A stretch of 49,955 nucleotides of DNA from Candidatus Azotimanducaceae bacterium. GTDB lineage: Bacteria; Pseudomonadota; Gammaproteobacteria; Pseudomonadales; Azotimanducaceae. The stretch lies in assembly GCA_047625245.1 (NCBI GenBank), contig JBLHQQ010000001.1, positions 1-49,955 on the forward strand. Direction: 5' to 3'. This document shows, piece after piece, positions 1 through 49,955 of this stretch. Below the pieces are notes generated by a model. That model was not told the DNA's origin. It worked only from the letters and a program-made list of their open reading frames with translations, and made no database searches. Made by a program: the position numbers and the translations under genes. Position 1 is the stretch's first letter; every line of letters starts with the position of its first letter.

Positions 1-147
1 ACTGCCATTGCTCTACCGTTCGACGTGTCGCTATTTGCTTTGTCATAGTTTGCTTCCTCCATTAAGAAGAGGCAACGTTATCCATGGCATGGCGCTAGCG
101 GAAGAACGGCGCGGAATGAACGCTTACAGCACAATGGCGGTTTGTCT

Positions 148-386
148 CCAGCTGAATCTGAGAAAAAACCTAAATCACTGTCCGGGATTACTTGACCACT
201 ACAGCGGGTGTAAATATTTCCGTGTAACTGGTTTAGTTCTACATGATCTGGCAGAGGCTCTTCGAACAGGCTCATGTTCAACCCGTGCAGTTACATAGAA
301 GTATTTACACCCTCTTTGCCAGTTGCACCAGTTGCATCTGGAAAAACTTAAAACACCGTCCAGGACTACTTGACGGCCACATAGGG
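148..386. repeat. composite repeat: two ~60-bp direct repeats (148-208, 328-386) flanking a 25-bp imperfect inverted repeat (206-230 / 289-312)
   Basis: Read directly. ccagctgaatctgagaaaaaacctaaatcactgtccgggattacttgaccactaca compares with ccagttgcatctggaaaaacttaaaacaccgtccaggactacttgacggccaca. gggtgtaaatatttccgtgtaactg pairs with cagttacatagaagtatttacaccc (22 of 25). ccagttgca is tandemly duplicated at 319-336. Confidence 0.5.
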
Positions 387-471
387 ATCATCACCCCCAA
401 ATAAGCCACATACTTTCAATACACCGATTTACTTGCAAAATCTAACGTTGACCAAAATACGCGAACGACTA

Positions 472-1215
472 CTAAAGCTTATCTTTGTCCGAGATGCATT
501 CAAACAAAATCGATGGTGACATGAAACAGGGCAGAAAATTCCCCGGACTACGATGAATTTTACGTATGATCATGTTGTGTCTAATCGTTTGGGCCAACCA
601 TCGCCAGTCAAAGCCTTTATGCTCTGTAGTATGCCTAGGTATACTGTCTTGCATGTATAAACTGGCCTTAATAGTTTCAGCAAAGCTATATTCTTTGTGA
701 CGTCTCCATCCAATCAACATCGAGCCGAAATTCTTAACCGAAATTATCGGCCCTTGCTCATTTGGAACGGAGCATACAAATAACTTAGGGCGAGACTTCG
801 CGATACTTTCAATAATACGTACTACATCAGCCTCGGGGATGTGTTCGCAGGTTTCAAAACAGGTAATGACATCGTAATCGTGTATATCTTCGAAATGGTT
901 CTGTACCAAATCATTTATGTATTTAAAATTTGATTGGTTACCATATCTTTCAGTTGCGACAGTAGCATGACGACTTTTATAATCAATGCCGGTGTAATGA
1001 ATATTAAAAGAAGGATTTAAAACACTAAATACTTTTGCCGCACCACATCCTATATCCAAAATTCTAATTGGAGATGTCTCTGATCTTCCAGATTGGAACT
1101 GCTTGATCAATTTCATCAGAACACTGTAGCGTCTTGCGTGCAATAAACTATTTATCTTTGAAAAATTCTGTCCCTGCTCGTATTCGGAGGGATTTTCAGC
1201 GATATCCTTTTTCAT
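472..1215 (-). CDS. class I SAM-dependent methyltransferase
   Basis: 247-aa ORF with SAM-binding motif I ILDIGCGAAKVF followed by HYTGIDY. A 566-bp spacer separates it from the glycan operon. Confidence 0.75.
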   Translation of the reverse strand: MKKDIAENPSEYEQGQNFSKINSLLHARRYSVLMKLIKQFQSGRSETSPIRILDIGCGAAKVFSVLNPSFNIHYTGIDYKSRHATVATERYGNQSNFKYINDLVQNHFEDIHDYDVITCFETCEHIPEADVVRIIESIAKSRPKLFVCSVPNEQGPIISVKNFGSMLIGWRRHKEYSFAETIKASLYMQDSIPRHTTEHKGFDWRWLAQTIRHNMIIRKIHRSPGNFLPCFMSPSILFECISDKDKL

Positions 1216-1400
1216 CTAATATTTCCTTACTGTAGCTCCAACATTATGCTGGATTTAAATTCTGACGGTAATAAGTTGACTCATCTGCCTCGTCAATTCA
1301 TCAACTTCAGCATTGTCGATTCGTAAAAGTATGCTATAAAGGCAACAAATGAGATTCTAGCCGCATCAAAGAAAAACGCAAATCAAATATCGGCGCACCT

Positions 1401-1446
1401 TTCGTAAGCGTCAGCCTAACGGTGTGGTTTGGCTAACGCTTACGAA
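1401..1446. repeat. 16-bp-stem palindrome whose inward-facing arms begin GTAAGCG (IS66-type terminal sequence)
   Basis: ttcgtaagcgtcagcc (1401-1416) pairs with ggctaacgcttacgaa (1431-1446) with one mismatch and a 14-nt loop. No U-tract follows on either strand. Confidence 0.5.
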
Positions 1447-1781
1447 TACTTATGTAGAACGCTATAACCGGACTGTAAGATATGACTGGTTAGCGCATCC
1501 CTTGTTCTCGTCGATCAGTGAAGTTCAGAACTTTGCGATGACCTAGCTTTGGACTTACAATCACGAACGGCCTAATATGGTGCCGGCCGATATAACCCCA
1601 AATCAGGAGTTGGCCATGGTCGCCTAACCTCTACTTTTGCAGCAAGTTAGAAAAGGGGAGATTATCCTCAGTCATACAGCACTCAAACTTGAGCACGGCA
1701 ATTTATCTCGATTGACTCATTCTACAGCGCTATGCCGAGACCTCTCGGCAACGTATCCGGACCTCAGGTGAAACATCATTG

Positions 1782-2462
1782 TCACGCGTCTGCATAATTC
1801 AGCGCCTTTTGAATCTCCAGTGGTGGTACAGGTAGATCAGGGAACACTTTCCAGACAAGGTCAGATTTCGAAAACAGCACGACATAAACCGTCAGAAATA
1901 TCAGCAGCAAGTATAGCCCCACACCAATTTTTGCCGCATACCATTGCTCAACACGGCCCTTGTAGGGACCGATATATTTTTCATAAACCACTCGAGGGTC
2001 GCTATCCAGCGCCATCAGCGCTTCTTCATCACGAAAGATAACCGATCCCATACCGCTTAGCCCTGGCATAACAGTTTCGATAGCCGCCCGTGATTCCGAC
2101 GAATAGGTACCATATTCCCGGCTGGTAACCGGGCGTGGGCCGATAACGCTCATATGCCCGAAGAAAATATTCAGCAACTGAGGCAGTTCATTGATCTTGG
2201 TTTTGCGCAGGAACGTGCCAAACGGTAGCACTCTTGGATCATCTCGCACAGTAACGGTACCTGGCCCAAGGCTCGGACTGGCTTTCAACATAGTGGCAAA
2301 TTTGTATATATTGAAAGGCAGCCCCTTGGCGCCAACTCGCTCCTGCAAATAGAACACTTCACGTTCACCAGTAAATCGCAAAACCAAACAAACAGGAATC
2401 AACAGTGGTGACAAGGCAAGTAAAGCAAGCCCGGATAAAATAATATCAAGCAGACGGATCAT
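1782..2462 (-). CDS. undecaprenyl-phosphate sugar phosphotransferase (small PglC/WbaP-C-terminal type, initiating transferase)
   Basis: Start taken at the internal ATG (MIRLLDIILSGLALL...), 1 nt after the upstream stop. One N-terminal TM helix, then FTGEREVFYLQERVG, YKFATM, DDPRVLPFG, KINELPQL and GPRP motifs of the Bac_transf family. Confidence 0.85.
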   Translation of the reverse strand: MIRLLDIILSGLALLALSPLLIPVCLVLRFTGEREVFYLQERVGAKGLPFNIYKFATMLKASPSLGPGTVTVRDDPRVLPFGTFLRKTKINELPQLLNIFFGHMSVIGPRPVTSREYGTYSSESRAAIETVMPGLSGMGSVIFRDEEALMALDSDPRVVYEKYIGPYKGRVEQWYAAKIGVGLYLLLIFLTVYVVLFSKSDLVWKVFPDLPVPPLEIQKALNYADA

Positions 2463-2466
2463 CAAT

Positions 2467-3654
2467 TCACATCCTCTGGTCAAGATACTTGCCGGTTTCC
2501 TTGTGGGCAAACTCAGGCAATATTTTATAAAAAAATTCGACGATGTCGCTCTTGGCCCAGGTAGGCTGGGCAAGCAAGGACTCAATTCCTGTCTTAAATG
2601 CTTCCAGTTGGTCCTCGCTGAAATCAGGTTCATTGCGAATGATGCCCACGCTTTCCAGACGTGACATATCAAGATTTTCCCGGTCAGTGAAAAATTCTTC
2701 AAAATCCTTTTCACCAGTTGTATCACTCTTGAAAAAGAAACAGGGCCACTGACGGTTGGCGATCAGTTCTTCTGCCCGATCCCTCGCTTCGTCTTCACTT
2801 GCGCACTCGAACGGCTCATAGCCGAGTTGCTTGAGATAACGTACAGCAATTTCAGAGAAGGTAATCAGGTGCAGTTTTTTACTCAATTTGGGGAAGAAGA
2901 TATCGCGATTTTCACCCAGCAGACAGGACATCAGACACAGCTCACCAGACTCCTGTGGTGTCACAAAGTATCGTCTTACGTCATTAGGCGCAGCAATCGG
3001 TTGGCGCTTGGCAACACGCTGGTTAAAGCCGTGCAACAGCGAACCATCAGAGAACGCAACATTAGCAAAACGTGCCATTGAAATCGTCTGGGTTAAGCTT
3101 TCGCGCATCAGGAACATTTCCATGATTCGCTTGCTTGCACCCATCATGTTCACGGGATTTGCGGCTTTATCAGTTGACACACAAAAATATTTTTTAGCGC
3201 CACTGGCACGGGCCAAGCCCAGGGTCTTTATCGTATTGAAAACATTGACCTCAACCATGCGCATTAGCGTGAAAGGATCCTTCTCACTTCTGACATGCTT
3301 CAATGCCGACAAATTGAGGACATAATCATAAGGACCTTCGGTGGCCATCAGTGCTTCAAACTCGCGACTGCCACAATCCAGGGCGAATGTGCGGAAATCA
3401 CCTTCACCATAACCAAGGGTACTACGAATATCTCGCACTAACTCAACCATGTTGTTTTCACTGATATCAACAACATGGAGCGCCTTCGGCCCGCGCTTGA
3501 ATATTTCCCGGGTAACGGCCTGACCAATTGACCCAGCACCTCCGATAACAAGAAATCGGGAATTGGCAACCTTAGTAGCCATGTCTTCGCTGTAGCGATT
3601 AATATCTGTGTCGAAGAGCAATGAGCTTCGGCCAATAAGTGATAGATAGTCCAT
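2467..3654 (-). CDS. CapD/WbpM/PglF-family NDP-HexNAc 4,6-dehydratase (soluble short form)
   Basis: 395 aa. Rossmann motif FLVIGGAGSIGQAV and a VSTDKAANPVNMMGASKR active-site region typical of the polysaccharide-biosynthesis CapD family. Adjacent to the initiating transferase. Confidence 0.8.
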   Translation of the reverse strand: MDYLSLIGRSSLLFDTDINRYSEDMATKVANSRFLVIGGAGSIGQAVTREIFKRGPKALHVVDISENNMVELVRDIRSTLGYGEGDFRTFALDCGSREFEALMATEGPYDYVLNLSALKHVRSEKDPFTLMRMVEVNVFNTIKTLGLARASGAKKYFCVSTDKAANPVNMMGASKRIMEMFLMRESLTQTISMARFANVAFSDGSLLHGFNQRVAKRQPIAAPNDVRRYFVTPQESGELCLMSCLLGENRDIFFPKLSKKLHLITFSEIAVRYLKQLGYEPFECASEDEARDRAEELIANRQWPCFFFKSDTTGEKDFEEFFTDRENLDMSRLESVGIIRNEPDFSEDQLEAFKTGIESLLAQPTWAKSDIVEFFYKILPEFAHKETGKYLDQRM

Positions 3655-3688
3655 AGATATTCCTTCATGTGATACAGTAATGCAGACG

Positions 3689-4633
3689 TTAAACGTCTTG
3701 AAGCGCTACCTTTAATCCTTCAGCGACGCTGACTGAAGGTACCCAGCCCAGCAGTTCACGATTTTTGTTAATGTCCACTTGCAAGCTTCCTAACACCCGT
3801 CTGGCGACATCCCCTTTTCCTATTATTTGCGCTGCTAGTTGCATAACGCCTACGGGAAACGGTAATAAACGGATCGGACAACCCAGCGCTTTGGCCATCT
3901 CCTCGATAAGTCCTCTGGTGGACAGATCCTCACCATCACTGACTAGAAATGTTTCATTGGCGGCTTTTGGATGCGCCAGGCATAAGGTGAGGAAATCTAC
4001 GAGATTATTCAGAGACACAAGACTTCGGCGATTATTCAAGAGGGATCCCAGAGGTAAGGGAAAACCTTTTTTTATTACACGCGCCAACGCTGCAAAATTG
4101 CCCTTAGCACCAACACCATAAACTAGCGGAGGCCTTACAATAACCACCTCAAGGCCAGTCTCACGACTGATTTGTCGTAAGCCCTCCTCGGCCTCGCACT
4201 TGGAGATACCGTACGGGTCTTCCGGATGAACAACATCAGCGGCAGTGTATTGCTCACCTTTTGTCGTACCATCGCCATTTACCTTAATCGAACTTAAATA
4301 TATGAATCTCCGCACACCAGCCGCAACCGCCTGGCGAGCCAAGTTTAAAGTGCCGCCAACATTGACCCGGCGAAACTCACTAAGGGGGTCCAGTGAGTTA
4401 TCGTTCATGACATGGACACGTGCAGCGCAATGGATAACGTTGTCTGCGTTCTCAAGTGCGGCGAGCCAATCTGTACTTTCATCGATATTACCAACGTGAT
4501 GTGCTGTCACGCCCTGTACAACCTGGATTGCGCTCGTGCGGTAACAGGCACACACGTCTATCTCCGCTGCAACCAGGCTATTTACCAGCCATGACCCGAC
4601 AAAACCATTGGCGCCTGTAACTACCGTAATCAA
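3689..4633 (-). CDS. NAD-dependent NDP-sugar epimerase/reductase (extended SDR, WbpK/4-epimerase-like)
   Basis: 314 aa. MITVVTGANGFVGSWL glycine motif and YGISKCEAE (YxxxK) catalytic motif. Confidence 0.75.
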   Translation of the reverse strand: MITVVTGANGFVGSWLVNSLVAAEIDVCACYRTSAIQVVQGVTAHHVGNIDESTDWLAALENADNVIHCAARVHVMNDNSLDPLSEFRRVNVGGTLNLARQAVAAGVRRFIYLSSIKVNGDGTTKGEQYTAADVVHPEDPYGISKCEAEEGLRQISRETGLEVVIVRPPLVYGVGAKGNFAALARVIKKGFPLPLGSLLNNRRSLVSLNNLVDFLTLCLAHPKAANETFLVSDGEDLSTRGLIEEMAKALGCPIRLLPFPVGVMQLAAQIIGKGDVARRVLGSLQVDINKNRELLGWVPSVSVAEGLKVALQDV

Positions 4634-4716
4634 TTAACGTTCCTCTATTAATGCTGTTAGCCTGATCTACCTAAATTTCTTGATCCAGCGACAAGTCCAA
4701 AACAACATGTCGCAGG

Positions 4717-6060
4717 CTAGATCTGTGCGACGGCCTGGCGGCCAACACCGATGTAGTCGAGACCAAAACCTGCCACCGTCGCAGGGTCGTAGATATTTCG
4801 GCCATCAAAAATCACTTTTTCTTTAAGCTTTGCTGCCAAAACCTCAAAGTCTGGCTGTTTGAATAGCTTCCACTCAGTCATGACGATCAGTGCATCGGCA
4901 TTGTCGATTGGATCATAGCTGTCCTTACAAAACGTCGCCTTTGAACGCTCCAGCACAGTCAGCGCTTCGTAGGTAGCATCCATTGCTTTTGGATCATAAG
5001 TGGCGACTTCAGCACCCTGCCTGACCAGTATTCTCAAGAGTTCGATGGCCGGTGATTCTCTGATATCGTCGGTATCGGGCTTGAAGGAAAGTCCCCATAT
5101 AGCAAATTTTTTGCCTGATAGATCACTGCCAAAGCGTCGGTGGACTTTATGGGCAAAACTGGCTTTCTGAGCTTTATTTCTATTGTCGACAGCTTTCAGT
5201 ATCCAGGGATCCAGTTCGCCAATGCTGGCCATTTCGATCAGGGCGCGCACATCCTTGGGAAAACAGGAACCGCCATAACCAACACCGGAATACAAAAATG
5301 AATAACCAATCCGTGTGTCAGAACCGATACCGCGCCGAACATTTTCTACGTCTACGCCATAGTGCTCACATATCATGGCTATCTCGTTCATAAAGGAAAT
5401 TCGCGTCGCAAGCATCGCGTTGGCCGCATATTTAGTCATTTCGGCATCACGAACGCCCATAAACTGCATTTTGTCATGATTTCTGGAGAACGGCGCATAG
5501 AGTTCTGACAAAATTTTGCGACTAGACTCGACGGTTGTACCAATGACGATACGATCAGGAGTCATAAAGTCCTTAATAGCCGCACCTTCCTTCAAAAACT
5601 CCGGATTGCTGACAACATCAAACGCAATATTTTCGCCACGCCGCGCTAACGCAGATTCTATTTCGGCTTTGACGAGATCTGCGGTGCCAACGGGCACGGT
5701 GGACTTATCAACCACAACAAGCTTTCGTGCCATTGTGTTGCCAATATTTTTCGCGACCGCCAATACATGTGATAGGTCAGCACTGCCATCCTCGTTGGGA
5801 GGTGTACCGACCGCAATAAACACAACTGCAGCTCGTTCCAGTGCTTTCTTAAGGTCTGCGCTGAACGTCAATCGTTCAGCACTGACATTACTCCGTATCA
5901 TTTCTTCAAGCCCGGGTTCGTGCATCGGTACAATACCAGCCTGCAATTTAGCAAGCTTTGCCATGTCGATATCTATGCAGGTGACATAATTTCCCATCTC
6001 CGCAAAACAGGTACCCGTAACAAGCCCAACGTAACCTGACCCTACAACTACAATATTCAT
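4717..6060 (-). CDS. ugd: UDP-glucose 6-dehydrogenase
   Basis: 447 aa. MNIVVVGSGYVGLVTG, catalytic-Cys region GGSCFPKD and C-terminal LSFKPDTDD motif. Confidence 0.95.
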   Translation of the reverse strand: MNIVVVGSGYVGLVTGTCFAEMGNYVTCIDIDMAKLAKLQAGIVPMHEPGLEEMIRSNVSAERLTFSADLKKALERAAVVFIAVGTPPNEDGSADLSHVLAVAKNIGNTMARKLVVVDKSTVPVGTADLVKAEIESALARRGENIAFDVVSNPEFLKEGAAIKDFMTPDRIVIGTTVESSRKILSELYAPFSRNHDKMQFMGVRDAEMTKYAANAMLATRISFMNEIAMICEHYGVDVENVRRGIGSDTRIGYSFLYSGVGYGGSCFPKDVRALIEMASIGELDPWILKAVDNRNKAQKASFAHKVHRRFGSDLSGKKFAIWGLSFKPDTDDIRESPAIELLRILVRQGAEVATYDPKAMDATYEALTVLERSKATFCKDSYDPIDNADALIVMTEWKLFKQPDFEVLAAKLKEKVIFDGRNIYDPATVAGFGLDYIGVGRQAVAQI

Positions 6061-6195
6061 TTTCAGCTGCTCTCTCGATATGTTGCGATATTTACCTGAA
6101 GCCTGATGTTTCGATCACGAGCGCCCAAAGGTATGTAACTTCAACTTCCTGGTTTGAACCGCATGCAGACAAACATCCAGCCAATGTATCAAGAG

Positions 6196-7128
6196 CTAAA
6201 TAACGCCCTTAAAGTATTCCACCGTTTTCCGTATGCCTTCATCAAGCTGCACTTTTGGTGTCCAATCAAGCATCTCCTTCGCCAGACTGATGTCTGGTTG
6301 GCGCTGACGCGGATCATCCTGAGGCAGAGGCATATGTATGATCTTTGAACTGGATCCTGTTAGCTCAATAACTTTTTCCGCGAGTTCAAGCATTCGAAAC
6401 TCACCCGGATTACCCAAATTTACCGGTCCGACAAACTCATCATCACTACCCATAAACTCGATAAACCCACTGATCAAATCATCGACGTAGCAAAAACTTC
6501 TAGTCTGCATGCCATCACCGAACATCGTGATATCTTCGTTTTTCAATGCCTGAACAATAAAGTTGCTGACGACACGGCCATCATTTGGATGCATTCTCGG
6601 ACCATAAGTGTTGAAGATACGAGCAACCTTAATTCGCACGCCATGCTGGCGATGGTAATCAAAAAACAGCGTCTCAGCACAACGCTTGCCTTCGTCATAA
6701 CACGCTCTGCGACCGATTGGATTCACCTTGCCCCAATAAGACTCAACTTGCGGATGCACTTCAGGATCTCCATAAACCTCACTGGTAGAAGCTTGAAACA
6801 CCTTGGCTTTGACCCTCTTAGCCAGACCAAGGATATTGATCGCTCCATGAACACTGGTCTTTGTCGTCTGCACAGGATCGAACTGGTAATGCACGGGTGA
6901 CGCAGGACACGCTAGATTGTAGATCTCGTCTACCTCAAGATAGAGAGGAAATGTTACGTCATGGCGCATAAGCTCAAAGGAAGGATTTGCTAACAGAGGC
7001 ATGATGTTCTGTTTCGATCCGGTAAAAAAATTGTCGACACAGATCACTTCATTGCCTAGACCTAACAATCTTTCACACAGATGGGAGCCCAAAAAACCGG
7101 CGCCACCGGTCACTAGTATCTTTTTCAT
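6196..7128 (-). CDS. uxs: UDP-glucuronate decarboxylase (UDP-xylose synthase type)
   Basis: 310 aa, nearly colinear with eukaryotic and bacterial UXS: [60 protein letters not shown]. Confidence 0.9.
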
Positions 7129-7155
7129 ATAATCTACTCAACCAAAATATATTTG

Positions 7156-7965
7156 TTATAAAGACTTAAGAATAATTCGATAATACAACGAAAATAGCAC
7201 ATGGGTCCCGGTGTAGAGGTAGCTCTTCCAGCCCAGTTGCGAACCATCGATAAACCGATACTCTTGCAGCACGAGCAATGTTCTTTTTAACATAGTCCAC
7301 TTTGAGCCAGAGATCTGGCCTTCACTGACGCGATAATAAACAAGCGGTGTCATGACTTTAACGCTTTCGCGGATGCTCTCGTGCACTCGCAGCCAGAGAT
7401 CGTAGTCTTCTCTAGCTTTAAATCTCATGTCCTCATTAAACGGTAGGCTCAGCAAAATCTCACGTTCAATCACCACGCTCGATGTAGGCGTTCGATAACG
7501 CACCAATTGACGGTAAAAAGTGATCGTTTCCATTGTCGGCACGCCGACATCATCAATAACGATGGTTGCGCTGTCATGAAAATCGTTCATCATAGCACTG
7601 CAGAATTTTGCACCAGAGTCTTGCAGAGCTTTCATCTGCACGGTTAGTTTTTCGGGATGCCAAAGATCGTCTGAATCAAGAAAAGCAATCCATTTACCCG
7701 CTGCTTGCGCAATACCATTATTACGAGGTCCCGCAGGCGCCCCATGATTTTCAGGCAGGTTCAGCAGTTTGATTCTGTCGTCTAAGGCAACATAACGCTC
7801 AACCACCTGCTGAGTACCATCCGTGGAAGCGTCGTTGATAACGATAAGCTCCCAGCCAATGTAGGATTGACCCAGAACAGAGTCTATTGACTCGCCGATA
7901 TACCGTGCAGCATTATAGGCAGGCATAATGACACTCACCTGAACTGTTTGTGGTCCCTCTTGCAC
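7156..7965 (-). CDS. family 2 glycosyltransferase
   Basis: 269 aa. VSVIMPAYNAARYI..SIDSVLGQSY and FLDSDD (DxD) motifs. Confidence 0.85.
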   Translation of the reverse strand: MQEGPQTVQVSVIMPAYNAARYIGESIDSVLGQSYIGWELIVINDASTDGTQQVVERYVALDDRIKLLNLPENHGAPAGPRNNGIAQAAGKWIAFLDSDDLWHPEKLTVQMKALQDSGAKFCSAMMNDFHDSATIVIDDVGVPTMETITFYRQLVRYRTPTSSVVIEREILLSLPFNEDMRFKAREDYDLWLRVHESIRESVKVMTPLVYYRVSEGQISGSKWTMLKRTLLVLQEYRFIDGSQLGWKSYLYTGTHVLFSLYYRIILKSL

Positions 7966-8100
7966 GCTACTCCCCTTCCAAAAACTTAAAAAAATCCTAG
8001 CCTAGATAGGCAAACCACTAACAACCAGGTATGAATTTTACTTCAGACACTTCAGGCGTACTTCCAAGAAATTGTAGATTCGCGCCGCCAGAGGTTAACT

Positions 8101-9192
8101 TTATTGCCCTGCTGGTAATACCGTGGCTAAAAACCGTTTGCAGGCGGCACGAAATTCTTCACTGTTGTCATAGAGACCAATGCCAATGACGCCCTCTTTA
8201 TCCGGCAAAATAAGACGTAACTGCGATGAGGTATTTTTCTTGTCTTTGGCAAGCGCTGTAAGCAGGTCATCCGCGGGGATATCCACCTGGCCAAAATCAC
8301 TGTAGTTGGCTGCCAAAACCGGGTGCATTCTCTCAAAGTGAGCCAGCGTGCTTACCCCCAGACTGGCTGCAACAAAATTTGCCATATCAGCGCCTATTGT
8401 TACAGCAACACCATGAGGCACACCAAAATTCGTCGCTGATTCTATGGCATGGCCAAAGCTATGACCATAATTCATCACGTTTCTAGGGCCCACATCAAAC
8501 TCATCCAACTCAACGATCTTCTGCTTGATCTTAAGTGATTTGAAGATGAACTCCTCCATGACCGCCTGATCATCGAGAATTTGTCCATAATTCAGGCTGA
8601 TTTCATCAAAAGACGCGGGTCCCTTGATTGCATGGACCTTTAACATTTCGCCGATACCAGAGCACAGTTCCTGCCGCGACAAGGTCTCCAAAAAGCTGGT
8701 GTCGATAATAATTTTGTTCGGTGGCGTAAAAGTACCCAGAATATTCTTGATTTTGCCAACATTGATGGAGCTTTTAGAACCAATGCAAGAATCTGCTTGA
8801 GCGAGCAACGTGGTCGGATAAAAAACCCAGGGTAAGCCGCGCATCATCGTTGTCGCAATAAAACAGGTGATATCCTGAATGATACCGCCTCCGATCGCGA
8901 TGAGTTGTTGACCCCGTCTCACCTTACCTTCCACAAGGTGTTCGATATAAACCTGAAATTTATCAAGAGACTTATTGGACTCAATGGCTTCAATGGCTAG
9001 ATAGGGCCTTACAGCCAACAAATTACCCAGTCGATCGCCGTAGAGTTCCACTATCTTCTTGTCGATGATGACAAAACAGTCCTCAGGAGGCGAGCTATTC
9101 AGCACGCTAATGCCATCAGCATCAAAGGCAGCGATATATTCCCCTTTATGTGACTGTATAACTAGCGACTCAGACACGTGAAAAACCTCCAT
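8101..9192 (-). CDS. 3-dehydroquinate synthase-like sugar-phosphate cyclase family protein
   Basis: 363 aa, colinear with AroB: IAIGGGIIQDITCF, YPTTLLAQADSCIGSKSSIN, GEMLKV, NYGHSFGHAIE, PHGVAV (NAD and metal ligand positions retained). Overlaps the upstream SDR by 23 nt. Confidence 0.8.
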   Translation of the reverse strand: MEVFHVSESLVIQSHKGEYIAAFDADGISVLNSSPPEDCFVIIDKKIVELYGDRLGNLLAVRPYLAIEAIESNKSLDKFQVYIEHLVEGKVRRGQQLIAIGGGIIQDITCFIATTMMRGLPWVFYPTTLLAQADSCIGSKSSINVGKIKNILGTFTPPNKIIIDTSFLETLSRQELCSGIGEMLKVHAIKGPASFDEISLNYGQILDDQAVMEEFIFKSLKIKQKIVELDEFDVGPRNVMNYGHSFGHAIESATNFGVPHGVAVTIGADMANFVAASLGVSTLAHFERMHPVLAANYSDFGQVDIPADDLLTALAKDKKNTSSQLRLILPDKEGVIGIGLYDNSEEFRAACKRFLATVLPAGQ

Positions 9193-9880
9193 CGATAATA
9201 ATATTTTGGCCTGTTAGATAAGTATTATTCTGACTGACGAGGTAAGAAACCAGTTGGGCTATCTCTTCCGGTTGTCCCATTCTTTTCATCGGGATCTTAG
9301 CTTGTGCCAACTTCATGCCTTCCTCACCTAAAACTCGCCGGGTGAGATCGGTGTCTATGAAGCCAGGCCCGACACTATTTGCAAGGATCCCATATTCCGC
9401 GATCTCAACTGCCAGAGCAGTAGTCATGCCGTCTACGCCAAACTTACTGGCGCTGTACGACGCTCGATACTCCTTGCTGATATGCCCAAAGATTGACGTT
9501 ATATTAACGATTCGACCGAAACTGACTGAGCGCATATACCCCAAAGCAGCCTGGCAGACCCGAAATGTCGCCTCTAGATTGACACGCTGAATATTTTGAA
9601 AATCCTCTAATTCTATTTTTTCAAACTCAGCAACTTTATTGATTCCCGCGTTGTTTACGACCACAACAAACTCGTGCCTTCTGACCTCCTCGAGGAACGC
9701 GAGAACTGAGGATTCCGACAAGAAATCAACCACCAGTAAACTACAACCCTTGGGTGGCTGGCTAGTCTCAGATGTGCCACTAACGTAAACCTCCATACCT
9801 TCTGCCAGTAGTTTCTCAGCGATCGCTTTACCGATACCACGCGTGCCGCCTGTGACAAGTGCTTTAGAGGATTCTTTCAA
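9170..9880 (-). CDS. classical SDR oxidoreductase (FabG-like)
   Basis: 236 aa. ALVTGGTRGIGKAIA, NNAGI and YSASKFG motifs. Confidence 0.85.
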   Translation of the reverse strand: MKESSKALVTGGTRGIGKAIAEKLLAEGMEVYVSGTSETSQPPKGCSLLVVDFLSESSVLAFLEEVRRHEFVVVVNNAGINKVAEFEKIELEDFQNIQRVNLEATFRVCQAALGYMRSVSFGRIVNITSIFGHISKEYRASYSASKFGVDGMTTALAVEIAEYGILANSVGPGFIDTDLTRRVLGEEGMKLAQAKIPMKRMGQPEEIAQLVSYLVSQNNTYLTGQNIIIDGGFSRV

Positions 9881-9998
9881 ACTATTAACTCTCGCTTTAA
9901 GATGACAAATGCCGGCCCATTCACATAACGGGGACCTTGGCGGAAAAAATGAGGCCTACACATGTGATGGTTCAACTTCGATTCGGAATCAGCGGCAT

Positions 9999-11279
9999 TC
10001 AGGCAGCTTTAACCTCGGCTGGTTTAATCCCAGAGGTTCTAATACCAGACGGTCTTCGGCTTAGGAAAGCATTCAATGTTTTAGGTCCTCCTGAAGGAAG
10101 GACAGCAACTCTGCGGAGCAATTTGGAGTACGTCGTGACTATCGCCATCATACCGAGGAAATAATACTCAAAATAGGAACCATAAAAGGACTGCTGGAGA
10201 AGATTTGCGATCATACCACATGCCAAGAGCGCCAGAAATTTGTTATTTGTCTTCAGCAACTTTTTCAGCTCTACGAACCACATAAGCAGCAAACCACCGA
10301 GCAAAACTGCAGATTGCATACCCCCTATCACACTCCAATTGAGGAGAGTCAGTGTTGAATTCCCAAGTGTTTGGGTTGCCTCTTTTGAGTCGAACATTTT
10401 CGACACTGTAGCTTCATCGTAGCCGTACGGACGGTCGTAAACCATTTGAATTTTTGTCAGAATCCCCAAAATCCTGCTCGTACTGGAGCCTGACTTATCA
10501 AACATCCAAGACAAAAACTCCGTATTCAGGCTATAAATGATATACCCAATAATTACCAGAAAAGGAAAGACCAACATGGCAGTTTTGCCACTATTGCGAG
10601 TATACAAAATGTACACCAGTACACCGCAGGCAATGGAAAAAAACGAAAATACAGAAAAGGTGCTTAAAATCGCCACAACGATTAAGTAGAAGACTATTTT
10701 GTACAAGAAGATATCTTTGCTGTAGTAGTAGCTCAAAAACAATGAGGGTGTCAGAAAGTAGGCAAGCCTGTTTGTTTCCGTAAAATATGAAATCGTCCTG
10801 AAGTAACTCTTATCATTACTGAAACCCGCCAGGATGTTGAAATCTCGACTACCACCACTTTCAACAAAATTGATGCTATCGTAAGGTAAGGTTACATCAA
10901 ACAGCATCAGTATGATGAGTATCAGTGCCTGAAGACCTAAATAGGCACTTAACAACAGTCCAGTCTTAATGAATTGGTCCATGAGCCGGGGATATTGATA
11001 AAAAGATGCACAAAGAAGCACAAAAAATATTGTCCTAAGCACATAGGAATGAAAAAGCAGACCATTGATGTAGCAGTAGATCACAGCAACAGCAGCCATC
11101 ACAAAAAAATAGCCAGCGAAGTTGCCAACCTTCCTAAAACCTAAAACACCAAATACACCGACGGACAATAGCAGGAGAAAATTTTTCAGATAAACCGCAG
11201 TGAACGTCGAATAGCCATAAAGCATGTTCGGCCAATGCAACATGATCGACGCCATTACGACATATATAAGGTATCGCAT
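9999..11279 (-). CDS. wzy: polytopic membrane protein, probable O-unit polymerase
   Basis: 426 aa, about 10-12 hydrophobic segments, visibly AT-rich. Called from position in a Wzx/Wzz locus; no diagnostic motif beyond topology. Confidence 0.6.
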   Translation of the reverse strand: MRYLIYVVMASIMLHWPNMLYGYSTFTAVYLKNFLLLLSVGVFGVLGFRKVGNFAGYFFVMAAVAVIYCYINGLLFHSYVLRTIFFVLLCASFYQYPRLMDQFIKTGLLLSAYLGLQALILIILMLFDVTLPYDSINFVESGGSRDFNILAGFSNDKSYFRTISYFTETNRLAYFLTPSLFLSYYYSKDIFLYKIVFYLIVVAILSTFSVFSFFSIACGVLVYILYTRNSGKTAMLVFPFLVIIGYIIYSLNTEFLSWMFDKSGSSTSRILGILTKIQMVYDRPYGYDEATVSKMFDSKEATQTLGNSTLTLLNWSVIGGMQSAVLLGGLLLMWFVELKKLLKTNNKFLALLACGMIANLLQQSFYGSYFEYYFLGMMAIVTTYSKLLRRVAVLPSGGPKTLNAFLSRRPSGIRTSGIKPAEVKAA

Positions 11280-11570
11280 AAGCTAGTCTTTAGTTCGTCG
11301 ATGTCTAATGAAATCACAATGTTCCAGCCAGTCAAATTGATTAGAGTCCGCCGCTGGGGACTGAAACACTCTAGATGGCATCATCAGGGCTCGTCAGCGT
11401 GGATTGCGGTCGCTCTCCACGCATCAAACGAACCCACGCTTCTACGTTCAGGTTTATCATACAACCACTCACATTGTACATCACTGAACGAAGAAGCCTC
11501 GCTACAAAACTCACCGAAAACCTACTATAAACCAGGTAATCTCCACCAAGACGCAACGGAGGCACTTCTC

Positions 11571-12173
11571 TTATTTAATAAATCGCATTAAATAATTACC
11601 GACAACATGGTCGATGATCATATGTCCGTCCTCGACGGGGCCATATTCACCTTTCTCAGATGGGATATGGACGGTATGGTCCACCAAAGGGCGCAGCTTT
11701 CCGCCGTCAAATCCAGTGAGCCCAATGGTTTTAGCACCAATCTTCTTCGCATACTCGATTCCTCGTATGACGTTGCCTGAGTTGCCTGAGGCAGAAATTG
11801 CGACCACGACATCATCCTTCTTAAGCAGCACTGCCAATTGCTCATAGAAAATATTATCGTAACCGTTGTCGTTGCCAATGGCGGTAATGACGGCGAGATT
11901 GTCACATAAACTCACTGCTCTAAAAGGCTTTTCAAAAGAACGTGTACCTATGGATATATCATTGGCGAAATGTGATGCTGTCGCTGCGCTACCGCCATTA
12001 CCGATAAAGTAAACTGTTGAGCCTGCTTGCCTTGCCGCTAAAAGGACGTCAACAAACGCAGCGATTTCACTGCGATCGATTTTCGCGAGCACTTGAGTCA
12101 AGTAACCCAGGTAAGAATCAACAAAGTCTGTACTATTGGCTGTTTCCGAAAAAATTCTATCTACGTTGTTCAT
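11571..12173 (-). CDS. SIS-domain sugar-phosphate isomerase, divergent GmhA-like
   Basis: 200 aa. VYFIGNGGSAATASHFAND, AIGNDNGYDNIF and ISASGNSGN motifs. Confidence 0.8.
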   Translation of the reverse strand: MNNVDRIFSETANSTDFVDSYLGYLTQVLAKIDRSEIAAFVDVLLAARQAGSTVYFIGNGGSAATASHFANDISIGTRSFEKPFRAVSLCDNLAVITAIGNDNGYDNIFYEQLAVLLKKDDVVVAISASGNSGNVIRGIEYAKKIGAKTIGLTGFDGGKLRPLVDHTVHIPSEKGEYGPVEDGHMIIDHVVGNYLMRFIK

Positions 12174-12422
12174 CTGAATGTTCCTTTAAATCCTCAAATT
12201 GAGATTTCATGCACAGCACGATGCATGCTAACGAATATTTACCCATAACCAAATGCAAACTGAGCCTATACTGGACAATTAATAGATTCACTGATCAATA
12301 TAATGGGCCGTGATAATCAATTTTCTGTCGCTATACACCTCCAATAATGAAAAGTGTGGGGCTACCAATACTAAGCTCCTGAGCAACCTCTAAACGACCT
12401 ACCCAAAAGCTGTCATCTACCA

Positions 12423-13958
12423 TCATGTTCGCGTTCCCAGACCCACACTTTGTGAGATCAGCGCTACCACTCGCCCAACGTAGTGTTTTTCTGTTGAATC
12501 CAACACAACAAGATAGATGAACAGGGCATACGACAAGTATTCAACCCCACCCTCCACAACCAGTCCCAACAATGAACTGTCACTAAAAATGGGGCCTATC
12601 AAGACCGCTACAGAGTAGGGTACAACGCCTAGAATAGCCAGACATAACATTCGCGCAAGAAACGGTAACGTTGGTATCTTAAAGTAGGCCAAAAATATTG
12701 CGACCGACACAGGGACGATAACCAGTAAGCCGACACTGCGACTGCTTGCTATTGCAAACAGGCCAAACTGATCCACTGTCGCTAATATGTACAAGGTGCT
12801 AATGCTGAATATTATCCAACCAAAGGAGGAAAATAGCCCCATTCTGTAGTTAATACCCAGAAATATCGAATTTCCATGGCTGATAAATAGCGAAAGCAGG
12901 GGAACCAGAAACAGAAACTGCATCAAATAGCCGTATTGTACGTAATCTATACCTACCCAGATTTCGATAATGTTATTTGTCAGTAAAACTAAACAGGTAA
13001 TGAATGGGACAAATATGAGCAGATTGAGTTTCAGACCGACAATGAACAGCCGATCTGTGGAACCCGCCCCACGAGTTGTCGATAGCTCACTTGCAACGGG
13101 GACAACAACAGCATTACCAAAACCAATGATGGTCTTCGCCAGATTCGGAACCTTTGAGACAATATCGTAGATCCCCAGCGCTGCTGGTGTAAGAATAGTT
13201 GTCACGAAAAATTTTGGAGACTGATTATACAAGACGCCGGCAATGCCTCCCGAAAAAAGCGCACCGCAGTACCTAAGAAACCGCAATTGCGTAGAACGTT
13301 CATGGCTCAAAGTGAATGAATATTTGCCATTTTTGAAGTTAAAAACCAGTAAACTGACTAAAAACGTCACAACATGCATCAAACTCAGCGCCTTAATAAC
13401 CTCTACATAACCATAACCGAAATGCAGGAGCGCCAATACGGAAAGGAAATATAGCAAGTAGCTGGATGTGTCTATCAACTTCGATGTCATAAACTGCTGC
13501 AATCCCTCGAGGTAGCCAAGCAGCACAAGATTAAAGAACTGGAAGTATACCGCGGCGATCACAAAATCAAACGCCCCTAAATAGTCATCGAGAAATTCGA
13601 GGGGTACGTTAAACACTGTTTGCAGCAAATAGACCTTGAAGCTGTATAGAAACAGTACGATCAATGAACTTATCAAAAAATAGAACACCAGCGCGCTATT
13701 GAGTAAAACGCTAATCTTCCTATCCTCGTGGGAGGCAGTAAACTCTGCTACAAACTTCGTCATTGCAGATTGAATACCACAAATAAAAATCCCTAGGACA
13801 CCATTACGAACAGAAAAGAACACTGTCAAAACGATCAATCCGTACTTTTCAGTGCCGACCGACGCTAATAATATTGGGACAAGTAAAAACCCAAGAAAAG
13901 AAGTCAACAGACTGTTAGATAGAACAGCAAATGTGTTTTTAACCATCTTGTTTATCAT
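12423..13958 (-). CDS. wzx: oligosaccharide-unit flippase (MOP/Wzx family)
   Basis: 511 aa, about 12-14 TM segments, N-terminus KNTFAVLSNSLLTSFLGFLLVPIL typical of polysaccharide-biosynthesis MOP proteins. 4-nt overlap with the upstream gene. Confidence 0.75.
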   Translation of the reverse strand: MINKMVKNTFAVLSNSLLTSFLGFLLVPILLASVGTEKYGLIVLTVFFSVRNGVLGIFICGIQSAMTKFVAEFTASHEDRKISVLLNSALVFYFLISSLIVLFLYSFKVYLLQTVFNVPLEFLDDYLGAFDFVIAAVYFQFFNLVLLGYLEGLQQFMTSKLIDTSSYLLYFLSVLALLHFGYGYVEVIKALSLMHVVTFLVSLLVFNFKNGKYSFTLSHERSTQLRFLRYCGALFSGGIAGVLYNQSPKFFVTTILTPAALGIYDIVSKVPNLAKTIIGFGNAVVVPVASELSTTRGAGSTDRLFIVGLKLNLLIFVPFITCLVLLTNNIIEIWVGIDYVQYGYLMQFLFLVPLLSLFISHGNSIFLGINYRMGLFSSFGWIIFSISTLYILATVDQFGLFAIASSRSVGLLVIVPVSVAIFLAYFKIPTLPFLARMLCLAILGVVPYSVAVLIGPIFSDSSLLGLVVEGGVEYLSYALFIYLVVLDSTEKHYVGRVVALISQSVGLGTRT

Positions 13959-14443
13959 TCAGAGGCTAGATTTTTCAATATCTTCGCCGGCACTCCACCC
14001 GCAATGACGGAAGAAGGCAAATCCTTCGTCACGACTGAACCGGCAGTAATGATAACGTTGTCTCCGATGGTTACCCCACCAATTATCGTGACGTTGGTGG
14101 TTATCCAGCAACCCGAACCGATTTTGATGTCATGCCCATGTTCTGGAGATTCTGCTACCTCAAGGTTAAAGTTTTTACGATGATACAATTTTTTTCTCAT
14201 TCCCCCTTCAAACTCATGAATACCCGTAGCAAGAACACAATTATGGCCAAATATTGTGTCATCACCTATTGCTACATTGCCGGAAGATACATTGATGACG
14301 GTATTGAGTAGTGATGTCCGTTTCCCCAATAGAACGCGGCTTCGCTTCCCATGAATGTAGGGTCGCCGGCCGGAATATTTTCGAACAAAATCGATCAACA
14401 CTCCCATGACGACTTCAACAAATTTTTGCCAAACTTTTAGCAT
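13955..14443 (-). CDS. left-handed beta-helix (hexapeptide) acetyltransferase, probable O-acetyltransferase
   Basis: 162 aa. Hexapeptide repeats IGSGCWITTNVTIIGGVTIGDNVIITAGSVVTKDLPSSVIAGGVPAKI. Confidence 0.8.
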   Translation of the reverse strand: MLKVWQKFVEVVMGVLIDFVRKYSGRRPYIHGKRSRVLLGKRTSLLNTVINVSSGNVAIGDDTIFGHNCVLATGIHEFEGGMRKKLYHRKNFNLEVAESPEHGHDIKIGSGCWITTNVTIIGGVTIGDNVIITAGSVVTKDLPSSVIAGGVPAKILKNLASE

Positions 14444-14447
14444 TTTT

Positions 14448-15800
14448 TCACGATTTTTTAGCCATAATTTTGTCTATCCGATCAATCGCAGTATCAATTG
14501 CACGGTCTTCAAAAAACTGGCGCAGATGCTCATAATCAGCCATCTTCTTTTGCGGCTCATGAATGGTCGTGAACATTTCCGCTAATTTGTCTTCAAAATC
14601 AGCTTCATTCGTGAAATATTTGAGCCCTTGGTAATATTTTTCGAGAACCGGCCACTGCCTATGGACAAACTGCTGGAGTTCAGCAGCCACCACCATCGTC
14701 GGGATATTGTAGGCTATGGGCATTGCCAGGGACGTAGTGAACTGTGAAACAACCATGTCCACTCTGGGTAACAGTTCATAGAAGGACTCATAGGTTATGG
14801 CATAACCCGTCAAGCCTACCTGATCCAATATTTTCCTATTCTCCGGTTCACTGCTCGAAGGATGCGGTTTTATGACAATGTTCACAGAGTAGCTTAGCTT
14901 ATCGACAACGTTTTTAAGCATCCTGTAGAAGCGCACAACCTCCTCGTAATCGAGGGTAAAATGATCATAGCCTTGTGGACGGACTTTACCTTCAGGCAAG
15001 CACTTCCGGGTCATCACCAAACAAGTAATACCATCGCGATCATCTGCATCTTGACGAATATGGTTCCACCATCGACTATCAAGGCTTGGGTAACCAATCT
15101 TAATGAATTGTGTCTTGTGCTCCATGGCGACCTCCCACGGCGTCCCAAATTTAAAAGGCATCCAGTGCTCTGTATAACTCGGCATCAAATTGCTGTTGTG
15201 TTCATCGAACCTGCAAAATTCATCAGTAGCATGGATATAATGAGGTGCATGGGGCAGAAGGATGACGGGCTTTCGCTCTTTCTCAAAATACCTGTAGAGC
15301 TCATCACGACCATAACAATCTGTGACGGTTCTGTTATCAAATAGAATAATGTCGGGCGCCAGCGAGGGTAGAATTCGCTTGGCCCGGACCAACAATGCAG
15401 ATATGCGTAACTCTACCGGTTTCATGTACCGAACCAGGACCGATTTGAGCACCTTACCAAAATTTCTAAACTTATCACGCCTCAGTTCAACCAGGCTTAA
15501 CTTGTCAGAGTAGGATCGCTCGAAGAAGCGCAGGATGAGGGCTTTGAAAACGGCTGGAACGCCAACAATAAACGAACTGTAGTCGTACTGCTGGATGTCA
15601 TTCTCACAGCAAAACTCTTCCAGGAAAATTGAATCCCTTAGAATTTGTTTCTTGTTAAGTGTCGTATACAGTATAGAGATTTTAGCCGTCGGATATTTCT
15701 GTCGGATACCCCATAACACTGGGAGAGAATAGTCCAGAGTACTCGTATTCTTCATTACAATTTGCAGAACGTGCATTGGCTTGGCGCTCGTTAACGTCAT
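14448..15800 (-). CDS. uncharacterised GT-B-like protein with xHP motif (candidate ulosonic-acid or phospho-alditol transferase)
   Basis: 450 aa. VIKPHPSSS followed by VDMVVSQFTTSLAMPIAYNIPT, a pattern seen in sialyl-, Kdo- and TagF-type transferases. No other recognisable motif. Confidence 0.45.
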   Translation of the reverse strand: MTLTSAKPMHVLQIVMKNTSTLDYSLPVLWGIRQKYPTAKISILYTTLNKKQILRDSIFLEEFCCENDIQQYDYSSFIVGVPAVFKALILRFFERSYSDKLSLVELRRDKFRNFGKVLKSVLVRYMKPVELRISALLVRAKRILPSLAPDIILFDNRTVTDCYGRDELYRYFEKERKPVILLPHAPHYIHATDEFCRFDEHNSNLMPSYTEHWMPFKFGTPWEVAMEHKTQFIKIGYPSLDSRWWNHIRQDADDRDGITCLVMTRKCLPEGKVRPQGYDHFTLDYEEVVRFYRMLKNVVDKLSYSVNIVIKPHPSSSEPENRKILDQVGLTGYAITYESFYELLPRVDMVVSQFTTSLAMPIAYNIPTMVVAAELQQFVHRQWPVLEKYYQGLKYFTNEADFEDKLAEMFTTIHEPQKKMADYEHLRQFFEDRAIDTAIDRIDKIMAKKS

Positions 15801-16789
15801 AGCCCATCAATTACTTGATTCAGTATCTGCAATGTATCTCTATTTATTCCTACTCTACGCTCGCAAGAAGCTGAATCCCTTGGTACTGCAAGCACCTTTA
15901 CCCCAATATAGTCTAGTTGACGATAGTCACATTCGAACAAGCAATTTCGCATTGCTTCGGCAGTCATCAAGGAATCTGGTTCAAAATCAACGATACCAGG
16001 CTCACGGGCGACCGGCAGGTGTAAGTCTGTCCATTGACCATAGGCCGACTCAACGGCGCTTGTGCCCGAAAAAATCAGACCTCGCAGCACGCCTTTTTCA
16101 AAAGCCTGCCTGACATGTTGAGCTGCACCATCTGGATGGCGATGCTCAATCACGGACCTCGCCCAATTTATAGTCATACCAACCTCAATAGCAGATGCGG
16201 CAAAGAGCTTTTCAATGGTCTGCAGCTCTTCTTCGATATTCAGAAAGCCTTTAACAGGTTTACTTTTAGTCCTGCCACTGTCGCAATGCTCAATGGCTAA
16301 CTTCGCGCCATCCCACTGGTAATTCGACATTGTCTCCAAAGACCGATACAGCGCATCAGCAGAACTGGAAGCAGTCGGGTGAGACAGCGCCGGGGAGGTC
16401 GCCACAGCAACGCTGACCACGGACCTCCGACCAAAATAATCATTAAGGGTACGAACCGCTGCTGCTGCTTTACTATAAAAAGTCAGAGCCGCTTGCCTAC
16501 CCTCCTCATTATTTGAAGCGAGGCCGAAATGGGGGTTCAACACGAGACCATCCATATTGCCTGGCAAGCACGTAATCGCAAACTCCCAGTGGTCCGCAAG
16601 TAAACTGAGAAAAAGTTTACTATCATGAGGATGAACTCCGTCACCCCAAAAAGGCAGCTCTAACCCACGAATAGTCCCTAATTCCTCGGTCATTGCCCTC
16701 ATATAGACAGTTTCAGCCTCGGCGTCCCAAACCTGAAGTGTCGGGGACGTTGCGTAAGCTCCAACCATGTACCTACTAAAATCAGCCAT
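15797..16789 (-). CDS. hypothetical protein, possibly a TIM-barrel enzyme
   Basis: 330-aa ORF coupled at both ends (ATGA overlap downstream, 8-nt overlap upstream). I recognise no motif with confidence. Confidence 0.5.
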   Translation of the reverse strand: MADFSRYMVGAYATSPTLQVWDAEAETVYMRAMTEELGTIRGLELPFWGDGVHPHDSKLFLSLLADHWEFAITCLPGNMDGLVLNPHFGLASNNEEGRQAALTFYSKAAAAVRTLNDYFGRRSVVSVAVATSPALSHPTASSSADALYRSLETMSNYQWDGAKLAIEHCDSGRTKSKPVKGFLNIEEELQTIEKLFAASAIEVGMTINWARSVIEHRHPDGAAQHVRQAFEKGVLRGLIFSGTSAVESAYGQWTDLHLPVAREPGIVDFEPDSLMTAEAMRNCLFECDYRQLDYIGVKVLAVPRDSASCERRVGINRDTLQILNQVIDGL

Positions 16790-17480
16790 TTAGATACTGA
16801 CCTCCATTAAGATCAAGTCCGCAGCCGGTCATATAGGTATTATCACGGCTCACGAGGAATGCTATGGCTTTAGCTACTTCGAGGGGTTCTACAATCCGTT
16901 GCAGGGGTATTTGCTGCTCTACTGTGCGCAACAGTTCAGGATCAACATTAGCGATCAACATCGGCGTAGCTGTCATACTCGGAAACACGGAGTTAATTAA
17001 GACACCGTCTACCGCAAATTCAATCGCCAGTTGTTTAACAACGCCACTCAGTGCAGATTTGCTGGTGGTATACTCAAACCCTGAAAATTGACTAAAGCTT
17101 CTGGCTGCTAGCGAATTCACCACAACTACCCGTCCCTTTGAGGCTTTCAATTGTTTGTAGGCGTGTTTCAGACACAAGAGCAAACCAGTAACATTGGTCG
17201 CCATGATGGCATTGAGGACCGCAGGATCAAAATCCTCTATAGATTGCTTTTTTGCAGTAATCCCCGCCGCATAAACAATACCTTCAAGAGGAGTATCCGG
17301 GTCAGAAAAAAACGCCTCAATACTCGCTTCGTCGGTAACATCAACCAACCGACTCGACCCACCAACACTCATTTCCTGCAGTTGGCGTCGGCCGCCTACA
17401 ATGGTATCGTATCCCAGTTCGCACAGATACTTTGCGGTCTCAAGACCAATACCAGATGTCCCCCCTATAACGGCTATCAC
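16782..17480 (-). CDS. classical SDR oxidoreductase
   Basis: 232 aa. IAVIGGTSGIGLETAKYL and YTTSKSAL motifs. Confidence 0.85.
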   Translation of the reverse strand: MIAVIGGTSGIGLETAKYLCELGYDTIVGGRRQLQEMSVGGSSRLVDVTDEASIEAFFSDPDTPLEGIVYAAGITAKKQSIEDFDPAVLNAIMATNVTGLLLCLKHAYKQLKASKGRVVVVNSLAARSFSQFSGFEYTTSKSALSGVVKQLAIEFAVDGVLINSVFPSMTATPMLIANVDPELLRTVEQQIPLQRIVEPLEVAKAIAFLVSRDNTYMTGCGLDLNGGQYLNG

Positions 17481-17482
17481 TC

Positions 17483-18622
17483 TCAGGCGTCACTGTCGCG
17501 AGGATAAACATGAGCCACATCTGAACGGCTTACGGCCATTCGAATTGCAGGCTTATTGCCACTGGCGGTTATTTTATGCTTACGCCCCTTCTGCATAAAT
17601 ACAATCTCACCTTTCTTGACAATTTTTACTTCGCCTTCAATTTCCCACTCCCATTCACCGTCGACGATGTACCACCATTCATTCCAATCTGGATGATAGT
17701 GGCGCCGGTTACCTTCCCCGGGCAATTGCGAAATGACGGTCATAGAATTACTGTCGGTGTCTATCACACGCTTGCTCCATGACTTGGAGGAATCCATCGA
17801 TTCAATTAGATCTTTGACCACAACAATCTCTTTATTGACGTCGTAGAGGTCATTAAACTCAACACCGTCCTTCTTAAGTATACTTTCGACATGAGCCTCA
17901 GAGTGATCTGAACTTGCTTCATCATAATATTCTATAGCTGCCGCGGTGTTCTGTTTTCTTGCGCTGATTATTGCCTGGGCTAGTTGGAAATCCTCCTCCC
18001 TGTCGATATCAATAGTTGACAGTCCTCTCAACTCAAAGTAGCCAGCCTTGCCGTCACCACCATGATATGCGGCGCCAAATTTTTCCATATTTTCCTGAAA
18101 ACTAGGGTAAGTCCAGCCCATCAGTGCAGTAGCATAAGCCATCACCGGTTCCATCGTCTGCGACGGCGGATTCACCTTACACATCTCAAAATTTATTGGC
18201 TCACCTTTATAAACGCTGGCAATCTGGTTATGTTCAACCGACACAAGTGTATCCAATTTCTGGTCTATCATCGCTTTCACAAACTCACGAATTTCAGAAA
18301 CTGATAGCAACGGCGAAGTAGGTAAAATTTGAATCAGAATATCGCCTTCAACATTCTTCATAAAGTCGAGGGAAAACTGGTCGTTTGTCGCCTGGTCGCT
18401 TGAAAAAACTTCTGGGCGCTTATAGAAGCTGATGCCCTTTTCCTCAGCGATGAGGCGAAAAACATCTGCTTCAGAGTTAAGATAAATTTCATCAAAAGCA
18501 TTCGAAGCCATCACACTTTCTATGATGTAAGAAATCAAAGGCTGACCGTCAATCAACCGGAGGTTCTTCTTAATTATTCGTTTACTGCCCAGGCGGGCTG
18601 GGATCATCGCAATTATTTTCAT
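17483..18622 (-). CDS. NeuA/KdsB-family cytidylyltransferase fused to a C-terminal cupin domain
   Basis: 379 aa. N-terminus MKIIAMIPARLGSKRIIKKNL..ILPTSPL (CTP_transf_3 type). C-terminus GNRRHYHPDWNEWWYIVDGEWEWEIEG..GRKHKI (cupin HxH..E..H pattern). Confidence 0.8.
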   Translation of the reverse strand: MKIIAMIPARLGSKRIIKKNLRLIDGQPLISYIIESVMASNAFDEIYLNSEADVFRLIAEEKGISFYKRPEVFSSDQATNDQFSLDFMKNVEGDILIQILPTSPLLSVSEIREFVKAMIDQKLDTLVSVEHNQIASVYKGEPINFEMCKVNPPSQTMEPVMAYATALMGWTYPSFQENMEKFGAAYHGGDGKAGYFELRGLSTIDIDREEDFQLAQAIISARKQNTAAAIEYYDEASSDHSEAHVESILKKDGVEFNDLYDVNKEIVVVKDLIESMDSSKSWSKRVIDTDSNSMTVISQLPGEGNRRHYHPDWNEWWYIVDGEWEWEIEGEVKIVKKGEIVFMQKGRKHKITASGNKPAIRMAVSRSDVAHVYPRDSDA

Positions 18623-19545
18623 TTTAAGCCTTTCTCGTATTCAATTAGTGATTCGATGGCACTTCGACCCATTGCCAATACTGACTCGATAGAATTGCCA
18701 CCGATATGCGGCGTAGTGATTAAATTTTCGATAGCAATCAGTTCTGCATTCTCGGGGGGTTCTTCATAATAAACATCAATTGCGGCGCCTGCAATCTGCT
18801 GGCTTTGCAACGCGTGCTTTAACGCTTCAAGGTCAATCAACTCTCCTCTAGCAGTATTCAATACAAGCGCAGAAGGCTTCATCATTCCAAATGCCTGTGC
18901 GTCGATAAGATGATCCGTCGAATCGTTCAAGGGTGTGTGGACAGTTATAATATCGGCCTCGCGATAAAGCACCTCTTTCTCAACATGTATAACCCCAACT
19001 GATGCATAATAGTCTTGCTGGTCAAGAATATCGTTCACTAGGATTTTGCAGTGGAATGGCTCAAGTAAACGGATGAGTTCTTTACCGATATGTCCGACGC
19101 CAATGATACCAATGACTTTTTCACTTAAATTTGCTCCACCACTCTTGTTCCAATTTGCCGCTTTCAACTGGTTTGATGTCAGATACAGATTACGAATCAA
19201 CATAAGCATAAAGCCAATCGCCATTTCAGCTACAGACAGCTTATTAACACCGGCTTGCCAGGCCACTTTCACGCCTTTCTCTTGACAGTAGGCAATATCA
19301 ACATTATTCAGACCGACACCGTACTTGGCCACGATTTTCACACCCGGACAGGCATCTATAATATCTTTATTAAAATCTTCTAAGCCTATTATCACAGCAT
19401 CTGCGTCAGCTATGAACTCAATCAGTGCCGAGCCGTTGTAACGCTCACCTGATTCGTTTATTCGCACGTCATCAAAGTATTCACCCAGTTCAGCGATCAG
19501 GGTATCATTGATGGAAAATGCCTTATTGGGAACCGCTATTTTCAC
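18619..19545 (-). CDS. D-isomer-specific 2-hydroxyacid dehydrogenase (PGDH-like)
   Basis: 308 aa. IGIIGVGHIGKEL, LNTARGELID and TPHIGG motifs. Confidence 0.85.
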   Translation of the reverse strand: MKIAVPNKAFSINDTLIAELGEYFDDVRINESGERYNGSALIEFIADADAVIIGLEDFNKDIIDACPGVKIVAKYGVGLNNVDIAYCQEKGVKVAWQAGVNKLSVAEMAIGFMLMLIRNLYLTSNQLKAANWNKSGGANLSEKVIGIIGVGHIGKELIRLLEPFHCKILVNDILDQQDYYASVGVIHVEKEVLYREADIITVHTPLNDSTDHLIDAQAFGMMKPSALVLNTARGELIDLEALKHALQSQQIAGAAIDVYYEEPPENAELIAIENLITTPHIGGNSIESVLAMGRSAIESLIEYEKGLK

Positions 19546-19572
19546 TTAATATCTCCAGAAGGTTTTCCCAAT

Positions 19573-20631
19573 TCAAGCATTTTGGTAATAGCCTGATTGG
19601 TCGTATATCGCCTCAATAAGTTCCATCACATTCATTGCGTCCGAACTGCGACCGTGAAGAACAGCTTTGTTACCATTAATCGCGTCAGCAAACTCATTGA
19701 TTTCAAGTTGCCATGAATCATCTTGCTCAAAGTTCATCACAATCTCATCAGGCTTGCCCATTGCATAGGTAATGTGTTCTTTTTCGCTTTTACCAATAAT
19801 CAACCGTTCCGGCGCATAACTTCTGGTTTCCGATAGAATACCGTCAAGATTCAGATAGCCATGTTCAAACATGATTTCAAGTAAGAACTTGTGTCGCCAC
19901 TGGGTAGCTGAGGAATGAATGGTACTGATCAGACCATCTTTTGTTTTCATCATGACGAAAGCATTGTCTTCCGCTTCAACATCCCAGTGAGCATTTGTTA
20001 GATATGCGTGAACGTCGGAGAATTTTTGACCGGAAAAATACAGCATAAGATCCAACATATGGATACCTTGATCCATCAATATTCCGCCACCGGAATATTG
20101 GCGATAGTTTCGCCACTCCTTGTGATAATCAATACTGCCGGCCTTACCATAGACACCGCGCATCCAGAGAATGTTACCCATCTCTCCGCTATCCATGATT
20201 TTCTTCGCCTCAATTACAGAATAGTGAAACCGATGGTTGAAGCCATATTTGAGGATCAAGCCGGTACTGTCTTCAATACGCCTAACAACCTCCAGCTCAG
20301 CTACGGTTTTTGCCGGGGGCTTTTCGCAAAAGACATGAAAACCTGCCTGAAGGCCTTTTGCTGCGTACTCAGAAGCTACACTATTAAATGCACAGATAAC
20401 CAACGCATCGATATCCTGCTTCAGCAAGTCATCGAAACTGGCACACCCAACCACGTCAGCTAACCCATCAAGCACACTCTCGTTAATATCAAATACGGCT
20501 ACCAATTCCATATCAGCATGGGCCAGAACTGCTTTCGCCCTGATTTTACCCATTTTTCCAAATCCTGCTATCCCAACCCTGATCAACGCTTGTGTCTCCC
20601 TTAATTTATTATTAGCTACCACGTTGCTCAA
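19573..20631 (-). CDS. Gfo/Idh/MocA-family oxidoreductase
   Basis: 352 aa. IRVGIAGFGKMGKIRA Rossmann start and CEKPPA motif. Confidence 0.85.
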   Translation of the reverse strand: MSNVVANNKLRETQALIRVGIAGFGKMGKIRAKAVLAHADMELVAVFDINESVLDGLADVVGCASFDDLLKQDIDALVICAFNSVASEYAAKGLQAGFHVFCEKPPAKTVAELEVVRRIEDSTGLILKYGFNHRFHYSVIEAKKIMDSGEMGNILWMRGVYGKAGSIDYHKEWRNYRQYSGGGILMDQGIHMLDLMLYFSGQKFSDVHAYLTNAHWDVEAEDNAFVMMKTKDGLISTIHSSATQWRHKFLLEIMFEHGYLNLDGILSETRSYAPERLIIGKSEKEHITYAMGKPDEIVMNFEQDDSWQLEINEFADAINGNKAVLHGRSSDAMNVMELIEAIYDQSGYYQNA

Positions 20632-21994
20632 TCATGGCGATAATGGTTGATGAAAACGTATCGATCTCAGGCAGGCTGTTAACATACAATTCGCCTGGCA
20701 AAGTCCTGTCCCAGACACGTTGAAAATATCTGGCCCGATCCGCCTCACTCGTCTCTTCAAGACTGAGCGCCTGTTTAAGCCCTGTCGCGAGTCCTGATAT
20801 ATGCTCAACTCGCACGACAAGTGGACTGTTTTTATAGAATGCGTCCCCCATCACCACTACGGGTTTACCTAACAAAGCTGCCTCCGCGCCTGATTTTGAA
20901 TTTATTGAAACGATGCTCGCCGCTGCACCTAGAACCTTATAGTTATTAACACCAGGATTAATGATTACCAAATTATCGTAACTTCGCACCATACTTTTTA
21001 CGCGATCAACATCAACAGCTCCTATCTGGGCTGGATGCTCCTTTATCGCGATCTTATAACCACTAGGAACCACTCTCACCAGATACTCGATCAACGCGAG
21101 TTGATCCAAGTATTCGGGAGACCTGAGAGTCAGCGCAGCATCACCAGGCACGTGCAATGGAAAATAGACGAAGGGACCTATCTGCTCTAACTCTGAATAC
21201 ATTGAACGCATGCGCACAGAATTGATCAACATCGAGAGATGCTTCATTGCGTATACGTAGATAAAACCAAACTCCTGATGTTTTCCCAAAACATGTTTAT
21301 CTATGATTTTCGCAACAAAACGGCGAAGATTTTTCAAATTCACAATTTTCTTTAGTGCTGCGTTATATTGATGTTTGTCTTTTTTTGGAATTACTATTGA
21401 CTGATTCGCAATAGCCTTACCAATATAGGACTCAACTTCCGGAGACACGACGGCGGCATATACGTCCCCGGCGTCAAGCGAGCCGTAGGTATTTACGAGG
21501 CCAAAAAGCATACCGCTAAAAAATGAGGGTTCCAGAAAATAATTGTCAATGTTATGTTTTTGAGCTACGAAATAGGCTGCAATGACGGACAAGAAACCAC
21601 CTAATTCCTGCACAAAATCAATTTTTTGCTCAGGATTTTCTGTAACTAGAATTTTCGTAACATTATCTATTGAGCGCAGGTAGGCTGCCAGACGCGAATT
21701 CAGCGCCACCGAATCGGCTATCGAAAATGTAATGCGCTCATGAGAGGTCCAAAGATTCGAGTCTTCGAGATCAAACTCTGCGAAAACATCTTCGGGCACC
21801 AGCTCACCTTCACTTAATAATCTCTTGCTCAGGCTCGGAATATCATAATTTCTTTGCCCTTTTGAACAAAGCATTTCGGTGCTTCTGGTATCAAAAGACA
21901 GGAAAACAACATCATGCCCCCTGGCTTTCAGCCCGATACCTACATTGATCCAGAATTCTGTCTGGTATTCCGCGAGCGTGGTAATAACAATCAT
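20612..21994 (-). CDS. KpsS/KpsC-like (Capsule_synth-type) putative ulosonic-acid transferase
   Basis: 460 aa. IAIKEHPAQ followed by IVSINSKSGAEAALLGKPVVVMGDAFY, which resembles the C-terminal signature of capsule-synthesis (beta-Kdo transferase-like) proteins. Confidence 0.55.
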   Translation of the reverse strand: MIVITTLAEYQTEFWINVGIGLKARGHDVVFLSFDTRSTEMLCSKGQRNYDIPSLSKRLLSEGELVPEDVFAEFDLEDSNLWTSHERITFSIADSVALNSRLAAYLRSIDNVTKILVTENPEQKIDFVQELGGFLSVIAAYFVAQKHNIDNYFLEPSFFSGMLFGLVNTYGSLDAGDVYAAVVSPEVESYIGKAIANQSIVIPKKDKHQYNAALKKIVNLKNLRRFVAKIIDKHVLGKHQEFGFIYVYAMKHLSMLINSVRMRSMYSELEQIGPFVYFPLHVPGDAALTLRSPEYLDQLALIEYLVRVVPSGYKIAIKEHPAQIGAVDVDRVKSMVRSYDNLVIINPGVNNYKVLGAAASIVSINSKSGAEAALLGKPVVVMGDAFYKNSPLVVRVEHISGLATGLKQALSLEETSEADRARYFQRVWDRTLPGELYVNSLPEIDTFSSTIIAMIEQRGS

Positions 21995-22065
21995 TTGGAA
22001 CCTCTAAACCGAGTATAGAACTACACGGCAGGTATATACATTAACGGTAATTAGTCGATGTAAAT

Positions 22066-23451
22066 TCAGCGTCGAATTCGAGCTCGAATGGACGTCAAAG
22101 ACATAAACGGGAGTAGCCCATCGACATGCGCAACATTCAGTTCAGCAGCATCCACACCACTTAACTGGAATAACTCGCGAACAGAGTGAACGTCAATGAA
22201 TTTATCCTTGCGTTTGGCTGAAAGTTTTGTCCTTGCAACGTTGACAAAACTTGACCCAAATATCATACAAACCGCCTTGTAGACCGTTTGGTGCACTGAA
22301 TCACGACCGGCAAAAAGGCCACTTCTAGCCACACTCTTAGTTTCCTCAACTTCCGCGCGTTGTTTTATGACTGAGGCGACCCTTTCACCCGCATCACCAT
22401 CACACAGGTAGAAAAAACCTTCTACATAGCTAGCAACCACACCTTCTTCAACAAGTTGGGCATATTTGACCCCTGGATGGTTAATGGCGTCTATCAAATC
22501 ATCTCGACCCAGAGCCCGGTAACTCACTTTAGAAGGAATCGGAGTATGTTTTGCCATCAAGGCATCGTTCAGGTACTCAATGGATATCGGCGGCACTTTC
22601 ATTATCAACGAATCCACTGCGGTTCCACAATTGAGGTGGACGACACACGCAGCCTGGGAAATAGCATCAAATACATCCCCATCGCCATCAACAATAACAT
22701 TTTCAAATTTTTCAAACGCTGCAGTATAGGGCTTAAGGTCTTCGAATGGGTGTGGCCTTACCACCACCTTTCTTGTCGGCATCGACTCGGCAATAAACCT
22801 TACCTCATCAATAAACTTGGGAAATATCGCCAACAAGTGTTCATACAATTCATCAACATAGCCCCCATCCCAGCCGACAGACTTAAACGCACTCTTCTCG
22901 CTTTCAACACTGGATCCAAATTTAGGGTTGATGGCCGAAAAATTTGCATTAACAAGAATGTGGTTTTCATAGCGAGGCTTTAGCATACCCACCCATTTTC
23001 GGTCACATTGGTCGTAGCGTGGGCAGCCTGTAAGAAACAAATCAGATTTATCTATCTGACTGTATGCGGAAAATGCTTCAAAAGTCTTAGCGCCCCAAAA
23101 GAAGTAACCGGCAACCAAGGCCCCCAAGCCCGTTTCTCCCAAGTGTCTTGCCCAATTCTCAGGTGAATCTATGCCGTCCGTAGAGAGTATCCCACCCTCA
23201 GTATCAAGCACATAAACTGGAACACCAGCAGCTTGGCACCTTTCAAGAAAAGCTCGATTATTCAAACGCACATAATTAACAACCAGTAAATCGACCTTTC
23301 CAAGGAAAGTGTCAACATGCTGAAAATACATGGGTATGAAGTGAACCTCATGCCCCGCTTTGATCAGGTGGGTGGCAAGTATCACTAACCCTTTCAAATC
23401 CCTTTTGGGGTTATCAACTATCAAACCAATTCTTTTCGCCATCGACACCAT
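22066..23451 (-). CDS. GT-B-like putative ulosonic-acid or surface-carbohydrate transferase
   Basis: 461 aa. VVVRPHPFED followed by VVHLNCGTAVDSLIMKVPPI. The start may be the second ATG (MAKRIGLIV). Confidence 0.5.
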   Translation of the reverse strand: MVSMAKRIGLIVDNPKRDLKGLVILATHLIKAGHEVHFIPMYFQHVDTFLGKVDLLVVNYVRLNNRAFLERCQAAGVPVYVLDTEGGILSTDGIDSPENWARHLGETGLGALVAGYFFWGAKTFEAFSAYSQIDKSDLFLTGCPRYDQCDRKWVGMLKPRYENHILVNANFSAINPKFGSSVESEKSAFKSVGWDGGYVDELYEHLLAIFPKFIDEVRFIAESMPTRKVVVRPHPFEDLKPYTAAFEKFENVIVDGDGDVFDAISQAACVVHLNCGTAVDSLIMKVPPISIEYLNDALMAKHTPIPSKVSYRALGRDDLIDAINHPGVKYAQLVEEGVVASYVEGFFYLCDGDAGERVASVIKQRAEVEETKSVARSGLFAGRDSVHQTVYKAVCMIFGSSFVNVARTKLSAKRKDKFIDVHSVRELFQLSGVDAAELNVAHVDGLLPFMSLTSIRARIRR

Positions 23452-23600
23452 CTATACCTGTCCATACATTCAAGTAAAAGTAAGCTATCGATCGGTGACG
23501 GAAGATCGAGCAGAACGACCACCATTCGACACTAGCACTGCCAAGGAACTATTTACGAACATCTAACTTACAAAATCCGACTCTAGCTAACCGGCTTCGG

Positions 23601-24713
23601 TTAACTAGCTTTTAAGGGTTGCTTCAATCGCCATTCCCCATCAACCATCTCCCAGATTTTGTGGTTCCGGAATTTCTCCACGGTATCCCAAAATTCCTCC
23701 TCAGTGACATGGTGAAAGCGGAGAAAGTCCTGGAAGTACTCAGCAGGAAACTCATCACTGAGCTTGCTGACAATTTCTACGGCATCTTTTCTACTAAGTC
23801 GGCCATTCCATATGTCATAGCAACATTGGTCTGTGGAACGCCAGAAGCCGAACTTCAGATACTTGAACCAGATGTTAATCTCACACAACTTCTCATCAAT
23901 ATTGTCGTAGTCAAGAAAATTACCCGCAAGTGGTCCACTTTTCCGACCCGTAAAACCTCTCTGGCTCACAATCTCATAGTTTTTACGCCCATACCATCGA
24001 AGGTAGTGACCTAGATAGATGCTGTTTATACCCGACGCTTCCAATTTCTCGTAAGCTGGGTACCTGTAAAACAGCGTATCTCTTTCGGAGATATCATCGT
24101 CCAACCAATCACTAACGGTCTTTTCCTTGATCAGGTCGTTTTTATCGATCGCCAAGGCGCTCGGCTTACTTTCCTGATTCTGTATACCACCAAATTCAAA
24201 AGCTATATCTTCCCCCCAGACGACCAAAGGCACTTCATAAATCAGGGCGGTATTTATCACGCTGGAAAACATCGCGCAGTGCTCCGCCCAATTTGGCTCT
24301 CCCTGCCGTATGAAACACTTCTTCCTGATAGCCCTGAACACACTGGGCTTAATCGTGATTTTCATATGATCGACATTCAAATCTTTGATCATATTATTAA
24401 GATTTTCGATACCTTCTGTGGTTGGAAGGTGCGCTGTAAGCGTCACGCAAAGTACTTTCAAACCATACTTTTCCGCCAGAATCATTGCCTGGAACCAACT
24501 ATCCTTACCACCGCTAACAGGCACTATGCAGTCATAAAATGGGTGATTAGCCGCCTTCACATCAGCCACAATCTCATCGAGCTGCTTGCCTCTTTCCACC
24601 CAATCAATTTTATCTTTCAGTTCTCGAGCACGACAGGCATTACACATCCCGCGGCTGTCGAGAACAACACCCGGTTTTGTATTTGGCATCACACACGTTG
24701 CACAATATTCCAT
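23601..24713 (-). CDS. N-acetyl sugar amidotransferase (WbuX/PseA/PtmG family, PP-loop ATPase)
   Basis: 370 aa. N-terminal Cys4 CATC..CNAC and intact PP-loop VPVSGGKDS. Confidence 0.85.
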   Translation of the reverse strand: MEYCATCVMPNTKPGVVLDSRGMCNACRARELKDKIDWVERGKQLDEIVADVKAANHPFYDCIVPVSGGKDSWFQAMILAEKYGLKVLCVTLTAHLPTTEGIENLNNMIKDLNVDHMKITIKPSVFRAIRKKCFIRQGEPNWAEHCAMFSSVINTALIYEVPLVVWGEDIAFEFGGIQNQESKPSALAIDKNDLIKEKTVSDWLDDDISERDTLFYRYPAYEKLEASGINSIYLGHYLRWYGRKNYEIVSQRGFTGRKSGPLAGNFLDYDNIDEKLCEINIWFKYLKFGFWRSTDQCCYDIWNGRLSRKDAVEIVSKLSDEFPAEYFQDFLRFHHVTEEEFWDTVEKFRNHKIWEMVDGEWRLKQPLKAS

Positions 24714-24718
24714 TTGTG

Positions 24719-26011
24719 TTAGCCCTCTACCGCTTTATAGTTAACTTCGTCCATATAGGCACGTCCCAGCAAAATATAACCTTCTTCTCGCTCTTCTACC
24801 TCTTTCAGATCAGTGAGCGCGTATTCATTGGCATTGGTACTTTCAAGTTGCACCTCCTCACTGCCAGCGTCATCAATATGCTCCATAACTGAGTCTCTAA
24901 GCATCCAGTCGCCATCTTTTTGCAGCCAGATTTGCGGGTCACGAAATTTATCGACCGTTGCCAAAAAATCCTCTTGGGACATGCCAATCCATTCAAGCAA
25001 AAGTTGGAGGTTTTCAGGAACAACTGATTGATATTGTTCTACTAGCCTGGCCCCTTCGGCACGGGTTATTCGCTTCAATCGTATGTCACGAGAGGCGTGG
25101 TCTGTTACTTTTCCGTAACCATATTTTAGGAATTTCACATAATCGTGGACGCTGGCGTTGTTCCAACAAGCAATAGACTCGAAAGTGTTGTACGTACGTT
25201 CCTGAGTCAAAGTTTCGTAAGAGAACTTTTCGATCATCTTTTCAGTCTGGATTTTAGAATCCCAGAAAATGTAGTTGCCCAGATACAGTCCTCGAACTCG
25301 AGATTTTTCTAGTTGTTCATCTGAAGGGTAGGTAAATGCCTGTAAATCCTTTGATGATATAGCAGCGCTCATGCCTATTAGAGATGCAGCATCAACACCA
25401 CGCATTGCATGTTCCTTCCTGACCTTCTTGGTCATCTCTACCTGATCATGATGAGAAAACATTCCTACCTGGTCAAGCCAACCGTTAACTCCCCATATAA
25501 TCAGTGGAATGTCCAGCTTCGTAGCCACCTGAACTGGGAAAGTGTTAATACCTGCAATCACATGCCAATAGATATCACCAAATTCTCGTAAAGTAACTCG
25601 GGTGATTTCCTTAACAGTGTCAGGTCCCACGGTCGACATCATATGATCACAGTCAAGTTCTGTGATTAGGCGGGCGAGATTGCGAACGCCGACTTTAGTG
25701 TTGAACTGGGAGTTGTAAGTTACGAGTAACGGGTTCATCCCAAATTTGTTTTTTATGGTGTCGACCACAAAAAAATCATCACCAATACCCGACACGGGAA
25801 TGATACAGTCATATGAAGTACCAGGCCTATGTTTATACTGGGCCAGAATATTTTCGAATTCTTGCTCTTTCTTGCTCCAGTCTATTTCATATTTTTCTTC
25901 GTGCACCAGACATCCACTACAAACACCCCTTGAGTCAAAGGTAATGTTTAATGGATGGTTTGCTGGATATAAACAGCGCGTACAATATCTCATAACGTTT
26001 CCATTACCCAT
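24719..26011 (-). CDS. N-acetyl sugar amidotransferase paralog with degenerate PP-loop
   Basis: 430 aa. Same Cys4 N-terminus (CTRC..CSGC) and colinear with the neighbouring paralog, but the PP-loop reads IPVSGIGDD. The start may be the second ATG (25993). Confidence 0.75.
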   Translation of the reverse strand: MGNGNVMRYCTRCLYPANHPLNITFDSRGVCSGCLVHEEKYEIDWSKKEQEFENILAQYKHRPGTSYDCIIPVSGIGDDFFVVDTIKNKFGMNPLLVTYNSQFNTKVGVRNLARLITELDCDHMMSTVGPDTVKEITRVTLREFGDIYWHVIAGINTFPVQVATKLDIPLIIWGVNGWLDQVGMFSHHDQVEMTKKVRKEHAMRGVDAASLIGMSAAISSKDLQAFTYPSDEQLEKSRVRGLYLGNYIFWDSKIQTEKMIEKFSYETLTQERTYNTFESIACWNNASVHDYVKFLKYGYGKVTDHASRDIRLKRITRAEGARLVEQYQSVVPENLQLLLEWIGMSQEDFLATVDKFRDPQIWLQKDGDWMLRDSVMEHIDDAGSEEVQLESTNANEYALTDLKEVEEREEGYILLGRAYMDEVNYKAVEG

Positions 26012-26016
26012 TCCAA

Positions 26017-26835
26017 TTAAAATGGTCGACCCATCAGGTCGAACTCAAAATCCTTATATTTGACATTCGAACTCAATCGAACATCTACTCCCGAACTTAC
26101 CAAATGCGCTTTAGCCGCAATAGTACTGTGTTCGGAATGTTGGAAAATATTAGCGGCTGAGACTGCTTCACACCCACCCTCAATTACTCCGGGTGCTAAG
26201 TGACGGAAGGAGCCCACTCCTCCGCAAGCAATAACAGGTATTTTCAACCGCGAACTGATGGAATGCAGTAGCTCAAGATCGTATCCCCTTCGGCTTCCGT
26301 CCCTATCCACAGAGTTAACAAATATCTCGCCAGCCCCCAAACTTTCCATCTCGACAGCAAGTGCTGCGGGACTTTGCTGCAACGCAGACTTGGCCAAGTA
26401 ATCATAGACCCGGTAGCCATCTGGCGTTTCTATCACATCTATCGAGACTGTAATGCACTGGCTCCCATAGGCTGCCGACGCCTCGGCGATAAAATTGGGA
26501 TCTCGTCTCGCTATTGAGTTGACACAAACTTTGTCCGCTCCCACTTTCAGTAGATCACGAATGTGTTGCTGCGTGGATATGCCACCGCCAATAGTCAATG
26601 GTACAAAACATTCAGTTGCCGCCCAACTAACCAGATCCAGGTTAAAAGACCGGCCTTCTCGGCTGGCATCGATGTCTATAACAATTATTTCGTCAACATC
26701 CCAATTGACAAAGAATTCAATCGCAGTCTTTATGTCCCCGATGGGGAGATACCTATTAAAGCCAAAACTCTGGACGACAAGTTCTCCCTTGGTGACGATA
26801 CAAGGTACGAGCCTTTTCTTAAGCATCCAATCCAT
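26017..26835 (-). CDS. hisF: HisF-like cyclase subunit (WbuZ/HisF2-type acetamidino-modification protein)
   Basis: 272 aa. KRLVPCI, DEIIVIDIDAS, PLTIGGGI and GADKVCVNS motifs of the IGP-synthase cyclase fold. Glycan-locus context. Confidence 0.9.
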   Translation of the reverse strand: MDWMLKKRLVPCIVTKGELVVQSFGFNRYLPIGDIKTAIEFFVNWDVDEIIVIDIDASREGRSFNLDLVSWAATECFVPLTIGGGISTQQHIRDLLKVGADKVCVNSIARRDPNFIAEASAAYGSQCITVSIDVIETPDGYRVYDYLAKSALQQSPAALAVEMESLGAGEIFVNSVDRDGSRRGYDLELLHSISSRLKIPVIACGGVGSFRHLAPGVIEGGCEAVSAANIFQHSEHSTIAAKAHLVSSGVDVRLSSNVKYKDFEFDLMGRPF

Positions 26836-27463
26836 CTCCTACCATATCCAAAAAATTCCTCAGCACGATCATGCCATTCTGTTGGCTTTTTTCCGGATGA
26901 CACTGCATTCCATAGATATTGCCTGATTGCACAGAAGCTGTAACCTCAATGCCATGGTCCACCGTCGCTGTAATATATCTCTCATCACAAACTGCGTGAT
27001 AACTGTGCACAAAGTAAAAATTTTTATCCTCGCCCAGGTTGTCCAATAACCTGCTCGGCACTCTAAATTGCAAGTTATTCCAACCCACGTGTGGGACACG
27101 ATAAGGTGATTTCACATCAATATATCTAACCGGACCAGGAATCCAGCCTAAACCTTTAGTCACCTGCCCCTCTTCAGAGCTATCAAAAAACAATTGCATA
27201 CCCAGACAAATACCCAGTATCGGCTTTTTTTCGTCAAAGGCTTGTTTCGACAAAATTGGAACGAGACCTCGCGACTCGAGATTATACATTGCATCACGGA
27301 ACGCACCGACACCTGGAATGACGATACAATCGGATCTTTCAATATCCGCCGGATCATTAGTTACCCTCACATCATAGTTACCGATATGTTTTATTGCATT
27401 TTCTATAGAACGAAGATTACCCATTCCATAGTCGACAATCGCTATCACAAAACCATCTTTCAT
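26819..27463 (-). CDS. hisH: HisH-like glutamine amidotransferase subunit (WbuY-type)
   Basis: 214 aa. IAIVDYGMGNLRS, GICLGMQ (catalytic Cys) and CHPEKS (His/Glu). Confidence 0.9.
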   Translation of the reverse strand: MKDGFVIAIVDYGMGNLRSIENAIKHIGNYDVRVTNDPADIERSDCIVIPGVGAFRDAMYNLESRGLVPILSKQAFDEKKPILGICLGMQLFFDSSEEGQVTKGLGWIPGPVRYIDVKSPYRVPHVGWNNLQFRVPSRLLDNLGEDKNFYFVHSYHAVCDERYITATVDHGIEVTASVQSGNIYGMQCHPEKSQQNGMIVLRNFLDMVGDGLDA

Positions 27464-27505
27464 TTAGCCTGTTTCCTACTTAAATCGATTGGTCAAAATC
27501 AGGGA

Positions 27506-28276
27506 CTAGACCGTAAATCCATCATCAACCACAATATTCTGCCCACAAACGTATTGTGACTGGTCAGAACATAAGAACAATACACTTCCAACAATATCCC
27601 CGGGATCTAACATCCCTTTACTTTGGCACTGGGCTCGATAGTTTTCGAGAAAGCTTTCGGGTTGGCGATCTAGAATCCCACCTGGACTTATACAGTTGAC
27701 CCGAAATTTCGACCCCTTTGTATATGCGGTTGCATAACTGGTGAGATGCAACAACGCGGATTTAATTGCTGCATACTCAACCGGTGTTGTCATCTGGGTT
27801 CCCGCATAAATGGAAAATTTAGGAGGAATAACCCCGTAAATGGACGAAAACTGAACGAGAGAAAACTTGCTGTCCTGGTCCAAGGCAAATTTCGCGGCTT
27901 GCTGCAGAACCATAAAATAGCCACCCAGATGCAACTGAAGGTTTTCCCCAAAATCCTCATAAGTCACATCAAAAAAGTGTCGGCCATAGTTTGGATTCCG
28001 GGGGTAAGAAGTATTAATCGCGCCATCAACCCGCCCCACGCGAGCTTTAACTGACAGGAAAAGAGCGGCAAGTAGTCCAGCATCAGCGATATCTACATAC
28101 TCAACGAACACCTGAGTGTTCCCGATGTACTTTTCCGCAAGACGATCTAACGCAACCTGACTATTATCAGCAGCACAAACTAGTGCGCCGGCATCCAAGA
28201 GATTTTGAAGCAATATCTGGCCAATCAGGCCACCGGCCCCAAACAATACGAAACACTTACCTTCCAAATCATTCAC
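27506..28276 (-). CDS. ptmA: PtmA-like SDR oxidoreductase
   Basis: 256 aa. FVLFGAGGLIGQ and YAAIKSAL motifs. Last gene of a ptmE-ptmF-ptmB-ptmA-like synteny block. Confidence 0.7.
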   Translation of the reverse strand: MNDLEGKCFVLFGAGGLIGQILLQNLLDAGALVCAADNSQVALDRLAEKYIGNTQVFVEYVDIADAGLLAALFLSVKARVGRVDGAINTSYPRNPNYGRHFFDVTYEDFGENLQLHLGGYFMVLQQAAKFALDQDSKFSLVQFSSIYGVIPPKFSIYAGTQMTTPVEYAAIKSALLHLTSYATAYTKGSKFRVNCISPGGILDRQPESFLENYRAQCQSKGMLDPGDIVGSVLFLCSDQSQYVCGQNIVVDDGFTV

Positions 28277-28949
28277 TTTTGATTAACGCCTCTGCGACTT
28301 TGAAATCATACAAATCATCAATATCTACGGCTCTTTCTTTCGGAATGATTACAGATCGAACCCTGCCTGCAAATACCCCCTTATTCGCCAGAACAAATGC
28401 AGGTCTTGCTACATAGGCAACAGTAGTCATATCGAAGACTTCGGGTGCATCCTGCCGGCGATGAAACTGACCGGCATCGTTAACGAGATGGCACAGACCC
28501 TGGTCGTCTAACTTCACCATATTGAACCAAGGACTTCGGGCCGCCGGCGTAACAGTAATAACCATATCTGTTTCACTATCCAAGACAGACAAGCAATCTC
28601 GAACATCTTCAATTGACCTCAACGGGCTCGTAGCCGGCAAGCTTATAAACCGATCAAATTCACCATAGGTTGACTCAACATGCCGCACCGCATGCTGCCA
28701 TGCAAGCCACTCAGAAGCAGTATCCGAAGCCAATTCTTCTGGACGATGAATGACCTCTGCACCGTGTTCAACAGCAACTTTGCTTATATAAGGGCAATCT
28801 GTTGAGACAAAAACCTTTGAAATAGAGCCTTCATTTCTTGCACAGTGAATTGAGTGAGCGACTAATGGTTTGCCTCCCAATATTTTGATATTTTTGCCGG
28901 GCAACCCCTTCGAGCCACCTCGTGCGAAGACAAATGCGTAGTTAATCAT
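28269..28949 (-). CDS. legF: acylneuraminate-family cytidylyltransferase (CMP-legionaminic acid synthetase type)
   Basis: Start taken at the internal ATG (MINYAFVFARGGSKGLPGKNIK), which overlaps the upstream stop as ATGATTAA. The longer ORF to 28997 would overlap the upstream gene by 56 nt. Confidence 0.85.
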   Translation of the reverse strand: MINYAFVFARGGSKGLPGKNIKILGGKPLVAHSIHCARNEGSISKVFVSTDCPYISKVAVEHGAEVIHRPEELASDTASEWLAWQHAVRHVESTYGEFDRFISLPATSPLRSIEDVRDCLSVLDSETDMVITVTPAARSPWFNMVKLDDQGLCHLVNDAGQFHRRQDAPEVFDMTTVAYVARPAFVLANKGVFAGRVRSVIIPKERAVDIDDLYDFKVAEALIKSE

Positions 28950-29967
28950 GGGCTGGAAACTCGATAGAAACGCGTTCACCGGACTGGCTTGAGTCACGAC
29001 AGGCCGCTATCAACGCCATGACGCTACGTGCTTGCGGTAACCCAACCGTTGCCTTTTGTTTACCTTCAATGAACCTGACAAAGTTATGAAGTTCATCGAT
29101 GTACATGTCATTGCGGTCATAGCCGTTACCTAGGTTTAGGAACTCCGGTTCTTTATCTGCAGTCATTACTGAAATAGTGTTTGTAAGTAGATCCCACTCC
29201 AGCGTGCCCTCCTCGCCAATGACTTTGCAATTGCGACTGACTACACGCTGCAAGAAGTCCAGATGGACATAGGCAACCAAGCCAGATTGAGAGGTGAAGA
29301 CCGCATCAATCTGATCTTCAACTTCTATGTCCAGAATGTCCGATCTACCCTCAATGCAGTAGACTGTATCAAAGCTTCCAAACAGCCAAAGCAAGTAGTC
29401 GAGCTCATGGCTCAGCTCCAGTAAAGCACCACCACCCAGCGTTTTTTTTGCAGAAACACTCTGTTTGTAGTCATCCACCACCCGCCAATCCGGGAGAAAC
29501 TGCCCGACCTGTAACATCACTGTAGTCAGTCTACCGATGCACTTCGTTTCAAGCAGTGTTTGCATTCGGATCGCAGCAGGTGCGTTACGAAGGTTGTAGC
29601 CAACATCAATCAGGTGTTTGTACTTCTGCAACTCTGAAGCAGCTTGGCGCGCACTTCCCGTCAACGTGTCACTCAACGGCTTCTCTATCAGTGTAGGAAT
29701 ATCCGCTCTCAAAAACTTGAGTGCATGCTCAAGATGAAGTGAAGCTGGCGATGCAATTATCGCAAATTTAGGCTTAGCAACAACCGCGTCTTCAAGACTG
29801 TCGAATACCAGATCGACACCGAGATCACTTGCGATAATCGTTCGTCCACTAGCAGAGACACAAGCCACAATCCAGGAAGCATCAATCTTGCGCAGGTTTT
29901 GTATATGACGACGGGCAATACTACCTGTACCAACGACAATGCACTGTATGTTTGGTGCCTTATTCAT
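28942..29967 (-). CDS. ptmF: Gfo/Idh/MocA-family oxidoreductase (PtmF-like)
   Basis: 341 aa. IQCIVVGTGSIARRH and IEKPLS motifs. Position matches C. jejuni Cj1330. Confidence 0.75.
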   Translation of the reverse strand: MNKAPNIQCIVVGTGSIARRHIQNLRKIDASWIVACVSASGRTIIASDLGVDLVFDSLEDAVVAKPKFAIIASPASLHLEHALKFLRADIPTLIEKPLSDTLTGSARQAASELQKYKHLIDVGYNLRNAPAAIRMQTLLETKCIGRLTTVMLQVGQFLPDWRVVDDYKQSVSAKKTLGGGALLELSHELDYLLWLFGSFDTVYCIEGRSDILDIEVEDQIDAVFTSQSGLVAYVHLDFLQRVVSRNCKVIGEEGTLEWDLLTNTISVMTADKEPEFLNLGNGYDRNDMYIDELHNFVRFIEGKQKATVGLPQARSVMALIAACRDSSQSGERVSIEFPAHD

Positions 29968-31019
29968 AGATTGATAATATCTTCCTGCGCTTGCTCAAAA
30001 TCTTCAGCACGACCGATATCCAGCCAATATTCATGCAGGGGAAAAGAACTGACAGCCACCTTCTTATTGATTTGCTGCAAAAGGAATTCTGGCATGTCTA
30101 TACGCTGCTGATAGGGCACATCGGTGAGCATCTCTGGAGAAAGCATATAAATGCCAGCATTGATGAAATATTTGTAGTTAGGCTTTTCTAAAATCCCCCT
30201 CACTTCGTGTCCGGAGCTTTCGACTACGCCGTAGGGGACGGCATGACTATATTCACGTACACACATAGTTGCAGCACAACTATTTGACTCGTGGAAATTC
30301 AGCAGATTCTGAAAGTTCAAGGTTGTGAGAAGATCGCCATTCATCATAAACATAGGTTTGTCTATTTCGTCTCGAGGCAAAAGCCCCAGAGCTCCCGCAG
30401 TACCTAAGGGAGTGGACTCATGTACATAGGAAATATCAATACCCAATTGGCTGCCATTGCCGAAGTACTCACGAATCATCTCAGACTTGTAATGGGTAGA
30501 TATGTAGAATCGATGAAAACCAGCACTGACAAAGTTATTGATAATCAGTTCCAGTAACGGCTTGCCCCCAACTTTCAGCATTGGCTTAGGACAGTTTTTC
30601 GTCAAAGATTTTAACCGTGAACCAAATCCACCAGCCATTAGAAAGACAGGATTATCCAGTCGCTTCAGGGTCAATAAATCCCGAACGGTTTCCAGTCCAA
30701 CGATAATATTATTCTGCGTTACAGGAATGGAATAGATATCATTCTCTTCCATAATTAGTCGAATGACTGACCTCTCGGTCGCTGGCCCGACAGTTTTGGG
30801 GTTCTTGTTCATCACTAATGACACTGGCATGGAGAGAGACACTTCTCTCAACAGGCCACGGCGAATATCCCCATCTGTGACGACACCAAGCAGACCACCT
30901 TCTGCATCCGCCACTAGCGCAATTCTTAGGGAACCTGACTCAATGGCTTTCATCGCGTCGCTTAAAGTAGCATCCGGTGAAATTAGAACTTCTCTCCAAT
31001 CCATCATATTATTCACCAA
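29964..31019 (-). CDS. ptmE: CBS-pair + sugar-1-phosphate nucleotidyltransferase (PtmE-like)
   Basis: 351 aa. N-terminal CBS pair (GVVTDGDIRRGLL), then FLMAGGFGSRLKSLT..PKPML. The start may be at 31007 or 31004. Confidence 0.85.
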   Translation of the reverse strand: MVNNMMDWREVLISPDATLSDAMKAIESGSLRIALVADAEGGLLGVVTDGDIRRGLLREVSLSMPVSLVMNKNPKTVGPATERSVIRLIMEENDIYSIPVTQNNIIVGLETVRDLLTLKRLDNPVFLMAGGFGSRLKSLTKNCPKPMLKVGGKPLLELIINNFVSAGFHRFYISTHYKSEMIREYFGNGSQLGIDISYVHESTPLGTAGALGLLPRDEIDKPMFMMNGDLLTTLNFQNLLNFHESNSCAATMCVREYSHAVPYGVVESSGHEVRGILEKPNYKYFINAGIYMLSPEMLTDVPYQQRIDMPEFLLQQINKKVAVSSFPLHEYWLDIGRAEDFEQAQEDIINL

Positions 31020-31938
31020 CCGGGTTTAAACGAGTACCAACTCTGAATCTGGGAACGTAACTCGGTCCTACCGCACCATTTGGGTCGATCCTCGCAACCT
31101 GAGTGATTAACAACGTGGAGCTTCCAGTCTTAACCACTACACCATTATCTCTGACCCCAACAACCTCACCGGTTGTTGCTATATAGTCAGGCGCGGCGGG
31201 TATCAACTCCGCTGCCAAAATGGCATATTCCAGCTGATTCCTGAATGTCCGAGCGCCTGGGCCGGGATGTGCTACTCCGCGGACAAAATTGAAACATCGA
31301 AGTGTCGAAGCTGACCAGTCAAGTATCTCATCACCATTAAGTCGGCGACCAAAATAGGCCCCAACGGGGTGTATAGTAGCCTGAACAAGGCGCTTCGTGG
31401 TGTTATCCCTGATATCCCTGATGGCCTGCAGGAGAACCAATCCACATTGATCTACAGCTTTCACCAACAAAGTACCGTAATCATCGTGTTCTACTATTTC
31501 ATACATTGTTTGCCGAAGAATATCGCCGGTATCTACGCCTTCATCGACATAGTGTACGGTGATACCAAAATGGCTCTCACCATTGATCAACACCCAATTC
31601 AGCGGATTTCGACCACGATAAAATGGTAACGCCCCAGCATGGCAATTGATAAAGCCAAAGGGTGCAAGGTCAATAATCTCTTTTCTTAGAATTTGGTTGA
31701 AAGACATAGACACCAGAAGGTCCGCGCCAAGCGACTTGATGGTCTGCAGAAACTCGGCGGAATTTACGTTCTCATGCACCAAAAATGGTACACCTAGCTC
31801 TTCGGCCCACTTTCGAAGTACAGGATCCTGAGTGTCATACCTAGGAGTAATGAAGACGATCTCAATATCCGCTTCATCACAAATCAACTTAATCGCCTTG
31901 TGCGACCAGGGTCCGTCGGCGAAATACCCTATTTTCAT
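31009..31938 (-). CDS. N10-formyl-tetrahydrofolate-dependent formyltransferase (Fmt/ArnA-N-terminal-like)
   Basis: 309 aa. INCHAGALPFYRGRNPLNW and VDEGVDTGD catalytic motifs plus an Fmt-like C-terminal domain. ATGA overlap with neuB. Confidence 0.85.
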   Translation of the reverse strand: MKIGYFADGPWSHKAIKLICDEADIEIVFITPRYDTQDPVLRKWAEELGVPFLVHENVNSAEFLQTIKSLGADLLVSMSFNQILRKEIIDLAPFGFINCHAGALPFYRGRNPLNWVLINGESHFGITVHYVDEGVDTGDILRQTMYEIVEHDDYGTLLVKAVDQCGLVLLQAIRDIRDNTTKRLVQATIHPVGAYFGRRLNGDEILDWSASTLRCFNFVRGVAHPGPGARTFRNQLEYAILAAELIPAAPDYIATTGEVVGVRDNGVVVKTGSSTLLITQVARIDPNGAVGPSYVPRFRVGTRLNPVGE

Positions 31939-33011
31939 ACAATAACCTCATCAGGACGATAGTCTCTTAGGGCAACAGAACCGACAAAATTCCAGTAATT
32001 CATCGGACTCTGACCAGAACCCGGCCTCTTAATAGTGAGCATATCGGCGGTGATGACCTCACCCTTTTTAATTGCATTTCTAGCCACCAGACTTTTTCTG
32101 GCTATCACAATATTTTTAACCTCAGAAGGCCTAGGTCCTTTCAGGCCATCACCGATAGCGCGTTCAATATTTCGGACAGAACTCACCAACAATGACAGTT
32201 CTTGAGGCTCCAGAGACGCCTTGTGATCCGGCCCCTCCATTGTACGGTCCAGAGTGAAGTGCTTTTCGATGATCCTGGCCCCGCGGGCAACTGCTGCCAC
32301 AGAGACTTCTATGCCAGTGCTGTGGTCTGAGTAACCTACCGGAAGACCAAATGCGGACCTCATGCTGTCCATAGCAGCCAGGTTAATGTCTTCAAAGGGC
32401 GCTGGGTATTCAGTCGTACAGTGCAACAAAGATACATATTCTTGCAGCATCCTTTGTCCTTCAGCAGAGAAATAGGCCTCGCGAAATTGATTTACACCCG
32501 GTTCCACACCTTTCTGGTTGACCAGCCCAAAAGCAAGGACACTCAAGCAATTTTCGATATCAGCCAAAGATGACATCCCGGTAGATACAATCATCTTCCG
32601 TTTGGTACGAGCAAAATCTAATAACAGCGGTCCATTGGTCACTTCACCTGAAGGCACTTTAAGCAGGGATAAATTGAGATCATTAACCAGAAAGTCCAAA
32701 CTCTCGCTATCGAAAGGTGTTGAAAGAAAACTGATACCCTTGGACTCACAATATTTGATTAGAACTCTATGGGAATTATGATCGAGCTCCAGTCGCCTCA
32801 GCATATCAATTTGTGGTTCTGCCCGTGCAGTATTCACAATTTGATAGTCCGCTTGCCTCGCGTCAGAGGTTACCAGGCTTGATGCCTTGAACGTCTGGAA
32901 TTTGATAACGTCAGCGCCGGCTTGCACCGCGGCATCTACCAGTGCTATCGCGATATCTAGGCTACCATTGTGGTTTACTCCGGCTTCAGCTATTACAGTC
33001 GTATGTAACAT
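31935..33011 (-). CDS. neuB/legI: N-acylneuraminate-family synthase (LegI-type, PEP-condensing)
   Basis: Start taken at MLHTTVIAEAGVNHNGS, 1 nt after the neuC stop. NeuB domain plus C-terminal SAF domain (..ITADMLTIKRPG). Confidence 0.9.
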   Translation of the reverse strand: MLHTTVIAEAGVNHNGSLDIAIALVDAAVQAGADVIKFQTFKASSLVTSDARQADYQIVNTARAEPQIDMLRRLELDHNSHRVLIKYCESKGISFLSTPFDSESLDFLVNDLNLSLLKVPSGEVTNGPLLLDFARTKRKMIVSTGMSSLADIENCLSVLAFGLVNQKGVEPGVNQFREAYFSAEGQRMLQEYVSLLHCTTEYPAPFEDINLAAMDSMRSAFGLPVGYSDHSTGIEVSVAAVARGARIIEKHFTLDRTMEGPDHKASLEPQELSLLVSSVRNIERAIGDGLKGPRPSEVKNIVIARKSLVARNAIKKGEVITADMLTIKRPGSGQSPMNYWNFVGSVALRDYRPDEVIV

Positions 33012-33012
33012 A

Positions 33013-34179
33013 CTATTGGGTCCTGACTTCTGGTTGATCAAAAAAAGACTTAATGGGATCTAGCACCATAGTCTCGAGTACTTTTCTAATCTGGCCGCTG
33101 GCATCGCCACGTCCATAGGGATTGGCGTATACCAGCTCATCATTGCGGAACGTTTCAGACAACCCAAGGCGGATAGAACGCACAATCGCATCTCTCTCGA
33201 CATCACAATGTATTACAGATGCCGCCGCAGCTCTGCCCTTTTGGCGGTTACCTACATTTATTGTTGGTACATGAAAGGATGGCGCCTCAATTATGCCACT
33301 GGAGGAGTTTCCAATGACCAGCCGGCAGTGTTTCATCGCACTCAAATACCTGACCTGGCCCAATGACGGTACACCAACCACACGTCCACCCGATGTCGCT
33401 ACATAATCATCAATTAACGCAATAATCTGCCGCCCACCTTCATCCGCATTAGGATAGGTAAAGACAATCTGATGGTCGCTAAAGCAATCAAGTGCTGTCA
33501 GTAGATGTCCAAAATCATCGATAGCACCACGCTTCGACATTGTTTCTGGATGATAAGTTATGAGGAAGAATGGACGGTCCAGCCTAAAACTAATTGAAGC
33601 TGACAATTCTTCCGATGACATGAGGGCAGTCTTGCTTACATGGTCCAACCCTGGAGCTCCGACATTCTTTACGCGATCAGGTTTTTCACCCATCTGTATT
33701 ACACGTCTTCGGTGCTCTTCAGTGGTGGTGCAATGATATGTACTCATTTTGGTAATAGAGTGTCTGATGGCATCGTCGTATGCTCCCTCGGTCAACTCAC
33801 CACCGTGGATGTGCAGAATGGGTATTTTGAGAATAAGTGCCGTTTGCGCTGCAGCCAATGCTTCAAATCTATCGCCGAGAATCACTAAAACATCAGGTGA
33901 TAGACGGCTAAAAGATTCGGCTAAACTAATAGTGGCTAATCCCATCGATTTCAAAACTCCGACGGGTGTGTCTGATGAGAGCAGAATTTCGCACTTTTCA
34001 TCAATGGCAAAACCATCGCTCTCAATTTGTTGATAAGTCAGGCCAAATTCAGGAGACAGATGAGAACCGGTCGCAACTATCTGCAAAGCCAGTGAATCAC
34101 TAGCCTGAATTTCCTTCAGCAGCCAGAACAGAAGACCATATTCAGCTCGAGTGCCAGTAAAAATCAGTATTCTTCGCAT
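33013..34179 (-). CDS. neuC/legG: hydrolysing NDP-HexNAc 2-epimerase (NeuC/LegG-type)
   Basis: 388 aa. MRRILIFTGTRAEYGLL and HIHGGE motifs of hydrolysing UDP-GlcNAc 2-epimerases. Confidence 0.9.
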   Translation of the reverse strand: MRRILIFTGTRAEYGLLFWLLKEIQASDSLALQIVATGSHLSPEFGLTYQQIESDGFAIDEKCEILLSSDTPVGVLKSMGLATISLAESFSRLSPDVLVILGDRFEALAAAQTALILKIPILHIHGGELTEGAYDDAIRHSITKMSTYHCTTTEEHRRRVIQMGEKPDRVKNVGAPGLDHVSKTALMSSEELSASISFRLDRPFFLITYHPETMSKRGAIDDFGHLLTALDCFSDHQIVFTYPNADEGGRQIIALIDDYVATSGGRVVGVPSLGQVRYLSAMKHCRLVIGNSSSGIIEAPSFHVPTINVGNRQKGRAAAASVIHCDVERDAIVRSIRLGLSETFRNDELVYANPYGRGDASGQIRKVLETMVLDPIKSFFDQPEVRTQ

Positions 34180-34183
34180 TCAG

Positions 34184-35329
34184 CTAAACTTCGACTGCGG
34201 TGCTGGGCAAATTAACAATTCGCTGTGCCAGCCATTCTGAATTATGAAGTTCACCTCGGAATGCATTGGCATACATCGGTAATGTGTGCATCAGGTTCCA
34301 AACAGGTCTTGTCATTACACCACTGTCGTTAGTTTCTTTCAGGAGGTTATTCCTAGCAGCAAAGTCCTTGCAGATAACAGCATTGAGCCAATAATTAGAG
34401 CGGCAATGCTCTGGTTCATCAACAAATGTATATTCTGAATCTACAAAAAATGCTCTATATGATGCCGCCAAATTGCGCTTTTGCGTAATTATCTCTGGCA
34501 ATCGCTCCAACTGCGCGCAGCCCAAGGCCGAATTCAAGTTGGGTAACCGATAGTTAAAGCCAGCCTCTTCATGATAGAACTCATAAGGATGCGGTTTCTT
34601 TGCGGTGGTAGTTATGTGCTTTGCCCTGACACCATCATCAACATCGGCACACAGAAGCATACCACCGCCTCCCGTTGTGATGATTTTATTACCATTGAAA
34701 CTCAAGGCTCCGTATCGAGACAAGGTGCCTGTGTGTTGCCCTTTATAATAGGACCCCAGGCTTTCAGCAGCATCCTCAATAAGTTCTATATGCCATTTAT
34801 CGCAAACCTGCTGCAACTCATCCATTTCAACCGGGTGGCCAAATGTATGCATAGGTAGCACCGCGGCGATTTTACATTTTGATACCTTATGTCGACAGAT
34901 ACCGTTTCCATCGATCTCGGCATTTGAGGCCAAATATTCATTAAGCGCAACCGGGCACAATCCAAGCGTTTTTCGGGATACATCAACAAATATAGGACTG
35001 ACCCCCATGTGAAACATAACATTACACGCCGCCACAAAGGTCATGGCCTGCGTGATCACATGATCGCCGACCTGTATTCCCGCAAGGTAAAGAGCTGCGT
35101 GTATAGCCGCCGTGCCATTAACTGTGGCAATTGCCTTTTTTGCACCCGTGAATTTTTCTATATTTTCCTCGAAACGGTTTACGTATTTACCAACGCTGGA
35201 AACGTAGGTGCTATCAATCGCCTCAATTAAATACTCTTTCTCCGCGCCTTTAAAAACCGGTTCGCACAGCGCGATAAACTCATCCGTGTGGTAGATCTGA
35301 CGAATAAATTTCACTAGTTTTTCTGTCAT
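34184..35329 (-). CDS. legC: DegT/DnrJ/EryC1-class PLP aminotransferase, LegC type
   Basis: 381 aa. LSFNGNKIITTGGGGML signature and DAAESLGS motif. Confidence 0.9.
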   Translation of the reverse strand: MTEKLVKFIRQIYHTDEFIALCEPVFKGAEKEYLIEAIDSTYVSSVGKYVNRFEENIEKFTGAKKAIATVNGTAAIHAALYLAGIQVGDHVITQAMTFVAACNVMFHMGVSPIFVDVSRKTLGLCPVALNEYLASNAEIDGNGICRHKVSKCKIAAVLPMHTFGHPVEMDELQQVCDKWHIELIEDAAESLGSYYKGQHTGTLSRYGALSFNGNKIITTGGGGMLLCADVDDGVRAKHITTTAKKPHPYEFYHEEAGFNYRLPNLNSALGCAQLERLPEIITQKRNLAASYRAFFVDSEYTFVDEPEHCRSNYWLNAVICKDFAARNNLLKETNDSGVMTRPVWNLMHTLPMYANAFRGELHNSEWLAQRIVNLPSTAVEV

Positions 35330-35458
35330 AATTCGCCACGCCCTGCCTGCTTCAATATGAACCTAGAGCTATCTAAAATTTCCCACCCCAAAAAGGTAAA
35401 CGAAACGACATCAGTCATTGGTCACTGAGGTGCCTCGTCATCCTTAAAAAATCATTTA

Positions 35459-36301
35459 CTACCAGACCGAACGACCACCATCCATAACGATATTCTGGCC
35501 ATTCATATAAGCAGATGCGTCAGAGCAGAGAAACTGGACTATTGAATGATACTCATCAACATGCGCCATACGTTGCATAGGGATTAGCGAGGTAAGTTTA
35601 TCGACGAAATCCTGACCCTGATTGTTTTCTACTCCACCCGGGGACAATGCGTTACACCTAACATTTTGCTCGACCCAATAGGTGGACAGGTAGCGAGTCA
35701 GCCCAACAAGCCCAGCCTTGATGACTGAGTAGGTAACAGGTTTTACGGGTTGCATGTCAGCAGGTATACCCTCTTTTTGATACAGTCTTTGATCAGGTGA
35801 AATAACAGAAAGATCAGAGGCAATATTCAAAATGACGCCACCACGGCCGCTTGACGCCATAACAGCACCAAAGACCTGACTACAAAGAAAAGCCCCGGTT
35901 AATCCTACAGAAATTTGCATTTCCCATTGCTCCAATGAGAAATTTTCAAGCCGCGAGGACTCTACCATTGACGAACTTGCATCGACTTTCGGGTCAATCG
36001 CTGCGTTGTTGACAAGTATATCAACTACTAAACCGGCATCCTGCAAACTTTGCTGTACACCTCGGATGGAGGACAGCGAGGCGACATTCATCTCTTGGAT
36101 TTGAATGTTTTCTGGATTGAATTCCGATTCCAGCTGCTTTTTTGCAGCCAATAGCCGAGTAGAGTCAATATCCGTTAAAACAACTGCAGCGTCCAAGTGC
36201 AGCAAGGCTTTAGCGTGCTCCATACCTAATAGACCCGCTGCCCCTGTAATCAGAGCGGTTTTACCTTCGAGGCTGAATTTCTGCAAACTGTCATGTTTCA
36301 T
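35459..36301 (-). CDS. PtmA-like SDR oxidoreductase (second copy)
   Basis: 280 aa. ALITGAAGLLGMEHA and YSVIKAGL motifs. Same subfamily pattern as 27506-28276. Confidence 0.7.
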   Translation of the reverse strand: MKHDSLQKFSLEGKTALITGAAGLLGMEHAKALLHLDAAVVLTDIDSTRLLAAKKQLESEFNPENIQIQEMNVASLSSIRGVQQSLQDAGLVVDILVNNAAIDPKVDASSSMVESSRLENFSLEQWEMQISVGLTGAFLCSQVFGAVMASSGRGGVILNIASDLSVISPDQRLYQKEGIPADMQPVKPVTYSVIKAGLVGLTRYLSTYWVEQNVRCNALSPGGVENNQGQDFVDKLTSLIPMQRMAHVDEYHSIVQFLCSDASAYMNGQNIVMDGGRSVW

Positions 36302-36314
36302 AGTGTCATCTCAA

Positions 36315-37079
36315 TTAAGCACGGACTTGTCCGCCATCTACGGTCAAAATACTACCGGTTATAAAATTCGACAGGGGTGAGGCTAAAAATATGGCAGCTC
36401 TAGCTATTTGATCTGGGGATCCCAGCGAGGAGAGTGCCACTTCCTTTCCCAGCATCGTTTCGACGGCGGACCTATTTTCCGCCAGTTTTTTCTCCCAGAC
36501 AGATCCATCAAAGAGCATGTTACCTGGTGCGATACCGCAGATTCGAACCCCTCTTTTACCAAGCGGCCTGGCAATACCTTTGATATAGGCATTTAAAGCG
36601 GCTTTCGCGACCGAATAGGTTACTGGAGCTCCGGGAATGACTTCGTTACCACAGATAGATGAAATGCACAGTATGCAACCTTGATGCTTCTGCAGTTCTG
36701 GCACGGCATGCTCGACAGTGTTAGTTGTGCTCCACAAATTGACGCTGAAAACCCTCTGCCATTCGCCAAAATCTTCTTCTCCAGGAGGTACAGAACGGCC
36801 AGAGCCGACGTTACAAACGACAATATCGAGACCGCCCAATTGCCTAACAGCCTCTGCAATGACATATTTGGCACCCTGAACTGTAGAAACATCGCCAACA
36901 ACCCCAACACTACCCGGTATTGATAGAATCGCTGCCTGCACCCGTGCGGACTCTCTGCCGTTTACAGCAACTGAGCAGCCTTCACTAGCAAAGTGTTGTG
37001 CAATGGATTTACCAATACCGCCGGATGAACCCGTCACTAAGACATTTTTGCCTTGCAATTCAAGCAGCATGCTGTTCAA
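36315..37079 (-). CDS. classical SDR oxidoreductase
   Basis: 254 aa. VLVTGSSGGIGKSIA and YSVAKAAL motifs. Confidence 0.85.
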   Translation of the reverse strand: MNSMLLELQGKNVLVTGSSGGIGKSIAQHFASEGCSVAVNGRESARVQAAILSIPGSVGVVGDVSTVQGAKYVIAEAVRQLGGLDIVVCNVGSGRSVPPGEEDFGEWQRVFSVNLWSTTNTVEHAVPELQKHQGCILCISSICGNEVIPGAPVTYSVAKAALNAYIKGIARPLGKRGVRICGIAPGNMLFDGSVWEKKLAENRSAVETMLGKEVALSSLGSPDQIARAAIFLASPLSNFITGSILTVDGGQVRA

Positions 37080-37899
37080 GCCAACGCTCTACCATCTGCA
37101 GGTAGCCCTTCAATACAGCCTGATGATTCTCATCAGTCGCCCTGGCAGTCTGCAGGATATAATTCCCCTTGTAACCCGACCTCGCAAGTAAGCGAAATAC
37201 TAAATCGAATAAAGCTGCTCCGCTTCCAAGTGGCACAGTTGTTCCTCCAAGAATACGATCTTTAACGTGTACATTAATAATACGCGAACCATAGCAGGCA
37301 AACTCCTCATTCGGATCAAATCCCAAGGCCGCACTGTTACCTATATCGTAATTAACACCAAAAGATTCTGCGTCAAGCCTACCGATGAACCGAGCAAGGT
37401 CTTCAGCCTTAAAATCACTCTCGAAGGCTATTCGCACCTTGCTGCGTTGAAAATAACTGACTTGTTCGCTCAAGAAATTTACCAGATGATCTTCTTGTTC
37501 ACGTGTATCAAGCCTTCCAGCATCAACCAGCGGTACAACGATGAAGCCTATTTTTAATTTGGCACAGGCATCAACAATTGCGACAAAATCCAGTTTCAAT
37601 CGGGAAGCCTGCTCGACCGTTGCAGCCTTCCAAAACGGCGCCTGCATAAAACAATCACCGGTCAGTGATGGGATACTGACAGCGTGTTGCTTTACTAATG
37701 CCTCAATACTCGCCCGACCTGGGTGAGTCATAATGGGGTTTTGATAAAGGTCAGCTTGGTCGAGTGTCCACTCCATGGCCCCTATACCAATTGCCGCCGC
37801 CGACGCAAATTCGTTCTGCCAGTTGGCTGCCGGAAACGCTTGGATTTTTCCGTCAACTAGGGCCGATAGACGACCCTGCATAAACCCTACTAAGCTCAT
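37060..37899 (-). CDS. xylose-isomerase-like TIM-barrel protein, UlaE/SgbU-like ketose-phosphate 3-epimerase type
   Basis: 279 aa. FESDF, NYDIGNSAALG, VHVKD and VPLGSGAALFDLVFRLLARSGYKGNYILQ align with L-xylulose/L-ribulose-5-P 3-epimerase motifs. Confidence 0.7.
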   Translation of the reverse strand: MSLVGFMQGRLSALVDGKIQAFPAANWQNEFASAAAIGIGAMEWTLDQADLYQNPIMTHPGRASIEALVKQHAVSIPSLTGDCFMQAPFWKAATVEQASRLKLDFVAIVDACAKLKIGFIVVPLVDAGRLDTREQEDHLVNFLSEQVSYFQRSKVRIAFESDFKAEDLARFIGRLDAESFGVNYDIGNSAALGFDPNEEFACYGSRIINVHVKDRILGGTTVPLGSGAALFDLVFRLLARSGYKGNYILQTARATDENHQAVLKGYLQMVERWLEQHAA

Positions 37900-38652
37900 C
37901 TATATTCCTTTTGCGGACCACCCGCCATCAACAAACAAGTCGGTTCCTGTTACGTAGCCAGATGCATCTGACGCGAGGTAGATTGCAGCTCCACACAGGT
38001 CAGAGGATTCTCCCCAACGCTTAATCATCATTCGATCCAAACGTTGCTCATGGAGTATTGGGTCACTAAAACTGCCTTTTGTCATATCAGTTTTTATATA
38101 GCCTGGTGCCAGATTGTTGACTCTGATGCCTCGAACAGCAAAATCAAAAGCGAGCGCCTTGCTCAACATTCGCAAACCGCCTTTTGAGGCAACATACGCG
38201 GGGTTACCTGGAAAGCCTAAAACAGATCCGATGCTAGTCACATTAATGATGGACCCACTAGCGCTAAGACTCATTAGGTCAGCAGCCAACATACAACACC
38301 GGTGCGTAGCTGAAAGATTAGTATCCAGAGTCCTCATGAATTGCTCACTATCTGCCGGTTGACTCGCTACTGGCAGAGTAATGCCCGCGGCATTAACCAG
38401 CACATCAAGCTGCTGGCAAGTTGCTTTAATCTCCTCAAAGAGATCACTTAGCTCTTTGCTATCCGTTACGTCACATTGTATGTAGCGCCAGTTGTTAGCG
38501 GTTTGACTCTCAATACTGCGACCGACGCCGATAACCACGCCACCGGCAAGATGCATGGCATCGGCTATGGCTTGGCCTATACCACGAGATGCACCCGTTA
38601 CCAGACAAACCTTCCCGTCCAAAGAAAACAGATTTTCGATATAGCTGCTCAT
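37900..38652 (-). CDS. classical SDR oxidoreductase (KduD/gluconate-5-dehydrogenase-like)
   Basis: 250 aa. VCLVTGASRGIGQAIA and YVASKGGL motifs. Confidence 0.85.
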   Translation of the reverse strand: MSSYIENLFSLDGKVCLVTGASRGIGQAIADAMHLAGGVVIGVGRSIESQTANNWRYIQCDVTDSKELSDLFEEIKATCQQLDVLVNAAGITLPVASQPADSEQFMRTLDTNLSATHRCCMLAADLMSLSASGSIINVTSIGSVLGFPGNPAYVASKGGLRMLSKALAFDFAVRGIRVNNLAPGYIKTDMTKGSFSDPILHEQRLDRMMIKRWGESSDLCGAAIYLASDASGYVTGTDLFVDGGWSAKGI

Positions 38653-39335
38653 TTGTTTAACTCGTAGCCCTTTATTATGGCCTCAATAAGGGCTATGTCC
38701 TCAAAGGTGTCTACTTGGTACATTTTATGGCGAGCCAGTTCAAACATACCAATTTTCCCACCCAGACGATTGTTAGTCTCACGCAACAAAGTTGGTGTAA
38801 ACACATAAAAAGAGCCATTTTCAAGATAGCTCGGTTGAATTTCCTGCCTGCGTTTTCGACTTTTAAAGTCGTAGTTGACTGACTCCAGCCCCTGAGCAGA
38901 TTTCCGCCAAACAAAATAGTCTTCCACTAACGTCACACTCAACAACGAGTCGTATCCACCAGATTTGAATTTCTCCAGAGCCCCTTTCAAGTCACTAGAT
39001 TCACGCACCGGTGAGGTTGCTTGCATCCCAACCAGAACACTGACATCTACGCCTGAAGATTCGATCTGGTTAAGCGCATCAATCCACGCGGACTCGGACG
39101 TCGCTAAATCACCGGCAATCTCGGCGGACCGCACTAGCGGGGATGCCCCATATTCTTCCGCAACACTCAAGATCTCATCACTGTCAGAGGTAACCCAGAC
39201 CGAATCGATACCGTCACACTTAAGTGCCTGTTCGATAGACCAGGCAATCAAGGGTTTACCCAGCATCGGATAGATATTTTTTCGAGGGATTCCTTTAGAA
39301 CCACCTCGTGCTGGAATTATTGCCACAGTGCTCAT
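38649..39335 (-). CDS. NeuA/KdsB-family cytidylyltransferase (CMP-ulosonic acid synthetase type)
   Basis: 228 aa. VAIIPARGGSKGIPRKNI and MQATSPVR motifs. Confidence 0.85.
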   Translation of the reverse strand: MSTVAIIPARGGSKGIPRKNIYPMLGKPLIAWSIEQALKCDGIDSVWVTSDSDEILSVAEEYGASPLVRSAEIAGDLATSESAWIDALNQIESSGVDVSVLVGMQATSPVRESSDLKGALEKFKSGGYDSLLSVTLVEDYFVWRKSAQGLESVNYDFKSRKRRQEIQPSYLENGSFYVFTPTLLRETNNRLGGKIGMFELARHKMYQVDTFEDIALIEAIIKGYELNK

Positions 39336-39337
39336 TA

Positions 39338-39943
39338 TTAGGAAACCTTAGCGTGCTGTGGAAAGTACAATCGTTCGACCATGCCACAGACGATATGGCC
39401 AATCAGTATATGACTTTCCTGAATTCTGGCAGTATCGCTCGAGGGGACACAGATACAACTTGCCAAAGACTTAAGTTTTCCTCCGCTCGCACCAGTTAAT
39501 ATCACTACAGGAACATCAAGCTCGCTTGCCGCGGCAACAGCATTAACTATATTTAAGCTATTACCACTCGTACTAATCGCTACAAAAATATCTTCTGGCT
39601 TAGCAATAGCCTGAATCTCTCGCGCGAAAGTCTGGTCATATCCGTAGTCATTACCAATAGCGCTCATAGCCGATGAGTTTGTTCCCAGTGCAATTGACGC
39701 GAGGGCCGGACGATCAAACAGGAATCTGGACGTGAACTCGGCAGAGAGATGTTGCGCATCTGCAAAACTTCCACCATTACCCGCAAATATTACCTTGCCG
39801 CCATTTTTTAAGCTGGCAAGGCACGCCTCGGCGAGGGCATGAATTTGACCAATGATACTGGCATCTGCTTTAAGTAGCTGTTTTACACTGATTGACTCAT
39901 CAATTTCAGCAACGATGCTCTGCAATACTTTGTTATCTGTCAT
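39338..39943 (-). CDS. gmhA: D-sedoheptulose-7-phosphate isomerase-like SIS protein
   Basis: 201 aa. VIFAGNGGSFADAQHLSAEF, AIGNDYGYDQTFAREI, ISTSGNS and ARIQESHILIGH, close to canonical GmhA motifs. Confidence 0.85.
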   Translation of the reverse strand: MTDNKVLQSIVAEIDESISVKQLLKADASIIGQIHALAEACLASLKNGGKVIFAGNGGSFADAQHLSAEFTSRFLFDRPALASIALGTNSSAMSAIGNDYGYDQTFAREIQAIAKPEDIFVAISTSGNSLNIVNAVAAASELDVPVVILTGASGGKLKSLASCICVPSSDTARIQESHILIGHIVCGMVERLYFPQHAKVS

Positions 39944-41826
39944 AACGTTCCTTCTAGTTTATCCAGGGCCACCCAGAAGCCTTCGCCACCGTTTTTATGC
40001 CCTTGCCATATTTCCGGAATAAAGGATGCAGACGGGCACCCATCCTTCAAAATACTCCCCAATTTATCGAAATCAATATCACCTTCACCCACCTGCAAAC
40101 CCTCGCCATTAACACCTGAAGCATCACCAATATGCAGATGCCCAGTAAAAGGCGCGACCTTTCTAGCGAATTCATAAAAGTCCGCATCGAAATGGTTGCA
40201 GGTCAATCGAGTATGTGACACGTCGAAACACATTCTTAAATTTAGTCGTTCACACCATGTGACAATCTCGTCAACATGAACAAACAGGTTCTGGTATCTT
40301 TGTCCTCCAAAATGCCAAGGAAAGGGCGCCATGGTCTGTGGAATCAACTCTGCGCCTTCAATATCGAGTTTAGACAAGCTATCTTCAAACCTTTCGTAAT
40401 ACCCTTGAATTTCACTAGATGGCAAAAGAGCATCCATCGTGAACCCGCCAATGTTCGCGACAATCATTGGTCGTTTTGTTGATGGGAAAAATCGTTTCAG
40501 AGACCTTGTGATATCAATAACTCTCTGTGTTTCTACAATCGAATAGTTTCGATAACTCTCATCAGGAGAGGCAAGATCCATCAAGCGACTACCTGAAAAA
40601 AGTTCCGGGGCGTGAACGACAAAGTCGCAATCGTATGTGCCTGTTAGGTACTCATCGATATTTAAGTCTAGATCCGTGTAGGAGAGATGGAATTCATAAA
40701 GGTCCGCCTTCACTCGCTCTTCGAACTGTTTGAAATCATGATATCGAACTGGAACACCCCAAGGCCGGTTGAAACCGAACGCCCTCGGTTCAACCCGACT
40801 ATCTTGTAGGTCTGAGGGATAGAAATAGTCCTCGGTCTCCATATCGCGACCAACAGTCATTCCAATCAATTGTTCATAATATTGGGCCGACAAGCCCTGC
40901 CCAGGACTCAACACCTTGAGATGCTCCGGCGCTATCGTAGTACCTTTAGCGAGGTTAGTTGAGGCAACCAGACTTTTCGCCAGATTCTCTCGATTTATCA
41001 TTTCACCTTGAGATATCCGCCGCGAAAGCCCGTCGCCTAATGCTTGTTCGATTTCTCGAATACCTTCCACCATTAAGCCAAACTCAGAAACCTCCAGGCT
41101 CGCAGCATGATCGGGGCCCTCCATTTGGCGGTCGAGGGTAAAGTGCCTTTCAACGACTATTACACCAAGCGCGACAGCTGCCAACGAAACAGCTGTTCCG
41201 CGTTCGTGACCTGAATAGCCAACCAATGGGTGAATGTCTCTGAGTTTAGTTAACCATTTGAGGTTTATATCTTGCAAAGGCGCGGGGTAGGTACTGTTGC
41301 AGTGCAGAAGTACAAAACTGCTTTCACGCTTGGTCAGGAACTCTACTGTAAAGGCAACCTCAGCCGGTGTGCTCATCCCAGTTGAAAGTATGAGAGGTTT
41401 GTTGGTCGCTGACAATCGATCCAACAGTGGCATATTCGTTAAATCAGCTGAAGCAACTTTATAGGCTGGGACGCCAAAATCCTCAAGAATATCAACACTT
41501 CGGTTATCCCAGGGGGTGCAGAGATACAAGATGTCATTATCAGCACAATAAGTCGCTAACTCCCGCTGCTCCTCCACGGACAACTCAAATCTTTCCAGTA
41601 GATCAAGAACATATTCGGTACCGAGATCCTCCCCGTCACGCCGCAATGACTTAGCTCGGTAGACATCTTTAAGATGCCGCATCTGGAATTTGACACAGTC
41701 CGCACCGGCCCTTTTCGCCTCACCTACCATATGCTTGGCACGTTCAAGGCTGCCGTTGTGATTGTTGCCTATTTCAGCAATCACAAATGTACGGCTACTA
41801 CCGATTTCGAATTTTCCAATATGCAT
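39940..41826 (-). CDS. NeuB-SAF ulosonic-acid synthase fused to a C-terminal xylose-isomerase-like TIM-barrel domain
   Basis: Start taken at MHIGKFEIG (AGGTGA 7 nt upstream; the ORF extension to 41898 would overlap the upstream gene). Roughly residues 1-290 are NeuB (IAEIGNNHNGS, HCNSTYPAP, GYSGHE, DH). A SAF domain follows. Roughly residues 370-628 are TIM-barrel (VVHAPE, FDVSH, HLHIGD, IPEIW). Confidence 0.85.
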   Translation of the reverse strand: MHIGKFEIGSSRTFVIAEIGNNHNGSLERAKHMVGEAKRAGADCVKFQMRHLKDVYRAKSLRRDGEDLGTEYVLDLLERFELSVEEQRELATYCADNDILYLCTPWDNRSVDILEDFGVPAYKVASADLTNMPLLDRLSATNKPLILSTGMSTPAEVAFTVEFLTKRESSFVLLHCNSTYPAPLQDINLKWLTKLRDIHPLVGYSGHERGTAVSLAAVALGVIVVERHFTLDRQMEGPDHAASLEVSEFGLMVEGIREIEQALGDGLSRRISQGEMINRENLAKSLVASTNLAKGTTIAPEHLKVLSPGQGLSAQYYEQLIGMTVGRDMETEDYFYPSDLQDSRVEPRAFGFNRPWGVPVRYHDFKQFEERVKADLYEFHLSYTDLDLNIDEYLTGTYDCDFVVHAPELFSGSRLMDLASPDESYRNYSIVETQRVIDITRSLKRFFPSTKRPMIVANIGGFTMDALLPSSEIQGYYERFEDSLSKLDIEGAELIPQTMAPFPWHFGGQRYQNLFVHVDEIVTWCERLNLRMCFDVSHTRLTCNHFDADFYEFARKVAPFTGHLHIGDASGVNGEGLQVGEGDIDFDKLGSILKDGCPSASFIPEIWQGHKNGGEGFWVALDKLEGTL

Positions 41827-41848
41827 ATTCACTTCACCTAAGTTCAAT

Positions 41849-43216
41849 TTAGTTGACCTGTTCTCGCACAGTCCAGGCACGCAGGCCATCTTGATCAAAG
41901 CGGAATGGCCTTACTGTTTTACCAGTTGCCTGCAAATGTTGCACCAGTTCGTGCTTTCGAAATGCAGATGCATAAAACAGGAAGAATCCGCCGCCCCCAG
42001 CGCCCAGCAACTTTCCGCCGATCGCGCCATTTTCTTTTGCTGCATCATAGATTCTGTCGAGATTTGGCGATGAGATTTTTTGACTGAATTCCCTCTTCAG
42101 ATTCCAAGCTTCGTCAAGGGCCAAACCGAATTCTGGCAGCCTGCCTCGTAACAAGTGATCCCTGATTTTATCCGTAAGCTCAACGTTAGCAATCATATGG
42201 GCTCGAACATCTGCATTTTTCATTCTATCCCGTTGATCCTGGTGAATGTCATGAGAACTATGATCGAGACCTGTGTCACAAAGCACCAGGCTCTCTTCTA
42301 GTTCGAGCAACAGGTCGGCATTGATTCTTAATGGATGTATTCGGTTTTGATCCATTCTGAATTCCATGAAATTAAATCCACCAAACACACTGGCATACTG
42401 ATCCTGCCAGCCACCAGCAACGCCCATGTATATCCTTTCGGCTTGATAAGCTAATTCGGCAATTTCATGAGAGTCCCATTTATCACTTCTAAACTGATTG
42501 AAGCATCCGAGGATGGTAGCTGCCACAACAGAGGAGCCGCCAAGCCCGGAGTTCATAGGGAAGTCCGAATTCAAATATAGTTCAAATCCAAAATCTGGAT
42601 GTATGGTCTTAAGTAAGGCCTGAACTAAAGCGAAAACGCTATCGGCGCGCAAAGCCTCCGCAAGATTGTCAGCTTCAAGAGAACAACCCAAATCTAGTGA
42701 GTGGAGGACAATTTTCTCGTCATCTCTCTTCTTGAGTGTCGCATGACTATAAATGGAAATAGTCGCATTAATTACCGCGCCTCTCTCGCTATTAAAAAAG
42801 TGGGTCAGATCAGATCCCCCGCCCCCGAAACTAACTCTGACAGGCGCTCTCGCCCTTGCATAGACCCTACCTTCATTACTAACGGGGAAGTGATCCCGAC
42901 TAACGATGCCCTGCAATTTTCGCTCATCGTCTAGAAGTGGTATTACGCGAATTTTATGATCGAGTCGTTTCATCAAAAATTCTCGCGAAACGAGGGGACT
43001 CTCCCACACAAACTCTTCATTGGTGCACAATGAGATCATATCATCTAGAGACCCCCCGTTCAGCAGCCTTCTGCGTATATCGCCATCAGTAGCCAGCCCG
43101 ACCACCTCTCCGGTAGCTAAAGTAGTCAGTATAATCCCATGGTGATTTCGCTCAATCAGCTTAAGCGCATCTCTGAGCGACGAGTGTTGGGCAATAAGAA
43201 AATTTTCTAAATTCAT
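41849..43216 (-). CDS. hddA: CBS-pair + GHMP anomeric sugar kinase (HddA/fucokinase-like)
   Basis: 455 aa. CBS pair (GLATDGDIRRRLL), then RAPVRVSFGGGGSD, PMNSGLGGSSVVAA, GGWQDQY and GAGGGGF motifs typical of D-glycero-D-manno-heptose-7-P kinase. Confidence 0.8.
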   Translation of the reverse strand: MNLENFLIAQHSSLRDALKLIERNHHGIILTTLATGEVVGLATDGDIRRRLLNGGSLDDMISLCTNEEFVWESPLVSREFLMKRLDHKIRVIPLLDDERKLQGIVSRDHFPVSNEGRVYARARAPVRVSFGGGGSDLTHFFNSERGAVINATISIYSHATLKKRDDEKIVLHSLDLGCSLEADNLAEALRADSVFALVQALLKTIHPDFGFELYLNSDFPMNSGLGGSSVVAATILGCFNQFRSDKWDSHEIAELAYQAERIYMGVAGGWQDQYASVFGGFNFMEFRMDQNRIHPLRINADLLLELEESLVLCDTGLDHSSHDIHQDQRDRMKNADVRAHMIANVELTDKIRDHLLRGRLPEFGLALDEAWNLKREFSQKISSPNLDRIYDAAKENGAIGGKLLGAGGGGFFLFYASAFRKHELVQHLQATGKTVRPFRFDQDGLRAWTVREQVN

Positions 43217-43920
43217 AACTCACCTTTCCGACCGCTCTCGATCCATTGACAGAATTTGTGATAATCATCAGGTATACCGATATCAATGAAACTGGTATCG
43301 AGAGTAATTGCTTTGAGTAACCGCTTGTTTACCAACTCAACCAATGTGCGATTTTCCAGAGAAAAGGGATGCCCATCCCAATTTGAAAAATACTCAGTGT
43401 TCAACCGGCAAATACCAGAGTTGATCCAACCAGGCCTCCGTTTCTCGGACTTTTCAGAAAAACGTGTTATTAACATTCTCTCGTCAAATTCAATTTGGCC
43501 ATAGCGACTAGTATCTGGCACTTCTAATACGCCGACAGCAGGCCCTTTGGAGGACGAGATTATTTTGTAGCCATTGCCAAGCCAGGTATCAGCGTTGACC
43601 AGTAAAAAGTCACCCGTTAACGACAACTCAGAAACTGCAAAAGCGACCGCGCCCCCAGTGTTAAGAGGAGTGGTCTCTATGACATATCTCACCTCACAGC
43701 CATTTAGAAGCGTGGATTCGTACTTATGCAAGAAAGCTAGAATCAGGTCCGCTCGGTATCCGAGTAAAAAAACAAATGACTTTGCCCCTTGCTCGATCCA
43801 CGCCTCCAGTTGAAGGTGGAGAAACGGAACGCCTCCTATCGGAGCAAGGGCCTTGGGTACATCACTGACCACTGACTTCAACCTGCTGCCTACGCCACCC
43901 GCGAGCACTAAGATTTTCAT
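43213..43920 (-). CDS. hddC: sugar-1-phosphate nucleotidyltransferase (HddC-like)
   Basis: 235 aa. MKILVLAGGVGSRLKS..PKALAPIGG motif. 4-nt overlap with the kinase gene. Confidence 0.8.
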   Translation of the reverse strand: MKILVLAGGVGSRLKSVVSDVPKALAPIGGVPFLHLQLEAWIEQGAKSFVFLLGYRADLILAFLHKYESTLLNGCEVRYVIETTPLNTGGAVAFAVSELSLTGDFLLVNADTWLGNGYKIISSSKGPAVGVLEVPDTSRYGQIEFDERMLITRFSEKSEKRRPGWINSGICRLNTEYFSNWDGHPFSLENRTLVELVNKRLLKAITLDTSFIDIGIPDDYHKFCQWIESGRKGEL

Positions 43921-43951
43921 CTATTTATCATTCCTACTGTCCCGTTAACAT

Positions 43952-44840
43952 TCATATCAACGTCATCTGATAGATATTCATTTGATCATGACGTAAAGAA
44001 TCACGTCGCAGCAAAGCCATCAAGTCTCGTTTATCAAAGAAATTAAGCTGTAGTAGGCGTAACATCAGCCGCATGCGTTTAGTTAACTTGGACTGGGGTT
44101 TAGAAGGGCCCTCAGCAGATAGACACATGGGGCAACCCATATCAGGGTCATCACCAAATCTTTATTGGTGCCAACAAACAATCTTATCCTCAGGTTTTGC
44201 TTGATCCACTTGAAGAACAATTCGACCTGCTATCTAGCTTTGTAAATGTCAGCGATGGTGCGTGCTGATAGCGTAAAGTTATTTGACAGAACGGTGTAGC
44301 GCTTGCCTGTTTCAACATTTTTGTAACCGATACGTCGCAACTGAACGAGGTATTTCTTGGCGTATAAGAACCGTGCACTCGATGGTATGGACACAGGTCA
44401 AACCCTTATTTTTCAACACAGGGTGGCGAAGAACAATTCTATGTTTGGCGTTTGACTTGAGCCGTGTCACAAAGAATCTTCTTCTTTCAGTCAAATGGTT
44501 ATACCTACCATAGTCGTTCTAGCGCTTGTCAATCGCTACCATGCTCCCCCTGGCGAAATTCAGTGAACGCCGAACGGTAATAACGGCTGCCTTGCCGTCT
44601 GTTGTCGCCACGAACTCGGGCGGGTAGCCGTCATGACTAAGCTCGATATCGAGCTTTACCGCGCCCCTGTGTTACTCGGAATTTGGCCAAGGGGGAAAAC
44701 CGACAAACATAGATCGACGGAGTCACGGGCTGAAACCATCGGGATGCAGTAGAAATACGAAGTCCACTCGGGTGTTGTTTTGCTAGAGTCTCAAATTCAT
44801 GTCTCTGCACTAGCTTTAGGAGTTGAGAAAGCATCGTCAT
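43952..44840 (-). pseudogene. IS4-family (DUF4372 + DDE_Tnp_1 type) transposase, frameshifted, nonsense-mutated and internally shortened
   Basis: Fragments in three frames: LSQLLKLVQRHEFETLAKQH (N-terminus), FFVTRLKSNAKHRIV, and RIGYKNVETGKRYTVLSNNFTLSARTIADIYKAR*QVELFFKWIKQNL, where TAG replaces the conserved Trp. Candidate terminal inverted repeats at 43928-43948 and 44938-44955. Confidence 0.75.
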
Positions 44841-45490
44841 ATTAGGTGCCGTCGCTTGGTTTTCTTTTTTCTCAAGGACTTGTTGTGATTTTATCGTAAC
44901 AAAACAGAGAGTTTTCTAGACCTCTTTATTTGGCATTTAACTGGACGGTAATGAGCGCTTGACTTGGTTAACCGGCTATCCTAATTCATTAATTCAGCTA
45001 AGTAGTACTTCGTTTTGGACTCACGCATCCCCAACGCAAGGCAGGCTGGCTGGCTGGAAAAGACCTTGTTGATTTCCGTAATCAAATATCGAAGAAATCA
45101 TCAGAAATAGTGATCAGAGGGCTACGCCCAAAATTTAGTACAGCACAATAAGAGATTAAACGCTTCAGTATTGGCATCGTTGATGTCGTAGATAAAAGAA
45201 GAAATTATCAAAAGTCCTCGTAGGAATTACTCATTTGTGCTCAAAGCTCAGGTGCAGACTCGTGCGCAGACCTTATCATGACTGGTGGTTGGCTGGTTGA
45301 GCCTCAAGTTCATGCCAAGCGATGATTGACCGTTATGATCAACTGCCTGTGGGCAAGGTTTATCCCAAAAAAGGGCCGCTCACTGAATTGTCCACTGAGA
45401 GCAGGCAAGAACCTATCGTCACCATGGACTATTGGTGAGCCAGCAGGCAACGCTGTAGTGCATCGATCAATTGCATCGACAGGCGCTTAA

Positions 45491-45511
45491 CTGGCCAATC
45501 CAGTTGGCCAG
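45491..45511 (-). terminator. weak hairpin downstream of wzz
   Basis: ctggccaa / ttggccag 8-bp stem with a 5-nt loop, 27 nt after the wzz stop. Only UU follows on the transcript. Confidence 0.3.
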
Positions 45512-45537
45512 AGTGAAATCTATCATTTTGGATATTA

Positions 45538-46566
45538 TTAAAGATCCTCTCTCTTTCTCGCGTAGTGCGTCACCAAGACCCACAAAACTGCCAACATACC
45601 ACCCAGTAGCGTGCCTAATACACAAATCAACGCCCTTGTAGGTTCGGATTTTTTTTCTGGAACGACGGCTGGGTCGATAATCTTGAAGGCATACTCCTGG
45701 CGCACCTTGGCCAACATAATGGTCTCGGTTTGCGACTGTATCAGCTCGAAAAACATGGACTGCAAATCTGTGAGCAAGGTCGCCTCAACCTGCTGCTTAA
45801 GATAGGCGATAGCGCGCTCGGCCTCTGTGACGTCTTGCTCCCGTAATGTGTTATTAATGTCCTCGATTAACCAAACAACCCACTGCTGCGCCACTACTGG
45901 CGAGTAATGCTTGATACTTAATCTGATAAAACCGCTATTTTTATCCTCAGCAATTGACAATAGCTCTTCAAACACTTCATAAGCCTCCTGGAGGCTTGGT
46001 AATGGTCGCTTTGGATGGGGAACGTCGCGAACCCATTTTTTTGTAGCGCTCTCATAGATTTCATTGTCTATTATCAAGTCCCCTGTTGACTGGTCCCAGC
46101 CGCTTGACGCCATCAGTGGTACAAGCAAATCGTGATGCTCGATGAATTCCGCAATGAAACGCCGAGACTTCATTACCTCTAACCCCAACGCGGTTTTGTC
46201 GTCACCCCCGCCGCCAGGTAACGATATTCCAGCCAGACTTGCCAGTCCACCATACTGCTTTGCTAGACCCCCCAGACCAGCACTACTGCTACTTGCAGGC
46301 GCCAGGAGGGCTTCCGATTGGTATATATTAGGTAGGCTGAGTGCAAATAATACCGCTATGATAGAGGCAATAGCCGTAATCCCACCAATCCACCACTTGC
46401 CACCCCAAAGCACTCCAAACAATTCCCGCAAATCAATCTCATCATCCGCATAGTCAGAATGATAATCAGAAGGAACTATTGCGCCTGTTTGATCAACCAA
46501 CTTACCCAAAATAACCGACCTCTTTAAAGTGCAACAACAGTAATCGCAGACTGGTAGATGATCCAT
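45538..46566 (-). CDS. wzz: polysaccharide chain-length determinant (Wzz/OtnB-like, PCP without kinase domain)
   Basis: DDEIDLRELFGVLWGGKWWIGGITAIASIIAVLFALSLPNIYQSEALLAP N-terminal Wzz signature, a coiled central part and a C-terminal TM helix. The true start is probably TTG at 46509 (AAGAGG 9 nt upstream); upstream codons look like wza remnant. Confidence 0.85.
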   Translation of the reverse strand: MDHLPVCDYCCCTLKRSVILGKLVDQTGAIVPSDYHSDYADDEIDLRELFGVLWGGKWWIGGITAIASIIAVLFALSLPNIYQSEALLAPASSSSAGLGGLAKQYGGLASLAGISLPGGGGDDKTALGLEVMKSRRFIAEFIEHHDLLVPLMASSGWDQSTGDLIIDNEIYESATKKWVRDVPHPKRPLPSLQEAYEVFEELLSIAEDKNSGFIRLSIKHYSPVVAQQWVVWLIEDINNTLREQDVTEAERAIAYLKQQVEATLLTDLQSMFFELIQSQTETIMLAKVRQEYAFKIIDPAVVPEKKSEPTRALICVLGTLLGGMLAVLWVLVTHYARKREDL

Positions 46567-46900
46567 ATGATGTCACGCCACCGGCAACGAACAGCGCCTG
46601 CATGACAGTAGATAGTGCCGAAACTGAGTAACTCCATGGCACCAGTACTTCGCCTGCCATAAAAATGCCTATAAACCGCAATCGCCCCATGGAGACGATT
46701 GTTTCTACACCAATCCACTGCTACTCATCCGAGCTGAATCAGCGTCTTGGCATCTTCAAAGGTTAATCCCGCAAGCACCACCGACCGAGTGTGGGATTAT
46801 TTATCTCGCCGTTGCGATCAATCTGCAGTGTGTTGCTCGCTTTCTTTGCCGTGAAAACTTGTCTGCAGTTCATCACCAGCACCGAAGATAGGCAGTATAA
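46510..46900 (-). pseudogene. wza: wza/otnA-like polysaccharide export protein remnant (frameshifted, truncated)
   Basis: Minus-strand fragments in different frames: PIFGAGDELQ.., IDRNGEINNPTLGR / VLAGLTFEDAKTLIQL (Poly_export motif), and GEVLVPWSYSVSALSTVMQALFVAGGVTSYGS (SLBB motif). The total is far shorter than an intact gene. Confidence 0.65.
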
Positions 46901-46941
46901 ACCACATTTTCCAAAGAACAGTTATGCATCGTAATTACTGA

Positions 46942-46987
46942 TGATCATCCAAACGGCTCATCATTTGATGAGCCGTTTGGATGATCA
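46942..46987. repeat. perfect 22-bp-arm palindrome
   Basis: tgatcatccaaacggctcatca tt tgatgagccgtttggatgatca. No flanking T or A tract. Confidence 0.9.
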
Positions 46988-47307
46988 ATGACTGTAATAG
47001 TGCTGACTTGGTAGCGCTGTACTGACGACCTGGATAAATACCGCTTTTATTCTGGCCTACGAAACATCACGCCGGCGCTAGCAATGGGGCCACCGATAAA
47101 GTATTTACATCGATACACTTTGTGAGCGCGCATAATTGGCAATACTGCCATAAATCGCCTCGGCGTTCTGTAACTACGTTGACCAGCATTGTTGTTTGTT
47201 GATGGGTGGTGTTGACATGACGTTCTCCTAGAATAAAGGGTACGTGGATGCCGACCTGGAATTAGGGCGACGTGCAGAAACAAAGGCATGCAAGAGATGC
47301 AAACAGG

Positions 47308-47319
47308 CAGGCTACCGCA
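47308..47319 (-). promoter_or_regulatory. ops-like (JUMPStart) element
   Basis: The minus strand reads TGCGGTAGCCTG, matching the ops consensus GGCGGTAGCGTG at 10 of 12 positions. It lies in the leader upstream of the export and biosynthesis genes, about 90 nt upstream of a strong SD + ATG (TAGGAGAACGTCATG, ATG at 47218). Confidence 0.4.
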
Positions 47320-47369
47320 GGATTTCGGAAAAAATCTCACATCAAAAACGCTAAGATGGCAGCGTTCAA

Positions 47370-47390
47370 TTGATGAACATGTTAAATCAA
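47370..47390. promoter_or_regulatory. imperfect 21-bp palindrome, candidate operator
   Basis: ttgatgaacatgttaaatcaa: central aacatgtt palindrome flanked by ttgat/atcaa. It lies just upstream of the ops-like element in transcription direction. Confidence 0.25.
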
Positions 47391-48107
47391 CATGGCGCAA
47401 TCCGCAACCAAATCAACAACATCGCTTTCAGCCTTCACGTAAGGCGCGGGACTCTAGCAGATAGGCGGGACTAATACTTTAGGTAGCAGTAATTCCGCCT
47501 CCTTGAAATCAGGGATCAACGTCGATTGTCAGCAGAGCCCAATTATCTACTCTGCAGCGCCCTCCGGTCTCGGCAGTATTTGTCTCATTTCACGGTTTTT
47601 TACTTACGGTACGCAAGCTACGATATTTCACCTTGCATCCTTACCGATTGTGAGATGTTCGCGGACGGCGTCAATACGTAACCCGAATAGACCAGAGGCA
47701 TCGCTCTATATTGATACCGCTTGGCACCCACGGATACCTACAAGAACCAAGTCTGCGACAACTACCGAGTTGTCAGATGTGATCGTTCAGCGCGGAGTCA
47801 AACAGGGCTTATACAAGCGGGCACACGGGTAGTTGCGAGAATCGGGAATCATTCGCACCCACCAATTCCCGTCCATCCGCCGCCTTCTGGGGAATCACTA
47901 TCGGCACACCGTAACGGCGGCTCAACTAAAACGCGACTAGCGTCAAAAGCTTGCTGCGGCACAGCATTGTTAATACGCGCGCTGATTGATCTATATATCG
48001 CTCCACCGCTTAAGGCCCCACTGACTTCAGCCACGGCATTAGAAGAACTCATTAACGCGATCCGAAGGCACATCATGATGAAAATTCACCCCATAAACAC
48101 CGATGTT

Positions 48108-48461
48108 TCAGGCCTCACTTGTATCGTTAACCTCACGCTGCAACAAGGCAATCTCTTCGCGCAACGCCTCGTATTCGTCTAGCTTACGCCTCAAAAACCT
48201 AGCAGTCAGCCGAGTCTTCTCATTAACGCCAGCCGGTGTGAGGATATAGGCGTAGCCGAGTTTCCGCTCTGCACGTGCGAAATTGCCCATCTTAATCAGC
48301 CCCTTCTCGGCGAGCGCTTTCAGGCAGAAGTTGACGCCCCCGAGGCTGACACCCAACTCAGAAGCAATCTGGCGCTGGCTCGCGGTTGGATTGTCCTCGA
48401 CAACGCGCATGACACGCAATTTGAGCTCATCGCGGCCGTTGGGTGGAGAATTTATGGTCAT
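48108..48461 (-). CDS. EPS-associated MarR-family winged-helix transcriptional regulator
   Basis: 117 aa. RVMRVVEDNPTASQRQIASELGVSLGGVNFCLKALAEKGLIK..YAYILTPAG, the pattern of small EPS-locus MarR regulators, with a C-terminal coiled tail. Confidence 0.8.
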   Translation of the reverse strand: MTINSPPNGRDELKLRVMRVVEDNPTASQRQIASELGVSLGGVNFCLKALAEKGLIKMGNFARAERKLGYAYILTPAGVNEKTRLTARFLRRKLDEYEALREEIALLQREVNDTSEA

Positions 48462-48683
48462 GGATTGGTCATCTTGCCAAAAATTGAGTTTCTTGCCATC
48501 AGGGGAGCGCGCTATCTGTTCACCCGTTGAACAACACTACTGCAACTCGCCCCAAATTAAAAGCTGCGCCTTGATTTACCTTGCGCTTGGGGTTCCTTTT
48601 TGTAGGCGCTCATGAAAACCATAATTTCCCCGAGCATCTCAGTGACATGCACTAAGACGGCCGACTGTTTAGCGACATGCCCC

Positions 48684-49178
48684 TCAGCCGTGCCTCGCCA
48701 GATCATCTGGAGTAAACCGCACCCGTTGCGCCTGACCCATAATCGTCATCAACACATCGATACGCTTGGCAGATACCCGCGAGGCGAGCCCCTCAAATCC
48801 CGCAAACGGTCCCTGAACAACCTTCACAGAATCTCCGGGCTTGAGTCCGCCATCAGCGGCATTGGCCTGCAGTATGGCCTCAACCTTGCGCAGGCGCTCA
48901 ATCACGTCGGGTTGGATTACAGCGATTTCGTGGCCGAAGCGCACTAAACTAATGACGCCCGGCGTTGATCTAACGGGCGCCATCGATTGCTCTGGCTGGA
49001 AACCACAGAAGCAGTAGCCAGGGAACATGGGTATGGTGCCGATCGGCTTGCCTAGCTTGTCAAGCTTCGCCACCAGAGGTAGGTAGGTTGAGAAGGTCTG
49101 TTCCGCGAGGCGCGCTGCTGAGTAATCTTCTTGCCTTGGCTTGGTCATGACCACGGACCAGGATATCTTGTCACTCAT
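48684..49178 (-). CDS. rfaH: RfaH/NusG-family operon-specific transcription antiterminator
   Basis: 164 aa. W.VVMTKPRQE.., PMFPGYCF, STPGVISLVRFG NGN-domain pattern and a KOW-like GDSVKVVQGPFAGFEG. Confidence 0.8.
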   Translation of the reverse strand: MSDKISWSVVMTKPRQEDYSAARLAEQTFSTYLPLVAKLDKLGKPIGTIPMFPGYCFCGFQPEQSMAPVRSTPGVISLVRFGHEIAVIQPDVIERLRKVEAILQANAADGGLKPGDSVKVVQGPFAGFEGLASRVSAKRIDVLMTIMGQAQRVRFTPDDLARHG

Positions 49179-49612
49179 CGAGAAATGTACCTGCCTGTTG
49201 ATTCTCTAATCGGGTTGCGCTGCAAGCCAGGCATTATGGTGAATTGGTACAGGTGACGCAAACGCTTCCGATCGACGGTGGCAGGTTCGTGGTAGGCTCT
49301 CATACCCACCTCTCATACCAAACAGGGATAAATCGGGGCATCTGGTGAATCGCAAAATACAGATACAAGGTTCCGCCTGCCGAACCCATGGGTGCATTTT
49401 CCGGGTAGCAGGGCCAGGTTCATATCACCGGCATGAGCAATCCAATAGTCCCCAAAGTAATTGATTCTCAGCAGGGCCCGCCCAGATAGCAACCACCACC
49501 AATTAAATCTGCGCCAGTTATCCAATCCCAAAGCATGCCTGGATAAGCAAGCCAAGTCACCTCGCCCCAACCTTTAAGTCACCTAAGCAATCAACCCGGC
49601 CGCCTGCAAGAC

Positions 49613-49955
49613 GTAAGCGTTCATTCCGCGCCGTCATTGACTCACCGATATAGATCAGACCGCATCGGTGAATCAGCAAACTTTTCCTTCCACAATCTGG
49701 GTGTCAGGGAAGCCACATCACTGGCAGGATGCAGGCTAACCCGTTGCAATACATCCACCAGGTAAGTGTAGGGGTCAACATCGTGCAATTTACACGTGCA
49801 GATTAGGCTCTGGATAATACCAACGTGCGCGGCACCAATTTCGGTCCAGCAAAATAACCAGTTACGACGACCCATCGGTATTGGGCGCAGCGCCCTTTCC
49901 AGATGGTTGGTGTCCAGCGGTACATCCGGATCTTCCAAAAATACCTTGAGTGCAT
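49613..49955 (-). mobile_element. IS66-family insertion sequence, right-hand end (continues beyond the window)
   Basis: The terminal sequence gtaagcgttcattccgcgcc starts at 49613, 28 nt beyond the transposase stop. GTAAGCG is the conserved IS66-family terminus. Confidence 0.8.
49642..49955 (-). CDS. IS66-family transposase, C-terminal part (5' end outside the window)
   Basis: DPDVPLDTNHLERALRPIPMGRRNWLFCWTEIGAAHVGIIQSLICTCKLHDVDPYTYLVDVL is the conserved IS66 transposase C-terminus. Confidence 0.9.
   Translation of the reverse strand, partial: ALKVFLEDPDVPLDTNHLERALRPIPMGRRNWLFCWTEIGAAHVGIIQSLICTCKLHDVDPYTYLVDVLQRVSLHPASDVASLTPRLWKEKFADSPMRSDLYR

What the first reader, a model, noticed from the sequence alone, without database searches (positions are those of the whole stretch)
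8101..12173. 3-dehydroquinate-synthase-like cyclase and SDR embedded among wzy, wzx and a divergent SIS isomerase
The 8101-9192 product retains the AroB NAD and metal motifs (GGGIIQD, GSK, GEMLK, NYGHSFGHAIE, PHG). It is translationally overlapped with a FabG-like SDR inside the glycan operon rather than a shikimate context. The DHQS superfamily includes sugar-phosphate cyclases that use sedoheptulose-7-P or glucose-6-P (EEVS, DDGS, DOIS). A second, divergent GmhA-like SIS protein, also from a sedoheptulose-7-P-handling family, lies between wzx and wzy. One possibility is a carbocyclic (cyclitol-type) or otherwise rearranged C7 constituent in the repeat unit, which would be very unusual for a bacterial surface glycan. 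The alternative is an oxidoreductase-type side reaction of this superfamily on a sugar acid.
Basis: partly seen in the sequence, partly recalled or inferred. Interest (0 to 1): 0.7.

Follow-up and report, generated by a model that had tools for sequence, protein, structure and literature searches.

The report
DHQS-like enzyme of unknown CMP-sugar pathway
A relative of the shikimate-pathway enzyme dehydroquinate synthase sits inside a surface-polysaccharide gene cluster as the signature gene of a widespread, still uncharacterised gene cassette that probably builds an unknown CMP-activated seven-carbon acid sugar, or a carbocyclic analogue of one.

Summary
It is not the housekeeping AroB: it passes NCBIfam TIGR04425 ([quoted passage not shown], 458 bits against a cut-off of 400) and fails aroB (262 against 305). 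It is also not an EEVS/DDGS/DOIS-type cyclase. All 13 DHQS catalytic and binding residues, including the K250/R264 pair that those cyclases lack, are kept in all 15 family members aligned, so the substrate should resemble DAHP (a 2-keto acid 7-phosphate). In 59 related loci of at least 15 kb, from many phyla, the SDR + DHQS-like pair travels with a D-2-hydroxyacid dehydrogenase (52), a GFO/IDH/MocA oxidoreductase (52), a KdsB/PseF-type cytidylyltransferase (47, plus up to 10 cupin-fused) and the GmhA-like SIS (32). In this window that cassette is split into 8101-12173 and 15797-20631. My best reading is a CMP-activated C7 ulosonic acid made by a phosphate-eliminating DHQS-type step. A carbocyclic, quinate-like product is the main rival. 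I found no literature on it. The family is known but its function is not.

The parts
8101..9192 (-). DHQS-like enzyme of family TIGR04425. It probably starts at the GTG at 9177, giving 358 aa.
   Evidence: TIGR04425 458.3 bits (cut-off 400); aroB 261.7 (cut-off 305). Full 13-residue DHQS signature. AF2 model pLDDT 85.8, with the top 32 PDB fold matches all DHQS.
9170..9880 (-). FabG-like SDR (SDR1), translationally coupled to the DHQS-like gene
   Evidence: Pfam adh_short_C2 E 2.4e-48, below all NCBIfam FabG cut-offs. Overlapping or adjacent to the DHQS-like gene in 81/82 related loci.
9999..11279 (-). Wzy-like polytopic membrane protein inserted between SIS and SDR1
   Evidence: No Pfam or NCBIfam hit. 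Multiple hydrophobic segments. 45% identical to the 395-aa gene that follows Capsule_synth in L098.
11571..12173 (-). Divergent GmhA-like SIS phosphosugar isomerase, a cassette member
   Evidence: SIS_2 E 9.5e-22; gmhA 110 bits (cut-off 209). Aligns to GmhA structures with the S-x-S-G-x-S phosphate loop and both His kept. Present in 32/59 related loci, usually directly upstream of SDR1.
12423..13958 (-). Wzx-type flippase
   Evidence: Polysacc_synt E 2.3e-14. 45% identical to the L098 flippase.
13955..14443 (-). Hexapeptide O-acetyltransferase that co-travels with the cassette
   Evidence: Hexapep domain and WbbJ/WcaF-like hits. 67% identical to L098 12338-12826.
14448..15800 (-). 450-aa protein of unknown family that co-travels with the cassette
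   Evidence: No family hit. 53% identical to L098 10999-12351, in the same position after DUF4862.
15797..16789 (-). DUF4862, a xylose/rhamnose-isomerase-like TIM barrel
   Evidence: PF16154 E 2.3e-84. AF2 model pLDDT 93.6. Best PDB fold matches are L-rhamnose isomerase, xylose isomerase and psicose 3-epimerase, at TM about 0.6.
16782..17480 (-). Second SDR (SDR2) of the type II cassette
   Evidence: adh_short_C2 E 4.7e-37. Orthologues sit in the same position in L001, L050, L096 and L098.
17483..18622 (-). CTP_transf_3 cytidylyltransferase fused to a cupin domain
   Evidence: PF02348 E 2.4e-19 plus Cupin_2 E 1.1e-13. 66-74% identical to the L001 and L098 orthologues. The two domains are separate genes in C. 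lari.
18619..19545 (-). D-isomer-specific 2-hydroxyacid dehydrogenase (PGDH/GhrB-like)
   Evidence: 2-Hacid_dh_C E 3.1e-51. An orthologue lies within 51 nt downstream of the DHQS-like gene in 61/73 related loci.
19573..20631 (-). GFO/IDH/MocA oxidoreductase
   Evidence: Pfam GFO_IDH_MocA domains. Best NCBIfam hit is IolG at 122 bits, below its cut-off. Present in 52/59 related loci.
20612..21994 (-). KpsC/KpsS-type (Capsule_synth) glycosyltransferase, the candidate transferase for the CMP-sugar
   Evidence: PF05159 E 2.4e-14. 50% identical to the L098 orthologue in the same gene set. Not conserved in the other 59 loci.

Best explanation
The 8101-9192 product belongs to the TIGR04425 branch of the 3-dehydroquinate-synthase family. 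It is an NAD+/metal-dependent enzyme with a DAHP-type pocket. It is neither the shikimate AroB nor a sedoheptulose-7-P or Glc-6-P cyclase.

Together with the translationally coupled SDR it forms the invariant core of a conserved cassette. The other members are a GmhA-like SIS isomerase, a GFO/IDH/MocA oxidoreductase, a D-2-hydroxyacid dehydrogenase and a KdsB/PseF-type cytidylyltransferase. The cassette makes a CMP-activated building block for the repeat unit. In this window it is split into two blocks, 8101-12173 and 15797-20631.

The steps below are inferred, not shown.
1. A seven-carbon 2-keto acid 7-phosphate is formed. One route starts from sedoheptulose-7-P: SIS isomerises it to the heptose-7-P, GFO oxidises C1 to the heptonate-7-P, and the 2-hydroxyacid dehydrogenase oxidises C2. 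Alternatively the substrate is DAHP or an aldolase-made epimer.
2. The DHQS-like enzyme oxidises C5 and eliminates the C7 phosphate, as DHQS does.
3. The keto product is reduced by the coupled SDR. This gives a 7-deoxy-heptulosonic acid, by analogy with the 4,6-dehydratase plus 4-reductase pairs that make 6-deoxyhexoses.
4. The acid is CMP-activated and transferred, here probably by the KpsC/S-like transferase at 20612-21994.
For: Shown:
- Family assignment: TIGR04425 at 458 bits (cut-off 400); aroB at 262 (cut-off 305).
- Fold: AF2 model TM 0.81 to bacterial DHQS structures.
- Pocket: all 13 DHQS catalytic and binding residues are conserved in 15/15 family members aligned. S7P cyclases, DDGS and DOIS differ at 2-5 of them, notably K250 or R264.
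- Phylogeny: the family is monophyletic in 100% of 200 bootstraps and nests in the DHQS radiation. Identity is 54-66% within the clade across phyla and 27-28% to AroB.
- Context: in 59 loci of at least 15 kb, SDR1 occurs in 59, 2HADH in 52, GFO in 52, a cytidylyltransferase in 47 (plus up to 10 cupin-fused), SIS in 32 and HpcH in 26. Gene overlap or adjacency is conserved.
- The L003 cytidylyltransferase passes the KdsB subfamily cut-offs.
- The cassette sits contiguously in the C. lari capsule locus and in L098, which has the same transferase, flippase, Wzy-like gene and acetyltransferase as the window.
- The SIS keeps the GmhA phosphate loop and both His.
- No kinase or HAD phosphatase was seen among the recurrent genes that were annotated.

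From established knowledge:
- Every characterised PF02348 enzyme in glycan synthesis activates the anomeric OH of a 2-ulosonic acid.
- GFO enzymes commonly oxidise aldose C1.
- PdxB, SerA and KguD are 2HADH-family enzymes that act on phospho-2-hydroxy or 2-keto acids.
Against: - No enzyme of the cassette has been assayed, and I found no paper on it.
- The residues DHQS uses up to and including cyclisation are all present. From the DHQS literature (recalled, not checked here), the enol-pyranose intermediate cyclises spontaneously, so a carbocyclic product is at least as natural for this active site.
- The HpcH aldolase (26/59 loci), the cupin, DUF4862 and the HisC-like aminotransferase variants are not explained by the linear scheme.
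- GmhA's normal product has the manno C2 configuration, which a D-specific 2HADH would not be expected to oxidise.
- The KpsC/S-like transferase is shared only with L098, not with the other loci.
- The 59 loci are the closest 80 of at least 574 genome hits, so the census is biased toward near relatives.
Confidence: 0.45

Rival explanations
1. The enzyme carries out the complete DHQS reaction on DAHP or a hydroxylated or epimeric analogue. The product is a carbocyclic, quinate-like 1-hydroxy-1-carboxy-cyclohexane. The SDR, the IolG-like GFO enzyme and variant-specific methyltransferases or aminotransferases then tailor it, and the KdsB-like enzyme cytidylylates it as a carba-ulosonic acid. This would be a carbasugar in a surface glycan.
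For: - The complete DHQS catalytic set is conserved.
- NCBI's curators named the family 'cyclizing'.
- The GFO enzyme's best named hit is inositol 2-dehydrogenase.
- DUF4862 has the TIM-barrel fold that, from memory, is shared by inosose dehydratase and dehydroshikimate dehydratase (Pfam clan; fold).
- Methyltransferases and aminotransferases are frequent accessory genes.
- The tertiary C1-OH next to a carboxylate mimics the anomeric centre of Kdo (chemical reasoning).
Against: - A CMP ester of a saturated tertiary carbinol has no ring oxygen to support glycosyl-type transfer.
- No known PF02348 enzyme activates a carbocycle.
- The associated isomerase-type enzymes (SIS, DUF4862, cupin) and a Kdo-transferase-like GT point to open-chain or pyranose sugar chemistry.
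Confidence: 0.3
2. It is a genuine second 3-dehydroquinate synthase, acting on DAHP to give DHQ. It would supply a shikimate or quinate-derived non-sugar substituent, or simply back up aromatic biosynthesis, and its place in the glycan locus would be incidental.
For: All DAHP-binding residues are conserved. It scores 262 bits on the aroB model. The family nests in the DHQS radiation, next to a Firmicute AroB.
Against: - It fails the aroB cut-off and passes a separate family model.
- No DHQ dehydratase or other shikimate gene appears in the window or in the annotated cassettes.
- The strict coupling to an SDR, a 2HADH, a GFO enzyme and a cytidylyltransferase in glycan loci across many phyla is not incidental.
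Confidence: 0.1
3. It is an EEVS/EVS/DDGS- or DOIS-type cyclase that acts directly on sedoheptulose-7-P or Glc-6-P to give a neutral cyclitol.
For: It belongs to the same superfamily and fold. A GmhA-like, S7P-handling-type SIS is a cassette member.
Against: - It matches the DHQS fingerprint at 13/13 positions, whereas annotated S7P cyclases, DDGS and DOIS differ at K250, R264, N268, H275 and K356.
- Those clades are separate with 98-100% bootstrap support.
- PDB sequence scores favour DHQS (118-155 bits) over ValA (101), DOIS (89) and DDGS (86).
Confidence: 0.04

Closest known systems
3-dehydroquinate synthase AroB (EC 4.2.3.4; TIGR01357)
   Same: Same two-domain fold (TM 0.81). Same NAD-binding GGG motif. 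Same three metal ligands and all ten further substrate and phosphate-binding residues, with identical spacing.
   Different: Only 27-28% identity and below the aroB cut-off. It forms a separate clade with its own invariant residues: Q106, C136 and S142 in place of G/T, S and A/G. Its context is glycan-locus and CMP-sugar genes rather than aroK, aroB or aroQ.
NCBIfam/TIGRFAM TIGR04425 'AroB-related putative sugar phosphate phospholyase (cyclizing)' (hypothetical equivalog)
   Same: The window protein passes the curated cut-off (458 against 400), as do the Paramagnetospirillum and actinomycete members.
   Different: The family has no assigned substrate, product or pathway. The C. lari and L098 cassette enzymes fall just below the cut-off (385 and 391), so the functional group is wider than the model.
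Sugar-phosphate cyclases EEVS/EVS/DDGS (sedoheptulose-7-P) and DOIS (Glc-6-P)
   Same: Same superfamily, fold, NAD+/metal chemistry and phosphate elimination.
   Different: Those enzymes lack K250 or R264, the pair that (from memory of the DHQS structures) binds the DAHP carboxylate, and most also differ at N268, H275 or K356. They form separate clades. They feed secondary metabolites, not CMP-sugars.
Kdo / nonulosonic acid CMP-sugar pathways (KdsD-KdsA-KdsC-KdsB; NeuC/NeuB/NeuA and the Leg and Pse equivalents)
   Same: An SIS-type phosphosugar isomerase at the start and a PF02348 cytidylyltransferase at the end (KdsB-like in type I and III cassettes). Location in capsule or O-antigen loci. 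A KpsC/S-like transferase is present here.
   Different: No PEP-condensing synthase (KdsA or NeuB) and no HAD phosphatase in the cassette. The phosphate would instead be removed by a DHQS-type lyase, and three extra dehydrogenases are present.
NDP-hexose 4,6-dehydratase plus 4-ketoreductase pairs (RmlB/RmlD, Gmd/Fcl). This is a working analogy only.
   Same: Transient NAD+-dependent oxidation next to the ring oxygen, beta-elimination at the terminal carbon, then a separate SDR reduction of the keto product to give an omega-deoxy sugar.
   Different: Different fold (DHQS, not extended SDR). The leaving group is phosphate, not water. The substrate is not nucleotide-linked. The analogy is inferred, not tested.

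Membership tests
AroB, 3-dehydroquinate synthase (TIGR01357) | Score at or above the curated equivalog cut-off (305 bits) | tested here: not met
   261.7 bits. Other family members score 245-268.
AroB, 3-dehydroquinate synthase (TIGR01357) | Catalytic and binding residues R130, D146, K152, N162, E194, K197, K250, R264, N268, H271, H275, H287, K356 (A. nidulans numbering, from memory of the DHQS structures) | tested here: met
   All 13 are present with identical spacing and are identical to four AroB sequences.
AroB, 3-dehydroquinate synthase (TIGR01357) | Shikimate-pathway role and context; converts DAHP to DHQ; complements an aroB mutant | not testable with these tools
   No shikimate genes in the window or in the annotated cassettes. 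Activity was not assayed. The presence of a separate aroB in the same genome could not be checked from a 50-kb window.
TIGR04425 AroB-related putative sugar phosphate phospholyase | Score at or above the curated cut-off (400 bits) over the full length | tested here: met
   458.3 bits, covering residues 12-357 against model positions 1-347 of 348.
Sedoheptulose-7-P cyclases (EEVS/EVS/DDGS) | Active-site fingerprint lacking the DHQS residues K250, R264, N268, H275 and K356 | tested here: not met
   Annotated S7P cyclases and a Nostoc DDGS show M, K/A/D, D/A, P and R/E/L at these positions. The window protein shows K, R, N, H and K.
[quoted passage not shown] | R264 replaced by a small residue and N268 replaced by Glu; membership of the DOIS clade | tested here: not met
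   Annotated DOIS show A/G and E at these positions, where the window protein shows R and N. The DOIS clade is separate with 98% bootstrap support.
CMP-ulosonic acid (Kdo/NulO-type) biosynthetic cassette | PF02348 cytidylyltransferase in the same gene set | tested here: met
   Window 17483-18622. Present in 47 (plus up to 10 cupin-fused) of 59 related loci. The L003 enzyme passes the KdsB subfamily cut-offs.
CMP-ulosonic acid (Kdo/NulO-type) biosynthetic cassette | PEP-dependent ulosonate synthase (KdsA or NeuB family) dedicated to the pathway | tested here: not met
   A KdsA-like gene occurs only in L001/L002 and a NeuB-like gene in 9 loci, neither inside the cassette. The window's NeuB genes belong to other modules.
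GmhA (sedoheptulose-7-P isomerase), for the SIS at 11571-12173 | Equivalog cut-off, plus the catalytic and metal residues | tested here: inconclusive
   110 bits against a cut-off of 209. The phosphate loop and both His are kept, but the Glu/Gln metal ligands read Asp/Glu. Substrate unknown.

The most novel reading that the evidence does not exclude
The cassette makes a CMP-linked carbocyclic acid, a quinate-like carba-analogue of Kdo formed by a true DHQS-type cyclisation. That acid is then built into surface glycans of hundreds of bacterial species. This would be the first carbasugar nucleotide of primary cell-surface metabolism and would imply a new type of transfer chemistry.
Probability: 0.25. 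Interest if true: 0.9.

Novelty: new variant of a known kind. Interest (0 to 1): 0.66.

Why it matters
If either leading reading is right, bacteria from many phyla carry a previously unrecognised CMP-activated C7 building block in their capsules or O-antigens. Relatives were found in at least 574 species genomes, including a Campylobacter lari isolate genome. The block would be made by a dehydroquinate-synthase-type enzyme used outside aromatic biosynthesis.

That would add a new branch to the sugar-phosphate cyclase superfamily, one with a DAHP-type pocket, glycan function and a coupled reductase. It would also add a new way of making omega-deoxy or carbocyclic acid sugars, and a new antigenic sugar to look for in structural studies.

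It also has a practical annotation consequence. These genes are routinely named '3-dehydroquinate synthase', and the name is misleading for metabolic reconstruction.

The gene set is now defined well enough for direct in vitro reconstitution.

Tried and rejected
- The first genome-contig scan, using patterns from the single protein, found no relative. Only the alignment-based scan worked.
- No family member was found in PLSDB plasmids, INPHARED phages or complete E. coli genomes. No serotyped E. coli O-antigen could therefore be used to identify the sugar.
- All ten literature searches found nothing on this family or cassette. The terms covered TIGR04425, DUF4862, DHQS with O-antigen, capsule, nonulosonic acid, cytidylyltransferase, Campylobacter and bradyrhizose. 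The few hits were irrelevant.
- The paper with the published cyclase fingerprint (Kean et al. 2014) is not held. I rebuilt the comparison from annotated plasmid-borne S7P cyclases, DOIS, DDGS and AroB.
- DUF4862 has no sequence relative in the PDB. Only the fold search placed it.
- I considered Kdo-8-P, NulO-9-P and heptose-7-P as substrates and rejected them. A DHQS-type E1cB elimination needs the phosphate on the carbon attached to the ring C-O carbon of a pyranose. That limits the substrate to a C7 2-ulose or 2-ulosonate, or a hexose-6-P, and the hexose is excluded by the K250/R264 pair.
- I considered HpcH aldolase as a core enzyme and rejected it, because it is present in only 26/59 loci.
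- I considered a protocatechuate or dehydroshikimate route through DUF4862 and rejected it, because no DHQ dehydratase was seen among the annotated genes of the cassettes.

Full report
**1. Observation**

The window is one long minus-strand glycan operon. It runs from an RfaH/NusG-like gene (48684-49178) and Wzz (45538-46566) down to an initiating Bac_transf transferase (1782-2726).

- ORF 8101-9192 (-) encodes a 363-aa protein with both DHQS Pfam domains (E 2.7e-34 and 4.4e-30).
- The upstream FabG-like SDR (9170-9880) overlaps it by 23 nt. The overlap is 8 nt if the GTG used by the database copy is the true start.
- The GmhA-like SIS protein (11571-12173) lies between a Polysacc_synt flippase (12423-13958) and a 426-aa polytopic membrane protein with no family hit, which is Wzy-like.
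- There is only one DHQS-like gene and no shikimate gene in the window.

**2. Family placement**

- The protein passes the curated cut-off of NCBIfam TIGR04425, 'AroB-related putative sugar phosphate phospholyase (cyclizing)', a hypothetical equivalog (458.3 bits against 400). It fails the aroB equivalog (261.7 against 305).
- By sequence, solved DHQS structures are the nearest PDB relatives (118-155 bits). They rank ahead of ValA/EEVS (101), DOIS (89) and DDGS (86).
- An AlphaFold model (pLDDT 85.8) superposes on bacterial AroB at TM 0.81. The first 32 fold matches are all DHQS.
- The family is large. There were 7084 hits among the 8000 candidates scored, with many at 60-66% identity.
- At least 574 GTDB species genomes contain a relative. 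These span Pseudomonadota, Acidobacteriota, Actinomycetota, Elusimicrobiota, Verrucomicrobiota, a cyanobacterium (Raphidiopsis brookii D9), Magnetospirillum and others.

**3. Substrate pocket and phylogeny**

The paper with the published cyclase fingerprint was not available. I therefore fetched annotated comparators from plasmid records:

- four AroB;
- a Streptomyces DHQS-family gene next to a DHQ dehydratase;
- two 'sedoheptulose 7-phosphate cyclases';
- two DOIS;
- a Nostoc DHQS-like gene followed by an O-methyltransferase, which is the DDGS arrangement.

In a MAFFT alignment, 12 of 12 TIGR04425 members from different phyla carry all 13 DHQS residues: R130, D146, K152, N162, E194, K197, K250, R264, N268, H271, H275, H287 and K356 (A. 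nidulans numbering). The spacing is identical to AroB. The other classes differ as follows:

| Class | Differences from the DHQS set |
|---|---|
| S7P cyclases / DDGS | K250→M, R264→K/A/D, N268→D/A, H275→P, K356→R/E/L |
| DOIS | R264→A/G, N268→E |

K250 and R264 are the residues that, from my recollection of the DHQS-carbaphosphonate structures, hold the C1 carboxylate and C2 hydroxyl of DAHP. The pocket is therefore built for a 2-keto acid 7-phosphate, not for sedoheptulose-7-P or Glc-6-P.

- In a bootstrapped NJ analysis (200 replicates), the family is monophyletic in 100% of replicates. This includes the more distant cassette enzymes of C. lari and L098.
- S7P cyclases form a clade in 100% of replicates and DOIS in 98%.
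- The family nests in the DHQS radiation. It groups with a Firmicute AroB in 97% of replicates.
- Only three positions are invariant in the family and consistently different from AroB: Q106, C136 and S142.

**4. Genomic context**

Context is the most informative result. I scored the window's proteins by tblastn against 59 related loci of at least 15 kb.

| Cassette gene | Loci with it (of 59) |
|---|---|
| FabG-like SDR (SDR1) | 59 |
| PGDH-like D-2-hydroxyacid dehydrogenase | 52 |
| GFO/IDH/MocA oxidoreductase | 52 |
| CTP_transf_3 cytidylyltransferase (stand-alone form) | 47 |
| CTP_transf_3 fused to a cupin | 10 |
| GmhA-like SIS | 32 |
| HpcH/HpaI aldolase | 26 |

- The SDR overlaps or abuts the DHQS-like gene in 81/82 loci. 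The 2-hydroxyacid dehydrogenase follows within 51 nt in 61/73.
- Three architectures recur:
  - Type I: HpcH, KdsB-like, GFO, (SIS), SDR, DHQS-like, 2HADH.
  - Type II: SIS, SDR, DHQS-like, 2HADH, GFO, CTP_transf_3/cupin, SDR2, DUF4862.
  - Type III, mainly Rhodospirillales: HisC-like aminotransferase, GFO2, GFO, KdsB-like, methyltransferase, SDR, DHQS-like, 2HADH.
- The type I cytidylyltransferase passes the NCBIfam KdsB subfamily cut-offs, and the aldolase is HpaI/GarL/RhmA-like.
- Accessory genes are mostly methyltransferases, AsnB-type amidotransferases, FAA-hydrolase-family proteins and glycosyltransferases.
- No kinase, HAD phosphatase or KdsA/NeuB-type synthase belongs to the cassette.

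The window carries a type II cassette that has been split.

- GFO (19573-20631), 2HADH (18619-19545), CTP_transf_3-cupin (17483-18622), SDR2 (16782-17480) and DUF4862 (15797-16789) form one block.
- SIS, the Wzy-like gene, SDR1 and the DHQS-like gene form the other.
- Metagenomic locus L098 shows the same cassette contiguously, with the same repeat-unit machinery: Capsule_synth transferase 50% identical, 450-aa unknown 53%, acetyltransferase 67%, flippase 45%, Wzy-like 45% and GT2 41%.
- A Campylobacter lari isolate genome (GCA_025772205.1) has the whole type II cassette inside its capsule locus. It is followed by sulfate-activation genes, a sulfotransferase and KpsC/KpsS.
- DUF4862 models with high confidence (pLDDT 93.6) as a xylose/rhamnose-isomerase-like TIM barrel.

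**5. Mechanism: shown and inferred**

Shown:

- The enzyme has the DHQS fold and the complete DHQS catalytic and binding set.
- It is a separate, strongly conserved clade.
- It is always coupled to an SDR and nearly always to a 2HADH, a GFO enzyme and a CMP-type nucleotidyltransferase, in glycan loci.

Inferred:

- The SIS keeps the GmhA phosphate loop and no kinase is present, so the phosphorylated precursor should come from central metabolism.
- The steps before phosphate loss would be the SIS, GFO and 2HADH reactions. A chemically economical route is sedoheptulose-7-P, then heptose-7-P (SIS), then heptonate-7-P (GFO, C1 oxidation), then hept-2-ulosonate-7-P (2HADH, as PdxB, SerA and KguD do on phospho-acids). 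This gives a DAHP analogue that fits the pocket.
- DAHP itself, or an aldolase-made epimer, is the alternative entry.
- The DHQS-like enzyme then oxidises C5 and eliminates the phosphate.
- I favour release of a keto-deoxy ulosonic acid that the coupled SDR reduces, which is the logic of 4,6-dehydratase plus reductase pairs. CMP activation follows. Three points support this. Every known PF02348 enzyme of glycan synthesis activates a 2-ulosonic acid. A CMP ester of a carbocycle is a poor glycosyl donor. The co-travelling transferase here has the KpsC/S (beta-Kdo transferase) domain.
- I put this reading at about 0.45.

**6. Rivals**

- *Full cyclisation to a quinate-like carbocyclic acid (0.3).* It fits the intact active site, the family's curated name and the IolG-like GFO enzyme. 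It is the most novel reading that remains open.
- *A plain second AroB (0.1).* The failed cut-off, the context and the absence of any DHQ dehydratase among the annotated genes argue against it.

**7. Comparison with known systems, and novelty**

- The gene is a member of a family already in NCBIfam (TIGR04425), but that family has no assigned substrate, product or pathway.
- Ten full-text searches returned nothing on the family, on DUF4862, or on a DHQS homologue in O-antigen, capsule or flagellin-glycan loci.
- It works like DHQS at the active site. It resembles the Kdo/NulO pathways at the two ends (SIS isomerase, CMP transferase). It lacks their PEP-condensing synthase and phosphatase.
- I therefore rate it a new variant of a known kind.

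**8. Limits**

- All functional statements beyond family, fold, residues and context are inference.
- Comparator identities rest on database annotation and gene neighbourhood.
- The NJ tree is simple and uses few AroB sequences.
- ORF calling in GC-rich loci was crude.
- The locus census uses the 80 closest of at least 574 genome hits.
- Whether the source genome has a separate aroB cannot be tested from this window.

Noticed in passing
window 35459-43920 (-): A second uncharacterised CMP-sugar module. It comprises an HddC-like nucleotidyltransferase, a CBS-fused HddA-like GHMP kinase, and a 652-aa NeuB-like synthase fused to SAF and a xylose-isomerase-like TIM barrel. It also holds a GmhA closer to the canonical one, a CTP_transf_3 cytidylyltransferase, another TIM-barrel protein and three SDRs. 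This suggests a heptose-derived higher ulosonic acid.
   Followed up: no
window 23601-35329 (-): A legionaminic-acid-type gene set: LegC, NeuC-like, NeuB-like, PtmE-like, PtmA-like and a cytidylyltransferase. It also carries a formyltransferase and acetamidino machinery (two WbuX, WbuZ, HisH). Counting this one, the locus encodes three PF02348 cytidylyltransferases.
   Followed up: no
L096 (Campylobacter lari GCA_025772205.1, contig JAKMRV010000001.1, locus 3221-20126): The capsule locus of a C. lari isolate genome carries the complete type II cassette: Cyclase, SIS, GFO, 2HADH, SDR, DHQS-like, CTP_transf_3, cupin, SDR and DUF4862. It is followed by CysD/CysN-like genes, an APS kinase, a sulfotransferase and KpsC/KpsS. 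This looks like a tractable organism for identifying the sugar, which may be sulfated.
   Followed up: partly
window 8101-12173 compared with L098 3780-10993: The window's 2HADH, cytidylyltransferase, SDR2 and DUF4862 are 57-74% identical to those of L098. Its SIS, SDR1, DHQS-like enzyme and GFO are only 36-44% identical to L098's, and closer to L001 (53-65%). The two halves of the cassette therefore have different evolutionary histories, which fits the split arrangement in the window.
   Followed up: partly
window 15797-16789 (-) and homologues P0121-P0240: DUF4862 (PF16154) has no PDB sequence relative but models confidently as a xylose/rhamnose-isomerase-like TIM barrel. One homologue also hits PF01261. 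Homologues occur in Campylobacter lari, Sulfurimonas, Paucibacter and Alteromonadaceae.
   Followed up: partly
window 20612-21994 (-): A stand-alone KpsC/KpsS-type Capsule_synth domain protein (460 aa) inside a Wzx/Wzy-type locus, overlapping the GFO gene by 20 nt. It is 50% identical to a gene in L098. A beta-Kdo-transferase-like enzyme is unusual outside ABC-transporter capsule loci.
   Followed up: partly

Follow-up and report, generated by a model that had tools for sequence, protein, structure and literature searches.

A cytidylyltransferase-cupin gene module that may direct an aldolase-free route to a CMP-activated heptulosonic acid

What does a cytidylyltransferase activate when no synthase appears to go with it? 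The question is raised by the stretch of DNA analysed here, a window of 49,955 nucleotides from a Candidatus Azotimanducaceae bacterium. Domain searches found three PF02348 cytidylyltransferases in the window (17483-18622, 28269-28997 and 38649-39335) and two NeuB-family synthases (31935-33041 and 39940-41898), the same tally that a first-pass annotation of this DNA had reached, and both NeuB genes are already paired with a cytidylyltransferase of their own. The third enzyme (17483-18622) belongs to a module whose genes all lie on the minus strand, and the gene junctions across 12423-21994 range from -20 to +27 nt, so that the run is translationally coupled, as had been claimed. The annotation had bounded the module at 14448-23451 and described it as lacking a cognate synthase. 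The description holds for NeuB-type synthases, but not for the pathway as a whole, and the bounds are too narrow, since the genes that would complete the pathway (8101-9192, 9170-9880 and 11571-12173) lie a few kb beyond the interval; elsewhere they are contiguous with the fusion gene. We propose, as the annotation did not, that enzymes other than an aldolase take the part of the synthase, three of them encoded outside the interval. The cytidylyltransferase-cupin gene belongs to a widespread, uncharacterised pathway, which probably makes a seven-carbon sugar resembling sialic acid through oxidation of sedoheptulose 7-phosphate, without recourse to a NeuB-type synthase. Full-text searches of the literature gave no match for it, in agreement with the earlier remark that neither of the arrangements considered was known from a characterised system.

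That the third cytidylyltransferase is fused to a metal-binding cupin is borne out by Pfam, which matches PF02348 (E 2.4e-19) and, at the C-terminus, Cupin_2 (E 1.1e-13, residues 300-360). The cytidylyltransferase occupies residues 1-225 and a 3-His-1-Glu cupin residues 282-373, and the AF2 model has two folded domains with a disordered linker (226-238). The fusion has 1835 homologues. In the homologue alignment the cytidylyltransferase motifs PARxGSK, QxLPTSP and DIDxxxD are invariant, and the metal motif of the cupin (His308, His310, Glu315 and His349) is invariant in 16 homologues of different phyla.

The neighbouring enzymes named in the annotation were recovered by Pfam. The Gfo/Idh/MocA oxidoreductase (19573-20631) is a candidate C1 dehydrogenase that would convert heptose 7-phosphate to a lactone, and among the solved structures nearest to it are those of inositol dehydrogenases, glucose-fructose oxidoreductase and aldose-aldose oxidoreductase. 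The SerA-like D-2-hydroxyacid dehydrogenase (18619-19545; PF02826/PF00389), a candidate for the oxidation of heptonate 7-phosphate to hept-2-ulosonate 7-phosphate, is kept beside the fusion gene in related loci. Its best solved relatives are 3-phosphoglycerate dehydrogenases (1wwk, 4.8e-50), which oxidise a 2-hydroxy-acid phosphate and so count in favour of this assignment. A ketoreductase of the adh_short family, SDRb (16782-17480), follows the fusion gene and is directly downstream of it in most related loci. The 330-residue protein that the annotation had been unable to place (15797-16789) belongs to DUF4862 (PF16154, E 2.3e-84). Its AF2 model (pLDDT 95.2) has as best Foldseek matches a putative sugar isomerase (3ktc), L-rhamnose isomerase, UlaE, D-tagatose 3-epimerase and xylose isomerase. 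The protein is thus predicted to be a xylose-isomerase-like TIM barrel and is a candidate accessory sugar isomerase or ketose-3-type epimerase.

Three candidate transferases flank the run, as annotated, and each has a strand-His-Pro motif. The protein at 22066-23451 is a TIGR04396 surface carbohydrate biosynthesis protein of the BFO_1060 type (277 bits, cut-off 125; motif VVVRPHP) and a candidate CMP-ulosonic-acid transferase; that at 20612-21994 is a candidate KpsS/KpsC-like Capsule_synth transferase (PF05159, E 2.4e-14; IAIKEHP). The 450-residue protein at 14448-15800 (IVIKPHP) matches no Pfam or NCBIfam family, and we infer its role as a candidate transferase for the module product. One related locus (L001) has homologues of all three, with 31% identity near the module, 39% identity, and 57% identity at the same position, respectively. 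It also has, at the same position, a homologue (75% identity) of the hexapeptide-repeat O-acetyltransferase (13955-14443; PF00132). A Wzx-type flippase (12423-13958; PF01943, E 2.3e-14) follows.

Downstream of the flippase lie the three genes outside the original interval. A GmhA-like SIS isomerase (11571-12173; SIS_2, E 9.5e-22), contiguous with the module in many related loci, is a candidate for the conversion of sedoheptulose 7-phosphate to heptose 7-phosphate. It resembles the phosphoheptose isomerase 5ltz (8.4e-27) and keeps both active-site histidines. Its TIGR00441 score (110 bits) is below the GmhA equivalog cut-off of 209 and two active-site residues are replaced (E68 by D, Q175 by E), which makes the C7 chain length less secure. 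The ketoreductase SDRa (9170-9880; Pfam) is coupled, by a 23-nt overlap, to a gene for an AroB-related sugar-phosphate phospholyase (8101-9192), and the two genes adjoin in 27 of 28 related loci. The phospholyase scores 458 bits against TIGR04425 (cut-off 400) and 262 bits against aroB TIGR01357, below the cut-off of 305. Its nearest solved structures are true DHQS (3clh, 1.7e-44) rather than EEVS or DOIS, and it retains the DHQS motifs DxxxGSK, KN, ExxK, KxxxxxDE, RxxxNxGHxxGHA, HG and DKK.

To follow the gene linkage, we used 28 non-redundant loci that carry the AroB-like gene and represent more than 15 phyla. They include Planctomycetota, Marinimicrobia, SAR324, Scalindua, Nitrospirota, Alteromonas, Paraglaciecola, Sulfurimonas, Campylobacter lari, Bacteroidota, Verrucomicrobiota, Acidobacteriota and a Thermoplasmatales archaeon. 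The shared set consists of the cytidylyltransferase and cupin (fused or split), the SIS isomerase, SDRa, the AroB-like enzyme, the 2-hydroxyacid dehydrogenase or a second Gfo, the Gfo and SDRb; DUF4862 is present in 9 of the 28, and a conserved lactonase was not found among these loci. The co-occurrence with NeuB-type genes that the annotation had proposed to analyse was sought within 10 kb: NeuB is nearby in 11 of the 28 loci, 7 of which have a separate cytidylyltransferase beside the NeuB genes, and is absent in 17, among them one in a flagellin/Maf island (L002) and one in the kps capsule locus of C. lari (L072).

A minimal variant of the module is found in 22 Rhodobacteraceae loci, none of which has NeuB within 10 kb. 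It consists of a Gfo (40% identical to that of the window), a methyltransferase-like gene, SIS, an IMPase-family phosphatase, a cytidylyltransferase, a 2-hydroxyacid dehydrogenase (only 26% identical to its counterpart), an SMP30/gluconolactonase and Maf-type transferases. Each enzyme of this variant can be assigned to a single step of a linear route that leads from ketose phosphate to CMP-ulosonate, and the gluconolactonase, to which the Gfo is linked, specifically suggests that an aldose is oxidised at C1. By raw locus counts, not corrected for phylogeny, the AroB-like gene is found in 28 loci, the IMPase-type phosphatase in 28, both in none and neither in 14 (mostly truncated contigs). This mutual exclusion suggests two ways to remove the same phosphate.

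Taken with the three outside genes, the module has the look of an independent pathway to an acid sugar of its own. Of the two readings offered by the annotation, the activation of a different acidic substrate was the closer one. We lean, by a slight balance of probability, towards a CMP-activated seven-carbon 2-ulosonic acid made without an aldolase, all substrates being assigned by protein family and genomic neighbourhood. The GmhA-like isomerase would convert sedoheptulose 7-phosphate to an aldoheptose 7-phosphate, which the Gfo/Idh/MocA enzyme would oxidise at C1 to a lactone that opens to heptonate 7-phosphate. Oxidation at C2 by the SerA-like dehydrogenase would then give hept-2-ulosonate 7-phosphate, a 3-hydroxy analogue of DAHP. 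The AroB-like enzyme could remove the phosphate by NAD-dependent beta-elimination, where the simpler variant would use a hydrolytic phosphatase, and the coupled SDRa would reduce the resulting carbonyl. The cupin, SDRb and the DUF4862 barrel may isomerise, epimerise or reduce the intermediate before the cytidylyltransferase domain attaches CMP. One of the flanking transferases with the His-Pro motif would add the sugar to a polysaccharide, followed by O-acetylation and flipping by Wzx. The intermediate predicted from the SIS, Gfo and 2-hydroxyacid dehydrogenase is of the same substrate class as DAHP, and the AroB-like enzyme has genuine DHQS as its closest counterparts; this convergence supports the pathway. 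Some observations speak against it, besides the features of the SIS isomerase, the lactonase result and the low identity between the two 2-hydroxyacid dehydrogenases given above: Gfo-family enzymes are also cyclitol or sugar C3 dehydrogenases, an Acidobacteriota-type branch lacks the 2-hydroxyacid dehydrogenase, though a second Gfo-like gene is present, and in one locus (L022) the fusion gene lies inside a NeuB-rich cluster without heptose-type genes. The last context suggests that the cupin may serve CMP-ulosonate activation more generally.

The product of the phosphate-removing steps is, in our view, more likely a 7-deoxy-heptulosonic acid with the ring oxygen retained, since the downstream enzymes are transferases of the CMP-ulosonate type. 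A carbocyclic, quinate-like product is, however, the chemical default of AroB-type enzymes, and the enol-pyranose intermediate of DHQS is known to carbocyclise spontaneously, which argues against the 7-deoxy product. It is conceivable, if rather unlikely, that the same gene set cyclises hept-2-ulosonate 7-phosphate to a hydroxylated 3-dehydroquinate-like carbocycle, which SDRa would reduce to a quinate-like polyhydroxy-cyclohexane-carboxylate. The cytidylyltransferase would then act on the tertiary C1 hydroxyl, and the CMP-carbasugar would be attached to a glycan or put to another use. The complete catalytic, phosphate-binding and carboxylate-binding signature of the AroB-like enzyme is in keeping with cyclisation, as are the name given to TIGR04425 by the NCBIfam curators, 'phospholyase (cyclizing)', the similarity of the Gfo to inositol dehydrogenases, and the fold of DUF4862, which we liken to the cyclitol-tailoring TIM barrels of the IolE/IolI type. 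But the module is linked to Maf, Capsule_synth and TIGR04396 proteins, users of CMP-ulosonic acids with oxocarbenium-type chemistry, and such transfer is impossible for a carbocycle. Moreover, the cytidylyltransferase is orthologous to that of the phosphatase variant, where a carbocycle cannot form, and we know of no glycan with such a residue.

The other reading of the annotation was that the run, lacking its own synthase, takes a CMP-nonulosonic acid from the Leg-type or the second NeuB module and remodels it through oxidation, epimerisation by the cupin, and reduction. The two NeuB modules in the window would be consistent with this, as would the L022 cluster and four loci (L010, L012, L016 and L031) with NeuB nearby in which a second cytidylyltransferase was not detected within the flanks. 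We consider it improbable, since no NeuB lies within 10 kb in 17 of the 28 AroB-like loci or in any of the 22 Rhodobacteraceae loci, the module has its own cytidylyltransferase, both NeuB genes of the window are already served, and the GmhA-like, AroB-like and IMPase partners would have no role in remodelling a CMP-sugar. Least credible is the view that the enzyme only duplicates a CMP-Leg/Pse synthetase and carries an inert C-terminal domain, beside dehydrogenases that serve unrelated steps; a redundant CMP-Leg synthetase of this kind was one outcome that the annotation had named as overturning its proposal. PseF is indeed the best NCBIfam match of the cytidylyltransferase domain (E 1.8e-20), but at 73.5 bits the match falls far short of the cut-off of 205.7. 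An inert domain is contradicted by the mean pairwise identity, 76% for the cupin and 63% for the cytidylyltransferase, and by the invariant metal ligands; the neighbourhood is conserved across phyla, and in C. lari the cupin persists as a separate gene beside a separate cytidylyltransferase gene.

The aldolase-free route that we favour resembles several known systems in part. Like the CMP-Kdo pathway (KdsD isomerase, KdsA aldolase, KdsC phosphatase and KdsB cytidylyltransferase), it would use a SIS isomerase on a ketose phosphate, a 2-ulosonate phosphate, phosphate removal, CMP activation by a PF02348 enzyme and Capsule_synth/KpsS-like transfer. Unlike it, the module has no PEP aldolase, the keto-acid being proposed to arise when a heptose phosphate is dehydrogenated first at C1 and then at C2; the product would be a C7 sugar that is not 3-deoxy; and in the window an AroB-like phospholyase and an SDR replace the phosphatase. 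With the nonulosonic acid pathways (NeuB/LegI/PseI with NeuA/LegF/PseF) the module shares the cytidylyltransferase family and its occurrence in O-antigen/capsule and flagellin/Maf island loci, and it often adjoins Leg-type modules. It differs in that most of its loci have no linked NeuB-type synthase and that its cytidylyltransferase, far below the PseF equivalog cut-off, is fused or adjacent to a metal cupin. The AroB-like enzyme shares its fold with AroB and the sugar-phosphate cyclases (EEVS, DDGS, DOIS), as it does the motifs for catalysis and for metal, phosphate and carboxylate, and its proposed substrate is, like DAHP, a heptulosonate 7-phosphate, but it forms a separate family whose genes lie in glycan loci next to an SDR and alternate with a phosphatase.

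In pyridoxal phosphate biosynthesis, Epd and PdxB convert erythrose 4-phosphate to 4-phosphoerythronate and then to the 2-keto acid. We take the module to follow the same logic, from aldose phosphate to aldonate phosphate to 2-keto acid phosphate by a D-2-hydroxyacid dehydrogenase, although its first dehydrogenase is of a different family, the chain length is different and its product would go into a glycan. The fusion itself, which has weak matches to PF01050 (E 0.0036) and NF012004, recalls the bifunctional GDP-mannose pyrophosphorylase/phosphomannose isomerase of the ManC/AlgA/XanB type, in which an N-terminal nucleotidyltransferase and a C-terminal metal cupin act in the same pathway; here the nucleotidyltransferase is of PF02348, not PF00483, and the cupin is only distantly related.

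The long open reading frames of the window are all on the minus strand and make up one very large surface-polysaccharide locus. The interval 14448-23451 encodes, on that strand, a TIGR04396 'surface carbohydrate biosynthesis protein' whose family is related to BFO_1060-type transferases (22066-23451), a Capsule_synth protein (PF05159; 20612-21994), a Gfo/Idh/MocA oxidoreductase (Gfo; 19573-20631), a D-2-hydroxyacid dehydrogenase (2Hacid_dh; 18619-19545), a PF02348 cytidylyltransferase (CT) fused to a Cupin_2 domain (17483-18622), an SDR (SDRb; 16782-17480), a 330-aa DUF4862 protein (15797-16789) and a 450-aa protein without a family match (14448-15800); Gfo, 2Hacid_dh and SDRb were assigned by domain matches. 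Three more module genes lie past an acetyltransferase and a flippase gene, outside this interval and on the same strand: a GmhA-like isomerase (SIS; SIS_2, E = 9.5e-22; 11571-12173), a second SDR (SDRa; 9170-9880) and an AroB-like gene (8101-9192). The gene junctions from 12423 to 21994, at -20 to +27 nt, fit translational coupling. The domain content of the interval matches its description in the first-pass annotation, whose count of three PF02348 genes against two NeuB genes in the window was borne out.

By its sequence, the fusion protein is a member of the NeuA/KdsB-type CMP-ulosonic acid synthetase family and is predicted to form a CMP-ulosonate. It matches PF02348 (CTP_transf_3) over residues 4-151 with 70.4 bits (gathering cut-off 22.6). 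Across 16 aligned homologues of diverse lineages, P8-A9-R10, G12-S13, K19-N20, Q98, P101-T102-S103-P104 and D205/D207 are invariant; the motifs PARxGSK..KN, QPTSP and DxD are those that we take to bind nucleotide and Mg in NeuA/KdsB. Scores below the equivalog cut-offs of PseF (TIGR03584, 73.5 vs 205.7 bits) and kdsB (TIGR00466, 20.3 vs 155.2) indicate that it is neither a PseF nor a KdsB equivalog. In the same 16 homologues the cupin ligands H308, H310, E315 and H349 are invariant (Cupin_2, E = 1.1e-13), confirming that a cytidylyltransferase is fused to a metal cupin. The idea that the C-terminal domain might be inert is contradicted by these ligands and by the mean pairwise identity, which is 76% in the cupin domain and 63% in the CT domain. 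The domain and structure search proposed for the cupin established the Cupin_2 assignment and the 3-His-1-Glu ligand set, and did not single out a reaction: its profile matched generic 3-His-1-Glu Mn/Fe cupins in the PDB, and the KdgF matches were weak (~1e-3). The AlphaFold2 model of the full-length fusion shows two well-folded domains with a disordered linker (226-238) between them; with a pTM of 0.58, cooperation between the domains cannot be read from it. Homologues of the fusion form 1835 cluster representatives (E <= 1e-5), chiefly from marine metagenomes. That the CT and the cupin are encoded by separate, adjacent genes in Campylobacter lari suggests that the fusion unites two enzymes of one pathway.

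The other enzymes of the module suggest what acid the CT might activate. The nearest solved relatives of SIS are GmhA phosphoheptose isomerases (8.4e-27), and this kinship points to sedoheptulose-7-phosphate as the substrate and to a C7 acid at the end of the route, with the qualification that SIS scores 110 bits against the GmhA equivalog TIGR00441 (cut-off 209) and that, compared with the Burkholderia pseudomallei enzyme, it retains both His and carries two active-site substitutions (E68 to D, Q175 to E). Among the solved relatives of Gfo are glucose-fructose and aldose-aldose oxidoreductases, and inositol and glycoside 3-dehydrogenases as well. The 2Hacid_dh of the window is closest to 3-phosphoglycerate dehydrogenases, which oxidise a 2-hydroxy-acid phosphate. 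The proposed sequence from aldose phosphate to aldonate phosphate to 2-keto-acid phosphate would have a parallel in Epd/PdxB.

The 330-aa protein that the first-pass annotation could not place was identified by the domain and structure searches as DUF4862 (E = 2.3e-84). A high-confidence AlphaFold2 model (pLDDT 95.2) predicts a xylose-isomerase-like TIM barrel, and Foldseek matches it at probability 1.0 and TM ~0.6 with rhamnose isomerase, UlaE and tagatose 3-epimerase; the nearest folds are a putative sugar isomerase, L-rhamnose isomerase, L-xylulose-5-phosphate 3-epimerase and D-tagatose 3-epimerase. The protein has no PF01261 match. A PDB sequence search gave no match even at E = 1, and the fold comparison alone was informative here. 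Residues E44, H53, E167-H168-C169-D170, E215, D255 and H257 are invariant in the sequence alignment. Judging from the model, a role as 3-epimerase, beside the 2-keto group of an ulosonate that is not 3-deoxy, would suit DUF4862, which is an accessory found in 9 of 28 loci with the AroB-like gene.

The AroB-like protein matches TIGR04425 over its full length with 458.3 bits (cut-off 400) and falls below the cut-off of the aroB equivalog TIGR01357 (261.7 vs 305). TIGR04425, 'AroB-related putative sugar phosphate phospholyase (cyclizing)', is classed in NCBIfam as a hypothetical equivalog, so that its function is itself a prediction. The closest solved structures are genuine 3-dehydroquinate synthases (DHQS; 1.7e-44), with EEVS (5e-28) and DOIS (3e-24) farther off. 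Residue-level alignments to the Helicobacter pylori, Vibrio cholerae and Staphylococcus aureus DHQS show that the signature GGGxxxD, D..G(S/G)K, KN, E..K, K..V..DE, R...N.GH..GHA, HG and DKK is kept, including what are presumably the positions that bind the phosphate and carboxylate of DAHP in the Aspergillus nidulans enzyme. This retention, together with the kinship to DHQS, makes a DAHP-type 2-ulosonate phosphate the probable substrate. The AroB-like family is large, with thousands of cluster representatives, mostly auto-annotated as '3-dehydroquinate synthase'; no Rosetta-stone fusions were found among the best 120 homologues.

To place these genes in context, we compared contigs encoding homologues and 67 loci from species-representative genomes, mapped by tblastn with every window protein. 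A block of SIS, SDRa, AroB-like, 2Hacid_dh, Gfo, CT-cupin and SDRb, with DUF4862 in some, recurs in Planctomycetota, Marinimicrobia, SAR324, Scalindua, Nitrospirota, Nitrospina, Alteromonas arenosi, Paraglaciecola, Sulfurimonas, Bacteroidota, Verrucomicrobiota, Omnitrophota, Acidobacteriota, a Thermoplasmatales archaeon and C. lari; the module is spread over more than 15 phyla and reaches a food-borne Campylobacter species. SDRa adjoins the AroB-like gene in 27 of 28 loci. In an Acidobacteriota-type branch 2Hacid_dh is missing, and the loci carry another Gfo-like gene together with DUF386 and a sulfotransferase-like gene. The uncultured Thermoplasmatales archaeon MAG (L012) carries a full bacterial-type module, with Gfo, 2Hacid_dh, SDRa, AroB-like and CT-cupin (54% identity), which implies inter-domain transfer or bin contamination. 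In C. lari (L072; GCA_025772205.1, JAKMRV010000001.1, 308500-329501) the whole module, with CT and cupin split, sits in a kps-type capsule locus alongside a PF04199 'cyclase', CysD/CysN/APS-kinase-like sulfate-activation genes, a transporter and a sulfotransferase; the latter genes suggest that the sugar may be sulfated in this cultivable food-borne species.

A variant in 22 Rhodobacteraceae loci (L043 and 21 others, L042-L065) has an orthologous CT (~39% identical) without the cupin, and its gene order is Gfo, methyltransferase-like, SIS, inositol-monophosphatase (IMPase)-family phosphatase, CT, 2Hacid_dh, Maf-type (MptE-like) transferases and SMP30/gluconolactonase. Since each of its enzymes fits one canonical step, a linear route can be read from this variant. 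SIS would convert a ketose phosphate to an aldose phosphate, which Gfo would oxidise to a lactone; the lactonase would open the lactone to an aldonate phosphate, 2Hacid_dh would oxidise this to the 2-keto-aldonate phosphate, the phosphatase would release the 2-ulosonic acid, and the CT would activate it with CMP. A conserved lactonase was not found across the AroB-type loci, in which the PF04199 'cyclase' (C. lari) and DUF386 are sporadic accessories. We propose that in the window NAD-dependent beta-elimination by the AroB-like enzyme would replace phosphate hydrolysis, and that SDRa would reduce the carbonyl left by the elimination. As raw counts that ignore kinship, 28 of 70 non-redundant loci have the AroB-like gene, 28 the IMPase-type phosphatase, none both and 14 neither (mostly truncated contigs). 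The phosphatase type is found in the Rhodobacteraceae and, together with the cupin fusion, in Omnitrophota, Verrucomicrobiota, Opitutales and one archaeon. Two independent lines converge on the same substrate, as the hept-2-ulosonate 7-phosphate predicted from SIS, Gfo and 2Hacid_dh belongs to the substrate class expected of a DHQS-like enzyme. We considered a KdgF-like ring-opening by the cupin at the AroB-like step and did not keep it as the leading idea, since three phosphatase-type loci (L013, L033, L069) and L022, a NeuB cluster, have the cupin too; its role seems linked instead to activation or to some trait shared among ulosonates.

What the AroB-like enzyme would release can be argued in two ways. 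We lean, by a little better than an even chance, towards a 7-deoxy-2,6-diulosonate that SDRa would reduce to a 7-deoxy-heptulosonic acid, because the linked transferases (Maf in L002, a locus with a flagellin gene; Capsule_synth; TIGR04396) use CMP-ulosonates and require the ring oxygen. Such a product would parallel the terminal deoxy group found in legionaminic and pseudaminic acids and the logic of RmlB/C/D. Known DHQS chemistry favours cyclisation, by which the product would be a carbocyclic hydroxy-dehydroquinate, but the same demand of the transferases for a ring oxygen speaks against it, and we consider this outcome rather unlikely. The fuller proposal, that true cyclisation yields a CMP-activated carbocyclic, quinate-like 'pseudo-ulosonic acid' displayed on capsules, O-antigens or flagellin in many marine bacteria, C. 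lari and some archaea, is more doubtful again; if true, glycans would gain a building block of a new class, and the pseudo-glycosyl-transfer chemistry that it implies would be new as well.

The first-pass annotation had offered two readings: that the run remodels a CMP-ulosonic acid made by the NeuB modules, or that it activates a different acidic substrate. Each of the two NeuB genes of the window has its own CT, and no NeuB cognate to the CT-cupin is linked. The proposed co-occurrence analysis showed that NeuB is absent within 10 kb in 17 of 28 AroB-type loci and in all Rhodobacteraceae loci. Within the flanks of the 11 AroB-type loci with NeuB nearby, a separate CT lies beside it in seven and not in the other four. 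The absence of NeuB near most modules and the separate CT make remodelling of a NeuB product unlikely, and a different acidic substrate is the closer of the two readings, as illustrated by L002, in which the module is coupled directly to flagellin and a Maf transferase without NeuB. Contrary to this general pattern, L022 (uncultured Nitrospiraceae) has a CT-cupin (10001-11122, 49% identical) in a cluster with two NeuB-like, 2-epimerase and PtmE/PtmF/PtmA-like genes, and SIS, AroB-like and IMPase genes were not detected there. The Rhodobacteraceae loci are flagellin-glycosylation-type clusters that include a Maf/GT2 fusion and are without NeuB. From this gene content, Ruegeria, Phaeobacter, Leisingera and Tritonibacter are predicted to carry a heptulosonic acid modification independent of NeuB.

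In its logic the module is closest to the CMP-Kdo pathway, with which it shares an isomerase, a ulosonate phosphate, a phosphatase and a CT; it would differ in having two dehydrogenations in place of the aldolase and, in the window, the AroB-like enzyme in place of the phosphatase. To our knowledge, all characterised routes to CMP-activated 2-ulosonic acids (Kdo, sialic, legionaminic, pseudaminic) use a PEP aldolase. We regard the module as a variant of CMP-ulosonate biosynthesis, and as categorically new if the product is carbocyclic, to which we give a minority chance. Two of the families had already been noticed by database curators, as the TIGR04425 and DUF4862 entries attest; a full-text literature search gave nothing relevant on DUF4862, TIGR04425 or this gene combination. 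If the proposal is true, there is a second, oxidative way to CMP-ulosonates, in which a shikimate-pathway enzyme fold was recruited into glycan biosynthesis, and surveys of genomes by NeuB counts overlook an entire class of surface sugars that resemble sialic acids. In that case 'aroB' is probably also the wrong label for many genes in glycan loci. Cultivable strains, with C. lari, A. arenosi, Ruegeria and Phaeobacter as candidates, may then yield a sugar not described before, which could be 7-deoxy or carbocyclic.

The locus itself looks like a mosaic of two parts of different affinity (8101-12173 and 12423-21994), as judged from identities. The Gfo-to-Wzx block is 49-78% identical to that of L001, a Planctomycetota MAG in which SDRa and the AroB-like gene stand between Gfo and 2Hacid_dh. 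SIS, SDRa and the AroB-like protein of the window are 36-42% identical to their L001 counterparts and 54-66% to those of three other loci (L003, L009, L023). Between the SIS and SDRa genes, 9999-11279 encodes a 426-aa protein without a family match; its hydrophobic stretches make it look like a polytopic membrane protein, and it may be a Wzy polymerase. Pairwise BLASTP of this protein and the flanking transferase candidates gave no significant similarity, a short His-Pro motif being all they have in common. Downstream, the Bac_transf (1782-2726) and Polysacc_synt_2 (2467-3654) reading frames as listed overlap by 260 nt; the true start of the former probably lies beyond the first in-frame GTG; its Pfam match starts at residue 91. 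The first biosynthetic gene is separated from the Wzz-like gene (45538-46566) by about 1.6 kb (43921-45537) that have no ORF of at least 100 aa, and the last 3.4 kb (46567-49955; GC ~0.5) hold short overlapping ORFs only. An Rfam scan of the whole window gave no match. Both stretches could be regulatory regions or decayed genes.

The stretch 35459-43920 (minus strand) is a second unusual ulosonate module; it encodes an NTP-transferase, a CBS-GHMP kinase, a second GmhA-like SIS, a CT, three SDRs, a free AP_endonuc_2 TIM barrel and a 652-aa fusion of NeuB to a xylose-isomerase-like TIM barrel (39940-41898); that heptose-activation-type genes adjoin NeuB suggests a non-standard NeuB substrate. 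Two tandem WbuX-type N-acetyl-sugar amidotransferase paralogues (370 and 430 aa) with HisH/HisF-like genes are found at 23601-27463, and a formyltransferase lies inside the Leg-type module (31009-31938). Together these genes point to a legionaminic-type sugar decorated with acetamidino and/or N-formyl groups.

Follow-up and report, generated by a model that had tools for sequence, protein, structure and literature searches.

A predicted sugar formyltransferase in the acetyltransferase slot of a legionaminic acid-type gene cluster

What sugar is made by a nonulosonic acid operon in which a formyltransferase sits where an acetyltransferase would be expected? The question is raised by a 49,955-nt stretch of DNA from Candidatus Azotimanducaceae bacterium (assembly GCA_047625245.1, contig JBLHQQ010000001.1), which we analyzed as a whole and refer to as the window. 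It carries an operon for a sialic-acid-like surface sugar of the legionaminic acid (Leg) type in an uncultured marine bacterium. We propose that positions 22066-35329, together with a displaced gene at 2467-3654, encode a complete Leg-type pathway in which an N10-formyl-tetrahydrofolate-dependent formyltransferase (Fmt) replaces PglD/LegH, leading to a CMP-Leg5Am7Fo-type product; we put the probability of this reading at about 0.65. With a formyl-adding enzyme in the slot of the acetyl-adding one, the product is probably a formylated and previously undescribed sugar.

A Leg-type operon and its displaced dehydratase

Eight tightly packed ORFs, all on the minus strand, occupy positions 27506-35329 (Table 1) in the order legC, LegG-type epimerase, NeuB-type synthase and ArnA/Fmt-like formyltransferase, followed by PtmE-, PtmF-, LegF- and PtmA-like genes. 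The ORFs and their family assignments confirm the ordered module that was originally predicted from the DNA, with its coordinates, although several of the listed starts are probably too long and those of neuB, ptmE and legF probably lie at the ATGs given in the table. The predicted translational coupling of fmt on both sides also holds: the neuB stop and the fmt ATG overlap (GTATGA), and the likely ptmE ATG lies 1 nt past the fmt TAA. The interval 27506-35329 contains neither a dehydratase nor an acyltransferase of the hexapeptide or GNAT type.

Table 1. Genes assigned to the proposed pathway in the window and the matches on which the assignments rest.
Gene and predicted role	Position	Strand	Basis
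legC, PLP-dependent NDP-4-keto-6-deoxy-HexNAc 4-aminotransferase	34184..35329	-	PF01041 (DegT); TIGR04181 LegC family 510 bits (cut-off 420)
legG/neuC, hydrolysing NDP-sugar 2-epimerase	33013..34179	-	TIGR03568 NeuC 467 bits; top solved relative 5zlr, GDP/UDP-N,N'-diacetylbacillosamine 2-epimerase (hydrolyzing), 373 bits, E 1e-110; human GNE 1e-51
legI/neuB, nonulosonic acid synthase	31935..33041	-	PF03102 + SAF; TIGR03569 479 bits; probable start ATG 33011
fmt, predicted sugar N-formyltransferase (ArnA/Fmt fold)	31009..31938	-	PF00551 Formyl_trans_N + PF02911 Formyl_trans_C
ptmE-like CBS-nucleotidyltransferase	29964..31019	-	PF00571 CBS + PF00483 NTP_transferase; probable start ATG 31007
ptmF-like Gfo/Idh/MocA oxidoreductase	28942..29967	-	PF01408, PF22725, PF02894; syntenic in L023, L024, L039, L078, L079
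legF/ptmB, CMP-nonulosonate synthetase	28269..28997	-	PF02348 CTP_transf_3; TIGR03584 122 bits, below cut-off; probable start ATG 28949
ptmA-like SDR	27506..28276	-	NF006619 (PRK09186) 306 bits (cut-off 255); NF050062 FlagModPtmA full-length, 200 bits, under its own cut-off of 350
HisH-like glutaminase subunit (WbuY type), amidine-forming module	26819..27463	-	TIGR01855 226 bits; syntenic in L023, L024, L078
HisF-like WbuZ subunit, amidine-forming module	26017..26835	-	TIGR03572 WbuZ 267 bits, just under cut-off 299.7
WbuX-family N-acetyl sugar amidotransferase paralogue, degenerate PP-loop (SGIGDD)	24719..26011	-	TIGR03573 376 bits
WbuX-family N-acetyl sugar amidotransferase, intact PP-loop (SGGKDS)	23601..24713	-	TIGR03573 410 bits
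Probable nonulosonic-acid glycosyltransferase (role inferred)	22066..23451	-	TIGR04396 'surface carbohydrate biosynthesis protein' 277 bits; weak BFO_1060 glycosyltransferase match
CapD-like soluble NDP-GlcNAc 4,6-dehydratase	2467..3654	-	PF02719 (Polysacc_synt_2); 3pvz 'UDP-N-acetylglucosamine 4,6-dehydratase' 613 bits

The original prediction took the pathway to be of the Leg type, and this reading is supported by a LegC-family aminotransferase that scores above its cut-off, by the LegG-type epimerase and by the PtmE/F/B/A-like tail. Among the enzymes expected of a Leg cluster, we find a 4,6-dehydratase (outside 27506-35329), the LegC aminotransferase, the LegG epimerase, a NeuB-family synthase and a CMP-synthetase; a LegH/PglD-type 4-N-acetyltransferase is missing, and the formyltransferase stands in its slot instead. 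The product would be Leg rather than an epimer. SDR and oxidoreductase genes adjoining Leg modules determine the epimer in A. baumannii (PMC5595891), a role that the window's PtmF- and PtmA-like genes might share.

We also considered a pseudaminic context and rejected it: the PseB, PseG and PseH genes are absent, and the PseC and PseI models score below their cut-offs. Assignment of Fmt as a PseJ was rejected as well, its similarity to PseJ being confined to residues 71-157 (E 2e-10) with no pseudaminic genes nearby.

The module has no LegB-type dehydratase, as had been noted, and the genome-wide legB search proposed with the original prediction gave no match to the LegB model TIGR04180 above its cut-off (best match 128 bits against 475). 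The candidate named there was the CapD-like gene, which lies about 24 kb downstream of the Leg module in the same cluster and is adjoined by a small phosphoglycosyltransferase. It encodes the sole Polysacc_synt_2 protein in the assembly. In five loci (L017, L018, L019, L078 and L079), an orthologue with 68-69% identity opens the module, immediately upstream of legC, and L043 has a 50% homologue close to legC. Judged by these sequence comparisons, the CapD-like gene is the missing first enzyme of the module, displaced from its usual position.

The formyltransferase and the slot that it occupies

Fmt is a two-domain protein of 309 aa whose nearest solved relative is the formyltransferase domain of ArnA (E 8e-34), which modifies a UDP-sugar at its 4-amino group; the GDP-perosamine 4-N-formyltransferase WbkC also matches (E 4e-19). 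Residues N98, H100 and D136 align with the catalytic residues of ArnA and are invariant in two comparisons, one of 29 and the other of 35 homologues. The AlphaFold model is confident (pLDDT 93), and Foldseek pairs it with ArnA (TM 0.76-0.86) and with methionyl-tRNA Fmt structures (TM 0.82-0.88).

Comparison of related clusters bears out the original claim that a formyltransferase sits in the N-acyltransferase slot. In nine sister loci (L079, L080, L081, L083, L085, L089, L090, L092 and L093), the order is dehydratase-legC-neuC-neuB-[PglD-like]-ptmE-legF; in the window and in L017-L019, L022-L025, L028, L039 and L078, it is dehydratase-legC-neuC-neuB-[fmt]-ptmE. L078 is a 13-gene syntenic locus with fmt between neuB and ptmE. 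Across related loci, a ptmE-like gene is conserved next to fmt or to pglD. Within the class loci compared, fmt and PglD are mutually exclusive, and they occupy equivalent slots. In a NeuB tree, Fmt-type and PglD-type clusters interleave with 12 label changes, including the sister pairs L079/L017 (97/95) and L097/L036 (99/85); this interleaving argues for repeated exchange of cassettes on one pathway backbone.

Some clusters carry additional acyl-transfer genes. In five Firmicutes/rumen loci (L026, L027, L032, L040 and L042), a PglD-like gene adjoins an Fmt of the window's family, so N4 cannot be the target of both enzymes there; in a tree of formyltransferases, the Fmts of these loci fall in a subclade that does not contain the window protein (97/99). 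Three other clusters (L018, L022 and L036) have a second gene, fmt2, and a PIG-L deacetylase besides the window-type Fmt, an arrangement that is intelligible if Fmt acts at N4 while the two additional enzymes re-acylate N2.

Searching for legH genome-wide, as had also been proposed, yielded no full-length match to TIGR03570 in the window's genome, the assembly of which is 78% complete. We also made an HMM from the PglD proteins found in the slot; true members score 160-278 bits on it, and its best score in the window's genome was 51 bits, with partial matches only. Nor did TIGR03570 find a full-length PglD-family gene in any of five further genomes that have the Fmt-type module, namely three named culture-collection strains (Vibrio hepatarius, Psychromonas aquimarina and Colwellia hornerae), cyanobacterium ESFC-1 and Oscillospiraceae PP1C4; PglD-type control genomes scored 188-210 bits. 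The genome G079, which has a syntenic module, carries a PglD-like gene near the cut-off on a different contig (140.6 bits).

Alternative roles for Fmt and the proposed pathway

The Foldseek matches to Fmt structures, together with the usual annotation of homologues as 'methionyl-tRNA formyltransferase', would fit a second methionyl-tRNA formyltransferase or an inactive relic irrelevant to the sugar pathway. We regard this as highly improbable, given that Fmt scores 122.8 bits against TIGR00460, the methionyl-tRNA formyltransferase model, under the cut-off of 201.5, and that a separate canonical housekeeping enzyme is encoded on contig C56 and forms a very long separate branch in the formyltransferase tree. 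The window's clade is split from that enzyme and from the deacetylase-linked fmt2 family with support of 100/99; all 28 full-length family members from the loci compared lie in or adjoin nonulosonic acid genes, and the invariance of the catalytic residues means that fmt is not a relic. Fmt is not the housekeeping enzyme; it is predicted to be a sugar formyltransferase of the ArnA/WbkC/WlaRD class, and its conserved place in nonulosonic acid clusters of several phyla suggests that it formylates an NDP-amino sugar; in the literature we found no biochemical study or structural-chemistry data for any member of the clade. That sugar might still lie outside the Leg pathway, if an ordinary N-acetyltransferase, encoded in the unassembled 22% or belonging to another family, acetylated N4 to give Leg5Ac7Ac or Leg5Am7Ac and Fmt modified another sugar of the polysaccharide, such as the priming amino sugar. 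The incomplete assembly allows for this, as do the distance of legH from the leg genes in C. jejuni (SugarBase preprint), the phosphoglycosyltransferase beside the CapD-like gene and an unrelated hexapeptide acyltransferase at 13955-14443 in the same cluster. We consider it distinctly unlikely, however: the latter protein matches generic hexapeptide repeats only (37 bits), the five other Fmt-type genomes have no full-length PglD-family gene, and across several phyla Fmt is embedded and translationally coupled within the Leg module. Moreover, legC encodes the sole DegT-type aminotransferase of the assembly, leaving no other visible amino sugar pathway for Fmt.

A counterpoint to a role at N4 is that fmt almost always adjoins ptmE, which could instead mean that the substrate of Fmt is NDP-GlcN, made by PtmE and formylated at its 2-amino group, with N7 acylated by another enzyme or left free. 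In Halorubrum sp. PV6, the producer of a 5-N-formyl-Leg, the cluster contains a putative formyltransferase and a NeuD-like gene (PMC6137143), and the Firmicutes loci that combine the Fmt family with a PglD-like gene are consistent with one enzyme per amino group. We nevertheless think formylation of the 2-amino group unlikely, as neither the window nor the five genomes that have no full-length PglD-family gene would then have an acyltransferase for the 4-amino group. If fmt and PglD acted on different nitrogens, it would be odd for them to share one slot and never occur together in the class loci, and the nearest characterized relatives, ArnA and WbkC, act on 4-amino groups. The WbuX amidotransferase module requires an N-acetyl group, which the cluster itself would not provide, though a housekeeping enzyme or an acetyltransferase of another family might, and the fmt2 and PIG-L deacetylase of some clusters would be redundant.

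We therefore favor formylation of the 4-amino group. In the pathway that we propose, the CapD-like enzyme would dehydrate NDP-GlcNAc, carried by either UDP or GDP, to the 4-keto-6-deoxy sugar, LegC would aminate C4, and the Fmt-like enzyme would formylate the new 4-amino group. The LegG-type epimerase would then take off the nucleotide and invert C2, and the NeuB-type synthase would condense the sugar with phosphoenolpyruvate, so that N4 of the hexose becomes N7 of the nine-carbon acid and the formyl group would reside on N7, not N5. Following CMP activation by the LegF-type enzyme, the HisH/HisF/WbuX module would convert the remaining N5-acetyl to acetimidoyl, and the TIGR04396 protein probably transfers the activated sugar to the polysaccharide. 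We predict as the product a CMP-activated, 7-N-formyl Leg-type sugar that is probably 5-acetimidoylated; the functions of the PtmE, PtmF and PtmA homologues, the stereochemistry of the finished sugar and the position that is amidinated are likewise putative. The finding is solid and moderately interesting: the same gene swap is common in sequence databases and not unique to this genome, and its novelty is lower than it seemed in the original prediction, which was made unaware of how widespread the arrangement is.

Relation to known pathways

The window has in common with the CMP-legionaminic pathway (C. jejuni PtmE/PtmF/PtmA, LegB, LegC, LegH, LegG, LegI and LegF; A. baumannii lga) the LegC-family, LegG-type (5zlr family) and NeuB-type enzymes and the CMP-synthetase, and its PtmE-PtmF-LegF-PtmA-like tail has the identical order. 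In contrast, the known pathway has a LegH/PglD acetyltransferase where the window has a formyltransferase, and its dehydratase is a LegB-type short SDR instead of the soluble CapD/3pvz-type enzyme encoded at a distance here.

The same logic operates in Anoxybacillus, where PseJ (PDB 6ci2) adds a formyl group to the 4-amino sugar in the pseudaminic pathway to yield Pse5Ac7Fo (PMC11040635): at the step of the 4-amino nucleotide sugar, a formyltransferase using N10-formyl-THF stands in for the N-acetyltransferase, and the resulting nonulosonic acid is formylated at N7. That route is pseudaminic (L-glycero-L-manno), whereas the window is of the legionaminic type, and PseJ is a single domain of ~200 aa, unlike the two-domain ArnA/Fmt-like protein of the window. 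The N-terminal domain of ArnA, a UDP-4-amino-4-deoxy-L-arabinose formyltransferase and the nearest solved protein to Fmt in both sequence and fold, shares with it the Asn-His-Asp residues and the two-subdomain architecture, but ArnA has a fused decarboxylase domain that Fmt does not (NF005998 138 bits, cut-off 777), and the genomic context and presumed substrate differ.

Likened by gene content, Halorubrum sp. PV6 and Kuenenia stuttgartiensis also have Leg-type clusters with a putative formyltransferase, and formylated sugars. Halorubrum provides the one well-documented formylated legionaminic acid, made with a putative formyltransferase and a NeuD homologue at hand (PMC6137143), and the Kuenenia cluster contains a deacetylase and a formyltransferase (bioRxiv 10.64898/2026.04.20.719630). 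These clusters still have their acetyltransferase (NeuD, LegH) or possess an additional deacetylase, whereas the window has neither and carries Fmt in the acetyltransferase slot; the formyl group, found on N5 in Halorubrum, would here be on N7.

Gene content of the legionaminic-type module

The window spans the whole of the largest contig in a metagenome-assembled genome (2.7 Mb, 325 contigs, 78% complete). The RecA of this genome shares 89-97% identity with sequences, some from TARA Oceans, that are assigned to uncultured marine Pseudomonadales or Gammaproteobacteria. The genes of interest all lie on the minus strand within a ~45 kb polysaccharide cluster that starts with a Wzz homologue and ends with a small phosphoglycosyltransferase. 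Family assignments confirmed the eight ORFs of 27506-35329 as the original prediction had named them, together with its claim that neither a dehydratase nor an acetyltransferase lies among them. The genes are closely packed, overlapping by up to 8 nt or standing at most 4 nt apart; the ATG of the formyltransferase gene (fmt) overlaps the neuB stop codon and the probable ptmE ATG lies one base past the fmt stop. Scanning the minus strand of 21900-36400 revealed no clear internal promoter or terminator: promoter-like sites are fewer than in shuffled sequences, and terminator-like sites, at about twice the shuffled mean, have short, weak stems and occur on both strands. The best solved relative of the 2-epimerase, an A. 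baumannii GDP/UDP-N,N'-diacetylbacillosamine 2-epimerase (5zlr), identifies the pathway as being of the legionaminic (Leg) type rather than the Neu5Ac or pseudaminic type.

Features of the polysaccharide cluster discussed in the text
Feature	Coordinates (strand)	Assignment
LegC-family aminotransferase	34184-35329 (-)	TIGR04181, 510 bits (cut-off 420)
NeuC-type hydrolysing 2-epimerase		top solved relative from A. baumannii, E 1e-110
NeuB-SAF synthase	31935-33041 (-)	
Formyltransferase (Fmt)	31009-31938 (-)	Formyl_trans_N + Formyl_trans_C
CBS-nucleotidyltransferase (ptmE-like)	29964-31019 (-)	
Gfo/Idh/MocA oxidoreductase	28942-29967 (-)	
Cytidylyltransferase	28269-28997 (-)	CTP_transf_3
SDR	27506-28276 (-)	PtmA model matched full-length, score under model cut-off
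CapD-like dehydratase	2467-3654 (-)	Polysacc_synt_2, 395 aa, 3pvz family (613 bits)
Phosphoglycosyltransferase ORF	1782-2726	Bac_transf, listed as 314 aa
SDR adjoining Ugd	6196-7128	310 aa
Hexapeptide protein	13955-14443	
Third CMP-type module	14448-21994	
TIGR04396 protein	22066-23451	
Tandem WbuX paralogues	23601-26011	370 aa and 430 aa
Second ulosonic acid cassette	35459-43920	
SDR directly upstream of legC	35459-36301	
Wzz homologue	45538-46566	

A formyltransferase in the acetyltransferase slot

The window's Fmt is most similar to the formyltransferase domain of ArnA (E 8e-34); true Met-tRNA formyltransferases, WbkC and PseJ are more distant, and the protein falls below the NCBIfam cut-offs for Fmt, ArnA and PRK06988. 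The catalytic residues of the fold, N98, H100 and D136, do not vary among 29 homologues taken from fetched loci or among 35 database homologues. An AlphaFold model is confident (pLDDT 93, pTM 0.87); its superposition gives TM 0.76-0.86 against ArnA and 0.82-0.88 against Fmt structures. The genome encodes its canonical Fmt separately on contig C56, and PurU on C308. Taken together, the ArnA-like match, the invariant residues, the confident fold and the separate canonical enzyme point to an extra, active-looking formyltransferase that appears to be dedicated to the cluster.

Relatives of this protein number in the thousands in databases. The 120 best matches, which are 54-64% identical, belong to Vibrio, Aeromonas, Shewanella, Pseudoalteromonas, Photorhabdus, Colwellia, Endozoicomonas and many metagenomes, and most are labelled "methionyl-tRNA formyltransferase". 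A scan of one genome per species yielded 31 Fmt loci from Proteobacteria, Verrucomicrobiota, Bacteroidota, Cyanobacteria, Firmicutes, Melainabacteria and Bdellovibrionota; nonulosonic acid genes lie around or beside all of the full-length Fmt members recovered from fetched loci (28/28). Among 400 genomes drawn evenly from the window's class, 30 have PtmE-type Leg clusters and two have this Fmt, the window's own being counted in both. Cultured carriers include Vibrio hepatarius DSM 19134, Psychromonas aquimarina ATCC BAA-1526 and Colwellia hornerae ACAM 607, whose Fmt orthologues are 58-63% identical to the window's. The Leg pathway with Fmt is widespread, and not peculiar to the window's genome. 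The Leg-Fmt modules of a Flavobacteriales MAG (L023, 10001-10921) and a SAR86 single-cell genome (L024, 10001-10921) are nearly identical, with end branches of 0.012 and 0.03 for Fmt and 0.012 and 0.025 for NeuB; this suggests either that the module crossed phyla very recently or that a contig was mis-binned.

We fetched 20 PtmE-centred loci out of the class sample and mapped every module gene. Nine have the order dehydratase-legC-neuC-neuB-PglD-like-ptmE-legF, with a PglD-like acetyltransferase in the slot between neuB and ptmE, and in four more the PglD-like gene sits at another module position. One locus, L078, reads capD-legC-neuC-neuB-fmt-ptmE-ptmF-legF-ptmA-hisH-hisF-wbuX-wbuX, matching window 23601-35329 plus 2467-3654 over 13 genes (protein identity 39-73%). 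A profile trained on the slot PglD proteins recognised 18 loci (160-278 bits). A slot-type PglD gene accompanies Fmt in only 5 of the 31 Fmt loci, all Firmicutes/rumen, and never in the class loci. In the Fmt tree, these co-occurring loci are confined to one subclade (97/99) without the window's protein, and the entire family is split (100/99) from a deacetylase-linked formyltransferase family and from housekeeping Fmt. In the NeuB tree, clusters of the Fmt and PglD types are intermingled and include mixed sister pairs with good support; the 12 label changes are no better than with shuffled labels, ruling out a separate clade for the NeuB of Fmt-type clusters, which would suggest substrate specialisation. 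Given the slot mapping, the mutual exclusion of Fmt and PglD in the class loci and the interleaving of NeuB, the data are most simply explained by a single pathway backbone whose two N-acylation cassettes are interchangeable and have replaced each other many times.

Two other arrangements were seen. A PglD-like acetyltransferase directly adjoins Fmt in L026 (9327-10894), L027 (10001-11617), L032 (1132-2700) and L042 (4593-6134), which are Lachnospiraceae, Clostridium and rumen loci; this adjacency is unlike the gammaproteobacterial loci, and these Fmts form a separate subclade. The deacetylase-linked formyltransferases, 27-30% identical to the window's Fmt, always lie beside a PIG-L-type deacetylase inside Leg clusters (L018, 7382-8937; L022, 7379-8934; L036, 13037-14583; L084, 14401-15929), sometimes alongside a window-type Fmt. 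This pair probably serves to exchange acetyl for formyl on the other amino group.

A search for legH in the rest of the window's genome (78% complete) found no full-length PglD-type protein with either TIGR03570 or the custom slot profile. Of the best matches inspected, LpxA (C48) and a WbbJ-like protein (C7) were rejected as candidates; the remaining matches are only partial, to hexapeptide repeats; the window's hexapeptide protein was rejected as LegH because only its C-terminal repeats match (37 bits). Since the assembly is incomplete, we put the question to other genomes with an Fmt-type module. Vibrio hepatarius DSM 19134 has no PglD match at E 1e-15 or better genome-wide, and Psychromonas aquimarina, Colwellia hornerae, cyanobacterium ESFC-1 and Oscillospiraceae PP1C4 have only partial matches below 78 bits. 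Three PglD-type control genomes scored 188-210 bits at the expected slot. With no full-length PglD-type gene in any of these five Fmt-type genomes, the Fmt-type pathway would evidently work without such an enzyme. In G079, the genome carrying L078 (contigs C252, C201 and C225), a near-cut-off PglD-like gene lies on C225 (21289-21867, 140.6 bits), a contig other than that of the Fmt-type module, but C201 also holds a second PtmE-bearing nonulosonic acid locus.

The dehydratase, the amidine genes and neighbouring cassettes

The proposal that the distant CapD-like gene supplies the missing dehydratase was borne out. Its 68-69% identical orthologues are the first Leg-module gene, directly upstream of legC, in L017, L018, L019, L078 and L079, following wzz in L018 and L079. 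It encodes a soluble enzyme that is the sole Polysacc_synt_2 protein in the assembly, as legC encodes the sole DegT aminotransferase. In the window, the wzz-legC interval is filled by another ulosonic acid cassette instead, and the CapD-like gene lies at the 3' end of the cluster, 4 nt ahead of the likely phosphoglycosyltransferase start. Searching the rest of the genome for legB with TIGR04180 returned generic SDRs only, by inspection RmlB (C218), GalE (C48) and an epimerase (C7). The SDR adjoining Ugd was likewise rejected as LegB: at 108 bits it stays below the cut-off of 475, and its identity to the true LegB-type genes that precede legC in other loci is only 25-31%.

The phosphoglycosyltransferase ORF as listed overlaps the CapD-like gene by 260 nt. 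Its catalytic domain begins at about residue 87, and the likely start, an ATG at 2462, 4 nt past the capD stop, would give a PglC-sized protein of 226 aa. The enzyme is equidistant from WbaP and PglC.

Downstream of the module lie HisH-like and HisF/WbuZ-like genes followed by two WbuX-family amidotransferases, a pair conserved at 68-73% identity in L023, L024 and L078. HisH, HisF and WbuX are known amidine-forming machinery whose substrates are N-acetyl groups, so one N-acetyl, presumably the N5 inherited from GlcNAc, should stay in the product. The 370-aa paralogue has an intact PP-loop (SGGKDS), and the 430-aa paralogue, which ends in an acidic C-terminal tail of 60 aa, has a degenerate one (SGIGDD); together they may build a heteromer in which only one subunit is catalytic. 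We judged it unlikely that the two make separate acetimidoyl and formimidoyl amidines, since the degenerate PP-loop suggests a heteromer with a single activity. The TIGR04396 protein is likely the transferase of the sugar.

The second ulosonic acid cassette stands where relatives carry the CapD-like dehydratase after wzz. Besides a fusion of NeuB with a xylose-isomerase-like TIM barrel, it encodes a SIS isomerase, a cytidylyltransferase, three SDRs, a CBS-GHMP kinase and a nucleotidyltransferase. Homologues 33-35% identical to the SDR directly upstream of legC take the PtmA position by the CMP-synthetase gene of the Leg clusters in L085, L093 and L097, which makes this SDR a PtmA-like paralogue attached to the neighbouring cassette. 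The third CMP-type module contains Capsule_synth, Gfo/Idh/MocA, 2-hydroxyacid dehydrogenase, cytidylyltransferase-cupin fusion, SDR and DUF4862 genes.

Predicted product and known systems

The slot, the absence of PglD and the dehydratase evidence support the original prediction of an amidinated 7-N-formyl legionaminic-acid-type sugar. We give a probability of about 0.65 to the cluster making a CMP-activated 7-N-formyl, probably 5-acetimidoyl, legionaminic-type sugar (Leg or an epimer). The expected substrate of Fmt in this pathway is the NDP-4-amino-4,6-dideoxy-GlcNAc intermediate. Calculated neutral monoisotopic masses are about 320.12 for Leg5Ac7Fo (C12H20N2O8) and 319.14 for Leg5Am7Fo, compared with 334.14 for Leg5Ac7Ac.

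The main rival is that Fmt formylates the 2-amino group of NDP-GlcN to give an N5-formyl sugar, as in Halorubrum. The adjacency of fmt to ptmE and the Firmicutes loci carrying both Fmt and PglD speak for this, but it leaves N4 unacylated in genomes without PglD and the slot exclusivity of the two enzymes unexplained, and we consider it improbable. An acetyltransferase hidden elsewhere, for which the incomplete assembly leaves room, is a slightly poorer prospect given the other Fmt-type genomes. That Fmt is a tRNA enzyme, as its relatives' labels have it, or inactive is scarcely credible beside a separate canonical Fmt and invariant catalytic residues. An unlikely extension of the 7-N-formyl reading is that NDP-2-acetamido-4-formamido-2,4,6-trideoxyglucose (4-N-formyl bacillosamine) is used twice, as precursor of a Leg5Am7Fo-type sugar and as priming sugar of the PglC/WbaP-like phosphoglycosyltransferase. 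Dual use fits the single CapD-type dehydratase and single DegT aminotransferase and, if true, would explain the dehydratase's move from the Leg module to the 3' end of the cluster.

Nonulosonic acids cap surface polysaccharides and flagella in many bacteria; how phages, antibodies and lectins recognise them is determined by their N-acyl groups. The window offers a clear case of an ArnA-like formyltransferase family with two domains. This family spans several phyla, has repeatedly been swapped with LegH/PglD and is routinely given the wrong label of a tRNA enzyme. Functional work on a single member would put thousands of annotations right, make Leg5Ac7Fo or Leg5Am7Fo a predictable new sugar for genome-based glycan prediction and open chemoenzymatic access to it; with cultured carriers available, the test is straightforward.

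In the literature we found no report of Leg5Ac7Fo, Leg5Am7Fo or 7-formamido legionaminic acid; the only formylated sugars found in the legionaminic series are an archaeal 5-N-formyl sugar, from Halorubrum (PMC6137143), and unassigned formylated CMP-sugars from the anammox bacterium Kuenenia (bioRxiv 10.64898/2026.04.20.719630). Both organisms have a Leg cluster with a putative formyltransferase gene, there with acetyltransferase or deacetylase genes alongside. Which epimer A. baumannii makes depends on the SDR genes beside its Leg modules (PMC5595891). The only marine 7-formamido nonulosonic acid that we found reported, from Pseudoalteromonas, is the pseudaminic isomer (PMC3210612). Indeed, it is for pseudaminic acid that a 7-N-formyl derivative is documented and its enzyme, PseJ, known. 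The PseJ pathway to Pse5Ac7Fo (PDB 6ci2; PMC11040635) follows the same logic as the one proposed here, but the window's Fmt belongs to a different, two-domain branch of the formyltransferase superfamily.

What the first reader, a model, noticed from the sequence alone, without database searches (positions are those of the whole stretch)
35459..43920. Module A: ulosonic-acid synthase and CMP-activation core wired to heptose-type genes, a candidate undescribed pathway
Nine consecutive, translationally coupled genes encode, in order: an HddC-like nucleotidyltransferase, a CBS-HddA-like anomeric kinase, a NeuB-SAF-TIM fusion, a GmhA-like isomerase, a NeuA/KdsB-type cytidylyltransferase, a KduD-like SDR, a UlaE/SgbU-like ketose-phosphate 3-epimerase-type TIM protein, and two more SDRs. 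The synthase plus cytidylyltransferase core is the hallmark of nonulosonic-acid pathways. The module, however, has no 4,6-dehydratase, aminotransferase, N-acyltransferase or hydrolysing 2-epimerase of its own. Those enzymes feed the characterised Neu5Ac, Leg, Pse and related routes. The partners here are instead families that turn sedoheptulose-7-P into manno-configured heptose phosphates and NDP-heptose. My inference is that PEP is condensed with a non-aminated manno-type aldose or aldose phosphate. That would give a Kdn-like acid or, if D-glycero-D-manno-heptose-7-P is the acceptor, a 10-carbon 3-deoxy-ulosonic acid, then tailored by the redox and epimerase enzymes and CMP-activated. I cannot match this gene set to any described pathway from memory.
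Basis: partly seen in the sequence, partly recalled or inferred. Interest (0 to 1): 0.88.

Follow-up and report, generated by a model that had tools for sequence, protein, structure and literature searches.

The report
Kdn-type sugar-acid operon with heptose genes
Nine intact genes form one copy of a widespread, uncharacterised bacterial cassette that most likely builds and CMP-activates a sialic-acid-like sugar lacking amino groups, possibly a ten-carbon one made from a heptose, a sugar class so far seen only as unexplained mass-spectrometry signals.

Summary
Nine same-strand, overlapping or nearly abutting genes (43920..35459, minus strand) carry the stated domains.

The cassette is common. 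The NeuB-SAF-TIM fusion occurs in 569 species-representative genomes. In relatives its neighbours are:
- an HddA-like kinase (70/70 loci);
- an HddC-like nucleotidyltransferase (60/70);
- a GmhA-like isomerase (41/58);
- a cytidylyltransferase (at least 51/58);
- an ElaC/PtmA-like reductase (57/58).

A NeuC-type hydrolase is near only 4/82 loci, so the module does not depend on the adjacent legionaminic-acid module.

All TIM-fused NeuBs keep the catalytic residues but replace E134, F288 and the essential R314 of ManNAc-type synthases.

A longer form, CBS-NeuB-SAF-TIM, sits beside only a cytidylyltransferase. The same domain architecture is required for Kdn capsule in Serratia marcescens (PMC9000132). 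So the fusion itself is partly known and is Kdn-type.

The heptose-wired nine-gene version was not found in the literature I could search. My best reading (about 0.45) is a heptose-derived ten-carbon Kdn homologue, CMP-activated and then epimerised. The main rival (about 0.3) is a nine-carbon Kdn-type acid plus a separate GDP-heptose. The roles of the kinase and of the fused TIM barrel are unresolved.

The parts
43213..43920 (-). A1: sugar-1-phosphate nucleotidyltransferase, HddC-like (235 aa)
   Evidence: PF00483, 66.8 bits. The best NCBIfam hit is HddC (NF049965, 129.7 bits, cut-off 300). Present upstream of the fusion in 60/70 related loci.
41849..43216 (-). A2: CBS pair (about 43195..42887) fused to a GHMP anomeric sugar kinase, HddA/WcbL-like (about 42859..41867); 455 aa
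   Evidence: PF00571, PF00288 and PF08544 hit. HddA model NF049969 scores 249 bits (cut-off 600). PDB 4n3o, 3k85 and 4usk match at E 1e-59 to 1e-53. The WcbL catalytic Arg and Asp motifs are kept. The kinase is adjacent to the fusion in 70/70 loci, most often with a 4-nt overlap.
39940..41832 (-). A3: NeuB (about 41730..41029), SAF (about 40977..40807) and xylose-isomerase-like TIM barrel (40776..39943); 630 aa from the ATG at 41832
   Evidence: PF03102 274 bits, PF08666, PF01261. TIGR03569 scores 333.6 against a cut-off of 399.65; PseI scores 244.9 against 340. Catalytic, metal and PEP residues are kept, but E134D, F288N and R314S are changed. The AlphaFold model of the TIM domain matches ketose 3-epimerases, UlaE and YcjR, with Endo IV scoring weaker. 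Found in 569 species genomes.
39338..39943 (-). A4: SIS-domain ketose-phosphate isomerase, GmhA-like (201 aa)
   Evidence: PF13580. GmhA models score 190.3 (cut-off 276) and 169.9 (cut-off 209). Present in 41/58 related loci.
38649..39335 (-). A5: CMP-ulosonic-acid synthetase-type cytidylyltransferase (228 aa)
   Evidence: PF02348, 91.5 bits. PseF model scores 129.7 (cut-off 205.7); KdsB subfamilies score weaker. A CTP_transf_3 gene of one of three subfamilies is present in at least 51/58 loci.
37900..38652 (-). A6: classical SDR occupying the variable slot (250 aa)
   Evidence: adh_short_C2, 185 bits, with only generic SDR equivalog hits. An A6-like gene is present in only 4/58 loci. In 43/58 loci this slot holds an aminotransferase, usually with VOC and methyltransferase genes.
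37060..37899 (-). A7: stand-alone xylose-isomerase-like TIM barrel, keto-sugar epimerase-like (279 aa)
   Evidence: PF01261, 81 bits. L-ribulose-5-P 3-epimerase models score 48 bits, far below cut-off. PDB UlaE 3cqh matches at E 1e-8. It is not detectably similar to the A3 TIM domain by BLASTP. A TIM gene is present in 45/58 loci.
36315..37079 (-). A8: classical SDR, candidate oxidising partner (254 aa, TTG start)
   Evidence: adh_short_C2, 157.8 bits. Conserved as cluster c6 in 42/58 loci; replaced by a Gfo/Idh/MocA oxidoreductase in other variants.
35459..36301 (-). A9: classical SDR of the PRK09186/PtmA/ElaC-like type, candidate terminal keto-reductase (280 aa)
   Evidence: Best NCBIfam hit is NF006619, 159.8 bits (cut-off 255); the PtmA model scores 101 bits. 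This is the same model that the window's own ElaC-like gene passes with 306 bits. An A9-like gene at 40% identity or more is present in 57/58 loci.

Best explanation
Module A is this genome's copy of a horizontally spread cassette. It makes a CMP-activated, non-aminated (Kdn-type) 3-deoxy-2-ulosonic acid for the surface polysaccharide, independently of the neighbouring legionaminic-acid module.

Proposed steps:
1. A4 (GmhA-like) isomerises sedoheptulose-7-P to a D-glycero-D-manno-type heptose-7-P.
2. A2 (HddA-like, with a regulatory CBS pair) phosphorylates O-1.
3. A GmhB-type phosphatase removes the 7-phosphate. This gene is absent from the window and is encoded just upstream of A1 in a third of relatives.
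4. A1 (HddC-like) forms the NDP-heptose, the one-carbon homologue of GDP-mannose.
5. The fused TIM barrel of A3 prepares the free aldose, either by releasing it from the nucleotide or by epimerising or dephosphorylating it.
6. The NeuB-SAF part of A3 condenses the aldose with PEP. This gives a ten-carbon homologue of Kdn (C10H18O10).
7. A5 makes the CMP-sugar.
8. A8 oxidises one hydroxyl, A7 inverts the neighbouring centre, and A9 (and A6) reduce the ketone, as ElaA/ElaC do on CMP-legionaminic acid.

What is shown: the domain content, the conservation of the cassette, the altered NeuB acceptor site, and the independence from NeuC/LegB/LegC-type genes.

What is inferred: every substrate, the order of steps, the ten-carbon length, and above all the function of the fused TIM barrel.
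For: - Domains and family relations.
- Cassette conservation in 80 genome loci from many phyla. Counts are kinase 70/70, NTP-transferase 60/70, GmhB-like 24/70, SIS 41/58, cytidylyltransferase at least 51/58, A9-like SDR 57/58.
- The GmhB-like protein in relatives passes TIGR00213. All seven Leptospira loci carry the full HAD-NTP-kinase-fusion-SIS set.
- GmhA and WcbL catalytic motifs are intact.
- The heptose-type genes are interleaved with the ulosonic-acid genes (A1-A2-[A3]-A4-[A5]), with 4-nt overlaps.
- Distant short-form fusions (41-47% identity) still have an HddA-like kinase. One also has an NTP-transferase-like gene directly upstream.
- The CBS pair sits on the kinase in the short form and on NeuB itself in the long form. 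This fits both being the regulated entry step of one pathway.
- All TIM-fused NeuBs share E134D and loss of R314, with small or polar residues at 288. That fits a hydroxyl rather than an N-acetyl group on the acceptor.
- The long form plus a cytidylyltransferase alone forms a module in five independent contexts. A gene of the same domain architecture is required for Kdn capsule in S. marcescens (PMC9000132).
- D-glycero-D-manno-heptose is mannose extended by one carbon (established chemistry).
- The tail resembles ElaA/ElaB/ElaC: a cytidylyltransferase, an oxidoreductase and a PRK09186-type SDR. Variants replace A8 and A7 by Gfo/Idh/MocA enzymes.
- Higher-carbon CMP-ulosonic acids have been seen by mass spectrometry with no genes assigned.
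Against: - NeuB needs a free aldehyde, and an anomeric kinase blocks it. No NeuC/LegG/PseG-type NDP-sugar hydrolase is in the cassette (4/82 loci).
- No AP_endonuc_2 enzyme is known to do that job. Foldseek places the fused TIM nearest to ketose 3-epimerases, and the model has a mean pLDDT of only 69.
- The two-gene long-form modules show that NeuB-TIM plus a cytidylyltransferase can work without any heptose gene. The heptose genes could therefore serve a second sugar.
- 10/70 loci lack a nearby NTP-transferase and 17/58 lack the SIS gene.
- No GmhB-type gene is in the window.
- All equivalog cut-offs are missed, so the substrates could be homologues of heptose.
- The only reported C10 acids (M. 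gryphiswaldense) are di-N-acetylated and only +CH2 over the Leg/Pse marker. They do not match the predicted polyhydroxy product.
- The many loci descend from one spreading cassette, so they are not independent evidence.
Confidence: 0.45

Rival explanations
1. The cassette supplies two separate donors. A3 and A5 (tailored by A6-A9) make a CMP-activated nine-carbon Kdn-type acid from mannose, Man-6-P or GDP-mannose, exactly as the two-gene long-form modules do. [quoted passage not shown] That heptose is transferred as a neighbouring residue of a conserved glycan unit.
For: - Long-form CBS-NeuB-SAF-TIM plus cytidylyltransferase modules lack all heptose genes, and this architecture is tied to Kdn in S. 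marcescens.
- The TIM-domain invariant residues are identical in long and short forms, and the NeuB acceptor-site signature is shared. Both argue for the same chemistry and a similar acceptor.
- GmhA, HddA, GmhB and HddC together are the textbook GDP-heptose route, and that route needs no further enzyme.
- No NDP-sugar hydrolase is present.
- A GT2 gene and other glycosyltransferases in the window could transfer heptose.
Against: - Genes of the two supposed pathways are interleaved and overlap, rather than being grouped by sugar as is usual.
- The kinase is adjacent to every short-form fusion, including ones at 41-47% identity.
- The CBS regulatory pair moves between NeuB and the kinase.
- 10/70 loci keep the kinase without a nearby NTP-transferase. 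That would be pointless for making an NDP-heptose unless the gene lies elsewhere.
Confidence: 0.3
2. The GmhA/HddA/HddC-like enzymes act on a homologue other than sedoheptulose-7-P: a hexulose or octulose phosphate, as LmbN/LmbP/LmbK/LmbO do for the lincomycin octose. Alternatively the kinase acts on the ulosonic acid itself. The product would then be a nine- or eleven-carbon, or a phosphorylated, Kdn-type acid rather than a ten-carbon one.
For: - All four heptose-type proteins score well below their equivalog cut-offs.
- The kinase in L093 scores only 77 bits on the HddA model.
- GHMP kinases phosphorylate many non-anomeric hydroxyls (hits to mevalonate, homoserine, shikimate and pantoate kinase models).
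- The lincomycin octose precedent comes from my own knowledge and was not tested here.
Against: - The GmhA active-site motifs are completely conserved in A4.
- The SIS and GmhB-like genes are dispensable in many proteobacterial loci yet always present in Leptospira. This fits isofunctionality with housekeeping GmhA and GmhB.
- The best hits of A1, A2, A4 and the HAD protein are all the heptose enzymes.
Confidence: 0.12
3. Module A is an accessory of the adjacent legionaminic-acid module. A1, A4 and A9 would play the parts of PtmE, PtmF and PtmA and feed GDP-GlcNAc, and A3/A5 would be redundant copies of LegI/LegF.
For: - The C. jejuni ptm locus has the same families: a nucleotidyltransferase, a SIS isomerase, a PtmA-type SDR, NeuB and a cytidylyltransferase (my knowledge of Schoenhofen et al. 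2009).
- A9 hits the PtmA model weakly.
- The two modules are adjacent on one strand.
Against: - Module B already has its own CBS-nucleotidyltransferase, NeuC, NeuB, cytidylyltransferase and PtmA/ElaC-type SDR.
- The cassette occurs without NeuC in 78/82 loci. Close LegC relatives (at least 48% identity) are near only four loci.
- The A3 acceptor site lacks R314 and F288.
- The A3 NeuB domain is only 40% identical to the window's LegI, against 59-72% within its own family.
Confidence: 0.03

Closest known systems
Serratia marcescens KL1/KL2 capsule genes neuA and neuB (Kdn-containing capsule; Anderson et al. 2022, PMC9000132)
   Same: - The NeuB family domain is fused to a COG1082/AP_endonuc_2 'sugar phosphate isomerase/epimerase' domain and paired with a CMP-transferase.
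- It lies in a Wzx/Wzy polysaccharide locus.
- Long-form representatives are 33-49% identical to the A3 NeuB-SAF region and share its acceptor-site signature (D134, no R314) and its TIM invariants.
   Different: - The Serratia gene is the long form: a 2241-bp ORF, presumably with the N-terminal CBS pair.
- It needs only neuA beside it. It has no HddA/HddC/GmhA-like genes and no TIM/SDR tail.
- I did not compare the Serratia sequence itself. The match is by domain architecture and gene order.
- The function of its extra domain is also unknown.
[quoted passage not shown]
   Same: A4, A2 and A1 have these enzymes as best hits, with catalytic motifs intact. A GmhB-family phosphatase sits upstream of A1 in 24/70 relatives.
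   Different: - All window proteins score below the equivalog cut-offs.
- The kinase carries an extra CBS pair.
- No GmhB is in the window.
- The genes are interleaved with a PEP-condensing synthase and a cytidylyltransferase, which is not known for any heptose locus.
CMP-legionaminic acid pathway of Campylobacter jejuni (PtmE/PtmF/PtmA, LegB/C/H/G/I/F)
   Same: The logic is a dedicated NDP-sugar precursor branch followed by NeuB-type condensation and CMP activation. The nucleotidyltransferase, SIS, SDR, NeuB and CTP_transf_3 families are shared.
   Different: There is no 4,6-dehydratase, DegT aminotransferase, acetyltransferase or hydrolysing 2-epimerase. A GHMP kinase replaces the mutase. 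The acceptor site is of the non-N-acetyl type.
ElaA/ElaB/ElaC CMP-Leg5,7Ac2 8-epimerase of Acinetobacter baumannii KL49 (PMC13656337), and YcjS/YcjR-type oxidise-epimerise chemistry
   Same: A cytidylyltransferase is followed by an oxidoreductase and a PRK09186-type SDR. Some cassette variants use a Gfo/Idh/MocA enzyme like ElaA. A TIM-barrel keto-sugar epimerase (as YcjR, PDB 6wn6) fits A7.
   Different: A9 misses the NF006619 cut-off (159.8 against 255). The oxidase here is an SDR. An extra TIM epimerase and a third SDR are present. No activity has been tested.
Kdn-9-P and Kdo logic (sugar-phosphate isomerase, PEP-condensing synthase, HAD phosphatase, CMP-synthetase; for example KdsD/KdsA/KdsC/KdsB and the Bacteroides Kdn-9-P route)
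   Same: The product is non-aminated. A SIS isomerase and CBS domains occur, as in KdsD/KpsF (the A2 CBS pair hits the kpsF model). A CTP_transf_3 enzyme does the activation.
   Different: The synthase is NeuB-type, not KdsA-type. The HAD enzyme in relatives is GmhB-family, not KdsC-family. An anomeric kinase and a nucleotidyltransferase have no place in that logic.

Membership tests
NeuB/LegI N-acetylneuraminate (legionaminate) synthase, TIGR03569 | Score at or above the curated equivalog cut-off (399.65 bits) | tested here: not met
   A3 scores 333.6 bits. The window's own LegI scores 479.2.
NeuB/LegI N-acetylneuraminate (legionaminate) synthase, TIGR03569 | Catalytic, metal and PEP residues (N. 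meningitidis numbering: E25, K53, Q55, T110, K129, S132, S154, Y186, S213, H215, E234, H236, D247) | tested here: met
   All are conserved in A3 and in every TIM-fused relative.
NeuB/LegI N-acetylneuraminate (legionaminate) synthase, TIGR03569 | Acceptor-site residues E134, F288 (or another hydrophobic residue) and R314 contributed by the SAF domain | tested here: not met
   A3 has D, N and S at these positions, invariant in the 59-78% identity sub-family. R314 is absent from all 71 TIM-fused representatives. It is present in NmNeuB, PseI, the window's LegI and nearly all stand-alone NeuBs in the loci.
PseI pseudaminic acid synthase, TIGR03586 | Score at or above the cut-off (340.25 bits) | tested here: not met
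   244.9 bits.
TIM-fused Kdn-type NeuB (S. marcescens NeuB-like) | NeuB + SAF + AP_endonuc_2/COG1082 in one polypeptide, next to a CTP_transf_3 gene | tested here: met
   The architecture is described for S. marcescens in PMC9000132.
TIM-fused Kdn-type NeuB (S. marcescens NeuB-like) | Product is Kdn (nine carbons, no amino group) | not testable with these tools
   This needs chemistry. It is also not shown biochemically for the Serratia enzyme, only by deletion and sugar analysis.
TIM-fused Kdn-type NeuB (S. marcescens NeuB-like) | Self-sufficient two-gene module with an N-terminal CBS pair on the synthase | tested here: not met
   A3 lacks CBS, which sits on the upstream kinase. A3 is always accompanied by an HddA-like kinase.
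[quoted passage not shown] | GmhA: equivalog score and catalytic residues (S55, E65, R69, D94, S119-S124, Q172, H180) | tested here: inconclusive
   Scores are 190.3 against 276 and 169.9 against 209.45, so below cut-off.
[quoted passage not shown] | HddA: equivalog score; catalytic Arg and Asp of WcbL | tested here: inconclusive
   249.4 bits against 600. PDB HddA/WcbL match at E 1e-59. The motifs RVSFGGGGSD and GGWQDQ are present (residues from PMC4691232).
[quoted passage not shown] | GmhB 7-phosphatase present | tested here: not met
   No GmhB/HAD homologue is found in the window by tblastn. It is present in 24/70 related loci and there passes TIGR00213, 163.9 against 149.6.
[quoted passage not shown] | HddC: equivalog score; GTP specificity | tested here: not met
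   129.7 bits against 300. Nucleotide specificity cannot be tested here.
Kdo pathway (KdsD/KdsA/KdsC/KdsB) | KdsA-type (DAHP_synth_1) synthase and KdsB equivalog | tested here: not met
   The synthase is NeuB-type. A5 hits KdsB models at 28-58 bits against cut-offs of 155-281.
ElaABC-type CMP-nonulosonate side-chain epimerase | PRK09186 (NF006619) SDR at or above 255 bits, next to a cytidylyltransferase and a Gfo/Idh/MocA oxidase | tested here: not met
   A9 scores 159.8 bits and module A has no Gfo/Idh/MocA gene. The window's module B trio does meet the criterion, with 306 bits.
Ketose 3-epimerase (D-tagatose/D-psicose 3-epimerase, UlaE) | E-D-H-E metal site with two catalytic glutamates | tested here: inconclusive
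   Best Foldseek hits for the A3 TIM are these enzymes (E about 1e-8, TM about 0.57), but on a model with pLDDT 69. D537, H540, H567 and E607 are invariant, but the expected first Glu (E495) is kept in only 24/72 relatives. Extra invariant residues are E380, H382, D387, H407, D570, E577 and H612.

The most novel reading that the evidence does not exclude
The cassette makes a ten-carbon, CMP-activated 3-deoxy-ulosonic acid ('homo-Kdn') from GDP-D-glycero-D-manno-heptose. The TIM barrel fused to NeuB would be a new kind of NDP-sugar-releasing enzyme. It would do for GDP-mannose (long form, giving Kdn) and for GDP-heptose (short form, giving the C10 acid) what NeuC, LegG and PseG do in the amino-sugar routes. 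This would give a genetic basis for 'higher-carbon' ulosonic acids in hundreds of environmental species.
Probability: 0.25. Interest if true: 0.9.

Novelty: new variant of a known kind. Interest (0 to 1): 0.72.

Why it matters
Ulosonic acids (Kdo, sialic, legionaminic and pseudaminic acids) cap bacterial surfaces. They govern recognition by phages, the immune system and lectins. All characterised routes give eight or nine carbons.

This work defines a very large, uncharacterised branch of the NeuB family, with 860 clusters at 50% identity. It has its own acceptor-site signature and an obligatory fused TIM barrel. One form of it, in 569 species-representative genomes, is hard-wired to heptose-type genes.

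If the product is a ten-carbon acid, this is the first gene set for a sugar class so far seen only as unexplained mass-spectrometry signals. If it is a modified Kdn, it still explains how many marine, freshwater and soil bacteria, Leptospira and actinobacteria make deaminated sialic acids. It also gives a function to test for the extra domain of the Serratia virulence-associated NeuB. Either way the enzymes are directly testable and useful for chemo-enzymatic synthesis.

Tried and rejected
- **Literature.** Eight full-text searches found no description of the nine-gene set. Searches for ten-carbon sugar names gave only noise. The large NeuB phylogeny paper and the Vibrionaceae nab paper do not mention the fusion.
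- **Link to the Magnetospirillum gryphiswaldense C10 acids**. I did not adopt this as support. Those acids are di-N-acetylated and only +CH2 over the Leg/Pse marker.
- **Module A as a PtmE/PtmF/PtmA-type feeder for the Leg module.** Rejected on neighbourhood statistics.
- **The A3 TIM domain as a paralogue of A7.** No similarity by BLASTP.
- **Full-length A3 model against the PDB.** Only the NeuB domain scored, so the TIM domain had to be modelled alone.
- **Profile of the TIM domain against PDB sequences.** Only MJ1311 matched, at 8.7e-6.
- **Serratia among long-form relatives.** Cluster look-up and a second homologue search did not surface it. The tie to Serratia rests on domain architecture only.
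- **Acinetaminic-acid genes.** The protein families of AciA, AciC and AciD could not be retrieved.
- **Operon signals.** An RfaH ops element (GGCGGTAG) was not found upstream of the operon; the single hit is at chance level. Promoter and terminator scans were uninformative.

Full report

Yes. Between 43920 and 35459 the minus strand carries nine ORFs with no opposing genes. Pfam and NCBIfam give the following:

| Gene | Coordinates | Domains and best hits |
|---|---|---|
| A1 | 43920..43213 | NTP_transferase; best hit HddC |
| A2 | 43216..41849 | CBS pair + GHMP kinase; best hit HddA; PDB HddA/WcbL E 1e-59 to 1e-53 |
| A3 | 41832..39940 | NeuB + SAF + AP_endonuc_2 TIM barrel |
| A4 | 39943..39338 | SIS_2; best hit GmhA |
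| A5 | 39335..38649 | CTP_transf_3 |
| A6 | 38652..37900 | classical SDR |
| A7 | 37899..37060 | AP_endonuc_2 TIM; nearest PDB UlaE |
| A8 | 37079..36315 | classical SDR |
| A9 | 36301..35459 | classical SDR |

Every curated equivalog cut-off is missed, so the enzyme names are resemblances, not assignments. A3 most likely starts at the ATG at 41832 (630 aa), the length of virtually all homologues. The gene junctions are -4, +16, -4, +2, -4, 0, -20 and +13 nt. Consensus promoter and terminator hits inside the block are at background level. All nine proteins align end to end with homologues, so the module is intact.

**2. Surroundings**

Downstream on the same strand lies a complete legionaminic-acid-type module. 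It contains:
- a LegC aminotransferase, NeuC and NeuB/LegI;
- a formyltransferase and a CBS-nucleotidyltransferase;
- a Gfo/Idh/MocA enzyme, a cytidylyltransferase and a PRK09186 SDR, which together resemble ElaA/ElaB/ElaC;
- HisH/HisF-type and WbuX amidotransferases.

The window therefore holds two NeuB genes and three cytidylyltransferase-like genes. Upstream of A1 are insertion-sequence debris, Wzz, a MarR-type regulator and RfaH. The locus is a Wzx/Wzy surface-polysaccharide cluster.

**3. How common is the cassette?**

The A3 fusion hits thousands of proteins at 71-78% identity. It also hits 569 species-representative genomes across Pseudomonadota, Bacteroidota, Leptospira, Cyanobium, Chlorobium, Nitrospinota, Planctomycetota and SAR86. 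I clustered the ORFs of 82 loci. The cassette consists of:
- [GmhB-family HAD, 24/70 loci];
- HddC-like transferase (60/70);
- CBS-HddA-like kinase (70/70, most often with a 4-nt overlap onto the fusion);
- NeuB-SAF-TIM;
- GmhA-like SIS (41/58);
- cytidylyltransferase of one of three subfamilies (at least 51/58);
- a variable slot;
- TIM (45/58);
- SDR (42/58);
- PRK09186-type SDR (57/58).

In 43/58 loci the variable slot holds an aminotransferase of class III, class IV or the DegT family, often with a VOC/glyoxalase protein and a methyltransferase. The window's variant, with SDR A6 in that slot, is rare (4/58).

NeuC-like genes are near only 4/82 loci, and close LegC relatives (at least 48% identity) are near four. 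The cassette therefore works without the NDP-hexosamine enzymes. That removes the idea that module A merely feeds the Leg module.

All seven Leptospira loci carry the full HAD-transferase-kinase-fusion-SIS set. Many Burkholderiales loci lack the HAD or SIS gene. This is what would be expected if those two genes are isofunctional with housekeeping GmhB and GmhA. That reading is an inference.

**4. The heptose-type proteins**

A2 keeps the catalytic Arg and Asp motifs defined for WcbL. The HAD protein of relatives passes the GmhB subfamily model. The window itself has no such phosphatase. Insertion-sequence debris sits exactly where relatives carry it. Whether the gene was lost through that insertion is speculation.

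**5. The NeuB domain**

The A3 NeuB domain is 59-72% identical within its sub-family. It is only 40% identical to the window's LegI and about 31% to N. meningitidis NeuB and C. jejuni PseI. All catalytic, metal and PEP residues are kept. Three acceptor-site positions are changed and invariant: E134D, F288N and R314S. R314 is the SAF-domain arginine whose mutants were crystallised as PDB 4ipi and 4ipj. It is present in NeuB, PseI, LegI and almost all stand-alone NeuBs in the loci. By the curated HMM thresholds and by this signature, A3 does not nest in a characterised Neu/Leg/Pse clade.

**6. The wider family, and the key outside evidence**

I searched the TIM domain against 1.84 billion representative proteins. 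It gave 860 clusters, almost all of them C-terminal domains of either ~620-640 aa or ~730-770 aa proteins. The long form is CBS-NeuB-SAF-TIM.

All 71 fused representatives, down to 33% identity, share D134 and lack R314. Their TIM domains share the same invariant residues: E380, H382, D387, H407, D537, H540, H567, D570, E577, E607 and H612.

The long form sits beside a cytidylyltransferase and nothing else pathway-specific in five independent contexts. One of these belongs to a protein cluster that includes Actinomyces graevenitzii.

[quoted passage not shown] Those capsules contain Kdn, with Kdn:Neu5Ac about 20:1. Deleting neuB abolishes both sialic acid and capsule (PMC9000132). So the TIM-fused NeuB branch is tied genetically to a non-aminated nonulosonic acid. 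That agrees with the loss of the residues that hold the N-acetyl group. I did not compare the Serratia sequence itself.

Distant short forms (41-47% identity) again have an HddA-like kinase immediately upstream. One also has a nucleotidyltransferase-like gene there. The kinase association is therefore old, not just a property of one recently spread cassette.

**7. The fused TIM barrel**

AlphaFold models have moderate confidence (pLDDT 76 for the full protein, 69 for the domain). Foldseek places the domain nearest to ketose 3-epimerases, UlaE and the 3-keto-glucoside 4-epimerase YcjR, with endonuclease IV weaker. By sequence, only MJ1311 in the PDB is detectable.

The canonical first catalytic Glu of ketose 3-epimerases (E495 here) is not conserved (24/72). 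A His-rich invariant set is conserved instead. I therefore cannot decide between three roles: an epimerase or isomerase that prepares the acceptor, a hydrolase that frees it from a nucleotide or phosphate, or a phosphatase acting on the product. The invariants are the same in long and short forms, so the chemistry should be the same in both.

**8. Most likely mechanism**

Shown:
- the gene content;
- conservation of the cassette;
- independence from amino-sugar enzymes;
- a Kdn-type acceptor signature;
- a CMP-transferase.

Inferred:
- Sedoheptulose-7-P is converted by A4, A2, a GmhB and A1 to an NDP-D-glycero-D-manno-type heptose.
- The A3 TIM domain delivers the free aldose.
- NeuB-SAF condenses the aldose with PEP to give a ten-carbon Kdn homologue.
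- A5 makes the CMP-sugar.
- A8, A7, A9 and A6 oxidise, epimerise and reduce it, as ElaA/ElaC do for CMP-legionaminic acid. In relatives, aminotransferases intercept the keto intermediate.

Arguments for one integrated pathway:
- The heptose-type and ulosonic-acid genes are interleaved and overlap.
- The kinase is universally adjacent to the fusion.
- The CBS pair migrates between NeuB (long form) and the kinase (short form).
- GDP-heptose is the one-carbon homologue of ubiquitous GDP-mannose. That would explain why the Kdn-type long form needs no extra genes while the short form always brings a kinase and a transferase.

I put this reading at about 0.45.

**9. Rivals**

The strongest rival (about 0.3) is that NeuB-TIM makes an ordinary nine-carbon Kdn-type acid, as in the two-gene modules, and that the heptose genes supply a second donor. 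It is favoured by three points:
- the two-gene modules are self-sufficient;
- the active-site signatures are identical in long and short forms;
- no known enzyme is present to unblock an anomerically activated heptose.

A third possibility (about 0.12) is a different chain length or a phosphorylated product, because all equivalog thresholds are missed. Feeding of the Leg module and pseudogenisation are each unlikely (at most 0.03).

**10. Novelty and literature**

I found no paper describing the nine-gene set or the short-form cassette. The fusion protein itself was noticed in Serratia in 2022, with no function assigned to the extra domain.

Mass-spectrometric hints of higher-carbon ulosonic acids exist, with no genes assigned (Kleikamp 2020, PMC8157484; the SugarBase preprint of 2026). 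The best-described example is a di-N-acetylated species that does not match the product predicted here. I therefore treat those reports as context, not as support.

My verdict is a new variant of a known kind: a CMP-ulosonic-acid pathway of the Kdn branch. It defines a large untested enzyme family and makes the question of ten-carbon ulosonic acids directly testable.

Noticed in passing
window 23601..35329 (minus strand): A complete legionaminic-acid-type module. It has LegC (TIGR04181, 510 bits), NeuC, NeuB/LegI, a formyltransferase and a CBS-nucleotidyltransferase. A Gfo/Idh/MocA enzyme, a cytidylyltransferase and a PRK09186 SDR (306 bits, above the 255 cut-off) look like ElaA/ElaB/ElaC. It also has HisH/HisF (WbuZ) and two WbuX amidotransferases. 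This predicts an 8-epi-legionaminic-type acid with N-formyl and acetamidino groups.
   Followed up: partly
window 15797..20631 (minus strand): A third cytidylyltransferase, fused to a cupin domain (17483..18622). It is flanked by a Gfo/Idh/MocA oxidoreductase, a D-2-hydroxyacid dehydrogenase, an SDR and a DUF4862 protein. This may be a third activated-acid or acyl-substituent module. None of these genes recurs in the related loci.
   Followed up: no
window 8101..12173 (minus strand): A 3-dehydroquinate-synthase-like (sugar-phosphate cyclase family) gene at 8101..9192, an SDR at 9170..9880 and a second GmhA-like SIS gene at 11571..12173 sit inside the polysaccharide locus. This is an unusual combination for an O-antigen or capsule cluster.
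   Followed up: no
window 43950..45500, 46562..46861 and 49642..49938: Insertion-sequence debris lies directly upstream of A1: a DUF4372 fragment and frame-shifted transposase pieces. This is the position where a third of relatives encode GmhB. There is also a truncated polysaccharide-export (Wza-like) remnant and an IS66 fragment at the window's end.
   Followed up: partly
loci L083-L087, L091, L092: CBS-NeuB-SAF-TIM proteins of about 750 aa form a two-gene module with a cytidylyltransferase in capsule or O-antigen loci of marine gammaproteobacteria and of Actinomyces. The S. marcescens Kdn capsule genes have the same architecture. The family is very large: more than 7000 of the 8000 scored candidates have E <= 1e-50.
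   Followed up: partly
loci L056, L068, L070 and 11 others (cluster c15); window 20612..23451: A LIC12162-family transferase (TIGR04331, 513 bits) follows the cassette in 14 loci and may be its glycosyltransferase. The window instead has a KpsS/Capsule_synth-type protein (20612..21994) and a TIGR04396 protein (22066..23451) between the ulosonic-acid modules.
   Followed up: no
window 48108..49178, and loci with clusters c16 and c20: An RfaH paralogue and a small MarR/HTH_24 regulator precede the locus. The same pair recurs upstream of the cassette in several unrelated genomes, which suggests that the regulators travel with the gene cluster.
   Followed up: no
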